From assembly GCA_902791745.1 (NCBI GenBank), contig CADAWZ010000002.1, forward strand, positions 1 through 48,571: a stretch of DNA of 48,571 nucleotides, in the 5' to 3' direction. Source of the DNA: an uncultured bacterium. GTDB lineage: Bacteria > Vulcanimicrobiota > CADAWZ01. The notes below the pieces were generated by a model. That model ran no database searches and was not told where the DNA came from. It was given only the letters and a program-made list of their open reading frames with translations. Of this stretch, positions 1-48,571 are shown in pieces. The position numbers were made by a program, and so were the translations under genes. Position 1 is the first letter of the stretch. Each line of letters starts with the position of its first letter.

Positions 1-472
1 GTCTTAAATTAGTACAACCACTAAAAGCATAATCCCCTATTTCTTCAACACTTTTAGAAATTTTGACACTATCCAAATTTTCACAATTTTCAAAAGCCCC
101 ATTACCTATTTTTTTAAGACTATTTGGAAGAATTACATCTTGCAAAAAAGAATTTCTAAAACAATTTTTACCTATTTCCTTTATATTGCAAATATCTGAA
201 AAAGTTATTTTTACCAAATGTACATTTTCAAAAAGAGAATCAGAAAGACCAACAATCCTATTAGTTACTTTATTAAAAGGTGATTTCCAATATGTATAAG
301 TATCCTCAAGGTCTATTGAAAAAGTTATATATTTATCATCTAAAATCTCTGATATAGATTTTCTGGATTCTAAAAGTTTTTTTAAATTTCCAATTTTTTT
401 TACATTTTTATCTTTGTAAAAATTTACCAATTCGTTTCGGTCTAAAATTACATTTTCTATATCTTTAGCCAT
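1..472 (-). CDS. BspA-type leucine-rich-repeat protein, N-terminal 157 codons (gene continues past the window start)
   Basis: Not in the supplied ORF track because there is no stop in the window. My reverse-complement translation from the ATG at 470-472 stays open to position 2: MAKDIENVILDRNELVNFYKDK...ICNIKEIGKNCFRNSFLQDVILPNSLKKIGNGAFENCENLDSVKISKSVEEIGDYAFSGCTNLR. The IGxxAFxxCxxLxxVxIPxSVxxIG periodicity is the BspA/LRR_5 signature. The start overlaps the upstream stop (ATGGCTAA). Confidence 0.7.
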   Translation of the reverse strand, partial: MAKDIENVILDRNELVNFYKDKNVKKIGNLKKLLESRKSISEILDDKYITFSIDLEDTYTYWKSPFNKVTNRIVGLSDSLFENVHLVKITFSDICNIKEIGKNCFRNSFLQDVILPNSLKKIGNGAFENCENLDSVKISKSVEEIGDYAFSGCTNLR

Positions 473-1445
473 TTTGTTTCCACATCTCCATAACCTTATT
501 TATAGCCAAGACGATATCTTTTATCTTTTGATTTCTTTCTCTTTTTCTGTCTCTCTCAATAAATTCACTTGGTCTGACTTTTTTTGTGTATTCATTCAAC
601 CATTTTGCCTTTTTCTTTCTTCCACCTCCATCAGCCAAACCACCACAAATGATACTTATATTTTTAGAGAACACTCTGACAAATGCCTTTTCGAGACCTA
701 TTGCATCCAAAAGTGACTTGTGTGTTATATCTATTAGAATATCTATATCCTCGTTCAAAATATTTATCATATCCTCTTTATCTTTCAAACGTCGAGCCTC
801 TTCAATATGTCTTTGAAGTTCATATAACTCTTGAGCAGATTGAGCCTGCAACATATCATAAGCCTTATTTTTTCGAGCTATAATATCAACCATCTCTTGT
901 TTTTCAAGTTCAAGTTGTCTTCTTTGATTTTCTATTCTTCTTTTTTCCTCTTCTGCCAATCTTATCTCTTGCTCTTTTTGAAGTCTCTCTTCTTCTCTCT
1001 TATTTCTCTCTACTTCAACCATTTTTTGAGCCGTTTCCATGACCTTTTTGTTTTGGTCAAGGCTCTTCTGTCTTTCCATCTCGATATATTCGGCACTTCT
1101 TCTTCTCTCTTCTTCAAGCTTTTTTTGAGCTTCTTCAGATTTTCTTTGCGATTCTCTCTGGATATCGTTGATTTGATTATGTAATGCCAATTCTCTAAGT
1201 TTATCAGTATTTTTACTTTTTAAATTCTTTGCCCCCCAAGGTCCTTCAAAAATTGAAGCACCAATTGCAACAATTCTGTATATCTTACCAACTGCCAAAC
1301 TAATACCAGTTCCAAGAACATTTCTAAATGTCTCAGGAATATAAAAAGAGTTTATTTGATTTTTCTTTAAATTCTCTCTATAAGAATGTTTATAAGCTAT
1401 TGGCAATGATTCATTATCCAATATCACATTTTCAAAATCTGGCAT
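465..1445 (-). CDS. Hypothetical coiled-coil protein with one N-terminal hydrophobic segment
   Basis: 326-aa ORF with RBS GAGAGGA upstream of the ATG. It has a hydrophobic stretch (VLGTGISLAVGKIYRIVAIGASIF) followed by about 170 aa of E/K/R/Q heptad-like sequence. No family recognised. Confidence 0.7.
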   Translation of the reverse strand: MPDFENVILDNESLPIAYKHSYRENLKKNQINSFYIPETFRNVLGTGISLAVGKIYRIVAIGASIFEGPWGAKNLKSKNTDKLRELALHNQINDIQRESQRKSEEAQKKLEEERRRSAEYIEMERQKSLDQNKKVMETAQKMVEVERNKREEERLQKEQEIRLAEEEKRRIENQRRQLELEKQEMVDIIARKNKAYDMLQAQSAQELYELQRHIEEARRLKDKEDMINILNEDIDILIDITHKSLLDAIGLEKAFVRVFSKNISIICGGLADGGGRKKKAKWLNEYTKKVRPSEFIERDRKRERNQKIKDIVLAINKVMEMWKQNG

Positions 1446-1571
1446 TTTATCCTCTCAAATTTTTAAATATTACTATTGCTTTTTGCCCAAAATTTTACCC
1501 AAAATAAAATTTAAAGAATAAATAAAAAATATCCTCTATGAATTTACCCAAAAATCAAAAAAATCCCTAAA

Positions 1572-1588
1572 ATGACAGAATCTGTCAT
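1572..1588. promoter_or_regulatory. Perfect 8+1+8 palindrome ATGACAGA-A-TCTGTCAT in a divergent promoter region (candidate operator)
   Basis: Read directly. It lies in the 240-nt spacer between the divergent genes 465..1445(-) and 1686..6353(+). No cognate regulator identified. Confidence 0.3.
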
Positions 1589-1685
1589 TGCAAAAATTTT
1601 AAAATAATAAAAAAAAAGGGATATTAAAAAGATTAAAGAAAAGAAAAAGAGAGAAAAAAGATATAATTTTAAATGGGGACATTCT

Positions 1686-4600
1686 ATGAGCTTAAATAAT
1701 TCAAATAAAATATTTGAAATAAAAGCATTAAATATTACACCTGATAAATTCGCAGTAAAGACATCTGATGGACCACTAAATCTGCAATGGAATATGATTA
1801 CTAATGCTTATATATTTGATTTAAAAGGATATAGAAGCATATTAAAACCTATATTAATATTAAAATTTAAAACAGATAAAATAGGTGTTGGATTTTTATC
1901 TCTGCCAGCAGAAAAAATTGGAACAATTAAAATGGTTGCCGATGGCAAAATTTTAATGCGTATGAGATTATCAAAAATATCCGTTGACGGTAGTATAGAC
2001 CCTATTTTTATAGATGTAGTAAAAAAAATCTGTTCCAATTTTACTTGGACTTATATAGATGCTCCATTAAAAAATTTTATACAAAATGATTCAACTGATT
2101 TTCCAAATCTAAAAGAAGAAAGCGAAATAATAGAGTATTGTTCAAAAGTTGAAGAAGAACTTGAAGGTGCAAAAGAAGATGTATTCAATGATTCTGTAAA
2201 AGAATTACATACAAGTTCATCTCCAACAACAGAAAGAGAAAAATTCGAAATCGGTTCCGAAATAGACAATCAATATAAAGTAAAAAATATACTCTTTGGT
2301 GGTATGGGTATTGTATATGTAATAGATGATATGTTATCAGAAAAGCCAAAGACCTATGCACTAAAGACATTTAAAGATGAATTTATTTTTGATTCAACGG
2401 TTTGTAATCAATTCATCAAAGAAGCTGAAATTTGGACAAAATTAGGAAAGCATAAAAATATCGTCCAAGCAGAACGATTAATGTTAAGAGAAGGTCAACC
2501 TTACCTTTTTCTTGAGTTTATAGATGGTGAAGAACTCGAAGCTATCATTAAAAGAGAAAGACTTCCTATTTTAACAGCCATTGATTATTCTCTACAACTT
2601 TGTAATGGTATGATATATGCTTGGACATTGATGGGACTGATACACAGAGATTTAAAACCTGCAAACTGTTTTATAAATAAACAAAATGTATTAAAAATAT
2701 CTGATTTCGGTTTGGGAACAGCTTCATTTGCAAAAGAAAGTAATAGTGATGACAATTTAGGAAAAGCTGCAGTTGTAGGAACAGTTCCATATATGGCTCC
2801 AGAATTATTTATGGATAGCTCGCTTGCTTCCACACAAAGTGACATATATGCTTTTGGAATAATACTTTGTGAAATGTTAACTGGAATAAATCCATTTTTT
2901 GATGAAGATCCTTCAGAAATAATTGATCGCCATTTAAATTTAGAACCTTCACTTTTTGACTATGCAAATGACAATGAAGACATAACAGAAGAAATAGATT
3001 GCATATTTAAAAAATGTGTAGCAAAAGAAAGAGAAGAAAGATACAAAGATTTTGAAGAAATATATCAAGATCTCTCTGTTCTATATGAAGAATTATCAGG
3101 TGCAGAATTTAAAAAGACATCAAACGAAACTTTTTCAGAAGAAGACTATATAAAAAGAGGAGTATCTCTGAAACATTTAAAACATTATGCAGAAGCTATC
3201 AAAGTATTTGATGATGCAATTAAAATAAATCCAAGAAGTCCAGCAATTCTCCACAAAGGACAAACCCTTGGATTAATGAAAAATTATGATGAAGCAATAA
3301 AAGTTTTGGATGGCTTTATTGAAATGCACCCAAAATATTGGAGAGTATGGCTATCTAAAGGCGATGTTCTACGCATGGCCAAACGATATGATGAAGCATT
3401 AAAATGCATAGAAAAAGCAGAAAGTTTAACATCGGAACATGAAGATCTCCTTTCAATAAAAGGGCATTTAATGGGTGATTTAGGCAAAATTTCAGAAGCC
3501 ATTGCAATTTGTGAACAATCCCTTAAAATAAATAATCAAAAATATGAAAACTGGAATCTCCTCGGAGATTACTATATGCAACAAAAAAAATATGATTTTG
3601 CAAAAGATGCATATTCAGAGGCAAACGAATTAAACCCTCGTTTTGCAGAAGCTTGGACAGGAAAAGGATACAGTCTATTTTATTTGGGATTTTATAAAGA
3701 AGCAATAAATGCTTTTAAAAAATCAATTTCATTGGAAGCATCTAATATAGATGCAATAATTGGCATGGCACGATCTTATATTCACATAGGAGAAATAAAA
3801 CAAGCAAATAATTGTTATAGTAGAATATTTGAAAAAGGAAAAGTGCCATTAGAAGTAATTCTTGGAAAAGCATATATATTGGCAATAAGTGGAAATACAG
3901 AAGATGCAATAGAATTATTATCAAGATATATATCAAGATTTCCAGATGATTTAAGAATTAAATTAATTCTTTCAGAATTATACATGGAAGTTTCAAATCC
4001 AATTCTTGTAAAAACACTATTTCCAAATATAGACGACGAAAGTAGAATTGAAGCAATATTTTCAATCTCCTCAGATAATGAATTGAAATATTTGGAAAAA
4101 TTAGAACAAGAAATAGAAGATACTAAAAAAGTAGAAATAGACCAACTTTTAAAAGATTTAAATACATTTCTAATATATACATGTGATCTTGAATATGGTT
4201 CAAAAATTCTAAAAAAAATAATAGATCAAGATGAAAAAAATAGGCTCAAAGCTATGACCTATCTGTGTATTTTAGAAAAGTTACTTGGACACAATGAGTA
4301 CGCAGAAAAAATTTATTCAGACATATCATCTAAAAATCATAAAAATCAGCTAATAAACGACATTGGAAAAAGGCTATTTGCTGGCAAAAAAGATACAGGT
4401 CTATTCTACAACATGGAAATAAAAAAATTTGCTAAAACATTAGATGGAATGTTGATAGATGGTATAACTGAATATAAAGAGGGAAATTATCCAAAAGCTT
4501 TTACAATATTCCAATCTTGTGCTGAAAAATACCCTGAAGCTAAATCTTGTATTTTTTTTGCAAGTCAATTACTCGAACTAATGCATGACACCGTAAGAGC

Positions 4601-6353
4601 ATCGAGTTTATCTGAAGAATTTATAAAAGCCTGCCCAGAATCATTTGGTTTTTATAGACACAAAATATTACAAGATAAAAATAAACAAAATATATCAAGA
4701 ATTGAACTGTGGATAAAAAAAATAATCGGCACTATCCCATATTTTCTTGAACCATGGATTTACTATATAAATATATTAATGGAATTTGGACATAAGCAAA
4801 AAGCTCTATTGACAGCATTATTATTCCTTGATAAGTATATAGACAAAGTGCATGAGCACAAAGATTCGCTGGACTTTTTAAATATAAAAGGAGCATTAAA
4901 TTTTATTCTTGGGAGATATGAAGCTGGCAAAACTTACCATGCCTCTGTTCTATCATTAGATCCTTCAAATTACAATGCAATATTAGGAACTGCAGAATGT
5001 AATATGAAACTCGGCAAAAAATCAGAAGCCAAAGAAATGTTAAAGTCTGAAGTGGTAAAAGATAGTCCAATGGCTAAATATATATTGTCAAAAATTTTAA
5101 CTGATGAAAAAGATTATGATGAAGCCATAAAGATAACAGGAACAAATGACAATTTACCAACCCATACAATATCAGATGTGCTTTTGATTGGAAGAGCTGA
5201 AGCATTATATCAAAAAGGGGATTATCCTGAAGCAGAAGTATATATAGATTCGCTAAGGGGGCTTTATGAAAATCTTCCGTATCTAATTCAATATAAATAT
5301 CTGCTATCCAAAGGAATACCAATAAATACATATCTTCCACATAATGCCGAAAAAAGTACAAATTCGCACATTATGAATTTAATAGCAAATGATAAATATA
5401 AAAAAGGCAATCTATTAGATGCAGAAAAAGATTTTCTCAAAATTGCCTCTTATGATATTTTTGATAAAAATTCAAGAATAAAATTAGGTCTTATCTCATA
5501 TAAAAATAAAAATTATAATCAGGCAATAAAATATTTTAAACAAGCTCTGACATTGGATTCAATAAATCCTGTTCTGTGGACATTTTACGGAGCAACTTTC
5601 TGGAGCATGAAAGATAAAGAATCTGCTGAAAAAGCATTTGATAGTGCTATGATAATTCCAAGTGATTCAATTCCAACTTTGGTAAATTACAGCATGTATC
5701 TACTTGAAAAGGGGTGTATTATAGAAGCCCAACAATATGCTGAAAAAGCACTTAGACTTGACAACTCACAACATAATGCTTGGCTTGCAAGAGGTAGAAT
5801 TTGTAGAAAATATGGAAATTTAGAAGATGCATTGACAAGTGCAGAAAGTGCTTTAGCTAAAAATCAAGAAGATATAAGAGGATGGTTATTAAAAGGAGCC
5901 ATTCAACTTGAAATGAATGAAACTCAAGATGCAACTTATACATTTAGAAAAGCAGCAGAAATGGATAAAAATAATCCAATAGTTTGGTATAATTTGGGAG
6001 TTTTATCTTTAAGAGAGAGAAAATACGATTTAGCAAAATCAAATGCAGAACGAGCATTAAACGCCAAAAAAGATTTCTTTGAAGCACTTTATCTCTATTC
6101 AGTTTGTTTAGACCATATGAAAAGACAAGATGAATCAAAAAGATTTTTATATGAAGCAGAAAAATGCAATCTTGAAAAATTTTTAAGATACAAAAAAATA
6201 ACGGAGATAAAAAAGGATATAAAATATCCAATAAAAAGTATTGATACAATAGATGATCCATTTTTCATGGAAGAAAGTAGAACAAATGATTTTCAAAATA
6301 TATTTAGAATGATTGATTTTTCTCCTATTATCTGTAAAGAAAATGTATTATAA
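1686..6353 (+). CDS. Hanks-type Ser/Thr protein kinase with unassigned N-terminal domain and >1000-aa TPR solenoid
   Basis: Kinase motifs: G-loop FGGMGIVYV, YALKTF (VAIK lysine), HRDLKPANCF, DFGLG, PYMAPE. These are followed by dozens of 34-residue TPR-like units (for example YAEAIKVFDDAIKINPRSPAILHKGQTL). The first ~190 aa are unassigned. Confidence 0.9.
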   Translation: MSLNNSNKIFEIKALNITPDKFAVKTSDGPLNLQWNMITNAYIFDLKGYRSILKPILILKFKTDKIGVGFLSLPAEKIGTIKMVADGKILMRMRLSKISVDGSIDPIFIDVVKKICSNFTWTYIDAPLKNFIQNDSTDFPNLKEESEIIEYCSKVEEELEGAKEDVFNDSVKELHTSSSPTTEREKFEIGSEIDNQYKVKNILFGGMGIVYVIDDMLSEKPKTYALKTFKDEFIFDSTVCNQFIKEAEIWTKLGKHKNIVQAERLMLREGQPYLFLEFIDGEELEAIIKRERLPILTAIDYSLQLCNGMIYAWTLMGLIHRDLKPANCFINKQNVLKISDFGLGTASFAKESNSDDNLGKAAVVGTVPYMAPELFMDSSLASTQSDIYAFGIILCEMLTGINPFFDEDPSEIIDRHLNLEPSLFDYANDNEDITEEIDCIFKKCVAKEREERYKDFEEIYQDLSVLYEELSGAEFKKTSNETFSEEDYIKRGVSLKHLKHYAEAIKVFDDAIKINPRSPAILHKGQTLGLMKNYDEAIKVLDGFIEMHPKYWRVWLSKGDVLRMAKRYDEALKCIEKAESLTSEHEDLLSIKGHLMGDLGKISEAIAICEQSLKINNQKYENWNLLGDYYMQQKKYDFAKDAYSEANELNPRFAEAWTGKGYSLFYLGFYKEAINAFKKSISLEASNIDAIIGMARSYIHIGEIKQANNCYSRIFEKGKVPLEVILGKAYILAISGNTEDAIELLSRYISRFPDDLRIKLILSELYMEVSNPILVKTLFPNIDDESRIEAIFSISSDNELKYLEKLEQEIEDTKKVEIDQLLKDLNTFLIYTCDLEYGSKILKKIIDQDEKNRLKAMTYLCILEKLLGHNEYAEKIYSDISSKNHKNQLINDIGKRLFAGKKDTGLFYNMEIKKFAKTLDGMLIDGITEYKEGNYPKAFTIFQSCAEKYPEAKSCIFFASQLLELMHDTVRASSLSEEFIKACPESFGFYRHKILQDKNKQNISRIELWIKKIIGTIPYFLEPWIYYINILMEFGHKQKALLTALLFLDKYIDKVHEHKDSLDFLNIKGALNFILGRYEAGKTYHASVLSLDPSNYNAILGTAECNMKLGKKSEAKEMLKSEVVKDSPMAKYILSKILTDEKDYDEAIKITGTNDNLPTHTISDVLLIGRAEALYQKGDYPEAEVYIDSLRGLYENLPYLIQYKYLLSKGIPINTYLPHNAEKSTNSHIMNLIANDKYKKGNLLDAEKDFLKIASYDIFDKNSRIKLGLISYKNKNYNQAIKYFKQALTLDSINPVLWTFYGATFWSMKDKESAEKAFDSAMIIPSDSIPTLVNYSMYLLEKGCIIEAQQYAEKALRLDNSQHNAWLARGRICRKYGNLEDALTSAESALAKNQEDIRGWLLKGAIQLEMNETQDATYTFRKAAEMDKNNPIVWYNLGVLSLRERKYDLAKSNAERALNAKKDFFEALYLYSVCLDHMKRQDESKRFLYEAEKCNLEKFLRYKKITEIKKDIKYPIKSIDTIDDPFFMEESRTNDFQNIFRMIDFSPIICKENVL

Positions 6354-6370
6354 TGTTAACAAATTTGATA

Positions 6371-6398
6371 TTGAATTTTTGACATAATGTGGTATAAT
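6371..6398 (+). promoter_or_regulatory. Sigma-70-type promoter (TTGAAT-16 nt-TGgTATAAT)
   Basis: -35 at 6371-6376 and extended -10 at 6390-6398, about 40 nt upstream of the strong RBS GGGAGG of the 6440 gene. Confidence 0.45.
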
Positions 6399-6439
6399 AT
6401 CTCTAAATACTAAAGAAAATATACAAGGGAGGCAATATT

Positions 6440-7435
6440 ATGAATATCGGCGCATATGGAGGAATGACCGCTTCTCAATTCAAATCAGCAATGATAAATA
6501 CATCTGGTTTTGCTGCACAAGGAACAGGAACAGCAAAACAATTCAACAATAAAATGGAAGAACAACTTCAGCCAAAGCAAGATGGTGTAAGCCTTTCAGA
6601 AAATGCACTTACACTAAGTCAAGATGCTGAAGAACTTCAAGAAAATCAAAAAGCTGATCAACAAAAAGAACTTCAGAAAAACAACCAAGAAGAACACAAA
6701 GTCGGCGAAGACAATAGCCAAGCAACACAAATGTTTGGTGAAGATGATAGTTTTGAACAAAAACTCAAAGCTATGAGAATGAAACACAATGCAGGACATG
6801 CTGCAATGGCAAGTGGTTCTAAACCAAAAGAGTCAGAAAAAACTGAAAATCAGAACATGTCTCACATTAACTCTAAAAATGTTTTCAAATCAGCTGGCAA
6901 ATCTGCTTCTGCAGAAGAGACAAATGGCTCAGGTTCTTATGATTATAAAGAACTTATGGAAGACCTCAATCAAGCCTCACAACTTGGTCTTTTAGAGTCA
7001 GAAGCCAAAAAGCTAAAATCAAAAGCAGATAATAAAGAAGCTCTTAGAAAACTTGCAATGGCAACAAATCAGCAGGTTTATCAAAATGATAAAGCATCTG
7101 GTCTAAACAACGATCAAGTAGTCAACAAGGCAAATGAACAGGTTGAAATTGACAAAATTAGAGCAGAACAAATTGAAAAAATAATGAATCGTACACCAGA
7201 AGAAATACTCTCAGATGTACCTGTCAATTTCCAAGCAACTGCAAAAATTATGTTAGCAGGTCAAGTAAACGAAGTTGGACAGCCAAAACCAAGTCTTACA
7301 GAGTTCAAGACAGAACCAAAAACTGAATCACAAATGATGGAACTTCTTCCAGCACCAGGAGCTGGTGAAATAGAAGTTGCAGAAATAAATACACCAGCAA
7401 TGCAACTTGAATTTCCAGAAGAAATACCTGCATAA
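6440..7435 (+). CDS. Hypothetical acidic, Q/E/K/N-rich, probably disordered protein
   Basis: 331-aa ORF with RBS GGGAGG, its own promoter and its own strong terminator (monocistronic). No signal peptide, no recognisable domain. Confidence 0.7.
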   Translation: MNIGAYGGMTASQFKSAMINTSGFAAQGTGTAKQFNNKMEEQLQPKQDGVSLSENALTLSQDAEELQENQKADQQKELQKNNQEEHKVGEDNSQATQMFGEDDSFEQKLKAMRMKHNAGHAAMASGSKPKESEKTENQNMSHINSKNVFKSAGKSASAEETNGSGSYDYKELMEDLNQASQLGLLESEAKKLKSKADNKEALRKLAMATNQQVYQNDKASGLNNDQVVNKANEQVEIDKIRAEQIEKIMNRTPEEILSDVPVNFQATAKIMLAGQVNEVGQPKPSLTEFKTEPKTESQMMELLPAPGAGEIEVAEINTPAMQLEFPEEIPA

Positions 7436-7447
7436 TTTATTATTTTT

Positions 7448-7506
7448 CTAAAACTAAAAAGAGCAATCTAATAATTTAATTATTAGATTGCTCTTTTTAG
7501 TTTTAG
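7448..7506. terminator. Bidirectional intrinsic terminator, 27-bp perfect stem
   Basis: CTAAAACTAAAAAGAGCAATCTAATAA / loop TTTAA / TTATTAGATTGCTCTTTTTAGTTTTAG, between convergent genes. Confidence 0.8.
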
Positions 7507-8262
7507 CTATATATCCAATATTTTCTGATGTTCTACCAAATTTTGGATATTTTTCTTCTTTTTCTTACTTTTAGTTTTATAATAAATTTCAAATTCTTTA
7601 TAATTTCCAAAAACTTCTAAAATCTGTTTTTTCATATATTCATAACATTTAAAAGTTATAATACAATCTTCTAAAGCTCTATGAGCATGTGAATAATCAA
7701 TATTATATAATTCTGCCAAATCTTTTAATTTATGATGTTCCATATTTGGCAACAATTTTACAGATATTTTTAAGGTATCTGAATAAGAATTCAAAATAGG
7801 TTTTTGAAAATATTTTAAACTCGCCTCAGATAAAAATTTCAAATCAAATGGCACATTATGCCCTATTATAAAATCATCACCAATAAAATTTACAAAATCA
7901 GACAAAACTTCAATTTCAGAACGAGCATTTTCAAGCATTTTATTTTTTATTCCAGTCAAATCTCTAACAAAATCACTTACAAATTGAATCTTTTCGCCAT
8001 TTACAAAACAAAAATCATCATCAAATTCAGTTGGACATAAAAAATAATTTTGAGGACGCACTAACTCAGAAAATTTATCTATTATAATACCATTTGATAC
8101 TTTTACAGCTCCAATTTCAAGAATTTCACTCTGACGAAAATTAACTCCTGTTGTTTCTATATCAATAACAGTATAATCTTTTTCAAAATCCAAGATACTA
8201 TTCCCTATTGAAGATTTTTTTTTATTTTCTTCTATTTTTTCTTTTTTACTCGACTTAGCCAT
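7507..8262 (-). CDS. DEDDh 3'-5' exonuclease (DnaQ / Pol III epsilon-like) with lysine-rich termini
   Basis: ExoI VIDIETTG, ExoII GHNVPFDLKFL, ExoIII HRALEDCIIT. Confidence 0.85.
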   Translation of the reverse strand: MAKSSKKEKIEENKKKSSIGNSILDFEKDYTVIDIETTGVNFRQSEILEIGAVKVSNGIIIDKFSELVRPQNYFLCPTEFDDDFCFVNGEKIQFVSDFVRDLTGIKNKMLENARSEIEVLSDFVNFIGDDFIIGHNVPFDLKFLSEASLKYFQKPILNSYSDTLKISVKLLPNMEHHKLKDLAELYNIDYSHAHRALEDCIITFKCYEYMKKQILEVFGNYKEFEIYYKTKSKKKKKNIQNLVEHQKILDI

Positions 8263-8423
8263 TTTTTCTTTTTCTAATATAATCTAACCAATTTTTGGAT
8301 ATAATAAAGCAATTTCTAAAAACTACATAAACATTTTTCTTTTTTTATAAATATTTTCCCTTTTTGAATGATTTTTATAATGATATTTAGAAATAAAAAA
8401 AATCAAAAAAAACGAGGAAAATT

Positions 8424-9059
8424 ATGAAATTATTAAATAAAAAACAAATTCAAGAACTTTTAAAAAAATTAGATAAAATATATCCACAAACAAAATGTGC
8501 ATTAAACTACAACGAACCATGGCAATTATTATTTGCAGTCATACTTTCAGCACAATGTACAGATGTAAGAGTAAATATAATAACCGAAACATTATTTAAA
8601 AAATATCCAAAACTTGAAGATTTCCGTAAAATATCCCAAGAAGAATTAGAGAATGAAATAAAAAGTGCTGGATTCTATAGAAATAAAGCAAAAGCAATAA
8701 AAGGAAGTGCTGAAATAATATTAAAAGATTTTCATGGCGAATTACCAACTACAATGGAAGATTTATTAAGACTTCCTGGGGTTGCAAGAAAAACAGCAAA
8801 TGTAACACTGGGAGAATGTTTTGGCAAGGCAGAAGGAATTGCTGTTGATACACATGTAAAAAGGTTAGCAGGCAGAATTGGACTATCAAAAGAAAAAACT
8901 CCAGAAGCAATAGAAAAAGATTTAATGAAAATAATTCCCAAAAATAAATGGATCGATATATCACATATCTTGATAACTCATGGGAGAAAAATATGTAGTG
9001 CAAGAAAACCAGAATGTGAAAAATGTCAAATATGTGATCTATGTCTAAAAAATCTATAA
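8424..9059 (+). CDS. nth: Endonuclease III (DNA-(apurinic or apyrimidinic site) lyase / glycosylase)
   Basis: HhH-GPD motifs LPGVARKTANV and VDTHVKR, plus the C-terminal Cx6Cx2Cx5C iron-sulfur loop (CSARKPECEKCQICDLC). RBS GAGGA. Confidence 0.95.
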   Translation: MKLLNKKQIQELLKKLDKIYPQTKCALNYNEPWQLLFAVILSAQCTDVRVNIITETLFKKYPKLEDFRKISQEELENEIKSAGFYRNKAKAIKGSAEIILKDFHGELPTTMEDLLRLPGVARKTANVTLGECFGKAEGIAVDTHVKRLAGRIGLSKEKTPEAIEKDLMKIIPKNKWIDISHILITHGRKICSARKPECEKCQICDLCLKNL

Positions 9060-9099
9060 TTTTTTATAAAAAAAAATCGAAATTTTTTTCTAAAAACAC

Positions 9100-9128
9100 T
9101 TGATTAAATAAATTAATTATGATATATT
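9100..9128 (+). promoter_or_regulatory. Sigma-70-type promoter (TTGATT-17 nt-TGaTATATT)
   Basis: Read directly. Lies upstream of the small ORF at 9183. Confidence 0.4.
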
Positions 9129-9182
9129 AAAAAGGTACTCAGAAGATTTTTTTACCCCTGTAAAAAGGGAAGGGAGCGTGTT

Positions 9183-9266
9183 ATGACAAATTCTGATTTT
9201 TATTGGGACATTTTCAATACTACAGGTTCTCTGACAGCATATTTATTATATATATGCCAAAAATAA
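9183..9266 (+). CDS. Small protein, YqzL-like (27 aa)
   Basis: Below the ORF-track cutoff. MTNSDFYWDIFNTTGSLTAYLLYICQK is preceded by GGGAGC 7 nt upstream. It resembles my recollection of the Firmicute YqzL family (FxWxxFxxTGxxxxYLLY). Confidence 0.45.
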   Translation: MTNSDFYWDIFNTTGSLTAYLLYICQK

Positions 9267-9350
9267 TATCTTCGTTTAAAAAATTAAAATTTTGGGTAAG
9301 AGTAAATGGGTTGTCTTATTTTAGGCAACTCTTTTATTTTGCTATAAACA

Positions 9351-10280
9351 ATGGAGGATAAAGTGAAAAATAAAATTACAATAATATTAACACTTATTTT
9401 ATTATTTACAACAATAGCAAATGCCAAAACTAAAAATAATAAATTTGAAGTAATACAAGCTGTTGATCAAACAATAAATCAAACAATAAATGAAATGGGA
9501 CAGACAAAGAAAATTCTTGAAAAATACTTAGATGGTACTTTATACCCCAAAGAAGCTATAACAGAACTAAACAAAATACAAAAAAGACTAATAAATATAC
9601 AAAATCAAACAAAAATAACATCAAATAACAAAGACACAATATTATATCTATATAATATTCAAAGAGCATTATCTAAATTACAAAGTTCAATCGAAAAAAT
9701 GAAAATATTTATCAAAAAAGATGATACAGAAAATCAAAGAAGAATGAAAGATTTTTTTAAATCTCAAACATTCGATATTTACAGTTTTATAAATGACACT
9801 CTAAAAGCTGAAAAATTTTTTTTATTTTCAGATGAAATAAAAAATAAAAGTGAAGAAGACAATGAAGAAGAGTATATAGAAGAAAATAAAGATATAGAAG
9901 ATTATATAAAAATGAGAAAAAATCTCATTGATATAAAAATAAGACAACAAGAAATTTCAAAAGAGACAGAGCTTGCAATAATTGAATTGACATTTAACGA
10001 AGATAAAACCGAAGGAAATAAAAAGCTATTAAATATAATAAAAAAAGCTGAAAATATAAAATCATCTTTACAACAAATGCCCATAATAGAATCAATGAAT
10101 CTTTTGAGAGAATCAGCTATTGAAAGCTGGGACATATCCATAGATATGATAAAAGAAATGTCAAAATATATGGCAGAAGAAAAAGAAAATGATTTTGACA
10201 AGATAATGAAAGAATATAAAGAAAAAATAGAAATTTTAAAAGAAAAAACAAAAGATTTTAGCGAAAATATTGGGAAATAA
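9351..10280 (+). CDS. Hypothetical secreted coiled-coil protein
   Basis: Signal-peptide-like N-terminus KITIILTLILLFTTIANA, then K/E/I/N-rich helices. The true start is probably the GTG at 9363, because the ATG at 9351 lies inside the RBS atGGAGGAtaaaGTG. Confidence 0.7.
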   Translation: MEDKVKNKITIILTLILLFTTIANAKTKNNKFEVIQAVDQTINQTINEMGQTKKILEKYLDGTLYPKEAITELNKIQKRLINIQNQTKITSNNKDTILYLYNIQRALSKLQSSIEKMKIFIKKDDTENQRRMKDFFKSQTFDIYSFINDTLKAEKFFLFSDEIKNKSEEDNEEEYIEENKDIEDYIKMRKNLIDIKIRQQEISKETELAIIELTFNEDKTEGNKKLLNIIKKAENIKSSLQQMPIIESMNLLRESAIESWDISIDMIKEMSKYMAEEKENDFDKIMKEYKEKIEILKEKTKDFSENIGK

Positions 10281-10369
10281 ATCAAATTATTTGCAGGATT
10301 ATTAAAAATAAAAACAAAAATCTATATATATAAAATCCTCATTTATCTAAAGGAATTTGAAAATAGGAA

Positions 10370-13255
10370 ATGCCTCTTATAAAATGTAAAAAATGCGGAG
10401 CATTATTTCCGCAAGCTACGCCAAATTCGAGATGCAGTATATGCGGAGGAGAATTAACAGGCATAGTATCATCAAAAAAAGCAACAAGTCCAAATCCGTA
10501 TTCTCAAAAGCCCAAAAATCTTGAAAAAGCACCTGCTTTTGGAACAGAATCCATAAGAAGTGGGTATTTTAATCCATCAAGCGGAAGGTATGAAGAAAAA
10601 ATGACTCTTCCTGCTTCTGCTTTTTCATCCAAATTAACGCATAATAAAGAGAGAATACAGACAGAAATTCCTGTTGTAGAAATTCCACAAAAAACTATAG
10701 AAACTCCTAAACCTATAGAAAGAAAGCAAGCTGATAAAAAAGAAGTTATTGCTTCTCAAAAACAAGATCAGAATCAACCTAAAAAACAAGAAAAAAAACA
10801 AGAAAAAGAAAGCAAAAAAGAAGATAAAAAAGATAATAACATCATAATCCAAAATAGATACAAAATCATAAGACCTATAAAAAGAGGTGGAATGGGAGCT
10901 ATCTATGAGGTTCTCGATAAACGCTTACACAAAAACTGGGCATTGAAAGAAATGATGGAAAATTTTGACAATGAACAGGAATGTGAAGAAGCAAGAGAAA
11001 GATTTGAACGCGAAGCTACACTTTTAGCTTCTTTAACACATCCAAATCTTCCAAGAGTTATCGACTTTTTTGATGAAGACGGCAAATTCTATCTTGTTAT
11101 GGATTATATAGCAGGAAAAGATTTAAACGATATACTAAGAAAACAAGAAAATAGAAGATTACCTTTAGACCAAGTTTTTAATATAATTGCTGATATTTTA
11201 GGAATACTTGATTATCTTCACCATAGAAATCCACCTATTATATACAGAGATATAAAGCCTGGGAACATAATGGTTAGAACTGAAGATTCCAAAACATTTT
11301 TGATCGATTTTGGAATAGCTCGTTCTATTGCTCCAGAATCAACAGATCCAAAAACTGAAGTTGGAACAGTTGGTTATGCTCCTCCTGAGCAGTACACTGG
11401 TAATCCTATGCCATGTTCAGATTTATATGCTCTTGGAGCAACAATGCATGAATTAATTTCAGGTGTTCCTCCTAAAATTCCATTCCAATTTCAACCATTA
11501 AAAGAGATGATACCAAATCTCTCTGACACTGTGAATCGCCTTGTATTAAAAGCACTTGAATTAGACTATCATAAAAGATGGCAAACTGCTAAAGATATGC
11601 TTAATGCTGTAAAGGAGGTCATAGCAAATGAAGCTTATTATATGACCTCATCAAAAGCTAAAGTTATTATTGACAATCCAATTGAATTTAGTAAATTAAA
11701 AGAAAATAATTTACAATTGAGGGCAGATTCTCCAAGATTGGATTCCCCAAGATTGGATTCTCCAAGGTTAGATTCTCCAAGATTGGGAAATAAAAATCCT
11801 GAAATAATGCGTTTCGACCAACAGAATATTGTTCCATCTATTGGTGGTGTACAATTAAATCAGGTAAATAATCAGGAATTAAGTAATATAAAACAATTAC
11901 CAAATCTTCCTGATATTAAATTTCCTAATCCTTCAAATAACATTACCAATAATCAAGTTATTGAATTGAAGAAACCACATAATAACAATCAAGTATTTGA
12001 ACTTCAAAATTCACATAGTGCAATAAATCAATTTATAAGTAAAACTCAAAACAATTTGAGACTTGATTTATCTAAAAAATTTGCAAATTTGTCGTCATCT
12101 ATTGGTCTTGAATTTCCTGTTTTTGATCAAAACAATCCATTTCAATCAGATTCAAAACAATCATATGATTTAGGAAAATTAGTAGGAACTCAAAGTCAAA
12201 ATAATAATGACATAAAGAATTTATTTTCAGAAAATATAGAGCCTCCAAAAGTATCAGCTCCATATATACCAACAATAAAACAAAAAAAATCAACAGATTC
12301 AGATAACTTAAACAAAAAACCTGATATTAATTCAGAGAACGAAGCAATAGAAGGAATAAAAGAATATTGTAGTAAATTTAAAGATCCATTTATAAAATCT
12401 GAAAATGACTGCTTTATATCTGATTTTTTGTTCAATCCACAAGCAGGGACAATTTGTCTTACAGATAGAAAAGGCACTATACAAATAAAATCTTTAAATG
12501 ATCTAAAAACTTTAGCTACAGTAAGGACAACATTTAAGGGAATATCAACATTTGACTTCAGTTCAAATGGTTTATATTTTGCCTATAATTCTCAAAAATC
12601 TGAATGCACTGTAATGGATTCAAGAGCTTTAAGTGTAATAAAGCAATTTACTTTAAAAGATTGTAACATAATAAAAGTATTATTGCCTTCTGAACCTTAT
12701 GTCATTGTTGGTTGTGATGATGGTACAATAGTAAAATGTAACTACCTAAACCAAGAAAAAATAGAATTCAAATATAACAAACTTCCAATATCTGCCATGG
12801 CTGTAAGTATTGATGGAAAATTGTTATATACTGGTCACACAAATGGTATAATTCATTCTTGGAATATTGAAGAAAATTCAATAGTTGCAAAAACTCAATT
12901 AAATTCTGGAAAAATAAATGACTTATCTGTAGCACAAAATAATAAACTGCTTGTATCATGTGCAGATGATGGTGTTATCATACTTTGGAAATCAGATAGC
13001 TTATCTCCAATCAAAAAGATGTACGAAAAACAAACAGGTTCTGTATATTCAGTAAGTTATGCAACAAATAAGCCATATATATGCACAGTATCTCAAGATT
13101 GTTCAATAAGAATTTGGGATTTGATAACTGGAACAGTAAACATGCAAGCATATAAAAATGAAACAAGAATCAACAAAATAAGAATAAAATCTTATAATGA
13201 AAATACTTATATAGTAGTAGCTACAGATACAGCTATACTTCTTTGGAAAAAGTAA
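10370..13255 (+). CDS. Ser/Thr protein kinase: N-terminal zinc ribbon, kinase, N/Q/S-rich linker, C-terminal WD40 propeller
   Basis: Zinc ribbon CKKCGALF...CSICGG. Kinase motifs KRGGMGAIYEV, WALKEM, YRDIKPGNIM, DFGIAR, GYAPPEQ. WD40 signatures GHTNGIIHSWNI, CADDGVIILWK, SQDCSIRIWDL. Confidence 0.9.
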   Translation: MPLIKCKKCGALFPQATPNSRCSICGGELTGIVSSKKATSPNPYSQKPKNLEKAPAFGTESIRSGYFNPSSGRYEEKMTLPASAFSSKLTHNKERIQTEIPVVEIPQKTIETPKPIERKQADKKEVIASQKQDQNQPKKQEKKQEKESKKEDKKDNNIIIQNRYKIIRPIKRGGMGAIYEVLDKRLHKNWALKEMMENFDNEQECEEARERFEREATLLASLTHPNLPRVIDFFDEDGKFYLVMDYIAGKDLNDILRKQENRRLPLDQVFNIIADILGILDYLHHRNPPIIYRDIKPGNIMVRTEDSKTFLIDFGIARSIAPESTDPKTEVGTVGYAPPEQYTGNPMPCSDLYALGATMHELISGVPPKIPFQFQPLKEMIPNLSDTVNRLVLKALELDYHKRWQTAKDMLNAVKEVIANEAYYMTSSKAKVIIDNPIEFSKLKENNLQLRADSPRLDSPRLDSPRLDSPRLGNKNPEIMRFDQQNIVPSIGGVQLNQVNNQELSNIKQLPNLPDIKFPNPSNNITNNQVIELKKPHNNNQVFELQNSHSAINQFISKTQNNLRLDLSKKFANLSSSIGLEFPVFDQNNPFQSDSKQSYDLGKLVGTQSQNNNDIKNLFSENIEPPKVSAPYIPTIKQKKSTDSDNLNKKPDINSENEAIEGIKEYCSKFKDPFIKSENDCFISDFLFNPQAGTICLTDRKGTIQIKSLNDLKTLATVRTTFKGISTFDFSSNGLYFAYNSQKSECTVMDSRALSVIKQFTLKDCNIIKVLLPSEPYVIVGCDDGTIVKCNYLNQEKIEFKYNKLPISAMAVSIDGKLLYTGHTNGIIHSWNIEENSIVAKTQLNSGKINDLSVAQNNKLLVSCADDGVIILWKSDSLSPIKKMYEKQTGSVYSVSYATNKPYICTVSQDCSIRIWDLITGTVNMQAYKNETRINKIRIKSYNENTYIVVATDTAILLWKK
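11726..11785 (+). repeat. In-frame tandem repeat, 4 x 15 nt (DSPRL)4
   Basis: gattctccaagattg / gattccccaagattg / gattctccaaggtta / gattctccaagattg, inside the kinase linker. Confidence 0.95.
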
Positions 13256-13281
13256 TTTTTAATAAATAAAATAATTTTCAT

Positions 13282-13317
13282 AAAAAAGTAGTATGAATAT
13301 TTTCATGCTACTTTTTT
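13282..13317. terminator. Intrinsic terminator hairpin (A-tract / stem / T-tract)
   Basis: AAAAAAGTAGTATGAA-TATT-TTCATGCTACTTTTTT, downstream of the kinase gene. Confidence 0.7.
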
Positions 13318-13346
13318 ATATACAAATAAAGAAACATATTTTAAAT

Positions 13347-13390
13347 AAAAAAAGTAGTGCGAATATTTTTCACACTACTTTTATTTTTCT
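13347..13390. terminator. Second, related terminator hairpin
   Basis: AAAAAAAGTAGTGCGAATATTTTTCACACTACTTTTATTTTT. It shares the AAAAGTAGT...ACTACTTTT arms with the hairpin 65 nt upstream, and serves the convergent 13408 gene. Confidence 0.65.
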
Positions 13391-13407
13391 ATATCAAAAT
13401 AATGTTA

Positions 13408-14400
13408 TTATGGTTTGTGATAGAATCTTGGTCTCTTGCTTTGGCTTACATTACCATAAGAAACTACCTGAGTACCATCTTTATTTCTGTTGTTTGAACC
13501 TATCAATTTTCTTGCTCCTGGTTCAGAAACGATTTCAGTATGGTTTCCATTTGGTCCTGTGTAGAGATATACATCACCTGGTTGTGCCATACTTTGTGGA
13601 ACTTCTACCCAACCCTGTTGTTTCAAAGCAGCTTCAAGACCTACAACTGAATTGTAATGTCCTTGTAATTTGCCTGTATTCTGAAGAACTGAGCTTACAA
13701 AATCAGCACAGTCTTTTCTTGCATTTCCTGCGTCTTGGAAGTGAGGCATTACACCTTTTAAATCTCTTGCATTTATGCCTAAGAATCTTTTTGCATATTC
13801 TACAACTTCACTACCACTTGCACCACCTGAAGGAATACCATTTGCTCCAGCTGCTGGATAAGCACCACCGCCTACTGGTAATGCTCCACCAAAGCCACCG
13901 CCTACTGGCAATGCTCCACCAAAGCCACCACCTACTGATGGAAGACCCTGCATTCCCATATTAGGCATTCCCATAGGCATAGGCATACCCATGCCCATAC
14001 CATTCTGCTGCATCATCTGCTGCATCATCATCATTTGCATCATTTGCATCATCTGCATCATCATCTGCATCATCTGCAACATCTGGAAACTATTAACTTG
14101 ATTTCCAAACATTCCGCCCTGCTGCATACCAAAAAGCCCCTGCATTCCTGGCATAAAACCAAATCCCATATCAGGCATTCCTATTGCATTTGAGCCATTG
14201 AACATACTTGCAAACTGAGCTGGATTCATGAAGTTAAAAGATTCTACACTACCTGCAAATGAATCCATAGGCAACATAGATGGTATGCTAGACATCATTG
14301 AGCCCAATCCCATCATATTGCCAAGTCCCATCATATTGCCTATGCCCATATTTCCAAACATTGGCATAGATGACATATTAAAATTAATGTTGAAGTTCAT
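13408..14400 (-). CDS. Met/Gly/Gln-rich low-complexity protein with C-terminal NlpC/P60 (CHAP-like) cysteine hydrolase domain
   Basis: Start reassigned to the ATG at 14400 (GGAGGtattatATG), so MNFNINFNMSSMPMF.... The C-terminal ~130 aa has DCADFVSSVL (Cys231) and PGDVYLYTGPNGNHTEIV (His287), as in NlpC/P60. No signal peptide. Confidence 0.8.
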   Translation of the reverse strand: MNFNINFNMSSMPMFGNMGIGNMMGLGNMMGLGSMMSSIPSMLPMDSFAGSVESFNFMNPAQFASMFNGSNAIGMPDMGFGFMPGMQGLFGMQQGGMFGNQVNSFQMLQMMQMMMQMMQMMQMMMMQQMMQQNGMGMGMPMPMGMPNMGMQGLPSVGGGFGGALPVGGGFGGALPVGGGAYPAAGANGIPSGGASGSEVVEYAKRFLGINARDLKGVMPHFQDAGNARKDCADFVSSVLQNTGKLQGHYNSVVGLEAALKQQGWVEVPQSMAQPGDVYLYTGPNGNHTEIVSEPGARKLIGSNNRNKDGTQVVSYGNVSQSKRPRFYHKP

Positions 14401-14533
14401 ATAATACCTCCACCCAAATATATTATTTATATTATATATTATAATTTCAAAAAAATATATAAACAAAATGTTAATTTTTCTTTAACTATATTAATAATTA
14501 TAAAATTTATTAATATATTTTTTTTTAAAACTA

Positions 14534-14562
14534 TTGCATATTTAAAAAAATTGTGTTATACT
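14534..14562 (+). promoter_or_regulatory. Sigma-70-type promoter (TTGCAT-17 nt-TGtTATACT) for rpmB
   Basis: Read directly. About 100 nt upstream of the rpmB RBS AGGAG. Confidence 0.5.
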
Positions 14563-14661
14563 CTATTGAAAATGTAATTAGCAAGACATTTTCATAATTA
14601 AGTATAGAAATTCTAAATGTTAAAATGATTGCCACAATGGCATTAATAGAAGGAGTTAAAA

Positions 14662-14856
14662 ATGTCAGCAGTATGTGAAAATTGTAAAAAAAGCCCAATG
14701 AGTGGAAATAATGTCAGCCATTCCCACAGAAAAACAAGAAGACGCTGGCTTCCAAACATTCAAAAAGTTACTCTTACAATGAATTCTGGCGTTAAAAAAA
14801 CAATGCATCTTTGTACAAGATGTATCAGAACATTCAACAAAAAAGGTACACTTTAA
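14662..14856 (+). CDS. rpmB: 50S ribosomal protein L28 (four-cysteine, zinc-ribbon form)
   Basis: [36 protein letters not shown] matches the L28 N-terminal signature. CxxC...CxxC is present. RBS AGGAG. Confidence 0.9.
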
Positions 14857-14870
14857 TTCTTAAAATAAAA

Positions 14871-14909
14871 AATTGGTTGAGAAAAATTTTTTTCAACCAA
14901 TTTTTTTAT
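14871..14909. terminator. Bidirectional intrinsic terminator
   Basis: AATTGGTTGA-GAAAAATTTTT-TCAACCAATT followed by a T-run, between the convergent rpmB and pdp. Confidence 0.8.
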
Positions 14910-14953
14910 TTACCGAAAAATTTTTTTTCTAAATTTTATTTAGGAAAAAAACT

Positions 14954-16261
14954 TTATTCTACTTTTCCCAAAATAAGTGGCTTATGCTCAACTTCTGTTG
15001 CAGAAATTGTTATTGATTTTTTAAGTCTTTCGATAGCTTCTTTTGCAGATTCTTCAGATGAAGCATGAATATATGCAATAGTCTCACCTTTTGAAATCTT
15101 ATCTCCGACTCTCTTATTCATAACGATTCCAACAGCAGGATCGATAGAATCTTCTTTTTTAATTCTACCTGCTCCAAGATCTCTTGCACTTATTCCAAGT
15201 TCAAGAACATCTATTTCTTTAATCCATCCATCTACATCAAGACTTACAGGCATAACAACAGGAGCTTTTGGTAAAAGGCTTGGATCGTCAAGGGCCTTAG
15301 AAGAACCAGCCTGACATTCGAGAAGCTCTCTCATCTTCTCTTTGGCTTTTCCACTGTCTATCATGTCATTTGCAATAGCAATAGCTTTTTCTAAACTATC
15401 GGCAAGTCCTGCCATCATTATCAAATTTGCAGATAGATAGACAGAAATTTCTCTCAATGCACTGTTTTTATGTTGACCTGAAAGAGTTTCAAAAACTTCC
15501 TTTACTTCAAGAGCATTTCCAATATGTGTGTTTAATGGCTGATCCATATCAGTAATAACAGCCATTGTCTTTTTTCCAGCTCTATTACCTATTGAAACAA
15601 GTGCTTCAGCAAGTTTCTTTGCATCTTCAACAGTTTTCATAAAAGCACCTTTTCCTGCTTTTACATCAAGAAGTATAACATCAGAACCAGAAGCAAGTTT
15701 TTTTGACATAATAGAACCAGCAATAAGTGGAATAGAATCAACAGTAGCTGTTACATCTCTCAAAGCATACATCTTTTTATCAGCTGGAGCAATATCACCT
15801 GTAGAACTGATAACAGCAAGACCTATCTTTTTGACTTGATCTTTAAATTCTTTCTCAGTCAAAGATGTTCTATATCCCTCTATTGCTTCCAATTTATCAA
15901 CAGTACCACCTGTATGACCTAAACCTCTTCCTGACATCTTGGCAAATTTTAAACCAGCTGCAGCAACAATAGGACCAATAAGAAGGGTTGTTGTATCCCC
16001 TACTCCACCTGTACTGTGCTTATCAACTTTAATTCCATCAATATCAGAAAGATCCATTTTATCACCTGAATTTGTCATAGAAACAGTTATATCTCTTGTT
16101 TCTACTTCATCCATTCCCTTCAAAAAAACAGCCATGAGAAATGCACTCATTTGATAATCTGGAATTTCCCCTTTTGTAAATCCATTTACAAAAAATTCTA
16201 TTTCTTCTTTGGAAAGTTTTCCACCATCTCTTTTTTTCAAAATAATATCGTAAGGTTTCAT
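14954..16261 (-). CDS. pdp: Pyrimidine-nucleoside (thymidine) phosphorylase
   Basis: Colinear with Bacillus Pdp as I recall it: DKHSTGGVGD, KMSGRGLGHTGGTVDKLE, SIMSKK, 435 aa. RBS AGGAG. Confidence 0.95.
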   Translation of the reverse strand: MKPYDIILKKRDGGKLSKEEIEFFVNGFTKGEIPDYQMSAFLMAVFLKGMDEVETRDITVSMTNSGDKMDLSDIDGIKVDKHSTGGVGDTTTLLIGPIVAAAGLKFAKMSGRGLGHTGGTVDKLEAIEGYRTSLTEKEFKDQVKKIGLAVISSTGDIAPADKKMYALRDVTATVDSIPLIAGSIMSKKLASGSDVILLDVKAGKGAFMKTVEDAKKLAEALVSIGNRAGKKTMAVITDMDQPLNTHIGNALEVKEVFETLSGQHKNSALREISVYLSANLIMMAGLADSLEKAIAIANDMIDSGKAKEKMRELLECQAGSSKALDDPSLLPKAPVVMPVSLDVDGWIKEIDVLELGISARDLGAGRIKKEDSIDPAVGIVMNKRVGDKISKGETIAYIHASSEESAKEAIERLKKSITISATEVEHKPLILGKVE

Positions 16262-16273
16262 AAAAATAATCTC

Positions 16274-17089
16274 CTAAATTTTTGATACGATAAGTTTTGT
16301 AAGGCTCTTAAAAAATGGCTTTACCTTTTCAGCAGCTTCAAGAACTTCTTTGTGGTCTGCTGCCTTACCAGGTGAAAATATATTTGTGATACATGATATT
16401 CCTATAACTTTCATTCCGCAATGTGCTGCAACAATTACTTCAGGAACTGTTGACATTCCTACAGCATCAACTCCCCATTTTTGGAACATTCTTAATTCTG
16501 CTTGTGTCTCATAACTTGGGCCAGTAAGTCCCATATAAACACCTTCATGTATTCTTTTTCCAAGCTGAGCAGCACATTCAAGAGCAATAGCTCTATATTC
16601 TGGAGTATATGCCTTACTTAAATCTGGGAATCTTGTTCCAAAATGTTCATCATTTGGTCCAATTAATGGGTTTGTTCCCATCATATTTACATGATCAGAA
16701 ATAAGCATTAAATCTCCTGGAACAAATAGAGGATTTATTCCGCCTGCTGCATTTGTTACAAAAAGTTTTTTGACTCCGAGTTCAAAAAGAACTCTTATAA
16801 AGAATGTTACATCAGACATTGGATAACCTTCGTAAAAATGCCATCTACCATTCTGAATCAAGACATATTTACCTTCCATTTTACCGAAAACAAGACATCC
16901 TGAATGACCTGCAACGGTAGAAACTGGGAAATTAGGAATCTCTTTATATGGTATAGTTATTTTTTCCTCAACTTCTTCTGCAAGAACTCCAAGACCTGAT
17001 CCCAAAACCATGCCAATCTCTGGCTGTGCTGTTATTTTTGATTTTATAAATTCAGCACTTTCATTTACCTTATCTCTAAATGTCTTCAT
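16274..17089 (-). CDS. punA: Purine nucleoside phosphorylase (trimeric PNP family)
   Basis: LGSGLG, FPVSTVAGHSG, GRWHFYEGY, NAAGG, GPSYET, MSTVPE. I prefer the ATG at 17089 (AGGAGtgccttgcATG) over the track's TTG at 17122. Confidence 0.95.
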   Translation of the reverse strand: MKTFRDKVNESAEFIKSKITAQPEIGMVLGSGLGVLAEEVEEKITIPYKEIPNFPVSTVAGHSGCLVFGKMEGKYVLIQNGRWHFYEGYPMSDVTFFIRVLFELGVKKLFVTNAAGGINPLFVPGDLMLISDHVNMMGTNPLIGPNDEHFGTRFPDLSKAYTPEYRAIALECAAQLGKRIHEGVYMGLTGPSYETQAELRMFQKWGVDAVGMSTVPEVIVAAHCGMKVIGISCITNIFSPGKAADHKEVLEAAEKVKPFFKSLTKLIVSKI

Positions 17090-17251
17090 GCAAGGCACTC
17101 CTAAAAAATATTTACTCTCCAAACAAAGGAGGCTTTTATTTCCGTTTTTACGGAATTATCATTTATTTTTTAAGGGGTGATAAACTCTACAATTAATCAC
17201 TTTTGCAAGTTATACATAAAAGTAGAATTTATCAACACCCTATCTATAACT

Positions 17252-18424
17252 TTATTTTGAAAAAACAGAAGCAAAACTCTTTCCAGCTAAATCTGTTTTC
17301 ATATCAAACATATCTGCTATTGTTGCAGTTATATCTGCGTAAGTGTTAAGATAACCTATTTCTCCGCCTTTATATCCCTTCATAAACCAAAGAAGTGGAA
17401 CATGCTCACGAGTATGGTCTGAACCTGTATGACATGGATCACAACCATGATCAGCTGTTATAATCAAGGCATCGTCATCTTTCATGTTTTCAATAAGACG
17501 AGGAATAAATGCATCCATATATTCAATAGCTTCAGCATAACCTTTTGGATTTCTTCTGTGTCCATAAAGCATATCGAAATCTACAAGGTTTACAAATATA
17601 AGACCTGCACCAGTGTCAGCTTTTAACAATTCTTCTGTTTTTTCAAGTCCAGTATGATTGTTTCCTGTGTGATACGAATCTGTCAATCCTCTATGACAGA
17701 AAATATCTTCTATTTTGCCAACACCTATTACAGAAAATCCCTTCTTTGAAAGAACATCAAGAAATGTATCTGTAGGAGGTTCTAAAGAGAAATCTCTTCT
17801 ATTTTCAGTTCTTGTGAAATTGCCTGGTTTGCCAATAAAAGGTCTTGCAATAACTCTGCTTACAGCATGATCTCCCTTTAAAAGTTTTCTTGCAATTTCA
17901 CAATATTTATATAAATCTTCTATTGGAATTATTTCTTCATGAGCTGCAATCTGAAAAACACTATCAGCAGAAGTATAAACAATCAAAGCTCCTGTTTTCA
18001 TCTGCTCTTCTCCTAAATCAGCTATGATAGCTGTTCCAGAAGCTGGATAGTTACCTATGACTTTTTTGCCAGTCTGTTTTTCAAATTCTTCAATAAGGTC
18101 TTTTGGAAAACCATTGGGGTATGTTGGAAATGGCTTTTCAGTTATAAGCCCAGCAATCTCCCAATGTCCTGTTGTTGTGTCTTTTCCCTTTGATCTCTCT
18201 GCTATTTTACCATAATAAGCAGTAGGATTTTCAACAGGCTCAATTCCTTTAAGTGGACGAATATTTGCAAGTCCCATCTGTCTGAGATTTGGAATATTTA
18301 ATCCAACTGTTTCGGCAATATGACCTAATGTATCTGCTCCAGCATCGCCATAATCTGCAGAATCATTCATATAGCCACATCCCATACTATCTGCAACGAC
18401 GATAATCGCTCTTTTAAGCTTCAT
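17252..18424 (-). CDS. deoB: Phosphopentomutase
   Basis: 390 aa with VADSMGCG, ITADHGCDP, HTREHVPLL. RBS GGAGG. Confidence 0.95.
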   Translation of the reverse strand: MKLKRAIIVVADSMGCGYMNDSADYGDAGADTLGHIAETVGLNIPNLRQMGLANIRPLKGIEPVENPTAYYGKIAERSKGKDTTTGHWEIAGLITEKPFPTYPNGFPKDLIEEFEKQTGKKVIGNYPASGTAIIADLGEEQMKTGALIVYTSADSVFQIAAHEEIIPIEDLYKYCEIARKLLKGDHAVSRVIARPFIGKPGNFTRTENRRDFSLEPPTDTFLDVLSKKGFSVIGVGKIEDIFCHRGLTDSYHTGNNHTGLEKTEELLKADTGAGLIFVNLVDFDMLYGHRRNPKGYAEAIEYMDAFIPRLIENMKDDDALIITADHGCDPCHTGSDHTREHVPLLWFMKGYKGGEIGYLNTYADITATIADMFDMKTDLAGKSFASVFSK

Positions 18425-18651
18425 ATAAAATGCCTCCGTAGAAAAACAATAACAAATTTTTTATAATCCTATTTCAAAGAAAAAAATTAAAAAGTTATCA
18501 ATTTGAAATAAGATGTATAAAACAAAAAATATTTAGCTATAAATAAGCCATAAAATCAAAATTCATTATTAAAAAAAATATCCCTTTAAAATTTTATAAT
18601 GTTTGCAAAAAAAAAGGAACTGTAAAAAACAGCCCCTTAAGAACAAAAATA

Positions 18652-19098
18652 TTATGATTTTATATTGAAAACCAATTCTGTTTTGCCAAGTTTGAGAAGA
18701 TCACCATTTTTAAGCAACTGACGAGCTCCTTTGGTAATAAATTCTCCATTTAGATAACTTCCATTTGAACTTCCCAAATCTTCAAAATAATAGCTATTGC
18801 CATCCTTAATGATCTGAGCATGACGACGGGAAATATAAGCCTCGTGATCAAAATCAGTTAAATCCACATCAGGATAAACTCCATCTGCAGGGCTTCTTCT
18901 TCCCATACTATTATAAGTTCTACCTAAAGGGAAAACCATATTCTCTATAGATACAGAAGCCATAACTTCAGAATCTATATCTTCTTCAATAACTGCAGAA
19001 GCCATTGGATCTGAAGCCATAAATAGCTTTTCTCCACATTCCTCACAATAAGCAGAATCATCTTGATTTTCAAATCCACAGGCGGGACATTTTATCAT
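18652..19098 (-). CDS. Zinc-ribbon + FHA domain protein
   Basis: CPACGF...CEECG ribbon at the N-terminus. FHA signature GRRS...ISRRHAQI...EDLGSSNGSYLNG. RBS GGAGGGG. Confidence 0.9.
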   Translation of the reverse strand: MIKCPACGFENQDDSAYCEECGEKLFMASDPMASAVIEEDIDSEVMASVSIENMVFPLGRTYNSMGRRSPADGVYPDVDLTDFDHEAYISRRHAQIIKDGNSYYFEDLGSSNGSYLNGEFITKGARQLLKNGDLLKLGKTELVFNIKS

Positions 19099-19234
19099 AT
19101 TAACCCCTCCAAAAAATTCAAAGAATCTTTTCGCCTATCACATATATTTTACAAAGTTAATTCAATCATATTTTAAAAAATCCTCTTTAAAGAATTAATT
19201 TTATAATTAATATTTTATTAAATTTCAATATGAT

Positions 19235-19894
19235 TTAATTTATCTTTTTTGCCAAAATTTTAACTGCTATAAAACAGAAAAAATTATTTAAAAAATGTGC
19301 AAGAATAGAAATAGCTAAATTGCCTGTAATTTTATAAATATAAGCAAAACAAAAACCAATAATAGCTATCCAAATCCCAGAAAAAATTAATTTCTTATCT
19401 CCCAAATGTAAAAGACCAAAAACAACAGAAGAAATAATCATTCCCCAAGCAACAGACATAACTCCTCTAAATAGAGCCTCTTCACAAAATCCAGAAATTA
19501 TTGATAAAAAAATACACTGCCAAATATTAAATTTGCCAAATATAGGAATATAAACAGATTTTATGAGCCAATCATAATGCATAAATTTTAATTGATTACG
19601 AAATATATAAAAAATTGCATTAAAAAACAAAAGACCAATAACAATATATATGCTATTAACAAGTGAAATATCAAATTTTATAGTATTCCACCAAAAAATC
19701 TTTCCAAAATATCCCCATATAATAGCTATAATTAAAGCAACAAGCTGAATTATACAAATATTAGGAAAGAGATTCTTATTGCTAACTTGAATAAGTTCCT
19801 CTTCTTCTTCATTCTCATAAATATTTTCTAAAGTTTCATCTTCTGACATATCTAATCTATCTTTTCCAAAAAAATTTTTAAAAAAATTATACAA
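19235..19894 (-). CDS. CPBP-family intramembrane glutamic endopeptidase (CAAX protease / Abi-like)
   Basis: Multi-TM protein with EEALFRG, FGLLH and HFLNN motifs. Start uncertain: TTG at 19894, or the in-frame ATG 45 nt downstream. Acidic N-terminal extension. Confidence 0.8.
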   Translation of the reverse strand: MYNFFKNFFGKDRLDMSEDETLENIYENEEEEELIQVSNKNLFPNICIIQLVALIIAIIWGYFGKIFWWNTIKFDISLVNSIYIVIGLLFFNAIFYIFRNQLKFMHYDWLIKSVYIPIFGKFNIWQCIFLSIISGFCEEALFRGVMSVAWGMIISSVVFGLLHLGDKKLIFSGIWIAIIGFCFAYIYKITGNLAISILAHFLNNFFCFIAVKILAKKIN

Positions 19895-20002
19895 AAATGG
19901 AATAAAATCCTTTTATACTGCCACTATATAAAAATTAAAAGGAAAGACAAAAAGAATCTCGAATTAAAATTTAAGAAAATAAAATTAGCAGGGAGGCTTA
20001 AT

Positions 20003-20488
20003 TTGTTTAAAAATACAATAAAAATACTTATATTATTTTTATTTTCAATATCTGCTTTTTCAATAGCCTATGCAACACAAATAGATATGGGAAATGGATA
20101 TAAAATACAACTTCCGAATGGTTATGAAAAAGATGTAGCTCTTTCTTATGAGGGAACAGATGTATTCTCAAATAAAGAATGTAATATAACTTTTAATACC
20201 CGTAGAATGGGAAAATATGATAGTAAAGATATAAAAGTACAGTCTGCAAATGTAGAAAGACAATTAAAAACAAGCACTTTTAAAATCTTAAAAAATACAA
20301 TAGGACAAATAAATAATAATCCTATGTTCTGCATAAAATATTCCATGCCGTATTCAAAAGCAATTTGGTATCAATATGGAATAATTTCAGAAGATGTAAT
20401 GTTTATAGTCACTTGTACAACAACTGCAGACAAAGATAAAAAATATGAACAAGAATTTAATAAAATAGTAAATACTTTATCAAAATAA
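20003..20488 (+). CDS. Hypothetical secreted protein
   Basis: TTG start after GGGAGG. Signal peptide ILILFLFSISAFSIAYA. No confident family. Confidence 0.65.
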   Translation: MFKNTIKILILFLFSISAFSIAYATQIDMGNGYKIQLPNGYEKDVALSYEGTDVFSNKECNITFNTRRMGKYDSKDIKVQSANVERQLKTSTFKILKNTIGQINNNPMFCIKYSMPYSKAIWYQYGIISEDVMFIVTCTTTADKDKKYEQEFNKIVNTLSK

Positions 20489-20492
20489 TTTT

Positions 20493-21434
20493 ATGAATAA
20501 ATCAAATGAAAGGATTGGAGAAAAATTTTCCGATCCTATTTTTTTTATAGATGTAAAAATAAACGAATCAATAAACACGATAAATTTTAAAGACAATAAT
20601 AAAAAATATTTAGGATTAATTTTTTATATTTCGTCCTCAAAATTGAAAAAGATACACTCAAATATTTTAAAGAAAAAAATTTATTCTATTCTATCAAAAA
20701 AAATAAAAATAGATAATGACATTTTAGGAAATGACAAAATAAAAATAGATAACAGTCTGCTTTTACATCAAAAAATAAAAGAAACTGAAACTGAAATTAA
20801 AAATTTTTGTAGAGGACTTGAAATAGATATAACTTCAAAAATTTCACATTCAGAAATAGATTTTGAAAATAGCAAAAAAATATTATGCAATTACCAAAAC
20901 ACAATAGAAAAAAATATTTGTTATACTTGTATAATGTGTCAAAATTTATCTATAAACCATGTCTGCGTAATAATGCCTGATAGAGCTGGACAATGTGGTG
21001 AAATGTCTTATGAAGATGCAAAATTGATGTATGAACTAATACCTTTTGGACCTTGTAAAAAAATATTACTTGAAAATCCAATAGATATAAAAAAAGGCGA
21101 ATGGAGAGAAATTAACGAAACAGTTAAAAATTTGACTTACGGTCATACAAAAAGAATATACTTAAGATCAACTCTCGAATATCCAGCCCCTTGTTCTCCC
21201 CTATCTCAGACAATATCAATATATGGAGGAGAAGGAGAACATATATATATATTAGATAGACTAAAAAAAGAGTTTAATCCTATAGGAATTTCTTATGATG
21301 AAGCACTAAAAATGACAGCTGGAGGAATACAATTTGAAGGAATAACGGCACAAGCAAGAAAAACAATATTTGAAAAAACATTTCTCATCGACAATGGAGG
21401 ATTGAAAAATTCAATAACTCCTTATGAAATATAA
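20493..21434 (+). CDS. Acetyl-CoA synthase (CdhC/AcsB) A-cluster-domain homologue, divergent, nickel-site CGC motif absent
   Basis: Residues ~146-313 are CIMCQNLSINHVCVIMPDRAGQCG...KGEWREINE...KRIYLRSTLEYPAPCSPLS...PIGISY...GGIQFEG...NGG. These align with my recollection of Moorella AcsB (CxxC-9-C-10-C, GEYxGVNE, RVYLHSxxxYPHTSCGCFE). The N-terminal 140 aa is K/I/N-rich. No obvious RBS; the start is 4 nt after the upstream stop. Confidence 0.5.
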   Translation: MNKSNERIGEKFSDPIFFIDVKINESINTINFKDNNKKYLGLIFYISSSKLKKIHSNILKKKIYSILSKKIKIDNDILGNDKIKIDNSLLLHQKIKETETEIKNFCRGLEIDITSKISHSEIDFENSKKILCNYQNTIEKNICYTCIMCQNLSINHVCVIMPDRAGQCGEMSYEDAKLMYELIPFGPCKKILLENPIDIKKGEWREINETVKNLTYGHTKRIYLRSTLEYPAPCSPLSQTISIYGGEGEHIYILDRLKKEFNPIGISYDEALKMTAGGIQFEGITAQARKTIFEKTFLIDNGGLKNSITPYEI

Positions 21435-21436
21435 AA

Positions 21437-21476
21437 AATCCCTGTTAATGTTTTTTTTTCTACATTGACAGGGATT
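21437..21476. terminator. Bidirectional intrinsic terminator
   Basis: AATCCCTGTTAATG-TTTTTTTTTCTA-CATTGACAGGGATT, between convergent genes. Confidence 0.75.
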
Positions 21477-21495
21477 AACTAATCTAAAAATTATA

Positions 21496-22119
21496 TTATA
21501 TTTTAAAAGATTGCAAAATATCTGAAGCCTCTTTAAAATTAGGGTCTAATTTAAGTGCATTTTGAAAAGAAATTTTAGCATTATCTATATCACCAGAAAA
21601 ATAGAAAGTAAGCCCCAAATTAAAATATAAATCAGGATTCTTTGGTTGCAACTTCAACAAATTATTAAACATATCTCTTGCATCAGAGATTCCATTTGCA
21701 CTTTTTGTCTTTGCCAATGAAACAGCCATAGCAAAATTTTCACCCATTTTTGCTAATTTTTTTAATTCTTTTTCATCAGGTTTTTTATAAAAAAGTTTAG
21801 CAAAAAAACCCTTAGGCTCTTCCTTCATGCCACTTCTATCTTTTCTATAGCTTTTAAATTGAAACATCTTTTTGTTATCATAAAGATCACGAGAATTTTT
21901 ATCTTTTAATTGATTAAAAGCAGCAACAATCTCCTTCATTTTTTTAGCACCAAGTTCTTTATCTTCACAAAGATCAGGATGATATTTCTTTGACAAAGCT
22001 CTATAACTTTTATGAATTTCTTCAAAACTTGAAATAGGAGTTACTTCAAGCAATAAATACAAATTAGGTTCAACAACACCAGTATCTTTTGCAATATCTT
22101 TTTTTACATTATCTGCCAT
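21496..22119 (-). CDS. J-domain (DnaJ-like) protein with C-terminal TPR
   Basis: YLLLEV...IHKSYRALSKKYHPDL contains the HPD motif. The C-terminus (LLKLQPKNPDLYFNLGLTFYFSGDIDNAKISFQNALKLDPNF) is TPR. RBS GGGGAG. Confidence 0.85.
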   Translation of the reverse strand: MADNVKKDIAKDTGVVEPNLYLLLEVTPISSFEEIHKSYRALSKKYHPDLCEDKELGAKKMKEIVAAFNQLKDKNSRDLYDNKKMFQFKSYRKDRSGMKEEPKGFFAKLFYKKPDEKELKKLAKMGENFAMAVSLAKTKSANGISDARDMFNNLLKLQPKNPDLYFNLGLTFYFSGDIDNAKISFQNALKLDPNFKEASDILQSFKI

Positions 22120-22288
22120 AATAATCTCCCCTTATGCACAAAACGCATAAGCAAAAATATTTATATTATTATATATTTTAGTTTTATATAAATTATCAAA
22201 ATCCTTTTAGTTTTTTACAAATGAAAACATAGGTGCAAAAAATATCTTACTCTTACACCTATATTTTATACTACATATTTAATATTTT

Positions 22289-22813
22289 TTATTTTCCAAA
22301 CATAGCAGGAGAAAAAACAAACATAATCACAGATTTTCCATAAATATCATAGTGAAATGAAATACCTTTTTTAGGATATATAGCTAACTTATCTGAATCT
22401 GGATATACATCTTTGGAAGTTACTTGAATAACTTTTTCAGGAACTCCCAGCATACCTTCTATCTGTCTTTTATCCATACCAACATGAATTCCCTTAGCCG
22501 TATGACAATCAAGTTTACCTATTTTATTACTCATTACACCAACATAGTGCATTTCTCCTGTATATCCTTGATATTGGATTATAAGACCATGTGAATTATA
22601 CTTAGCAATAACATCACCATTTTGAAGTTCTTTTCTAAAATCAGGATTTCCAAATGTATTTTGATATTTGAAAAAAGAATCTCCAATCGTCAATGGACCA
22701 ACAGATTTAGCAGGAACAACTTTTACATATTTTTGCTCAGATGAAAAAACAGCAATAGACATAAACAATACAAAAAATAAAACAAAAGATAAAATTTTTC
22801 CAATTTTGTTCAT
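22289..22813 (-). CDS. Hypothetical secreted protein
   Basis: ATG at 22813 preferred (AGGTGAttaaaatcATG; the track's GTG lies inside the RBS). Signal peptide ILSFVLFFVLFMSIAVFS. Confidence 0.65.
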   Translation of the reverse strand: MNKIGKILSFVLFFVLFMSIAVFSSEQKYVKVVPAKSVGPLTIGDSFFKYQNTFGNPDFRKELQNGDVIAKYNSHGLIIQYQGYTGEMHYVGVMSNKIGKLDCHTAKGIHVGMDKRQIEGMLGVPEKVIQVTSKDVYPDSDKLAIYPKKGISFHYDIYGKSVIMFVFSPAMFGK

Positions 22814-22846
22814 GATTTTAATCACCTGCCAAATTTTACTATAATT

Positions 22847-22889
22847 TTATTATCCCTAAGATTCAAAAAATGTCTCTTAGGGATAATAA
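22847..22889. terminator. 14-bp stem hairpin between co-directional genes (possible terminator or attenuator)
   Basis: TTATTATCCCTAAG-15 nt loop-CTTAGGGATAATAA. No clean U-tract on the transcribed (minus) strand. Confidence 0.4.
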
Positions 22890-22919
22890 TCATTTAATTT
22901 ATTTTTCAAAATTTATTAT

Positions 22920-25900
22920 TTATTCTTCACCTTCATCATCCATGAAAGTTGAGAAAATATCTTTAAGCTCATTATCAGATAAAGCCTCGTCATCTGATTC
23001 TTCAGATGAATAATCATCATCACTTGAATCTTCACTTGGAATTCCTGCAAATGTGTCATCTGAAATAACTTCTTCTCTCTCTTCAGAATTTTCTTCTATA
23101 TTGTAGATATTTTCTTCACTTGCTTCAGATGATTGTTCAACTGGTTCAGTTAATTGCCCTTGTCCTTCTTCTACAGAAAAATCAACAAATTCTTCTGGTA
23201 TAGACTCTTCTACAATATCTTCAACATCATCGTCGTCATCTTCTTCAGAATCTTCATCATCAATAACAGAATCTTCTATTTCTTTTTCTGAATTTTCTTC
23301 TACCTGTTGATTTTCAGATTCTACTACACTTTCGACTTTCTCAACATCTTCTATTTGTTCTGTAATAGGTTCTTCTAATTGCTCATGGACAGGTTCTTCA
23401 ATATTTTTTTGATTTTCTGCATTTTGATTGATAATTTCTTCACTTGTCTTCTCTACATCCTCTTCATCAATTCCAGCAAAAGCTTCACCTACAAATCCTT
23501 GAACTCTTTCTTCTATCTCTGCTTTTACTTCTTCTTCTGTTGGCTCTGGGAATTCTTTTATGATATCAAACTCATTTTCTTCCCCAAATATTCCCTCTGC
23601 CAAATTTTCTGTAGGAGGAAATTCACTTTTACTACCATCTTCAAGTTTATTTGAAAGAGGTTCCAAGATTTCTGTAACTGGTTCGACATCTTTCAATAAA
23701 TTTAAAGGCACTGGATCAAGTCCTTCTTCATCTGAGAAGACATCTGCTATTTCTGTTTTAGCCAATTCTTCTTTTAAAGATTCGCTAAATTTACCCATAG
23801 ATTCTGCATTTTCCTCAATAGCATCGTCGAGATTTTCATTAAATTTATTCTTGATCTCAACAACATTTTGATTGAAAATTGCTTCAAATGAATTACGAAG
23901 TTCAACACAAAATTCATCTATTTTCTGTCTTGTGACATCTGCTATACTACCATAATCCATTTTAATCTTAGTTACTGAATTATCAGAGACATCATAAGTT
24001 CTTGCAAGACCATTGTCCAATATCTCTTTTGCCCTGTTATTTGCATTTTGAAGAATTCTCTTCTTTTCTTCATTTGCAAGTTCTATTATATGTCTTCCTT
24101 CTTCTTCAGCTTTTTGGCGTATATCCTCTATCATCTTAGAAGAGTTATCAATAGCTGTTTGATATATTGAATCATATTTATCATCAGCTTCTTTACTCAA
24201 TCTCTCTATCTTTTCAGAAACAGTTTCAGCTCTTAAAAGAATTTCATCTCTTCTTTTTTCTGCCGCTCTTATTATTTTTTCAGCATCATCGAGAGTTTTT
24301 AGACGCAATGTCTTTCTCTCTTTATTTAATTTTAATAAAAGCTCTTCATAACGTTCTTCGATTTCAATTCTTTTTCTCAAAACCTGTGCAGATATTTGCC
24401 CTTCTTTTCTTGCTTCTTCTGCATCTTCTTCAGCTTGCCTTCTTATTTCTTCTGCTTCAACTTCAGCCTTTTCTATTTTTTCAGCAGCCTCTTCTTCAGC
24501 TTTCTTCTTAACATCTGCTTTTAAGACTTCAATCTCTGCAAGCATATGTTCTCGTTCTGCAACTATATTTTCTCTCTCTGCGACCATGCTTTCTCTCTCG
24601 GCAAGCATAATAGCTCTCTCTTGAGCTAATTCATCTCTCAATTTTTGTTCTAATTCTTCATACTCTTTTTTTGCAGTCTCTTTTATGATTTCTGCTTCTG
24701 TATAAGCATCTTCAGTTATTTTTTCTGCTTTTGAAACAGCTTCGTTTATTATGCCTTCAGATTCAGCCCTTATTTCAGCTCTTAGTTCAGCAATTTTAGC
24801 TTCTTCTAATTTTGCCTGAATTTCCAATGCAGATGAAAAATCTAAAGCAGGATCTACATTTGCAGGATTAATAGCCTCAGCATTTTCAACAGTTGCAAAT
24901 TCTAAGGCAGATGCCTCATTAGAAGAAATCAAATCATCTTTAGGCTCTTCTATAACTTCCTGTGTAACAGATGTCTCTGGTTGACCTTCACTTACATCTT
25001 GATTTGGCTCTTCTAAATTACTTTGATATTCTGTAGTTTCAAATTGTTGTGGGAAAATAGATTCCTGTTGTTGTGGGAAAATAGATTCCTGTTGTTGTGG
25101 GAAAATAGATTCCTGCTGTTGTGGGAAAATAGATTCCTGTTGTTGTGGTTTATTTTCTTCTACTTTTAATTCTTCCCCAATGACTTTCTCAACTTGTGCT
25201 GGTTCATCTTCTTTTTTCAAGTCTACTGGTTTTTGTTCAACTACTTCCTCTTTAATTTCTACAGGTTCTTCTTTAACAATCTCCAATTTTTGAATCTTTG
25301 GAGTTTTGTGAAGAAGACCTTTTCTTGCCTTTGGTTTAGGAGGTTCGATAACTTCTGGTTTGACTGTTGTTTCTTGTGTTTCCAATATATCTTCAGATGT
25401 ACTTTCTGGTTTATTTTCAGTGTGTTCAATAGATTGAATTTTAAAAAGACCATCAAGAGCTTCCTGTGCAAAATCACTTCCAGGTTTAGCTGTTACAACT
25501 TGTTTAAAAAGTTCTGCTGCTTTCTCATTTTCGCCAATAGATGAAAGTTTTTGTGCCTCAATAAGAATTCCTGGTACAAAATAAGGGGCTTCTTTTCTGA
25601 AATCAGTCAATAAATTTTCATCAAGAGGAAGAGAATTTTCAAATTGGAATTTATACAGTTCATATTTGAAAGAATAATGTTCTCTATGTTTTAAGGCTTT
25701 TTTCAAAACATCAGCAACAGAAGCAGAGACTCCCCTTGTAAGATAAGATTTAGCCAAATAAAAAGCAGACCATGCAAAAGATGGATTTACCTTTAAACAA
25801 AATTTGAAAAGTTTTTCTGCTTCTTTGTGTTTGCCTTCATCCAAAGCAACTCTTGCTTTTTTATAAGAAGAAAACCAGTTATCAAAATTTTTCAATTTTA

Positions 25901-26285
25901 CATAAATCTGAGGAGCAAGTCTATTGGCATGAGGGGTATCTGGAAAAAGTCCAATGTAATCTTTATAATAAATGAGAGATTTTGTCTTTTCACCTAAATT
26001 TTGATATATTTTTCCAAGATTCAAATATACTTTTGCTGCTTCATTGGGATCATTTTTAAATGTATAATCTATGTTTAAAGCATGAAGATAACATTCAGCC
26101 GCTTCTGCATACTGCTCTTTCTTTTGGAAATAACTACCAAAGAGGACATGAGGCTTAAAATTGTATTGATCAGCAACAGCTGCTTCATTTAAATATTGTA
26201 AATATTCATCTGGAGAAACTGAAGGGTCTACTCTCAAAGCCATTTCAATCAATTCATCTGATTTATTATTCACATTTGTAGTCAT
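22920..26285 (-). CDS. Large TPR / coiled-coil / polyacidic-tail protein
   Basis: 1121 aa. The N-terminal ~290 aa is TPR-like, followed by a P/E/K/V linker, 4x QQQESIFP and ~350 aa of A/E/K/R coiled coil (DivIVA- or ATPase-stator-like composition). It ends in a D/E/S-rich tail. No signal peptide. Confidence 0.8.
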   Translation of the reverse strand: MTTNVNNKSDELIEMALRVDPSVSPDEYLQYLNEAAVADQYNFKPHVLFGSYFQKKEQYAEAAECYLHALNIDYTFKNDPNEAAKVYLNLGKIYQNLGEKTKSLIYYKDYIGLFPDTPHANRLAPQIYVKLKNFDNWFSSYKKARVALDEGKHKEAEKLFKFCLKVNPSFAWSAFYLAKSYLTRGVSASVADVLKKALKHREHYSFKYELYKFQFENSLPLDENLLTDFRKEAPYFVPGILIEAQKLSSIGENEKAAELFKQVVTAKPGSDFAQEALDGLFKIQSIEHTENKPESTSEDILETQETTVKPEVIEPPKPKARKGLLHKTPKIQKLEIVKEEPVEIKEEVVEQKPVDLKKEDEPAQVEKVIGEELKVEENKPQQQESIFPQQQESIFPQQQESIFPQQQESIFPQQFETTEYQSNLEEPNQDVSEGQPETSVTQEVIEEPKDDLISSNEASALEFATVENAEAINPANVDPALDFSSALEIQAKLEEAKIAELRAEIRAESEGIINEAVSKAEKITEDAYTEAEIIKETAKKEYEELEQKLRDELAQERAIMLAERESMVAERENIVAEREHMLAEIEVLKADVKKKAEEEAAEKIEKAEVEAEEIRRQAEEDAEEARKEGQISAQVLRKRIEIEERYEELLLKLNKERKTLRLKTLDDAEKIIRAAEKRRDEILLRAETVSEKIERLSKEADDKYDSIYQTAIDNSSKMIEDIRQKAEEEGRHIIELANEEKKRILQNANNRAKEILDNGLARTYDVSDNSVTKIKMDYGSIADVTRQKIDEFCVELRNSFEAIFNQNVVEIKNKFNENLDDAIEENAESMGKFSESLKEELAKTEIADVFSDEEGLDPVPLNLLKDVEPVTEILEPLSNKLEDGSKSEFPPTENLAEGIFGEENEFDIIKEFPEPTEEEVKAEIEERVQGFVGEAFAGIDEEDVEKTSEEIINQNAENQKNIEEPVHEQLEEPITEQIEDVEKVESVVESENQQVEENSEKEIEDSVIDDEDSEEDDDDDVEDIVEESIPEEFVDFSVEEGQGQLTEPVEQSSEASEENIYNIEENSEEREEVISDDTFAGIPSEDSSDDDYSSEESDDEALSDNELKDIFSTFMDDEGEE
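25051..25146 (-). repeat. In-frame tandem repeat, 4 x 24 nt (QQQESIFP)4
   Basis: gggaaaatagattcctgttgttgt repeated four times on the + strand, with a single t->c change in copy 3. Confidence 0.95.
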
Positions 26286-26457
26286 TATAAATCCATCCTT
26301 AAAAATATCTTTTAGAAGAATCCACTTAATATCTTATTATAAAAAATTCTACTAAAAAATATCTTTCCCTTTAAAATTAAATGCTAATAAACAGGATTTT
26401 CAGAAAAATAAAAGAAAGGAAAAATAAACTTTTCAAAATTAAGGAAAAATATTTTTT

Positions 26458-28287
26458 ATGAGTAAAAATGAACAACAAGATAATGCACAAGATAATGTAA
26501 TTATTTTATCTTCATATATAGACACAAATCAGGCCCATGATTTATTATTTAAATGGATTGAAAAGCAAAATTCAGAAAACTATGTCAGAGATCATTTTTT
26601 TGTCAAGGAAATGCACAAAAAATATTATGGCTGTATTGGTTTTTGGTTTCAAACAAAAGCACTAAATCCAAAAGAAAAAGCGACAAACATTGTAGTCATA
26701 GTTCCAGGAAGTAACAAAGTTCCAGAAGCTATAACTGAATTGTCTAAATATTATGATTACAACAAATTTGAAGAAACAACAAAAGAATATACTCCTATAA
26801 GTATAACAGATGACGAAGCAGAGCCAAAGGCTTATGAATTGCTAAAAAAACAATATCCAAGTCTTTTTGACGAATTTGGAAAATTAGATTCCAATACCGA
26901 GATAGCTGGAGCTTGTTCAGTTGCAATCCCAGTTTGGGAGGGTACATATAATAGCAAATATGGAAAAGAGCACAAATTTTATATAGATGCACAAACAGGA
27001 GAAACAACTGGCGATTTATACAATGACAAATCAAAAGCACCAAAAAAGCCTACAAAGCGTTTAACACCCAATGAAATAAAAGAACTCGGAAAATCAGACA
27101 TAGCTTTAGAAAAGATTACTTCAACAAGCAAAAAAGAAGAAACAACTTCTAAAAAAGATAAAACAAATGAAAAGCCAAAAGAAGCTCAAAAAGAAGCAGA
27201 AAATAATGATGAAGATGATGATATCGATGAAAATGAAAGCCATAGATATATCATTATCTTTCTGATAGTTGTAGCAATAGCAATTTTGTTATTTATAGGA
27301 TCAAAAATTTTAAACCCCAATCACGATCCTAATGTTCCAAATACACAAAAAACATCTATAACGGCTCAACAAAAACCAAAATATAATCCACCACCAAAAA
27401 ATAATGTGGAAAAAAATAAAACAGAAAGAGAAAAACCAGAAAATTTTGCTGATTCAATTATAAAAAAATTGGTTTCTCAAAAATATAAAGAAATCAACGA
27501 ATTAATGTCAAAAAATCCAGATGAATTTGCAGAAATAGAAGGCTATACAAATGTAACATCAGCATTTGAAAATTTAGGAGAATTAGAAAGTTATTATTCA
27601 AAAACAACATCTATATTTCCTGAAAAAACAACGAAAATATTTAGCCAATCTAATTCTAATGACAATTCAGAAAATAAATTACCTGATGGCTCTGCAATTC
27701 CCAATGTAATAAAAGAACAGGTAAAAGAAGACAACAATTTAATTTCTGTTTATACATCATATATAGAAACATATAATGAGACAGATTCAATTGGAAATTC
27801 TTCTGAAAAAAAAGATAGAACAATACTTATTTTCACATTATCAACAGAAGATAATAAGACAAAAATAAAAAGTGTTCACAGAAAATACGAGCAAGTTGAT
27901 GAAGACGCAATATCTCAGATAATAGAAAAAGAATCAAATTCTTACTCTGAAATATCACAAAATAAAGAAGAGGATAAAAAAGAAAACAAAACAGAAGAAA
28001 AGCCTAAAGAGGAAGAAAATAAAAATAATAGTGAAACTTCTTATCAACAACCTAAACAAGAAGTTGAATCACAAACAACAACTAAAAAGCCACAAATTAA
28101 TTTGATTCCTGAAGGTAGTACTTATGTTGAAAATGAACCTACAAAACCAAAACAGGAGAAAAAAAATATAGAAGAAGTTGAGACTTCAACAACAACATCA
28201 ACAACTCAACAAACAAATTCACCAAGTAATGTCTATTCATCTTCTGAAGGTTCTGAATCTGGTTCAGCAGGCGGTTCGGTTCAGTAA
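26458..28287 (+). CDS. Hypothetical single-pass membrane protein, K/E/N/T-rich
   Basis: 609 aa with one TM segment (YIIIFLIVVAIAILLFIGSKIL) near residue 265. Possible PepSY-like segment (FYIDAQTGETTGD). Low-complexity C-terminus. Confidence 0.7.
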   Translation: MSKNEQQDNAQDNVIILSSYIDTNQAHDLLFKWIEKQNSENYVRDHFFVKEMHKKYYGCIGFWFQTKALNPKEKATNIVVIVPGSNKVPEAITELSKYYDYNKFEETTKEYTPISITDDEAEPKAYELLKKQYPSLFDEFGKLDSNTEIAGACSVAIPVWEGTYNSKYGKEHKFYIDAQTGETTGDLYNDKSKAPKKPTKRLTPNEIKELGKSDIALEKITSTSKKEETTSKKDKTNEKPKEAQKEAENNDEDDDIDENESHRYIIIFLIVVAIAILLFIGSKILNPNHDPNVPNTQKTSITAQQKPKYNPPPKNNVEKNKTEREKPENFADSIIKKLVSQKYKEINELMSKNPDEFAEIEGYTNVTSAFENLGELESYYSKTTSIFPEKTTKIFSQSNSNDNSENKLPDGSAIPNVIKEQVKEDNNLISVYTSYIETYNETDSIGNSSEKKDRTILIFTLSTEDNKTKIKSVHRKYEQVDEDAISQIIEKESNSYSEISQNKEEDKKENKTEEKPKEEENKNNSETSYQQPKQEVESQTTTKKPQINLIPEGSTYVENEPTKPKQEKKNIEEVETSTTTSTTQQTNSPSNVYSSSEGSESGSAGGSVQ

Positions 28288-28311
28288 AATACAAAAAGGA
28301 AGTGTTAAAAA

Positions 28312-28599
28312 ATGCCTACATATTGTTATAGAGCAACTGAAAATTCAAAAGGTTGTGATTATTGCAAAGAAACATTTGAAGTAAAACAACACATGGACGA
28401 AGAAGCATTAAAAACATGCCCCAAATGTGGCGGAGAAATAGAAAGAATAATAGCCCCTTATGGTGTCTATTTTTACACAGACAGACAAAAACAAATGTTA
28501 AGTGATAAAAATTTAAGCCGAATGGGATTTACAAAACTTGTAAGAGAAGAAAAAGGAGTTTATAGAAGAACAACAACAGACCCTGAACAGGCTTGGTAA
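28312..28599 (+). CDS. FmdB-family zinc-ribbon protein
   Basis: MPTYCYRATENSKGCDYC...CPKCGG (CxxC_CxxC_SSSS type). RBS AGGAAG. Confidence 0.8.
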   Translation: MPTYCYRATENSKGCDYCKETFEVKQHMDEEALKTCPKCGGEIERIIAPYGVYFYTDRQKQMLSDKNLSRMGFTKLVREEKGVYRRTTTDPEQAW

Positions 28600-28602
28600 C
28601 AT

Positions 28603-28645
28603 AAAAAAAAACGGTTCTTATTAACACTAAGAACCGTTTTTTTTA
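28603..28645. terminator. Bidirectional intrinsic terminator
   Basis: A9-ACGGTTCTTA-TTAACAC-TAAGAACCGT-T8. Confidence 0.85.
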
Positions 28646-29278
28646 TACTATCAATATTTTTCTTTGTATTTTTTGTTCCAAAATTTTAAATGAAACATTT
28701 CCATTAGTCAAATTTAAAATATCCTTTTGAAATTTACCAATCATGTCACTTTTTACAATACAAGTGAGCTTAACATTATCAGAAAAATCAGAAGATTCAA
28801 TTTCAGAACCAAATTTTCCAATAAATGACAAAATAGAATCATAAAAAGAATAAGAAAATAACAAGTCTATTTTATCAACAGATGTTATAATTGATTTTTT
28901 TAAAAGTGGAATAATTTGAAATACACCTTCTGAATAAGCCTTAACCAATCCGCCTGTTCCAAGTTTTATACCACCAAACCACCTTGTAGAAACAAGCACA
29001 ATATTTGTAAATATACTTCCAGTCAATGCAGTTAACATAGGTTTTCCTGCTGTTCCAGGTGGTTCTCCATCATCAGAGCAACCAGATATTATACTATTTC
29101 CACTTCCAATCACAAAAGCTGAAACATTATGTGTCGCATCGGTATATTTTTTCTTTATTTCTGAAATAAAAGCCCTTGCCTCTTCTGCTGTTGAAACAGG
29201 AGAAGCTGTTACAAGAAATTTTGATTTTTTTATAACATAAGAGACTTCAGCTTTTTCAAAAGGTATAAATTTATCCAT
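28643..29278 (-). CDS. yigZ: YigZ / IMPACT-family protein (UPF0029)
   Basis: SKFLVTASPV, HNVSAFVIG, SDDGEPPGTAGKPML, RWFGGIKLGTGGLVKAY. Confidence 0.85.
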   Translation of the reverse strand: MDKFIPFEKAEVSYVIKKSKFLVTASPVSTAEEARAFISEIKKKYTDATHNVSAFVIGSGNSIISGCSDDGEPPGTAGKPMLTALTGSIFTNIVLVSTRWFGGIKLGTGGLVKAYSEGVFQIIPLLKKSIITSVDKIDLLFSYSFYDSILSFIGKFGSEIESSDFSDNVKLTCIVKSDMIGKFQKDILNLTNGNVSFKILEQKIQRKILIV

Positions 29279-29690
29279 AAATTTTATCGAATTCTTCGCC
29301 TGCTCCTACCCATGGCGTTCCAAGCCTATGATTTTCAGAAACTTTAACATTTTCAAATCTTTTTGCTACAGATGTAATTAAAACAGCTATCTCTCCCCAA
29401 TCATCCTTTTTTAGAGCATTAGCTATTTTATCTGCCAATATTCCTGTCCATTCCCATTCTATTCTAAATTTTTCAGATTTCTGCCAAAAATTTCTCTTTT
29501 CCCAAGCAAGTAAACTTTCATCTATTCCATTGCAAATTTTTTTCAAAAACACTGCAATACATTTTATCAATTCTTTTGACTTTTCGTCAGGATTTGGATT
29601 TTTAAATAATTCCTTTATCGAAATAACAACTATTTTACAAAATTTTGTTCTCTGTTTTCCTGCATTATCAGTATTTGAAATATAACTCAA
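29271..29690 (-). CDS. Hypothetical protein, translationally coupled to yigZ
   Basis: 139 aa, TTG start after GGGTGA. Its stop overlaps the yigZ start (ATGGATAA). W-rich core (FRIEWEWTG, HRLGTPWVGAG). No family recognised. Confidence 0.6.
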   Translation of the reverse strand: MSYISNTDNAGKQRTKFCKIVVISIKELFKNPNPDEKSKELIKCIAVFLKKICNGIDESLLAWEKRNFWQKSEKFRIEWEWTGILADKIANALKKDDWGEIAVLITSVAKRFENVKVSENHRLGTPWVGAGEEFDKIYG

Positions 29691-29853
29691 TTAAATCACC
29701 CTTTTATTTTCTTAAAAAATTTTCTTAATATTATATAACAATGTTAAAAAAACTTCAACAAAAATTAACATTTTTTTTATATATTATTTTAAATTTCATA
29801 GTATAATATAATGAATAAAGATTTTCAAAAAAAGAAAGAGTTAAGGAGCAAAA

Positions 29854-31629
29854 ATGAATTCAATATCATCAACCACTCCACAGATTTACAATAATTCAAA
29901 TAGTTCAAGTAGTATACAAAACATAAATCAAAATACAGAAAATATCCATGAAAATATTGGTGATTCTGTTTCAATAAATTATTCGTCAAATACAACTCAA
30001 GAAATATCAAGACAACAAATTCAACAGCAGACAAGAACTTCAGAATCTGCAACAACGGATTCAATCCAGACACCACAACAACAAGCTGAAGAAACGCAAG
30101 AGACTCCTCAGACACCCTCACAATCTGAGGAGATACAAGATACTCAAGCACCTTCACAGCCTGAAGAAACCCCAGAAAATGAAGAAGCAAATGCTGATAA
30201 TAACCAAAAACCAAGCATAAAAGAAAAATTATCAGAAATTGGCGATAAAGCACTCGAAGTTTATTTCACTATTGCAGATAGCCTTGATGCTTTTCCTGGA
30301 TTCATATACCCTGCAGTAACTAGTGCAACAGCAGAGCAGGCAGAATTTACATATAAAGTCCTTGATAAATTACCTCTTAAAGATGTTTCATCAGTGAGTA
30401 ATATAGAATGGGTTCCAGAACTGTTCATGAGTGCCGATAAAACAGCTCATGCTTCAGGTACTGCCTACTCCAATGTATCTCCATTTATAAAAATAGCAGA
30501 AGATCAATGTGGAGATTTAGGAAGATGGGCAGAAAAAACTATCATACATGAAACAGGTCATACAAGAGATTATAGTGAAGGTATCCTCAGCAATTTTGCA
30601 AGAGAAACCGACACTAATCCAATTTGGGGAGCAGGAAATAAAATAACAAGTTACGCTAATACAAGTCCTGGCGAAGATTTTGCTGAAAGTTATGAATACT
30701 TTCATACAGAAGGAGAGAAACTCAAAGAAATAGCCCCTGAAAAATATGATAGAATAGCAGAAATGGAAAAACCTGATGGAAGCTTAGAAGCAATAGTTGA
30801 AAGTCAAGATGCCTTCAGAGAAACAGGAAGATATATTGGGGAACAACTTTCCAAACATCCATATTTAAAAACTGGACTTGATACAGCTTCTTATATAATA
30901 ACTGGAGTTGCTACTGTTGTTGATGGTGTAAGATTATCCCATGGCATCAAAGAAAACGATGAAGCAAAACAAATGTCAGGTAATTTAGGATTGACAGCAA
31001 CGGCTGCATCATTTGCTTCCCCAATAGCAGGCATAGCAATAGATGGAGCAGAGAGAGCTTTATCACGTGCTATTGACAAAGGTCAAATAACAGCAGAAGA
31101 AGCAAATTATGTTGCTTCTCATACAGTAGGAGCTCCTATAGCAGGAGCCATAAAACTTGGTAAATGGATAAATTCAAAAATAACTGAAATAAAAGCAAAT
31201 AGAACAGAATCACAACCAACAACAGATTCAACATCTACAGATGAAACAAACACAGAAGAAAATCCACCTGCAATAAATGAAAATGAAGAAACAAACGAGA
31301 CAGAATCAACCGACAAACCAAAAGCAACATTTAAATCAAGTATAAAAGCACTTGGAATAGGTATTGGTGGAGCTGTAGGTGCTGCAGCAGGAGCAATCGG
31401 CGGAGTATATGCAGGAGTTACAGCAGGATTTGCAATAGGTGGTCCAGCTGGTGGTGCAGTAGGCTTATTGATAGGATTAGTTTTAGGAAATGCAACAGGT
31501 AATCATCTAATGGGTAAATTAGGTTCTATAATTGGTGGCAAAATACAAGATAAAGTTAATCCACAACCAACTCCAACAGAAGATCAACAAACAAACGAAT
31601 CAAGTAACACTGAAGAAGTTAATAGCTAA
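29854..31629 (+). CDS. Putative zinc metalloprotease, anthrax-lethal-factor-like (HExxH ... EDFAE), with disordered N-terminus and glycine-zipper C-terminus
   Basis: IIHETGHTRDY (nt 30547-30561) and GEDFAESYEYFH about 40 aa downstream, as in LF (HEFGH ... EFFAEAF). The first ~120 aa is S/N/Q/T/E-rich with no signal peptide. The C-terminus is GIGIGGAVGAAAGAIGGVYAGVTAGFAIGGPAGGAVGLLIGLVLG. RBS AGGAG. Confidence 0.55.
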   Translation: MNSISSTTPQIYNNSNSSSSIQNINQNTENIHENIGDSVSINYSSNTTQEISRQQIQQQTRTSESATTDSIQTPQQQAEETQETPQTPSQSEEIQDTQAPSQPEETPENEEANADNNQKPSIKEKLSEIGDKALEVYFTIADSLDAFPGFIYPAVTSATAEQAEFTYKVLDKLPLKDVSSVSNIEWVPELFMSADKTAHASGTAYSNVSPFIKIAEDQCGDLGRWAEKTIIHETGHTRDYSEGILSNFARETDTNPIWGAGNKITSYANTSPGEDFAESYEYFHTEGEKLKEIAPEKYDRIAEMEKPDGSLEAIVESQDAFRETGRYIGEQLSKHPYLKTGLDTASYIITGVATVVDGVRLSHGIKENDEAKQMSGNLGLTATAASFASPIAGIAIDGAERALSRAIDKGQITAEEANYVASHTVGAPIAGAIKLGKWINSKITEIKANRTESQPTTDSTSTDETNTEENPPAINENEETNETESTDKPKATFKSSIKALGIGIGGAVGAAAGAIGGVYAGVTAGFAIGGPAGGAVGLLIGLVLGNATGNHLMGKLGSIIGGKIQDKVNPQPTPTEDQQTNESSNTEEVNS

Positions 31630-31697
31630 ACAAGTAATTAAATAAAAAAATGGGCTGTGAAAAATTTCACAGCCCATTTTTTTATTTAATTACTTGT
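31630..31697. terminator. Bidirectional terminator embedded in a 31-bp perfect-arm palindrome
   Basis: ACAAGTAATTAAATAAAAAAATGGGCTGTGA-AAAATT-TCACAGCCCATTTTTTTATTTAATTACTTGT. It overlaps the stop codon of the minus-strand gene. Confidence 0.85.
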
Positions 31698-33567
31698 TCT
31701 TCAATATCAAAATACTATTTTCATCATTTGTAAATTGTTCGTAATTAGATTTTAATATTTTATAATCCTCAGGAGAAATTTGATTTGTCTTTATCTCTGT
31801 TTTTGCAGAATATTCTATTTTATTTTCTACTTTATCATAATTTGATGTCACAGTAAACTCTCCAAATTTACCACTAAAAGTTCTTGACTCAGGAACAAAA
31901 ATTGCTTCAAGATTTTTTGGCAACTGTAAAATATACTTATATTCTGCTGTTCTATTATTTCCTAAAACATAGGGATATTCTCTTTCTGGAACTGTTGTAT
32001 CAAATCCTATGCTCGAAAATTTAAAAGGTGGAGGATTTAAATTCAACAAGAAATACTCATTTTGTTTTAATGCAAATTTATTACATTTCATTTTTATTTT
32101 CATTGAAACAGGAATTGAATAATCATCAATCTTTGAGCACTCAAAACTTTTAATTTCTGTTGATGGTGAAAATGCTTCTCCAACTGCATTTATATACTTC
32201 TTCAAATTCTGTCCTAAATTTACTAACAATGGCAATCTTGCTGAAGAATCAAAAGAACCCTGTTCAAGAAAATCCATTTCAACATCTGCCGATCCATCAT
32301 TATTCAATTCTGCAATTATACAACTATAAGAAGAATTTGGAATATCAAAATAAGGCTCTTGTTTTACAAGTCTACATTTATCACCAAGAAGAATCAAAGC
32401 CTCTGAATTTGCATCTACTTTTACATATCCTGTCTGACCAGCAAGATTTACTGTATCAAGAAGTCCCCATCTTCCACTTTCTTTTCTCACTGCAAGCATT
32501 ACTATATCAAATTGCTTTATTGTTGGAACATTTTTGTGAATAGGAGCATTTGAATTTCTTATCAAAGCTATTTCAGAATCAATACCAAGAGCCTTTAAAA
32601 GAGCCTTTAAAAGAGTAACTCTATCTTTTCCATCACCATATTTTGAAGCAAGAGTTTCAGTAGCATATCGAGGCTTATATGAACCCATTCCAAGTGATAT
32701 AGGTGTATATTTAATATCCTGATTTATAAAACGAAGGCAACTTTTTATTTTTTCATCTTTTGTCTTACATTTTGCTGTTATCTGATTTGCCATATTTTTT
32801 ATGGCTTCATTTTCATAATCTGTTGCTTCAATCACATTTTTTTTGAAAAAATGTGTTGCTTGGTACCAATCTTTGGCAGTAGTATATATTATATATTTTC
32901 CAATAGTCTCTGTAGGAGGTCTTTTACCTTCTGATTTTAATTTTGGAATATCTTTTTCATCAATGGTTATTGTTCTTCCACTTTTTGTTACTTTTGTATT
33001 TGTCTCATATAAAAGTTTTGCATTTGCAGGTTCAGTTATTGTAACTTTTTTTCTAAGTGTACTATCTGAAGTTTCAAACAATATAAGCCCACTATCATAT
33101 CCTTCTTCATTTTTTCTGTCAACTGTATAATGAAGGTATAATGTGCTGTTTGGCTCAACAGACGAGAAAGAATATACTCTATTTATAAAATCACCATACA
33201 TCAAAGCATTTGCCATAAATGTAGGAGTAACATCATTAATTCCAGCCTTTTCTATCGGCTCAAATGTACCATCAGCTTTATATGTGCCACCTTTTATAAA
33301 ATGTACCTCTGCTTTTCCTTTATCAATAAATATTGGATAGTCAGCATGTTCTTCTCTTCCACTTTGAGTTAAAATTCTTGTAACTCTCTCAGAAGATGAA
33401 TGTCTACTTCCATCTTCATTTATTCTTATATCATATCCATTATATAATATTACCGCATCTGCATCTTTATTTTTTATTTTTATATTTACAAGATCAGATA
33501 TATTATCTGCAAAACATGTTGCACTCAATAGTATTGAAAAGAGAAAAAGACATATTAATTTTTTCAT
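31690..33567 (-). CDS. Secreted DUF3857 / transglutaminase-like protein, catalytic Cys and His replaced (predicted inactive paralogue)
   Basis: Signal peptide LICLFLFSILLSATCFA. Same architecture as the upstream gene, but the core motif reads KYGDGKDRVTLLKALLKALGI (Gly where the Cys is expected). Confidence 0.7.
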   Translation of the reverse strand: MKKLICLFLFSILLSATCFADNISDLVNIKIKNKDADAVILYNGYDIRINEDGSRHSSSERVTRILTQSGREEHADYPIFIDKGKAEVHFIKGGTYKADGTFEPIEKAGINDVTPTFMANALMYGDFINRVYSFSSVEPNSTLYLHYTVDRKNEEGYDSGLILFETSDSTLRKKVTITEPANAKLLYETNTKVTKSGRTITIDEKDIPKLKSEGKRPPTETIGKYIIYTTAKDWYQATHFFKKNVIEATDYENEAIKNMANQITAKCKTKDEKIKSCLRFINQDIKYTPISLGMGSYKPRYATETLASKYGDGKDRVTLLKALLKALGIDSEIALIRNSNAPIHKNVPTIKQFDIVMLAVRKESGRWGLLDTVNLAGQTGYVKVDANSEALILLGDKCRLVKQEPYFDIPNSSYSCIIAELNNDGSADVEMDFLEQGSFDSSARLPLLVNLGQNLKKYINAVGEAFSPSTEIKSFECSKIDDYSIPVSMKIKMKCNKFALKQNEYFLLNLNPPPFKFSSIGFDTTVPEREYPYVLGNNRTAEYKYILQLPKNLEAIFVPESRTFSGKFGEFTVTSNYDKVENKIEYSAKTEIKTNQISPEDYKILKSNYEQFTNDENSILILKNK

Positions 33568-33584
33568 GATTTATTTTTCCCTTC

Positions 33585-35537
33585 CTATATTTTTTCAAGA
33601 ATAATCATATATCTTTGATATTCTTTTAATTCAATTCCAAGCTGTTTCATTTCTTGGTATTTATCTTTTGATACATATCTTGTATTTTTAGCTTTTCTTC
33701 CATAGTATTTTATTGTTTTTCCATCTTCTGAAAGTGAACATTTTATATCAACTTCACCTTTTTTATCAATATTTGGAGGAAGTGATAAAATTCTATAATT
33801 ACTTGGAATTTCAAGAGTTCCCTCAATTATACATTCATCTGGGGTTCCCAAACTAATATCATACTGTCTCTCATCAGAGTCTGTAAGAGATTTTAATGCC
33901 TTTTTTACACTTGAATCAAATGGAAGATTTCTCTCTGGAAGTGGAACAAGTACAAATTTTCCTGCTTTTGTTCCATAATTTGGAGCAGTTGCTTTTACTG
34001 CCAATTTGAAAGGTGTATTTAAATCAGAAGGATCTGTACATTCTACATCATTTATTTCAATAGCTGGAGAAACAGTTTCAAAAACAGATGTCATTACTCT
34101 TTTAAATTGTTCAGTATTAAATCTTTGTTTGACATGCCTCAAATTCATTTCATAATCACCGCATGAATCAATAGAATATTCGTAATTAAGAGCTAAATCC
34201 TCATTCAAAATACCCTTTGTTCTAATTTTTCCTGCATTACTTGAAGGATTACATGGTGGCACTTTCATTATATCAGAACCATCTGCTGTTATTGGAAGAA
34301 CATATCTTTCACCTGCATAACTTGTTCCAAGTCCTGATGACAATTCAGTTGTTGGATCCATTATTATCTGTCTTTTGTCTTTTGTTGTTATTAAACAGAC
34401 TACATGGGCAAACAAAACTGTTGGAGAATCAGGTGATGTTTCAGTAGATGGATTGATCAATACATCACAACATTTTATTTTTGCTTCTCTCATCATTGTT
34501 GTCATTAAGAGTGCCTTATCTCTACAAACCCCATAACCTTTTTCAAATGTATATGGTGCTGGATGTGCTTCAATATATGCATTTTCGTCCATGGCTGAGC
34601 CCATGTATCTTATCTTTTGTGAAATAAATCTATGAATAGCAAGAATTTTTTCGTCTTCTGTATTACAATTTGCTATCAATTCTGCAACTTTCGCTCTTAT
34701 TGCTTTATCAGCTATGTATTTATCTCTATTCAATCCATAATAATATCTTGAAGCCTCTTTCCAATTTTTAAAAGTAGTAACAGATAGAGACAATGCAACA
34801 TCTGAAACATTGGGCATGACTGCTTCATCTTTAATTTGAGGAATATTTTCTTTTTCCCAAGAATAAATAGTTTTTTCACTATTTCCCTCTTTAGAAAATT
34901 TGACTTCTCCATTATTCACTTTAGTATATAAAGGAAAATCTGTAGGAGCAGTTATCTCAAAATATGAATGTAATACAGGAACTTTTAATTGAAAATACCA
35001 ATCAGTCAAATAATTGTCTTTTATAAGTCTTTTTGTTTTTGTTACGGTAACAGTTTCAACGGCCGCACCAACTGGTAATTCACCAATAACAGCTGTTTTT
35101 ACCCTCATAGAAGTCTCATATATATTCATTCGCTGGAGACCAGCTGAAGTACCGTCTTTTATGTCTTCTTGTGGAATTTCTTTCACTGTTCCATCTGGAA
35201 GATATATCTTTATTTTGATAGATTCTATATTTTGATATTTACTATCATAAGAAAATGTTTTTGTTCCAAATATTTTTTTACCAATATCAGTTAAAATCAT
35301 GGATAGATTATAAGAAACATCAGTATAATTTCCCTCTTTATCAAGGTCTATTTTTCCCACATCTTCCAATATTATATAAGACGCATCTGGATAATCCTTA
35401 GAATTTATTGATTTTATTTTCTCTTTTACATTGTATTCACTTGTATTTAAATAATCTGTTGAATCTTTAGCAAAGACCGAACAGGTTAAAAATAAAGCTA
35501 ATACAAAAGATAAAAAAACTTTAATTTTCAAATTCAT
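33585..35537 (-). CDS. Secreted DUF3857 / transglutaminase-like cysteine protease-fold protein (Cys-His-Asp intact)
   Basis: Signal peptide VFLSFVLALFLTCSVFA. Core GYGVCRDKALLMTTMMREAKI (Cys338, nt 34524-34526), then FAHVV and IMDPT. Confidence 0.75.
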   Translation of the reverse strand: MNLKIKVFLSFVLALFLTCSVFAKDSTDYLNTSEYNVKEKIKSINSKDYPDASYIILEDVGKIDLDKEGNYTDVSYNLSMILTDIGKKIFGTKTFSYDSKYQNIESIKIKIYLPDGTVKEIPQEDIKDGTSAGLQRMNIYETSMRVKTAVIGELPVGAAVETVTVTKTKRLIKDNYLTDWYFQLKVPVLHSYFEITAPTDFPLYTKVNNGEVKFSKEGNSEKTIYSWEKENIPQIKDEAVMPNVSDVALSLSVTTFKNWKEASRYYYGLNRDKYIADKAIRAKVAELIANCNTEDEKILAIHRFISQKIRYMGSAMDENAYIEAHPAPYTFEKGYGVCRDKALLMTTMMREAKIKCCDVLINPSTETSPDSPTVLFAHVVCLITTKDKRQIIMDPTTELSSGLGTSYAGERYVLPITADGSDIMKVPPCNPSSNAGKIRTKGILNEDLALNYEYSIDSCGDYEMNLRHVKQRFNTEQFKRVMTSVFETVSPAIEINDVECTDPSDLNTPFKLAVKATAPNYGTKAGKFVLVPLPERNLPFDSSVKKALKSLTDSDERQYDISLGTPDECIIEGTLEIPSNYRILSLPPNIDKKGEVDIKCSLSEDGKTIKYYGRKAKNTRYVSKDKYQEMKQLGIELKEYQRYMIILEKI

Positions 35538-35656
35538 ATCTTCTTCCTTTCACTATTTTTATAATGTAGATATTCCTTTTTATTCTATATAAATTATTTT
35601 TTTGCCTTTAGACACAAAAAATAATAAAATTATCAAAAAAAAACAATATTTTTTTA

Positions 35657-35685
35657 TTGCTTTTTATATTAAAAAATGATAGAAT
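35657..35685 (+). promoter_or_regulatory. Sigma-70-type promoter (TTGCTT-17 nt-TGaTAGAAT)
   Basis: Read directly, upstream of the 35767 gene. Confidence 0.4.
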
Positions 35686-35766
35686 ATTATAAGATTTTTG
35701 TTTTTTATTGATTTATTAAGTCTTTAAATTCAAAAATGATTCTGTCTTTCAAGGAGGATATAAAAA

Positions 35767-36060
35767 TTGACAGAATTTAGTGATAAAACATTAGTTTGTC
35801 GTGATTGCGGAAAAGAATTTATCTTTTCAGTAGGAGAACAGGAATTTTACAAAGACAAAGGATTTGAAAATGATCCTGTACGCTGTCCTGAATGTAGAAC
35901 CGCAAGAAAACATGCAAAAGTAAAAGGCAAAAAATCTTTTGAGCCTTTGGTTGAAGTTACATGTGATTCATGTAAAGCAGTAACAAAAGTTCCTTTCAAA
36001 CCAACTCAAGGTAAACCTGTCTATTGTAGAGACTGCTATGAAAAAATGAAAAATTCATAG
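35767..36060 (+). CDS. Double zinc-ribbon small protein
   Basis: TTG start after AGGAGG. Four CxxC pairs: CRDCGKEF...CPECR and CDSCK...YCRDCY. Confidence 0.75.
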   Translation: MTEFSDKTLVCRDCGKEFIFSVGEQEFYKDKGFENDPVRCPECRTARKHAKVKGKKSFEPLVEVTCDSCKAVTKVPFKPTQGKPVYCRDCYEKMKNS

Positions 36061-36091
36061 GTATGTTCAATGAAAAATATATTTTTGCCAT

Positions 36092-36126
36092 GCTATCCAA
36101 CTTTAATTTTTGGATAGCTTTTTTTT
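36092..36126 (+). terminator. Intrinsic terminator
   Basis: GCTATCCAA-CTTTAATTT-TTGGATAGC followed by T8. Confidence 0.85.
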
Positions 36127-36153
36127 GCATTTTTATCTGTAATATGCTATAAT
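36125..36153 (+). promoter_or_regulatory. Sigma-70-type promoter (TTGCAT-17 nt-TATAAT)
   Basis: Near-consensus hexamers, about 115 nt upstream of the 36273 start. Confidence 0.55.
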
Positions 36154-36272
36154 TAAAAAACATAATGCGACTAATTTATTAACTTGGAAATTAAATAATT
36201 GTTTTATTTTCTTCTACGCAAATTATTTAACAACCGACTTAATATTATAAATTATTTTTTAAAGGAGATATT

Positions 36273-36833
36273 ATGTTAAAAAAAATTTTAGGCATTGTTT
36301 TTATATTGTGTATTTTATCTATTTGCATATGTTATGCAGGTGGTTTACCACATGTCAAAATGATAATTGACAGTAAAAGTTACACTGGCTCAAACTCTGC
36401 AACATTGATAAACGGCATGATTTTTGTTCCTGCCAAAATAACTGCAGATAAATTGAAAATCAAATCATATGTTTCAAAAGAAAATGGAAAATCGAGAATC
36501 AAGTTTATTTCGAAAAAAAATACTGTAATTTGTTTTGTTGGTCAAAAACAAATAAATTTAAATGGAAGCAAAAGTTTTATACCATTAGCTCCAGTAATGA
36601 TTGATTCAAGAATTTATATTCCAGTAAGTCTTTTTGAAAATTACTTTGGAATCTCAAGTTCATATAATCCAAAGAAAAATTTCGTCAAATTGTTTTCAAA
36701 TATAAAACCCGAAAAAAAGAAAAAAGCAGATGACGATCCTGCAGGTATGATAAATACTCTTTTACAAGGTGGTTCTTCAACAGAAAAAGAAAAAGATGAC
36801 GATGATGATATTAATATTGATAATATAGAATAG
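36273..36833 (+). CDS. Secreted protein with copper-amine-oxidase-N-terminal-like (stalk) domain and acidic tail
   Basis: Signal peptide ILGIVFILCILSICICYA. Motifs ATLINGMIFVPAKITADKL and MIDSRIYIPVSLFENYFG are typical of that domain as I recall it. RBS GGAG. Confidence 0.55.
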   Translation: MLKKILGIVFILCILSICICYAGGLPHVKMIIDSKSYTGSNSATLINGMIFVPAKITADKLKIKSYVSKENGKSRIKFISKKNTVICFVGQKQINLNGSKSFIPLAPVMIDSRIYIPVSLFENYFGISSSYNPKKNFVKLFSNIKPEKKKKADDDPAGMINTLLQGGSSTEKEKDDDDDINIDNIE

Positions 36834-36966
36834 ATTATCTAATAAACATCTAATAAAAAGGAAAGATATATAATAAAAAAGAATTAAACTAAGTTAAGAC
36901 GAAAAACATATATAAAAAGACAATGACTAAATAATTTAATGAGAAGAGACAGACTGGGAGGACGAT

Positions 36967-37188
36967 TTGGACATAGATAAATCTATAGATGAAGAAGTTG
37001 TGAGTGCAATAACAACGGCTGTTGGATTATGCCTTGAACAAGGTGGCCCAAGAGAGATAATTCAACCGCCTCCTTTTATAATTCTTCCACAGACAATAGC
37101 TCCACAGGCAAGTCCTTGGAGATTTGTTGGAAGATCTGAAAATATGGAAAATCGCAGACTTGTAGGCATGAAAGGTCTTAGATGGTAA
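36967..37188 (+). CDS. Small hypothetical protein upstream of the carboxyltransferase genes (weak OadG-C-terminus-like EEVVSAITTAV motif)
   Basis: TTG start after GGGAGG. 73 aa. Assignment is tentative. Confidence 0.45.
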   Translation: MDIDKSIDEEVVSAITTAVGLCLEQGGPREIIQPPPFIILPQTIAPQASPWRFVGRSENMENRRLVGMKGLRW

Positions 37189-37411
37189 CCATATTATATA
37201 AAAATAAAAAATATGGTTGGGACATCAACCATTGTGGAGAGAACTCATAAGACATCTAATTTTCCAATAGAGGCAAAGTTCGTTAATATCCTAAAATCCC
37301 CTATTAGGGGAATATGTCAAGCTCGCTTAAGCCGTATGACAGCGGTTAATGCTAAAATAGGGAAACTCTTTAATGAGTATGTAAAAAGAAAATCCTTTTA
37401 GGAGGTATTTA

Positions 37412-39355
37412 ATGGAAAGGAAACCCGTTTTAATTTCCGATACAACATTTAGAGATAGTCATCAATCTTCTTTTGCAACAAGACTTAGAATTGAAGATAT
37501 GGAAGCTGTTGCAGATCAGATGAATCGTGCAGGTTTTTATTCTATGGAAGTTTGGGGTGGTGCAACATTTGATGTATGCACAAGATTCCTAAACGAAGAC
37601 CCATGGGAAAGAGCAAGAATACTTAGAAAACTTCTACCAGATGTCAAATTGACAATGCTTTTAAGAGGTCAAAACCTTCTTGGCTATCGCAATTATGCAG
37701 ATGATGTAGTAGAAGCATTTGTTGAAAATGCTGCAGATGTCGGAATAGATATTTTCAGAGTATTTGACGCATTGAATGATGAAAGAAATTATGAGACATC
37801 ATTTAAAGCAATCAAAAAAGCAGGTAAACATATTCAAGCTGCAATGTCATATTCATTGACTCAACCTCGTTTAGGTGGAGAAATATATAATATAGATTAT
37901 TATGTAAACAAAGCAAAGAAATTTGTTGAAATGGGAGCAGACAGTATCTGTATTAAAGATATGGCTGGACTTATGAGTCCTTATGATGCTTTCGATTTAT
38001 TTACAGCTCTCAAAAAAGCTGTAAAAGTCCCTCTTCAGTTACATACCCATTACACAAGTGGTATGGCTTCAATGACTTTATTAAAAGCAATAGAAGCAGG
38101 AGTAGATATTGTTGATACTTGTATTTCAACATTTGGACTTAGAACTTCACAGCCAGCAGTAGAACCAATAGTTGCTGCTCTAAAAGGCACAGAAAGAGAT
38201 CCAAAATTAAATATGGACCTTCTACTTGATGTAGCAAAGAAACTCGAAGAAATCAGCCCAAAATACAGAAAATACAGAGACACAACAAAGATGTCTGTCA
38301 TTGATCCAGGTGTTTTGAAACATCAAATCCCAGGTGGAATGGCAACAAATTTAGTAAATCAACTCAGAGAAATGCAGGCTCTTGACAAACTTCAAGATGT
38401 ATATAAAGAACTTCCACAGACAAGAGCAGATTTAGGCTATCCTCCACTTGTTACACCTACAAGTCAAATGGTTGGAACACAAGCTGTACAAAATGTACTT
38501 TTTGGCAGATACAAAATAATATCTGCACAGGTAAAAGATTACATTTATGGTCTCTATGGCAAACCACCAGTTCCTGTAAAAGAAGAACTTCAGAGACTCG
38601 CTTTGAGAGATTATCCAAAGGGTTCTAAACCTATTACTTGCAGAGCAGCAGATATGCTTCAACCTGAAATGCCAGAAGCAATAAAGACAGTTGCTCCTAT
38701 TTCAAGTGATATAAAAGATGTATTGACATATGTATTATTCCCAATGACAGGTCTCAGATTCTTAAAATGGAAATATGGACTTGAAACACCTCCAGAGGAA
38801 GTAAAGCCAACAACACTTGAAGATGTTGCAAAAGAAGATGAAATAATAAAGAAAGCACTTTCAGGTGAACTTTCAGATAAGCCAAAAGTTGAAAAGACAG
38901 AATTTATGAGAGAATTCAATGTATTTGTAAATGAATCTCCATATAAAGTTCTCGTTGAAGAAGTTGGTGGAAGTCCTGTTATTACATCAGTAAGAAGAGC
39001 TGTTCCTCCAGTAAGACAAGAGCCAAAGCCTGAAGTCAAAAAAGAAACTCCAAAACCAGTTGCAAAACCAGCTCCTAAGGTTGAAGAGAAAAAAGTATCC
39101 CCTGCCCCTGTTACTCAAGCCAAAGCTGAAGCAGGTGATATAGAAATAAAAGCTCCGATGCCTGGTCTTCTCGTTCGCTATGAAAAGAAAATTGGAGATG
39201 AAATCAAAAAAGATGAACCAGTTGCAACTATTGAAGCAATGAAAATGCAGATGGCTGTAAATGCAACAGAAAGTGGAGTAATAAAGGCTCTCAATTTCTC
39301 TGCTGGTTCTTCTGTTGAAAAAGATGCAGTTCTTGCTATTATAACTGTGAAGTAA
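37412..39355 (+). CDS. Pyruvate/oxaloacetate carboxyltransferase (transcarboxylase 5S / OadA / PycB-like) fused to a C-terminal biotinyl carrier domain
   Basis: TFRDSHQS, TIM-barrel carboxyltransferase motifs, P/A/K linker (PKPVAKPAPKVEEKK). The C-terminal lipoyl/biotinyl fold carries IEAMKMQ (biotin lysine). RBS AGGAGG. Confidence 0.9.
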   Translation: MERKPVLISDTTFRDSHQSSFATRLRIEDMEAVADQMNRAGFYSMEVWGGATFDVCTRFLNEDPWERARILRKLLPDVKLTMLLRGQNLLGYRNYADDVVEAFVENAADVGIDIFRVFDALNDERNYETSFKAIKKAGKHIQAAMSYSLTQPRLGGEIYNIDYYVNKAKKFVEMGADSICIKDMAGLMSPYDAFDLFTALKKAVKVPLQLHTHYTSGMASMTLLKAIEAGVDIVDTCISTFGLRTSQPAVEPIVAALKGTERDPKLNMDLLLDVAKKLEEISPKYRKYRDTTKMSVIDPGVLKHQIPGGMATNLVNQLREMQALDKLQDVYKELPQTRADLGYPPLVTPTSQMVGTQAVQNVLFGRYKIISAQVKDYIYGLYGKPPVPVKEELQRLALRDYPKGSKPITCRAADMLQPEMPEAIKTVAPISSDIKDVLTYVLFPMTGLRFLKWKYGLETPPEEVKPTTLEDVAKEDEIIKKALSGELSDKPKVEKTEFMREFNVFVNESPYKVLVEEVGGSPVITSVRRAVPPVRQEPKPEVKKETPKPVAKPAPKVEEKKVSPAPVTQAKAEAGDIEIKAPMPGLLVRYEKKIGDEIKKDEPVATIEAMKMQMAVNATESGVIKALNFSAGSSVEKDAVLAIITVK

Positions 39356-39375
39356 TTGATAGGAGCAATTTGTGA

Positions 39376-40911
39376 ATGGATAGATTGACCAAATTAGAAG
39401 AAATGAATGCCGAAGCCGAATTAGCTGGTGGTATTGACAAAATAGAAAAACAGCATGCAAAAGGCAAACTCACTGCAAGAGAAAGAATAATAAAACTACT
39501 CGATGAAGATACATTTATGGAGCTTGACAAGTTTGTAACACACCAATGCCAAGATTTTGGTGTTGAAAAGATTTTAGGCGATGGTGTTATAACAGGCTAT
39601 GGTAAAATAAATGGGCGTCTTGTATATGTTTTCGCACAGGATTTTACAGTTTTTGGCGGTGCTTTGAGTGGAGCATATGGTCGTAAAATTTGCAAAATAA
39701 TGGATTTGGCTATGAAAAATGGAGCTCCTGTAATTGGTTTAAACGATTCAGGTGGTGCAAGAATCCAAGAAGGTGTTGTAAGTCTTGCAGGATATGGCGA
39801 GATCTTCAATAGAAATGTACTTGCTTCTGGTGTTGTTCCTCAACTTTCAGTCATAATGGGTCCTTGTGCAGGTGGTGCTGTATATTCGCCTTCAATCACA
39901 GATTTTATCGTAATGGTTGACAAGACAAGCCACATGTTTATAACTGGTCCAGAAGTCATAAAAGCAGTAACAGGTGAAGATGTTACACAAGATAGACTTG
40001 GCGGAGCTTCAACACATGGCTCAGTAAGTGGTGTCTCACATTTTGCCGTAGGTACAGATGAGGATGCTCTTAATTTAATAAGAGAACTTTTAAAGTATAT
40101 TCCACAGAATAACTTACAAGATCCTCCAGTTGTCGTATGCAATGATGATCCAAACAGACTTGAAGAGAGGCTTCGTACAATAGTTCCTGAAGATTCAGGT
40201 AAACCCTATGATATGAAGGAACTTTTAAAGCTTGTTCTTGATGACAATTATCTTCTCGAAGTCCATGAAAATTATGCAAAAAATATAATTGTTGGCTTTG
40301 GAAGACTTGCTGGTAATTCAGTTGGAATAGTTGCAAATAATCCAATGTATCTTGCAGGTTGTCTTGATATCAAAGCCTCTACAAAAGCAGCAAGATTTGT
40401 AAGATTCTGTGATGCCTTCAACATTCCACTTATTACATTTGTAGATGTTCCTGGATTTATGCCTGGAACTGAACAAGAATATGGCGGAATTATCACACAC
40501 GGTGCAAAATTGTTATATGCTTTCACTGAAGCAACAGTTCCAAAAATTACTGTAATTGTCAGAAAAGCCTATGGTGGTGCTTATGATGTTATGGCAAGCA
40601 AACACATCAGAGCAGACATCAATTTTGCATTCCCTTCCGCAGAAGTAGCTGTTATGGGAGCAGACGGAGCTGTAAAAATTATCTTTAGAAAACAGATAAA
40701 AGAAAGTGCAACTCCAAAAGAGACACAGGCAGAACTTGTAGCAGAATACAAAGATAAATTTGCAAATCCATACAGAGCTGCAGAGCTTGGCTATATTGAT
40801 GAAGTCATAGACCCATTATATACAAGACCAAAATTGATAATAGCACTTGACAGCTTGAGAAGTAAGAGAGAAAGTTTGCCACCAAAGAAACACGGCAATA
40901 TTCCTCTATAA
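39376..40911 (+). CDS. Methylmalonyl-CoA carboxyltransferase 12S subunit / propionyl-CoA carboxylase beta family
   Basis: Colinear with Propionibacterium 12S as I recall it: [60 protein letters not shown]. Confidence 0.92.
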
Positions 40912-40926
40912 ATTAGCATTACTATT

Positions 40927-40970
40927 AATCCTCTACTTTATCTTCTATGTTGAAGTAGAGGATTTTTTTT
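40927..40970 (+). terminator. Intrinsic terminator
   Basis: AATCCTCTACTT-14 nt-AAGTAGAGGATT followed by T8. Confidence 0.85.
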
Positions 40971-41033
40971 AGAATGAAAAAATTTGACATTCAAATAAAT
41001 TTATGTAATAATATTTAATAACTCAGATTAAAT

Positions 41034-42318
41034 CATAAATTTCAACCTAAAAGGTGGACAAATATTATGATGGAATGGTGGGAATCACTTACTTTATTAC
41101 AAAAAATATTTGTAGGTTCTGCAATCCCTTCAAGTTTATTTATAATACTCTCATATACATTGTCATTTGATGTTGACGCTACTTTTGACAATTTTTTTGA
41201 CTTCAATATAGATGATCCACTTGGCATATTTAATTTGAGAGGATTTATGTCATTTTTATCTATAGGTGGTTTAACAGGTTATGGATTGACACTATCCTCC
41301 AATTTATCACATCTCATAGCTATAATAGGAGCATTAATATCAGGTGTAATAGCAGCAAAGGCAACAAGTTCTTTAACGAATTTTCTTATGAAAACAGATT
41401 CTAATGGAAATATAAAAACGGAAAATGCGATAGGACAACGTGGAGAAGTATATTTAACTATCCCAGCAAATGGAAAAGATCAAGGAAAAGTAAATGTTTT
41501 AGTACAAGGAAAATTAGTAGAATTCAATGCAATAACAAATAAAGGTGTTGAATTAAAAACAGGTGAAACAATAGCTGTTATAGATATAAAAAAAGACAAT
41601 GTTCTTGTTGTAGAATCAGATTCGAACTATCTAAAAGAACCTGATATTTTGGAGTGAAAAAAAGACTTTTACACAATAGGACAAAGGTGAAATAAAAGTT
41701 ATAAATTTCGACCAAAAAGGGGGCAAAAATATTATGATGGAATGGTGGGAAGCACTTACTTTGTTACAAAAAATTTTTGTAGGTTGTGCAGTACCTTCAA
41801 GTTTATTTATATTACTAACATTTGCATTATCTTGTATCACACTTGATGCTGAATTTCATCATGGTAATTTTGACCTCGATTTAGACGATCCATTCGGCAT
41901 ATTTAATTTAAGAGGATTTATGACATTTTTAGCTATAGGTGGAATAACAGGTTATGGATTAACACTATCCTCCAAGTTATCACCTCTCATAGCTATAGCA
42001 GGAGCATTAGGTGCAGGTTTAATAGCAGGAAAAACAACAACTGCATTAATGAACTATCTAATGAAAACAGATTCTAATGGAAATATAAAAACTGAAAATG
42101 CAATAGGAAAAAGAGGAGAAGTATATTTAACTATTCCAGCAAATGGAAAAGGACAAGGAAAAGTAAATGTTTTAGTACAAGGAAAATTAGTAGAATTTGA
42201 TGCTATAACTAATAAAGGTGTTGAGTTAAAAACAGGTGATACAATAGCTGTTATAGACATTAAAGAAGGCAATGTCCTTGTAGTTGAGTCTGATATAAAT
42301 TACATAAAAGAACCTGAT
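41034..42318 (+). repeat. Tandem direct duplication (~667-nt unit) comprising RBS plus an NfeD-like gene
   Basis: ataaatttcaacctaaaaggtggacaaatattatgatggaatggtggga (41034-) versus ataaatttcgaccaaaaagggggcaaaaatattatgatggaatggtggga (41701-). The encoded proteins are ~75-80% identical by eye and near-identical over the C-terminal 90 aa. Confidence 0.9.
41067..41657 (+). CDS. NfeD/YqiJ-like membrane protein, copy 1
   Basis: N-terminal TM segments plus a C-terminal OB-fold-like segment (GEVYLTIPANGKDQGKVNVLVQGKLVEFNAI...GETIAVIDI). Lies upstream of SPFH genes, as in yqiJ-yqiK and yuaF-floT. Confidence 0.7.
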   Translation: MMEWWESLTLLQKIFVGSAIPSSLFIILSYTLSFDVDATFDNFFDFNIDDPLGIFNLRGFMSFLSIGGLTGYGLTLSSNLSHLIAIIGALISGVIAAKATSSLTNFLMKTDSNGNIKTENAIGQRGEVYLTIPANGKDQGKVNVLVQGKLVEFNAITNKGVELKTGETIAVIDIKKDNVLVVESDSNYLKEPDILE

Positions 42319-42390
42319 ATTTTAAAAGGCTCTGAAACATCAGAGTCTGATGTAAATTATCTAAAAGAACCTGAAACTTTAAAGGAATAA
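41734..42390 (+). CDS. NfeD/YqiJ-like membrane protein, copy 2 (extended C-terminus)
   Basis: Paralogue of 41067..41657. The C-terminal peptide NYIKEPDIL is repeated as NYLKEPETL. Confidence 0.7.
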   Translation: MMEWWEALTLLQKIFVGCAVPSSLFILLTFALSCITLDAEFHHGNFDLDLDDPFGIFNLRGFMTFLAIGGITGYGLTLSSKLSPLIAIAGALGAGLIAGKTTTALMNYLMKTDSNGNIKTENAIGKRGEVYLTIPANGKGQGKVNVLVQGKLVEFDAITNKGVELKTGDTIAVIDIKEGNVLVVESDINYIKEPDILKGSETSESDVNYLKEPETLKE

Positions 42391-42414
42391 AATGATATAG
42401 AAAAAGGGAAAAGC

Positions 42415-42975
42415 ATGGAAATAAATTTAATAATTATATTTATAATGTTGATTATGTGTATTTCAATGTTTGCATATACAATATCAAGATACAAAAAATG
42501 TCCACCTGGTAAAATACTTGTAGTTTATGGACAAACAGGAGGAGCCCCTAAATACATCACAAATGGCGTTATATTTATCTTGCCAATAATACAAAATTAT
42601 ACATATCTTGATTTAGCTCCTATGGCTATTGACATAGTTTTAAAAAATGCACTTAGTTTGGACAATACAAGAATAGATATATCTTTTATGGTTACAATAG
42701 CTATTTCAAATGACCCAGGTGTAATTGACAATGCTGTTGAAAGAATTTTAGGTCAAAATCAAGAAGCAATTCAATCAATGGCAAAAGATATTATTTTAGG
42801 TCAAAGCAGACTTATAATAGCACAGACTAATCCAAATGATTTAAAAAAGAACTTAGACAAATTTATTAGTTTAATTTTCCAAAATGTAGATTATGAACTT
42901 AAAAAACTTGGTTTAAAATTAATAAATATAAACATCAATAGCATAATTGATGAAGGTGGAAAAAGATTAATCTAA
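42415..42975 (+). CDS. SPFH (band-7) domain-only protein, flotillin N-terminal-half paralogue
   Basis: One TM segment plus an SPFH domain, alignable residue-for-residue to aa 1-185 of the next gene (SRYKKCPPGKILVVYGQTGG / SRYRTCPSDKVLVVYGQTGG; LGLKLININ / IGLKLINVN). It stops where the coiled coil would begin. Own RBS. Confidence 0.75.
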   Translation: MEINLIIIFIMLIMCISMFAYTISRYKKCPPGKILVVYGQTGGAPKYITNGVIFILPIIQNYTYLDLAPMAIDIVLKNALSLDNTRIDISFMVTIAISNDPGVIDNAVERILGQNQEAIQSMAKDIILGQSRLIIAQTNPNDLKKNLDKFISLIFQNVDYELKKLGLKLINININSIIDEGGKRLI

Positions 42976-43068
42976 AAACAAATTTAAAGGAAATTTTGTA
43001 GAAAAAATAGAAAAAAAAGATATATAAAATTAATAAATATTCATAAAATAAATAAAAGGAGAGTTTTT

Positions 43069-44760
43069 ATGGGAATTGGAACTATACTAATTATAATTGG
43101 AGCTGTTGTATTGTTAAGCGGTTTTGGCTATCTATTCTCAAGATATAGAACATGTCCTTCGGATAAAGTTCTTGTTGTATATGGTCAAACAGGCGGAAAT
43201 AGAGCTTCTAATTGTATCCATGGTGGTGGAAAATTTGTATTACCAGTAATTCAAGATTATCAATATCTTGATTTAACCCCTATAGGTATAAGTGTTGACC
43301 TCAAAAATGCCCTTTCTAAACAGAACATCAGAGTCGATGTTCCTTCAAAATTCACAGTAGGTATATCAACTGAACCTGGTGTAATGGAAAATGCTGCTGA
43401 AAGACTTTTAGGTCAAAGTCAACAAGCAATCCAAGATATGGCAAAAGATATTATTTTCGGTCAACTCAGACTTGTCATAGCACAAATGGATATTGAAGAA
43501 ATTAACTCAAATAGAGATAAACTTCTCCAACAAGTTTCAACAAATGTAGATACAGAACTTAGAAAAATAGGTTTAAAACTCATCAACGTTAACATAACTG
43601 ATATTATAGATGAATCAGGATATATTGCAGCTCTCGGTCAAGAAGCAACAGCAAAAGCTATAAACGATGCTAAGATTTCAGTTGCTGAAGCTAATAAAAA
43701 CGGTGCAATCGGTGAATCAAAAGCTAAAAAAGAGCAGAGAATTCAAGTAGCACAAGCTGAAGCAGAAACACTTGCTGGAGAAGCTGATGCAAAACAACAA
43801 CAAAGAATTCAAGTAGCAAATGCTGAAGCAGCAGCACTCGCTGGAGAAGCTGAAGCCAGACAAAAACAGAGAATTCAAGTAGCAAATGCAGAAGCAACAG
43901 CACTTGCTGGAGAAGCCGAAGCTAAGAAAGCACAGAGAATTAAAGTAGCACAAGCTGATTCTTTAGCAATCATTGGAGAAAACGAAGCTGATGCAAAGAT
44001 CGCTGAATCAAACGCAACATTGAGAGAACGCAAAGCTGAAGCAGCAAGAAGAGCTAACACAGCTGAAAAAATTAAAATTGCACAAGTCAACCAAGAATCA
44101 TATATAGCAGAAAAAGAAGCAGAAAATGCACGTGCTCAGAAAGAGCATGCAACATTGGAAGCTGATGTCCTCGTAAAAGCAACAATCGCTGGAAAAGAAA
44201 AAGAGATTCAAGCTCAAGCTGAAGCTGAACAAATCAGAATTAAAGCCCAAGGTGAAGCTGATGCTATATTCTCAAGAATGCAAGCTGAAGCTCGTGGTGT
44301 TCAAGAAATGCTTTCTAAACAGGCTGCTGGTATCGCTGAATATGTAAGAGCTGCTGGTGGAACATCTGAAGATGCTCTCAGAATGATGATAGCTGATAAG
44401 ATCGAAACATTGCTTTCAACTCAGGTTGAAGCTATTAAGAATATCAAGATTGATAAGGTTACTGTTTGGGACGGTGGAAATGGCAATTCAGACAGCAACA
44501 CATCAACAGCTAATTTCATATCTGGAATGATGAAAGCTGTACCTCCAATGAGCGAAATCTTTAACATGGCAGGATTGGAAATTCCTTCATATTTAGGTGA
44601 AAAAGCAAAAACTGCTACTGTAACAAGAGTCGCACAACCTGCAACACAGGCAAGAGTAGCAGCACCTGCAACAACAGCAACAAGACCTGCAACAACAACA
44701 GCAACTACTACAGTAGCAAGACCAGCTACTGCAACACAAACAACAGCTGTTAAAAGATAA
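43069..44760 (+). CDS. Flotillin (YqiK/FloT-like SPFH protein) with A/E-repeat coiled coil and A/T/P-rich tail
   Basis: TM plus SPFH domain, then EA-rich repeats, then a flotillin C-terminal region. RBS GGAGAG. Confidence 0.88.
   Translation: MGIGTILIIIGAVVLLSGFGYLFSRYRTCPSDKVLVVYGQTGGNRASNCIHGGGKFVLPVIQDYQYLDLTPIGISVDLKNALSKQNIRVDVPSKFTVGISTEPGVMENAAERLLGQSQQAIQDMAKDIIFGQLRLVIAQMDIEEINSNRDKLLQQVSTNVDTELRKIGLKLINVNITDIIDESGYIAALGQEATAKAINDAKISVAEANKNGAIGESKAKKEQRIQVAQAEAETLAGEADAKQQQRIQVANAEAAALAGEAEARQKQRIQVANAEATALAGEAEAKKAQRIKVAQADSLAIIGENEADAKIAESNATLRERKAEAARRANTAEKIKIAQVNQESYIAEKEAENARAQKEHATLEADVLVKATIAGKEKEIQAQAEAEQIRIKAQGEADAIFSRMQAEARGVQEMLSKQAAGIAEYVRAAGGTSEDALRMMIADKIETLLSTQVEAIKNIKIDKVTVWDGGNGNSDSNTSTANFISGMMKAVPPMSEIFNMAGLEIPSYLGEKAKTATVTRVAQPATQARVAAPATTATRPATTTATTTVARPATATQTTAVKR
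43732..43950 (+). repeat. In-frame ~66-nt tandem repeats (about 3.3 copies; QRIQVA(Q/N)AEAxxLAGEAEAxx)
   Basis: Read directly in the flotillin coiled-coil region. Copies are diverged at synonymous and a few non-synonymous sites. Confidence 0.85.
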
Positions 44761-44776
44761 AATAAAGTCTTAAATC

Positions 44777-44816
44777 AAAAAATCCCTTCCCAAATTTAAT
44801 TGAGAAGGGATTTTTT
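44777..44816. terminator. Bidirectional intrinsic terminator
   Basis: AAAAAATCCCTTC-14 nt-GAAGGGATTTTTT, between the convergent flotillin and hpf genes. Confidence 0.85.
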
Positions 44817-44837
44817 ATGTTTTATCCACTACAGCTT

Positions 44838-45410
44838 TTATTTAATAATTGTATCTATTAAACTATAGCCTTTTTGGCACTTATAAACTACATTAACTCT
44901 TCCAGTTGCTGCATTTACAAAAACCGAGAAGCCAAATCCTCTTGATTCCATATCCATTATAGCATCTTTGACATATATCGGTTTAGGATTTACCCGTCTG
45001 ATGAGTTTAACATCTTCTTCAAGACCTACATCTTCGAAGTCTTCGTCATTCTCTTCATCTACATCACCAAATGCAGGAATACCATCAGGTACTTCATACG
45101 GGATATTTTCGAGAGCTTTTACAGGTTTTCTTGTCGTTTTTTCTTTTTGTTTACGAAGCTGTTTTTCTAATTTTTCGACAGCACTATCTAATGAGGCATA
45201 CATATCTGCAGTCTTTTCTTCAGCTCTAAAATTGGCATTATTTGTGTGAATATTAATTTCAGCAATATGCCAACTTCTCTCTGTGCTGAAAGTTACATCA
45301 GCAGAAATAATCGAGTCAGAATACTTGTTGAGTTTACTGAGTTTTTTATCAGTATAATCTCTCAATGCTTCGGTTACTTCAAGATTTTTTCCTTTTACCG
45401 TAATTTGCAT
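44838..45410 (-). CDS. hpf: Ribosome hibernation-promoting factor, long form
   Basis: MQITVKGKNLEVTEALRDYTDKKLSKL (S30AE N-domain), an acidic linker and a C-terminal dimerisation domain (PKPIYVKDAIMDME...FVNAATGRVNVVYK). ATG at 45410 preferred (GGGGGtttgcgtATG) over the track's TTG at 45416. Confidence 0.92.
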   Translation of the reverse strand: MQITVKGKNLEVTEALRDYTDKKLSKLNKYSDSIISADVTFSTERSWHIAEINIHTNNANFRAEEKTADMYASLDSAVEKLEKQLRKQKEKTTRKPVKALENIPYEVPDGIPAFGDVDEENDEDFEDVGLEEDVKLIRRVNPKPIYVKDAIMDMESRGFGFSVFVNAATGRVNVVYKCQKGYSLIDTIIK

Positions 45411-45484
45411 ACGCAAACCCCCTTTTTTTTCCTTTTAATTGCCATTATTGGAAAAACACACTTTATAACTTCTACTACTTTTTT

Positions 45485-46342
45485 TTATATCCTTTTTTTT
45501 AAAAACTCTTTAAATAATATACCATTTTCTAAATCATTTAAATTATATAATCTATCCAAGATACAAAATGTCTCTTTTAAATTACCTTTTGCAGATTCCC
45601 AACCTTTTCCATCTGTAATCCACATAAATTTTACACCTGAAATCTCACTCACTTCTTCGGTAAGCATTTTAAAAGATCTCGCAATTTCGTTTAGTTTTGA
45701 GCCACCTGTTGAATAGAAATTTGTTTCGATTAAATAAATGTAATCAAAAGTTTTTACTACAAAATCAAATCTCTTTGTAGATGTCCCGCCTCCTGAAATA
45801 CTGTCGAGTGAAATTTTCCATTTTTCCTCTATTTCATCTAAATACATCTCTTTGTAATATTCAACACCTGTCTTTTTTATAAACATCTCAACAAGTTCTT
45901 CCATTTGATGACCGCCACGATTTTTTCGACCATTACTGTCAAGTCCGACCTCAACGCCTGTTATATAATCAACAAGATTATTTATTTTATGAGCAGATAA
46001 CAAGTCAAAAAGACCTGTTTTTTTCATAAAATAAATATAATCATCAACAGAATATTTCAACTTTTTAAAATCGAATAAAAAAGCTCCCCTATCATCTTGT
46101 GCATATATCTCATAATCTCTAACAGCGAGCAAAATTGGAATACATTTTAAAACTTCTGGGTATCTCGACAACAAATTTTTAAAATCTCTTTCAATATTTT
46201 GTGAAGCAATCAAAGAATTTAAAATATTAAGTTCAATTTTTATTGAATCAACATTTTTATGTACTTTATCAAAATCCACATAAAAACTATATTTATTTAT
46301 ACAATTCCTCATTGTAGAAAGCCAAGTATCAAAATCTCTCAT
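45485..46342 (-). CDS. Type II restriction endonuclease, DpnII/MboI family (predicted GATC)
   Basis: Colinear with R.DpnII as I recall it: FDxWLSTM, NLVDYITGVEVGLDSNGRKNRGG, KRFDFVVK, YLIETNFYSTGGSKLNEIARS, FMWITDGKGW, LYNLNDLE. Confidence 0.88.
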   Translation of the reverse strand: MRDFDTWLSTMRNCINKYSFYVDFDKVHKNVDSIKIELNILNSLIASQNIERDFKNLLSRYPEVLKCIPILLAVRDYEIYAQDDRGAFLFDFKKLKYSVDDYIYFMKKTGLFDLLSAHKINNLVDYITGVEVGLDSNGRKNRGGHQMEELVEMFIKKTGVEYYKEMYLDEIEEKWKISLDSISGGGTSTKRFDFVVKTFDYIYLIETNFYSTGGSKLNEIARSFKMLTEEVSEISGVKFMWITDGKGWESAKGNLKETFCILDRLYNLNDLENGILFKEFLKKRI

Positions 46343-47168
46343 AATTTGTTATTATAACCTCTCTACCTGTTCTCTTATCGGCTTTACTGTTTATATTTCG
46401 TTTAACATCTATAACATCAATATTATAATCATGATATAGTTCATAGACAAGTTCAACATCATTATTTGACAACATCAAATAAACGCCTTTTTTATCAAGT
46501 GTGTTAAATAATTTTGCAAGGCGTTTATGATCATCTAATGAAAAACCTGTTTTGGTGTAAGAAGTAAAATAAGATGTTTCTGAAACAGGTATATAAGGAC
46601 TGTCAAAATAAACAAAATCACCTTTTCTAACTCTTTTGCAAAATTCCTCAAAATCGAGATTTGAAATATCAACATTTCTTAAATATTTGCTTATATTTCT
46701 AATATTATCTTCATCTATTGAATTTATACCTGTTTTATTATTATATGGAACATTAAATAAACCACTTGCATTTACTCTATAAAGTCCATTGAAACAATGC
46801 TTATTTATCCAAATAAAAAGTGAAGCTAATTCGACATCAAATATATTATCAGATACTTTTTTATTGTATACATTTTTTAAAAACAAATAATATTCATTAT
46901 CACAACTAACTGAATCAAATGTTTTCACAAGAGAAATCAACTTATCGGCTTCATTTTTTATACTATTATATGTATTTATCAGTTGAGAATTTATGTCATT
47001 TATAAAAGCCTTTTTATGTTTAAGTGAAAACAAAACTGCTCCTCCACCAACAAAAGGCTCAAAATACCTCTTAATATCTTTAGGCAATCGCAATCTTATT
47101 TCATCAATTAACTGAGTCTTTCCCCCAGCCCATTTTATAAAAGGATTTAAACTTATATCTTTTTTCAT
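46329..47168 (-). CDS. N6-adenine DNA methyltransferase, Dam/DpnM (D12 class, predicted GATC)
   Basis: NPFIKWAGGKTQL, FEPFVGGGAV (AdoMet motif I), catalytic motif IV reading FDSPY (DPPY variant). Its 3' end overlaps the endonuclease start by 14 nt (ATGAGAGATTTTGA). Confidence 0.88.
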   Translation of the reverse strand: MKKDISLNPFIKWAGGKTQLIDEIRLRLPKDIKRYFEPFVGGGAVLFSLKHKKAFINDINSQLINTYNSIKNEADKLISLVKTFDSVSCDNEYYLFLKNVYNKKVSDNIFDVELASLFIWINKHCFNGLYRVNASGLFNVPYNNKTGINSIDEDNIRNISKYLRNVDISNLDFEEFCKRVRKGDFVYFDSPYIPVSETSYFTSYTKTGFSLDDHKRLAKLFNTLDKKGVYLMLSNNDVELVYELYHDYNIDVIDVKRNINSKADKRTGREVIITNYERF

Positions 47169-47190
47169 TTATTATTCCAAATTTATTTTA

Positions 47191-48571
47191 TTATTTTTTA
47201 TAAATATTTTTATCGAAAAGCACTGTAATGTCCCTAAATTTTTCACTTAATAATTTTTCCATTATTTGTGGATAATAATTTATCAATTTTTCAAGTTGGA
47301 TATTTTTTTCTTCTTTATTAAACAAAATCCATAATGCTCCATCTTCATTTAATCCTATTTCTCTTTCAGGATTTACATACAAAAGATTACGGAATGGTTC
47401 ATCATCAACTATTTTAATTTTGGTACCATTCAAAACAGCCATTGACCAAAACCATACATCATCACTTTTAGGATTTATTTTTGTAAATACATCTGCATTT
47501 AGGGCATCTTTATATAAAGAATTTGGAGGATAAAGAACTCCACCAGCTCCTGTAAAAAAATTATAAAAAGAAGGTTCTTTTTCAACGATACAATGTTCCC
47601 AATTATTATATGGAAGAATTTTTTTATTTTCTATTTTTATTTTATGAGCTCTATGACATACAACACAATCTTTATTATTTTCATATTCGTTATACAATTT
47701 TTCAAGCCAATTTTGAGGATAAAAAATATCATCGTCTGCAGTAACAATGATTGAATTTGGATATTCCTTCAATGAAGGTAACAATTTTTTAAATTGTTTT
47801 ATGTCTTTTGTATATTTAATAGTCAATCCATGTTTTGTAAATTCCAATAACTTTTTAGGCAAATCTTTATCCCTATTTGGAAATTGCTCTTCCCCAAGCA
47901 ATAATATTATTTTATTTGGTTTTAAACTTTGGATAAGAAGTGAATAAATACAATAATGAATATCATAAATCCTTGCAGGATATGATGTCAAAGAAACAAT
48001 AAGTTCAGGTTCTCTCTTTTCTGTAGTTATACCAAATGCTGATGATTCAAAATATTTTTCGATTTCAAAAGATATTTTTTCTTTATTTATTCCTTCTCTA
48101 TAAGTACGTAAAATATTTCTTTTAAAACTTTCTAAATCAACAATTCTTCTGTTCAATTTTTCAAAATCTTTTTTTGATTCAGCAAGTTTTACATCTGCCT
48201 CAGATTTTTTTCTGTTTAATTGCTCTAATTCAACAGATTTTTCATTTAATTTTTTCTCAAGATTATTATTTTCAATTTCAAATTTTTTATTTTTGTTTTC
48301 AAGAGTTTGATTTTCACTTTCAAGATTTTTTAGTTTTTCAAAAATAAAAGATAACTCTTCGTCTTTTCCAAATTTCAAATAATGTACTAATGGGCAAATA
48401 CCAGCAACTCTTACATCCGGTCTTTTATTTAGATATTCGTTGCCATCAAATTTAGCAGACGGATTTCTCCCCTCTTTCCAACCAAATTGCAAATAGTGTT
48501 TGATTGGATCAACTTTTGCTTTTTTAACATCTTCATTATTTGCCAAATAATATTCACTATCGAATAAATTT
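47191..48571 (-). CDS. Putative polysaccharide glycosyltransferase with N-terminal FDxxxYLxxNxDV...HYLxFGxxEGRNP repeats and a coiled coil (5' end probably outside the window)
   Basis: The frame stays open upstream of the track's TTG to the window edge (..NLFDSEYYLANNEDV..). This completes a first copy of the repeat seen again at FDGNEYLNKRPDV...HYLKFG. The C-terminal domain has LIVSLTSYPARI and VTADDDIFYP (DxD-type GT-A). Confidence 0.7.
   Translation of the reverse strand, partial: NLFDSEYYLANNEDVKKAKVDPIKHYLQFGWKEGRNPSAKFDGNEYLNKRPDVRVAGICPLVHYLKFGKDEELSFIFEKLKNLESENQTLENKNKKFEIENNNLEKKLNEKSVELEQLNRKKSEADVKLAESKKDFEKLNRRIVDLESFKRNILRTYREGINKEKISFEIEKYFESSAFGITTEKREPELIVSLTSYPARIYDIHYCIYSLLIQSLKPNKIILLLGEEQFPNRDKDLPKKLLEFTKHGLTIKYTKDIKQFKKLLPSLKEYPNSIIVTADDDIFYPQNWLEKLYNEYENNKDCVVCHRAHKIKIENKKILPYNNWEHCIVEKEPSFYNFFTGAGGVLYPPNSLYKDALNADVFTKINPKSDDVWFWSMAVLNGTKIKIVDDEPFRNLLYVNPEREIGLNEDGALWILFNKEEKNIQLEKLINYYPQIMEKLLSEKFRDITVLFDKNIYKK

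Follow-up and report, generated by a model that had tools for sequence, protein, structure and literature searches.

The window (the whole 48,571-nt stretch that was analysed) contains a complete, monocistronic coding sequence of 330 amino acids plus stop at 13408-14400 of the minus strand, the strand on which all features of this gene described below lie. The ORF list and translation place its start at an ATG (14400-14398), the same Met at which the homologues start, and its stop codon at 13408-13410. The GGAGG ribosome-binding site noted in the original prediction can be read directly from the sequence at 14407-14411, 6 nt before the ATG. An in-frame upstream extension to a TTG at 14466 would overlap this site and is not conserved in relatives; therefore, we retained the ATG at 14400 as the start. 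A consensus scan also returned a sigma-70-like match (TTGAAA-17-AATAAT, 14422-14450, 10 of 12 positions), which is weak evidence only for a promoter, as the region is AT-rich and contains about as many matches as shuffled sequences. Between the gene and a convergent neighbour, 26 nt after the stop codon, a terminator scan identified an intrinsic-terminator-like hairpin with a 14-bp stem followed by a T run (13350-13382). The gene is flanked by rpmB and the convergent kinase gene, and in a rumen MAG it keeps its place between a Ser/Thr kinase gene and rpmB/deoA. The source organism is a low-GC relative of a rumen MAG and probably belongs to the Candidatus Xenobia / Eremiobacterota (Vulcanimicrobiota) lineage. 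Its GC content of 0.42-0.46, against 0.17-0.30 in the flanks, bears out the local GC spike noticed earlier.

A predicted papain-fold catalytic domain

The C-terminal part of the protein (aa 196-330, 13411-13815) was modelled by AF2 as a papain-fold, NlpC/P60-CHAP-type peptidoglycan amidase/endopeptidase domain, with block-mean pLDDT values mostly of 87-97 (69 at aa 221-230 and 80 at aa 301-310). In a Foldseek search of the PDB, the best 38 matches were all NlpC/P60 or CHAP-type chains, with probabilities of 0.89-1.0 and target TM-scores mostly of 0.35-0.64, and they included the type VI amidases Tse1/Tae1 and Tae3. Thus, the clan-CA domain proposed earlier was recovered at the level of the predicted fold, whereas the Pfam matches fell just under their cut-offs (Amidase_6, 22.6 bits versus 23.2; CHAP, 20.1 versus 26). 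NCBIfam gave no match for the protein, and a family profile search of PDB sequences gave none even at E<=10. Taken together, these results indicate that aa 196-330 is a divergent NlpC/P60-CHAP domain of predicted papain fold, belonging to a subfamily found mainly in Eremiobacterota-labelled genomes.

Both residues proposed to be catalytic were invariant in 44 homologous sequences: Cys231 (codon 13708-13710), the predicted nucleophile, which lies within DCADFV in the window protein and in the family motif NNCADFVSS, and His287 (codon 13540-13542), the predicted general base, which lies within GNHTEIV and in the motif GHTE(L/I)V. Asn303 (codon 13492-13494, in IGSNN), 16 residues after His287, is likewise invariant in the alignment and is a candidate third triad residue; in CHAP domains, the Asn of the E-x-N motif is spaced likewise from the His. 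The domain is thus predicted to share the papain-like fold of the NlpC/P60 and CHAP hydrolases (PF00877, PF05257, PF05382 Amidase_5 and PF12671 Amidase_6; LytE, CwlO, MepS, Tse1/Tae1 and Tae3), including an invariant Cys on the first long helix, a His on the beta-sheet and an Asn 16 residues past the His, and by analogy it would cut peptidoglycan stem peptides or the MurNAc-L-Ala amide bond. Unlike these hydrolases, the protein lacks a signal peptide and a lipobox, and LysM, SH3b or coiled-coil partner domains are missing as well.

A methionine-rich module with ordered motifs

The N-terminal half is as rich in Met as first counted, with 45 Met in aa 1-160 (28.1%) and two in aa 196-330. The other long ORFs of the window average 2.4% Met, and the peak of 22 Met per 40 residues compares with at most 5 per 40 in every other ORF, in any frame. 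Residues 1-160 consist of 28% Met, 17% Gly, 10% Gln, 9% Asn and 9% Phe; aa 1-195 contain just three charged residues, none of them Lys or Arg, and neither Cys nor His, the first Cys of the protein being Cys231. The 26-residue stretch made only of Met, Gln and Leu was located at aa 107-132 (MLQMMQMMMQMMQMMQMMMMQQMMQQ, 14005-14082), and the GM-, FG- and MP-rich flanks and two GGGFGGALPV copies described with it are also present, the latter being a 30-nt tandem duplication with one mismatch (13873-13932).

An assembly or frameshift error, raised at the outset as a possible source of this frame, was rejected on the evidence of the homologues. The same architecture was found again in 50 independent protein clusters, and a genome scan covering 57 loci, in genomes of 30-68% GC, found the Met-rich N-terminal part in the ORFs of most loci. 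When compared with two relatives, the Met-rich half gave dN/dS values of 0.11-0.22, with dS there near saturation; by this comparison of sequences, the half is under purifying selection.

In alignment A4, which comprises 27 long-form modules, the motifs of this half have a fixed order and spacing, with residues that vary little or not at all. Most members open with, or have close to the N-terminus, an alternating Asn/hydrophobic, strand-like motif (hNhNhN), represented here by NFNINFN (aa 2-8, 14377-14397) and in homologues by N-termini such as MSININFNLGGGG, MNMNMNIGININ and MFNINLG. The second motif, D-x4-S ... F-x-NP(F/L), corresponds to aa 43-60 (LPMDSFAGSVESFNFMNP, 14221-14274), with D46 and S51 each conserved in at least 90% of A4. 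Residues 79-88 (GFGFMPGMQG, 14137-14166) carry a G-x-G-x-x-P-G motif with the consensus GMGMVPGFGG, in which G79, G81, P84 and G85 are invariant in A4, and GGMFG (aa 95-99, 14104-14118) matches a GSMFGG motif that the same alignment places just before a helix.

This helix (aa 104-133, 14002-14091), predicted in two independent AF2 runs, contains the M/Q/L tract and is coated with Met except for a narrow, heptad-like Gln stripe (positions 109, 112, (116) and 119). It is the only confidently predicted secondary structure of the N-terminal half (pLDDT 66-82); the rest was predicted to be disordered, in line with the disordered domain first proposed. The second run, made on a module-only alignment, returned the helix again together with a weak short helix at aa 60-67, and a hidden fold was rejected. 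M110, M111, M113 and M120 are each at least 90% conserved, and Q112, Q109 and Q119 are conserved in 89%, 84% and 50%, respectively. In most members the helix spans approximately 21 residues (range 21-30), with N-P and G-G at its bounds, and its hydrophobic moment exceeds that of shuffles in 70% of distinct sequences (mean z 1.35). Divergent members replace its Met with Leu, Ile or Val, keep the hydrophobic pattern and are more TM-like (for example, YLIGMLMGLMVG). Residues 134-195 (13816-14001), GM/MP-rich and then Gly-rich, form a probably flexible tether (AF2 pLDDT <50); Gly makes up 10-44% of the N-terminal regions of homologues, and the length of the Gly-rich tether varies among them.

By its conservation and predicted structure, the Met-rich half is therefore a conserved, motif-ordered and mostly disordered module, and not random low complexity. 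Its flexible Met residues on a Gly-rich, uncharged backbone recall the 'methionine bristles' of the SRP54/Ffh M domain, the (GGM)4M tail of GroEL, the GGMP repeats of Hsp70, the Met-rich domain of Pbp1/ataxin-2, GLFG nucleoporin repeats and the Met-rich Cu(I) sites of CusF, PcoC and CueO, but no such segment is known to head a cell-wall hydrolase or to share the ordered motifs of this family. One alternative is a cohesive low-complexity domain, which, like GLFG repeats or the Met-rich domain of Pbp1, would self-associate into a condensate or gel and so concentrate, sequester or switch off hydrolases that are exported by other means. The composition is fitting (28% Met, 17% Gly and three charged residues in 160 aa), as are the predicted disorder, the GLFG- and GGMP-like repeats of family members, a repeat region that varies in length and has undergone a recent tandem duplication, and the existence of P0067, which is the module alone. 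However, motifs that keep their order and spacing, with residues that do not vary, speak for specific binding over bulk cohesion, and the way in which the enzymes reach peptidoglycan is left unexplained; we consider a cohesive role quite improbable.

The module precedes many cell-wall enzymes

The module is N-terminal in every member. It precedes not only this amidase family but also at least six other Pfam-verified murein-hydrolase domains; the CHAP, VanY, SLT, glucosaminidase and NLPC_P60 partners each score above the Pfam cut-off, Peptidase_M15_4 is a further partner, and in one protein a glucosaminidase and an amidase are joined behind the module. What the original prediction had missed is that the Met-rich half, as these sequences indicate, is a portable, motif-bearing module common to many cell-wall enzyme classes. 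Two module-bearing enzyme types occur on one 77-kb contig, and in the L035 paralogues a long Lys/Glu-rich coiled coil is inserted between module and enzyme. For a few module proteins a role as a cell-wall enzyme is not obvious (P0056; P0071, whose sequence has an HExxH motif; and P0075), and some members carry a DUF1521-like GDPH domain behind the module. Conversely, some members of the same catalytic family have neither the module nor a signal peptide, with PG_binding-like repeats in L047 and L052; these sequences would fit use as secreted toxins in other lineages.

The original prediction knew of no described family with this architecture, and the searches support this: no Pfam family matched any of 27 modules, NCBIfam had no match for the module, and full-text searches of the literature turned up no paper on the module or the architecture. 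A HMMER search of 1.84 billion representative proteins yielded only 31 at E<=1e-3, and a degenerate DNA pattern for GMGMVPGFG located 10 further metagenome loci. The labelled genomes with the module are mostly Eremiobacterota/Xenobia and range from 30 to 68% GC. A FlgJ-like rod-binding domain for flagellar export was weighed in view of the glucosaminidase fusions and the M/Q/L-rich helix of FlgJ, and it was rejected: none of the 27 modules matched PF10135 at E<=10, and the annotated loci contained no flagellar genes.

Absence of classical export signals

No Sec or Tat signal, lipobox or TM segment was found in aa 1-195 on the basis of charge, Cys content and hydropathy. The protein had been predicted to lack a signal peptide, and this holds for the sequence: there is no Lys or Arg in this region, and the Kyte-Doolittle 19-mer average reaches a maximum of 1.03, whereas Sec signal peptides of textbook form occur in other proteins of the window and in a PBP4-like enzyme of a relative. 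A classical TM segment or signal anchor was rejected given the hydropathy maximum and the Hessa-scale sum of the best helix 19-mer (+5 to +15 kcal/mol). A lipobox after the helix was likewise rejected, with a Cys within 15 residues in only 17 of 55 members and none in the window protein.

The SAR domain offers a closer comparison. SAR endolysins and LytA, Tat-exported amidases and SecA2-dependent p60/NamA share with the present family the idea of a dedicated, regulated route to the wall, and a weakly hydrophobic SAR helix keeps its enzyme membrane-bound until release; weak hydrophobicity is also a trait of the Met/Gln helix. However, SAR domains lie at the extreme N-terminus, have a positive flank, are Gly/Ala/Ser-rich and are inserted by Sec, whereas the present helix usually lies approximately 100 residues in, has uncharged flanks, is Met/Gln-rich, follows conserved linear motifs and has no phage context. 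With the helix at aa 104-133, no positive flank and the same Hessa-scale values, an SAR domain was rejected.

The missing signal could also mean that the protein is a cytoplasmic autolysin released by lysis, like pneumococcal LytA, with the module keeping it inert or bound until membrane damage or the lysis of siblings. Signal-less hydrolases that depend on lysis or a holin include LytA and phage endolysins, and no recognised export signal was found here. However, the growth of a diderm is hard to picture with VanY carboxypeptidases, lytic transglycosylases and other such enzymes all in the cytoplasm, and neither a holin-like neighbour nor viral relatives were found; this scenario appears very improbable. 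A phage endolysin was itself rejected, given the absence of relatives among 2.9 million viral contigs and the chromosomal housekeeping context; PHROG returned one marginal match only (E 0.003, unknown function).

Genomic neighbourhood and partner genes

In an all-against-all comparison of neighbours at 60 loci, the sole recurrent neighbour was a helical protein of 126-150 aa, which is encoded directly downstream in 8 of 57 loci and is absent from the window. An apparent '30-locus' neighbour cluster was discarded because it proved to be an antisense shadow ORF within the gene itself. In none of the loci examined was the module linked to a gene for a translocase, a holin or another partner.

These observations bear on whether the module delivers antibacterial or predatory effectors, the C-terminal enzymes attacking the peptidoglycan of other cells after recognition by a specialised secretion system or after the module threads a porin of the target cell, as the translocation domains of colicin and pesticin do. 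One N-terminal module before many signal-less lytic domains is the classic pattern of effector families, and the module stands before at least seven types of alternative catalytic domain. In this it resembles LXG, MIX/FIX and XVIPCD (Xanthomonas T4SS effectors), each a non-catalytic module on many lytic domains without Sec signals. It also resembles colicin and pesticin translocation domains in being Gly/Asn-rich and predicted to be disordered with short embedded motifs; colicin translocation domains are Gly/Asn-rich and disordered, with short docking motifs. DUF1521 is known from type III effectors, so that the DUF1521-like GDPH proteins, together with the HExxH protein and the Foldseek matches to Tse1/Tae1 and Tae3, accord with delivery; the helical downstream protein could be a chaperone or immunity protein. 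For a sister family, a predatory way of life has been proposed (PMC9259500).

However, we found no sequence similarity in Pfam to LXG, MIX/FIX, XVIPCD or colicin/pesticin domains, no immunity-like gene adjoining the window gene or its close relatives, and no secretion-apparatus genes in the annotated loci. The helical protein also adjoins an unrelated gene, and without a signal peptide it would be unable to protect the periplasm. Nucleases, lipases and deaminases are common in polymorphic toxin systems; none was seen here, the recognisable payloads being nearly all peptidoglycan-directed. Unlike polymorphic effectors, the gene is chromosomal and has no linked apparatus, and it keeps a stable syntenic place among housekeeping genes under apparent purifying selection. 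Effector delivery is therefore, in our view, unlikely.

The neighbourhood also bears on the central claim of the original prediction, that a Cu(I)- or Ag(I)-binding or Met-oxidation-sensing domain gates where the hydrolase is localised or whether it is active. Other proteins have established Met-rich Cu(I) sites or Met-rich domains sensitive to oxidation; the composition and predicted disorder fit a redox-sensitive domain of the Pbp1/ataxin-2 type, and the very high Met density, the four helix Met conserved at 90% or more and the CxC or CxxC in the module region of 17 of 55 homologues, a chemistry compatible with Cu(I), are in keeping with such a role. However, no cop, cus, pco or Msr genes were seen in the 48-kb window or in the Pfam-annotated loci of relatives. 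As in CusF-, PcoC-, CopA- and CueO-type proteins, Met clusters are present, but export signals, Cys and His are absent from aa 1-195 of the window protein; Met-rich copper proteins, unlike the present one, are exported by Sec or Tat and have their genes in metal operons. Distant members replace the helix Met with Leu, Ile or Val, and the family occurs in anaerobic rumen-associated organisms and in MAGs of other sources. Furthermore, the module is tied to cell-wall enzymes and not to metal proteins, and its sharing by many cell-wall enzyme classes, mostly in one phylum, favours targeting, export or regulation over chemistry-sensing. The gating claim thus found no support, and we rate it as the least probable of the explanations considered. 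Elsewhere in the window, a 'Cu_amine_oxidN1' match (36273-36833) reflects the name of a structural domain and not a copper-homeostasis gene.

Discussion

Tentatively, we favour the explanation that the module is an unconventional export or anchoring leader of cell-wall enzymes, a role that we infer and rate as the most probable of those considered, although somewhat less likely than not. Besides the architecture and predicted fold, the conservation of the module, its N-terminal place before many enzymes, the missing classical signal and the properties of the helix, two considerations were counted towards it: the substrate of these enzymes, peptidoglycan, lies outside the membrane, and the gene has a housekeeping setting, with no immunity-like gene beside it, no secretion genes in the annotated loci and no relatives in viral contigs. 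The module would take the cell-wall enzymes of this lineage outside the cytoplasmic membrane, replacing a Sec or Tat signal. Its weakly hydrophobic Met/Gln helix may serve as a membrane-active or oligomerising element, the short linear motifs as docking sites for a putative partner such as a translocase or regulator, and the Gly-rich stretch as a flexible tether that would let the catalytic domain reach a thin peptidoglycan layer. The phylum has a single cultured member, a diderm whose peptidoglycan is thin (PMC9758169). With Met instead of Leu, the helix would be hydrophobic enough for transient contacts with membrane or protein, yet too weak for a permanent, Sec-inserted anchor, and such a helix could permit regulated retention and release.

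Several observations weigh against this export or anchoring role. No partner gene is linked to the module in the examined loci; the helix is too polar for Sec-type insertion (+5 to +15 kcal/mol on the Hessa scale); and in the long form it lies approximately 100 residues from the N-terminus without a positive flank, unlike signal anchors and SAR domains. In addition, P0056, P0071, P0075 and P0067, the last of which is the module alone, cannot readily be recognised as cell-wall enzymes, and some members of the catalytic family have neither module nor signal peptide. A more specific version, in which the module is a hitherto unrecognised, lineage-specific export or self-translocation signal whose helix oligomerises in or crosses the membrane independently of classical Sec/Tat signal peptides, and by which Eremiobacteria deliver and regulate wall hydrolases and a few other extracytoplasmic proteins, is possible but doubtful. 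The overall layout of an N-terminal helix, a disordered linker and a C-terminal CHAP or NlpC/P60 domain recalls the FtsEX-regulated PcsB, CwlO, RipC and EnvC; there, however, the proteins carry a Sec signal and their coiled coils are long and canonical, whereas the present family has a single Met/Gln helix and no FtsEX gene seen beside any member.

The means by which bacteria export their wall-cutting enzymes and hold them in check are a central problem of envelope biology, with relevance to antibiotics. For autolysins, the solutions known so far are Sec, Tat, SecA2, holins and FtsEX. To these the locus adds a barely cultured phylum in which many murein hydrolase classes carry one shared, Met-built module instead of a signal peptide, and the module, standing in place of a normal export signal, may represent an undescribed route of exporting or controlling enzymes. 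Should it act in export or anchoring, the module would represent a targeting signal of a new type and one of the clearest functional Met-based sequence codes; were its role cohesive or regulatory instead, bacteria would have an envelope-linked counterpart of the low-complexity domains of eukaryotes. Either way, the locus defines a domain family without a match in the Pfam and NCBIfam copies searched, together with a divergent NlpC/P60-CHAP subfamily, and with the module as a simple sequence marker, the Eremiobacterota cell-wall toolkit can be sought in metagenomes.

A methionine-rich gene conserved in relatives

The hydrolase gene lies on the minus strand at 13408–14400 (ATG at 14400, stop at 13408–13410) and encodes 330 residues, according to the ORF list and translation. 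A GGAGG motif read from the sequence (14407–14411, minus strand) stands 6 nt before the ATG, and a terminator scan returned a terminator-like hairpin with a 14-bp stem at 13350–13382 on the same strand, 26 nt 3' of the gene. The first 160 residues contain 45 Met (28%), 27 Gly, 16 Gln, 15 Asn and 14 Phe; residues 107–132 (nt 14005–14082) consist exclusively of M, Q and L, and residues 1–195 hold three charged residues, none of them Lys or Arg. Met averages 2.4% across the long ORFs of the window, and the densest Met stretch of the hydrolase reaches 22 per 40 residues, compared with at most 5 in every other ORF in all frames. GC forms a spike of 0.42–0.46 within the gene versus 0.17–0.30 in the flanks. 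GGGFGGALPV occurs twice through a 30-nt tandem duplication in perfect register with one mismatch (13873–13932), located in the putative Gly-rich tether, which suggests a recent repeat expansion within this linker. The Met count, M/Q/L tract, GGAGG motif, doubled GGGFGGALPV and GC spike described in the original prediction were thus all recovered in place.

Antisense His/Leu-rich 'ORFs' (HHLHHLHHH...) at 14035–14193 and 13293–13964 on the plus strand were rejected as genes, being mirror artefacts of the coding-strand ATG/CAG run; a comparable antisense shadow ORF also gave rise to a spurious '30-locus neighbour cluster' when gene neighbourhoods were compared.

The original prediction had raised the question of whether homologues keep the Met-rich region, and all 50 relatives found among 5.8 billion protein clusters do so: their N-terminal parts, mostly about half of the protein, are rich in Met (12–28%), Gly (10–44%) and Gln and carry very few charges, the additional charges of the glucosaminidase fusions being located in the inserted domain. 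A scan of GTDB species, each represented by a single genome, yielded 57 loci, 36 of which are labelled Eremiobacterota, Vulcanimicrobiota or Xenobia, with three to four paralogues per genome in several genomes. Met-rich N-terminal ORFs were recovered in most of these loci, and about 10 had a different N-terminus. Because clear Met-rich members occur at GC contents up to ~0.68 (locus span 0.30–0.75), base composition cannot explain the Met content. The NCBI taxon labels of several scanned MAGs (Burkholderiales, Synergistia, Bacillota) fit poorly with their gene content and may be misassignments.

The window shares at least 12 kb of synteny with the rumen MAG RUG13580 (L005), and the bovine-metagenome contig L001 also resembles it. 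Compared with these two, dN/dS was 0.11–0.22 in the Met-rich half, where dS is near saturation, and 0.01–0.18 in the catalytic half. The hydrolase ORF is a genuine coding sequence under selection.

A divergent papain-fold catalytic domain

The C-terminal domain matched Amidase_6 and CHAP in Pfam only below threshold, NCBIfam gave no match for the hydrolase, and a search of PDB sequences with the family profile found none. AlphaFold2, using a 44-sequence alignment, modelled residues 196–330 with block-mean pLDDT values mostly of 87–97 (two lower blocks, 69 and 80), and the best 38 Foldseek PDB matches were without exception NlpC/P60 or CHAP-type chains, including LytE, CwlO, MepS, a T. thermophilus endopeptidase, CHAP endolysins, Tse1/Tae1, Tae3 and the non-catalytic RipD. 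In the family alignment C231, H287, N303 and the turn G275-D276-V277 are invariant. On the basis of the structural matches, the modelled fold and these residues, the domain is placed in the papain-fold murein amidase/endopeptidase superfamily, as a divergent member largely confined to one lineage. The clan-CA hydrolase domain originally proposed is therefore supported by fold and by the invariant Cys231 and His287, but not by family profiles. It represents a new subfamily within a known superfamily, and modular murein hydrolases are themselves well known.

Some members of this amidase family have other N-termini, namely a predicted transmembrane anchor (L044) or Gln-rich coiled coils (L027, L034 and L058). 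In two high-GC MAGs labelled Enterobacteriaceae and Deltaproteobacteria (L047 and L052), two repeats that we read as PG_binding_1-like replace the module and a signal peptide is likewise absent; other phyla may deploy these proteins as secreted effectors.

Motifs and predicted structure of the module

Two AlphaFold2 runs, with a full-length and a module-only alignment, predicted the module to be disordered apart from a helix at residues 104–133 (pLDDT 66–82), in agreement with the disordered Met-rich domain first proposed; the module-only run added a weak short helix at residues 60–67. Alignment of 27 long-form modules revealed elements of constant order and spacing: an alternating Asn/hydrophobic stretch, NFNINFN (residues 2–8); D-x4-S (D46 and S51 at ≥90%) followed by F-x-NP; G-x-G-x-x-P-G (consensus GMGMVPGFGG), with G79, G81, P84 and G85 invariant; GSMFGG; the Met/Gln helix; and, C-terminal to it, Q-N-G-(F/M)-G-G and a Gly-rich stretch whose length differs from homologue to homologue.

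The helix spans about 21 residues in most members, with N-P and G-G as boundaries. Met occupies positions 110, 111, 113 and 120 in at least 90% of sequences, Gln occupies 109 and 112 in 84% and 89%, respectively, and positions 116, 119 and 122/123 are frequently Gln; this 3-4-3 spacing places one narrow Gln stripe on an otherwise Met-coated helix. Divergent members retain the helix using Leu, Ile or Val, such as YLIGMLMGLMVG and LIMKMMMLMMVLIL. In 70% of distinct sequences the hydrophobic moment was higher than in shuffles of the same composition (mean z 1.35), a result that is supportive only, because the sequences are related. Summed Hessa-scale values of +5 to +15 kcal/mol and Wimley-White octanol sums mostly of −2 to −9 kcal/mol show that on these scales the helix is interface-active and not a stable transmembrane segment.

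Cysteines were observed within 15 residues after the helix in 17 of 55 module proteins, and CxC or CxxC motifs in the module region (for example SGCGCQ and GGCGCGGG) in 17 of 55; the Cys-bearing homologues include P0005–P0007, P0016, P0021/22, P0025/26, P0036/37 and P0040–46, whereas this part of the window protein lacks Cys. Metal binding, disulfides and lipidation are possible roles.

No Pfam family matched the 27 modules, even at E≤10, the module had no match in the Pfam or NCBIfam copies searched, and full-text literature searches gave no paper describing it. The terms 'methionine', 'low complexity' and 'signal peptide' are absent from the text of a systematic survey of autolysin architectures (PMC8051824). 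A HMMER search of 1.84 billion representative proteins with the module profile returned 31 at E≤1e-3, of which three of the weakest resemble unrelated low complexity. In the same search, P0076 and P0077, which we read as unrelated SPFH-type proteins, matched weakly through Q/M-rich stretches, probably by composition alone. The N-terminal half is a domain family and not noise; a purely cohesive low-complexity role for it seems quite improbable.

Export signals

The original prediction of a missing signal peptide agrees with the absence of Sec-type features: inspection of the hydrolase revealed no positive N-region and no Cys before C231, and its 19-mer Kyte-Doolittle average peaks at 1.03. Textbook Sec signals occur elsewhere in the window, at 36273–36833 (plus), 22289–22825 (minus), 20003–20488 (plus), 31690–33567 (minus) and 33585–35537 (minus), the last two being tandem paralogous secreted proteins with a DUF3857 and transglutaminase-like core (the first also with DUF3858), and a PBP4-like peptidase of a relative also has one. 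Only one member of the phylum has been brought into culture, a diderm whose peptidoglycan layer is thin (PMC9758169); the substrates of the hydrolase and of the other enzymes bearing the module therefore lie beyond the cytoplasmic membrane. That the hydrolase is a cytoplasmic enzyme released by lysis is, in our estimation, very unlikely.

Partner domains of the module

In module-only searches the module was N-terminal in every case, ahead of varied domains. Matches above the Pfam cut-offs comprised CHAP, VanY, Peptidase_M15_4, SLT lytic transglycosylase, canonical NLPC_P60, and glucosaminidase either alone or followed by the amidase domain of this family. By our own reading of the sequences, further partners are a putative 3D/MltA-like domain (no Pfam match) and a putative papain-like Cys/His domain; another is an HExxH protein, recognised by its sequence motif only, and one protein consists of the module alone. 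On one 77-kb contig there are two module proteins, each belonging to a different class of enzyme, two JGI contigs carry two apiece, and L019 and L035 hold tandem module paralogues. In the L035 pair (2604–4502 and 4702–6411, plus strand) and in P0071, a Lys/Glu-rich coiled coil of ~200 residues separates module and catalytic domain, a layout that recalls the FtsEX-regulated hydrolases PcsB and CwlO.

In five metagenome loci (L068, L069, L072, L073 and L074) and in P0056, the module is joined to a C-terminal domain that bears a WGDPH motif, and one such GDPH-domain protein matches DUF1521 below threshold (E 0.001). In rhizobial type III effectors, DUF1521 forms a domain that cleaves itself in a Ca2+-dependent manner. 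These fusions mean that the module is not confined strictly to peptidoglycan hydrolases.

Many payloads behind a single module would suit a domain that directs the trafficking of antibacterial or predatory effectors, the main rival explanation; however, the payloads are almost exclusively peptidoglycan-directed, synteny is stable, and immunity and apparatus genes are missing, and we consider this explanation unlikely.

Genomic neighbourhood

The hydrolase gene is monocistronic, with divergent rpmB on one side, adjoined by nucleoside-phosphorylase genes read as deoA, deoD and deoB, and a convergent gene on the other (10370–13255, plus) encoding a 961-aa eukaryote-like Ser/Thr kinase with zinc-ribbon and WD40 domains. 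This kinase, which contains a 4x DSPRL tandem repeat at 11726–11785, is a conserved convergent neighbour in L001 and L005. A second eukaryote-like kinase (1555 aa, many TPR repeats) lies at 1686–6353 (plus), and the remaining window genes are housekeeping. Two near-duplicate membrane proteins (41067–41657 and 41734–42390, plus), both beginning MMEWWE and one of them searched against Pfam with no match, precede two SPFH/Band_7 proteins (42415–42975 and 43069–44760, plus), an arrangement that in our reading resembles an NfeD-like/SPFH module. A DpnII-type restriction endonuclease gene overlaps its neighbour, probably the cognate methyltransferase (45485–46342 and 46329–47168, minus).

Annotation of the relatives' loci revealed no copper or Msr genes and none for a secretion system or holin, and no viral relatives were found; one relative follows genes read as cdaA, cdaR and glmM. 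The gating of the hydrolase by copper or oxidation, as originally proposed, appears very unlikely.

The sole recurrent neighbour is a 126–150-aa helical protein without a signal peptide, immediately 3' of the hydrolase gene in 8 of the 57 loci and absent from the window. It carries the motif SAPVDxxNPxFxSLLxAL (L004, 11061–11483, plus; also L006, L009, L011, L014, L021, L038, L060 and L075–L077), matches nothing in Pfam or PHROG and forms a family of 30 clusters, whose named members are Eremiobacterota throughout. Its linkage to the hydrolase is not strict, and the protein that precedes it in L078 is an unrelated one of 448 aa, rich in Gly and Ala. A role as chaperone, inhibitor or regulator is conceivable.

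Discussion

In the product of the window gene, a divergent NlpC/P60-CHAP hydrolase is joined to a Met-rich module that is conserved, disordered and largely restricted to one lineage. The cohesive, lysis-release and copper/oxidation readings are possible but less well supported, and some of the readings could hold together. Cell-wall enzymes of many classes, without signal peptides, have this module in common. We tentatively favour the view, at somewhat short of even odds, that the module takes the part of both signal peptide and targeting domain, bringing the enzymes to the envelope and keeping them there under control. In this view the Met/Gln helix would oligomerise or act on the membrane, docking would fall to the linear motifs, and the Gly-rich segment would serve as a tether. 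The chance that the module constitutes a new type of export signal is substantial, although well below even.
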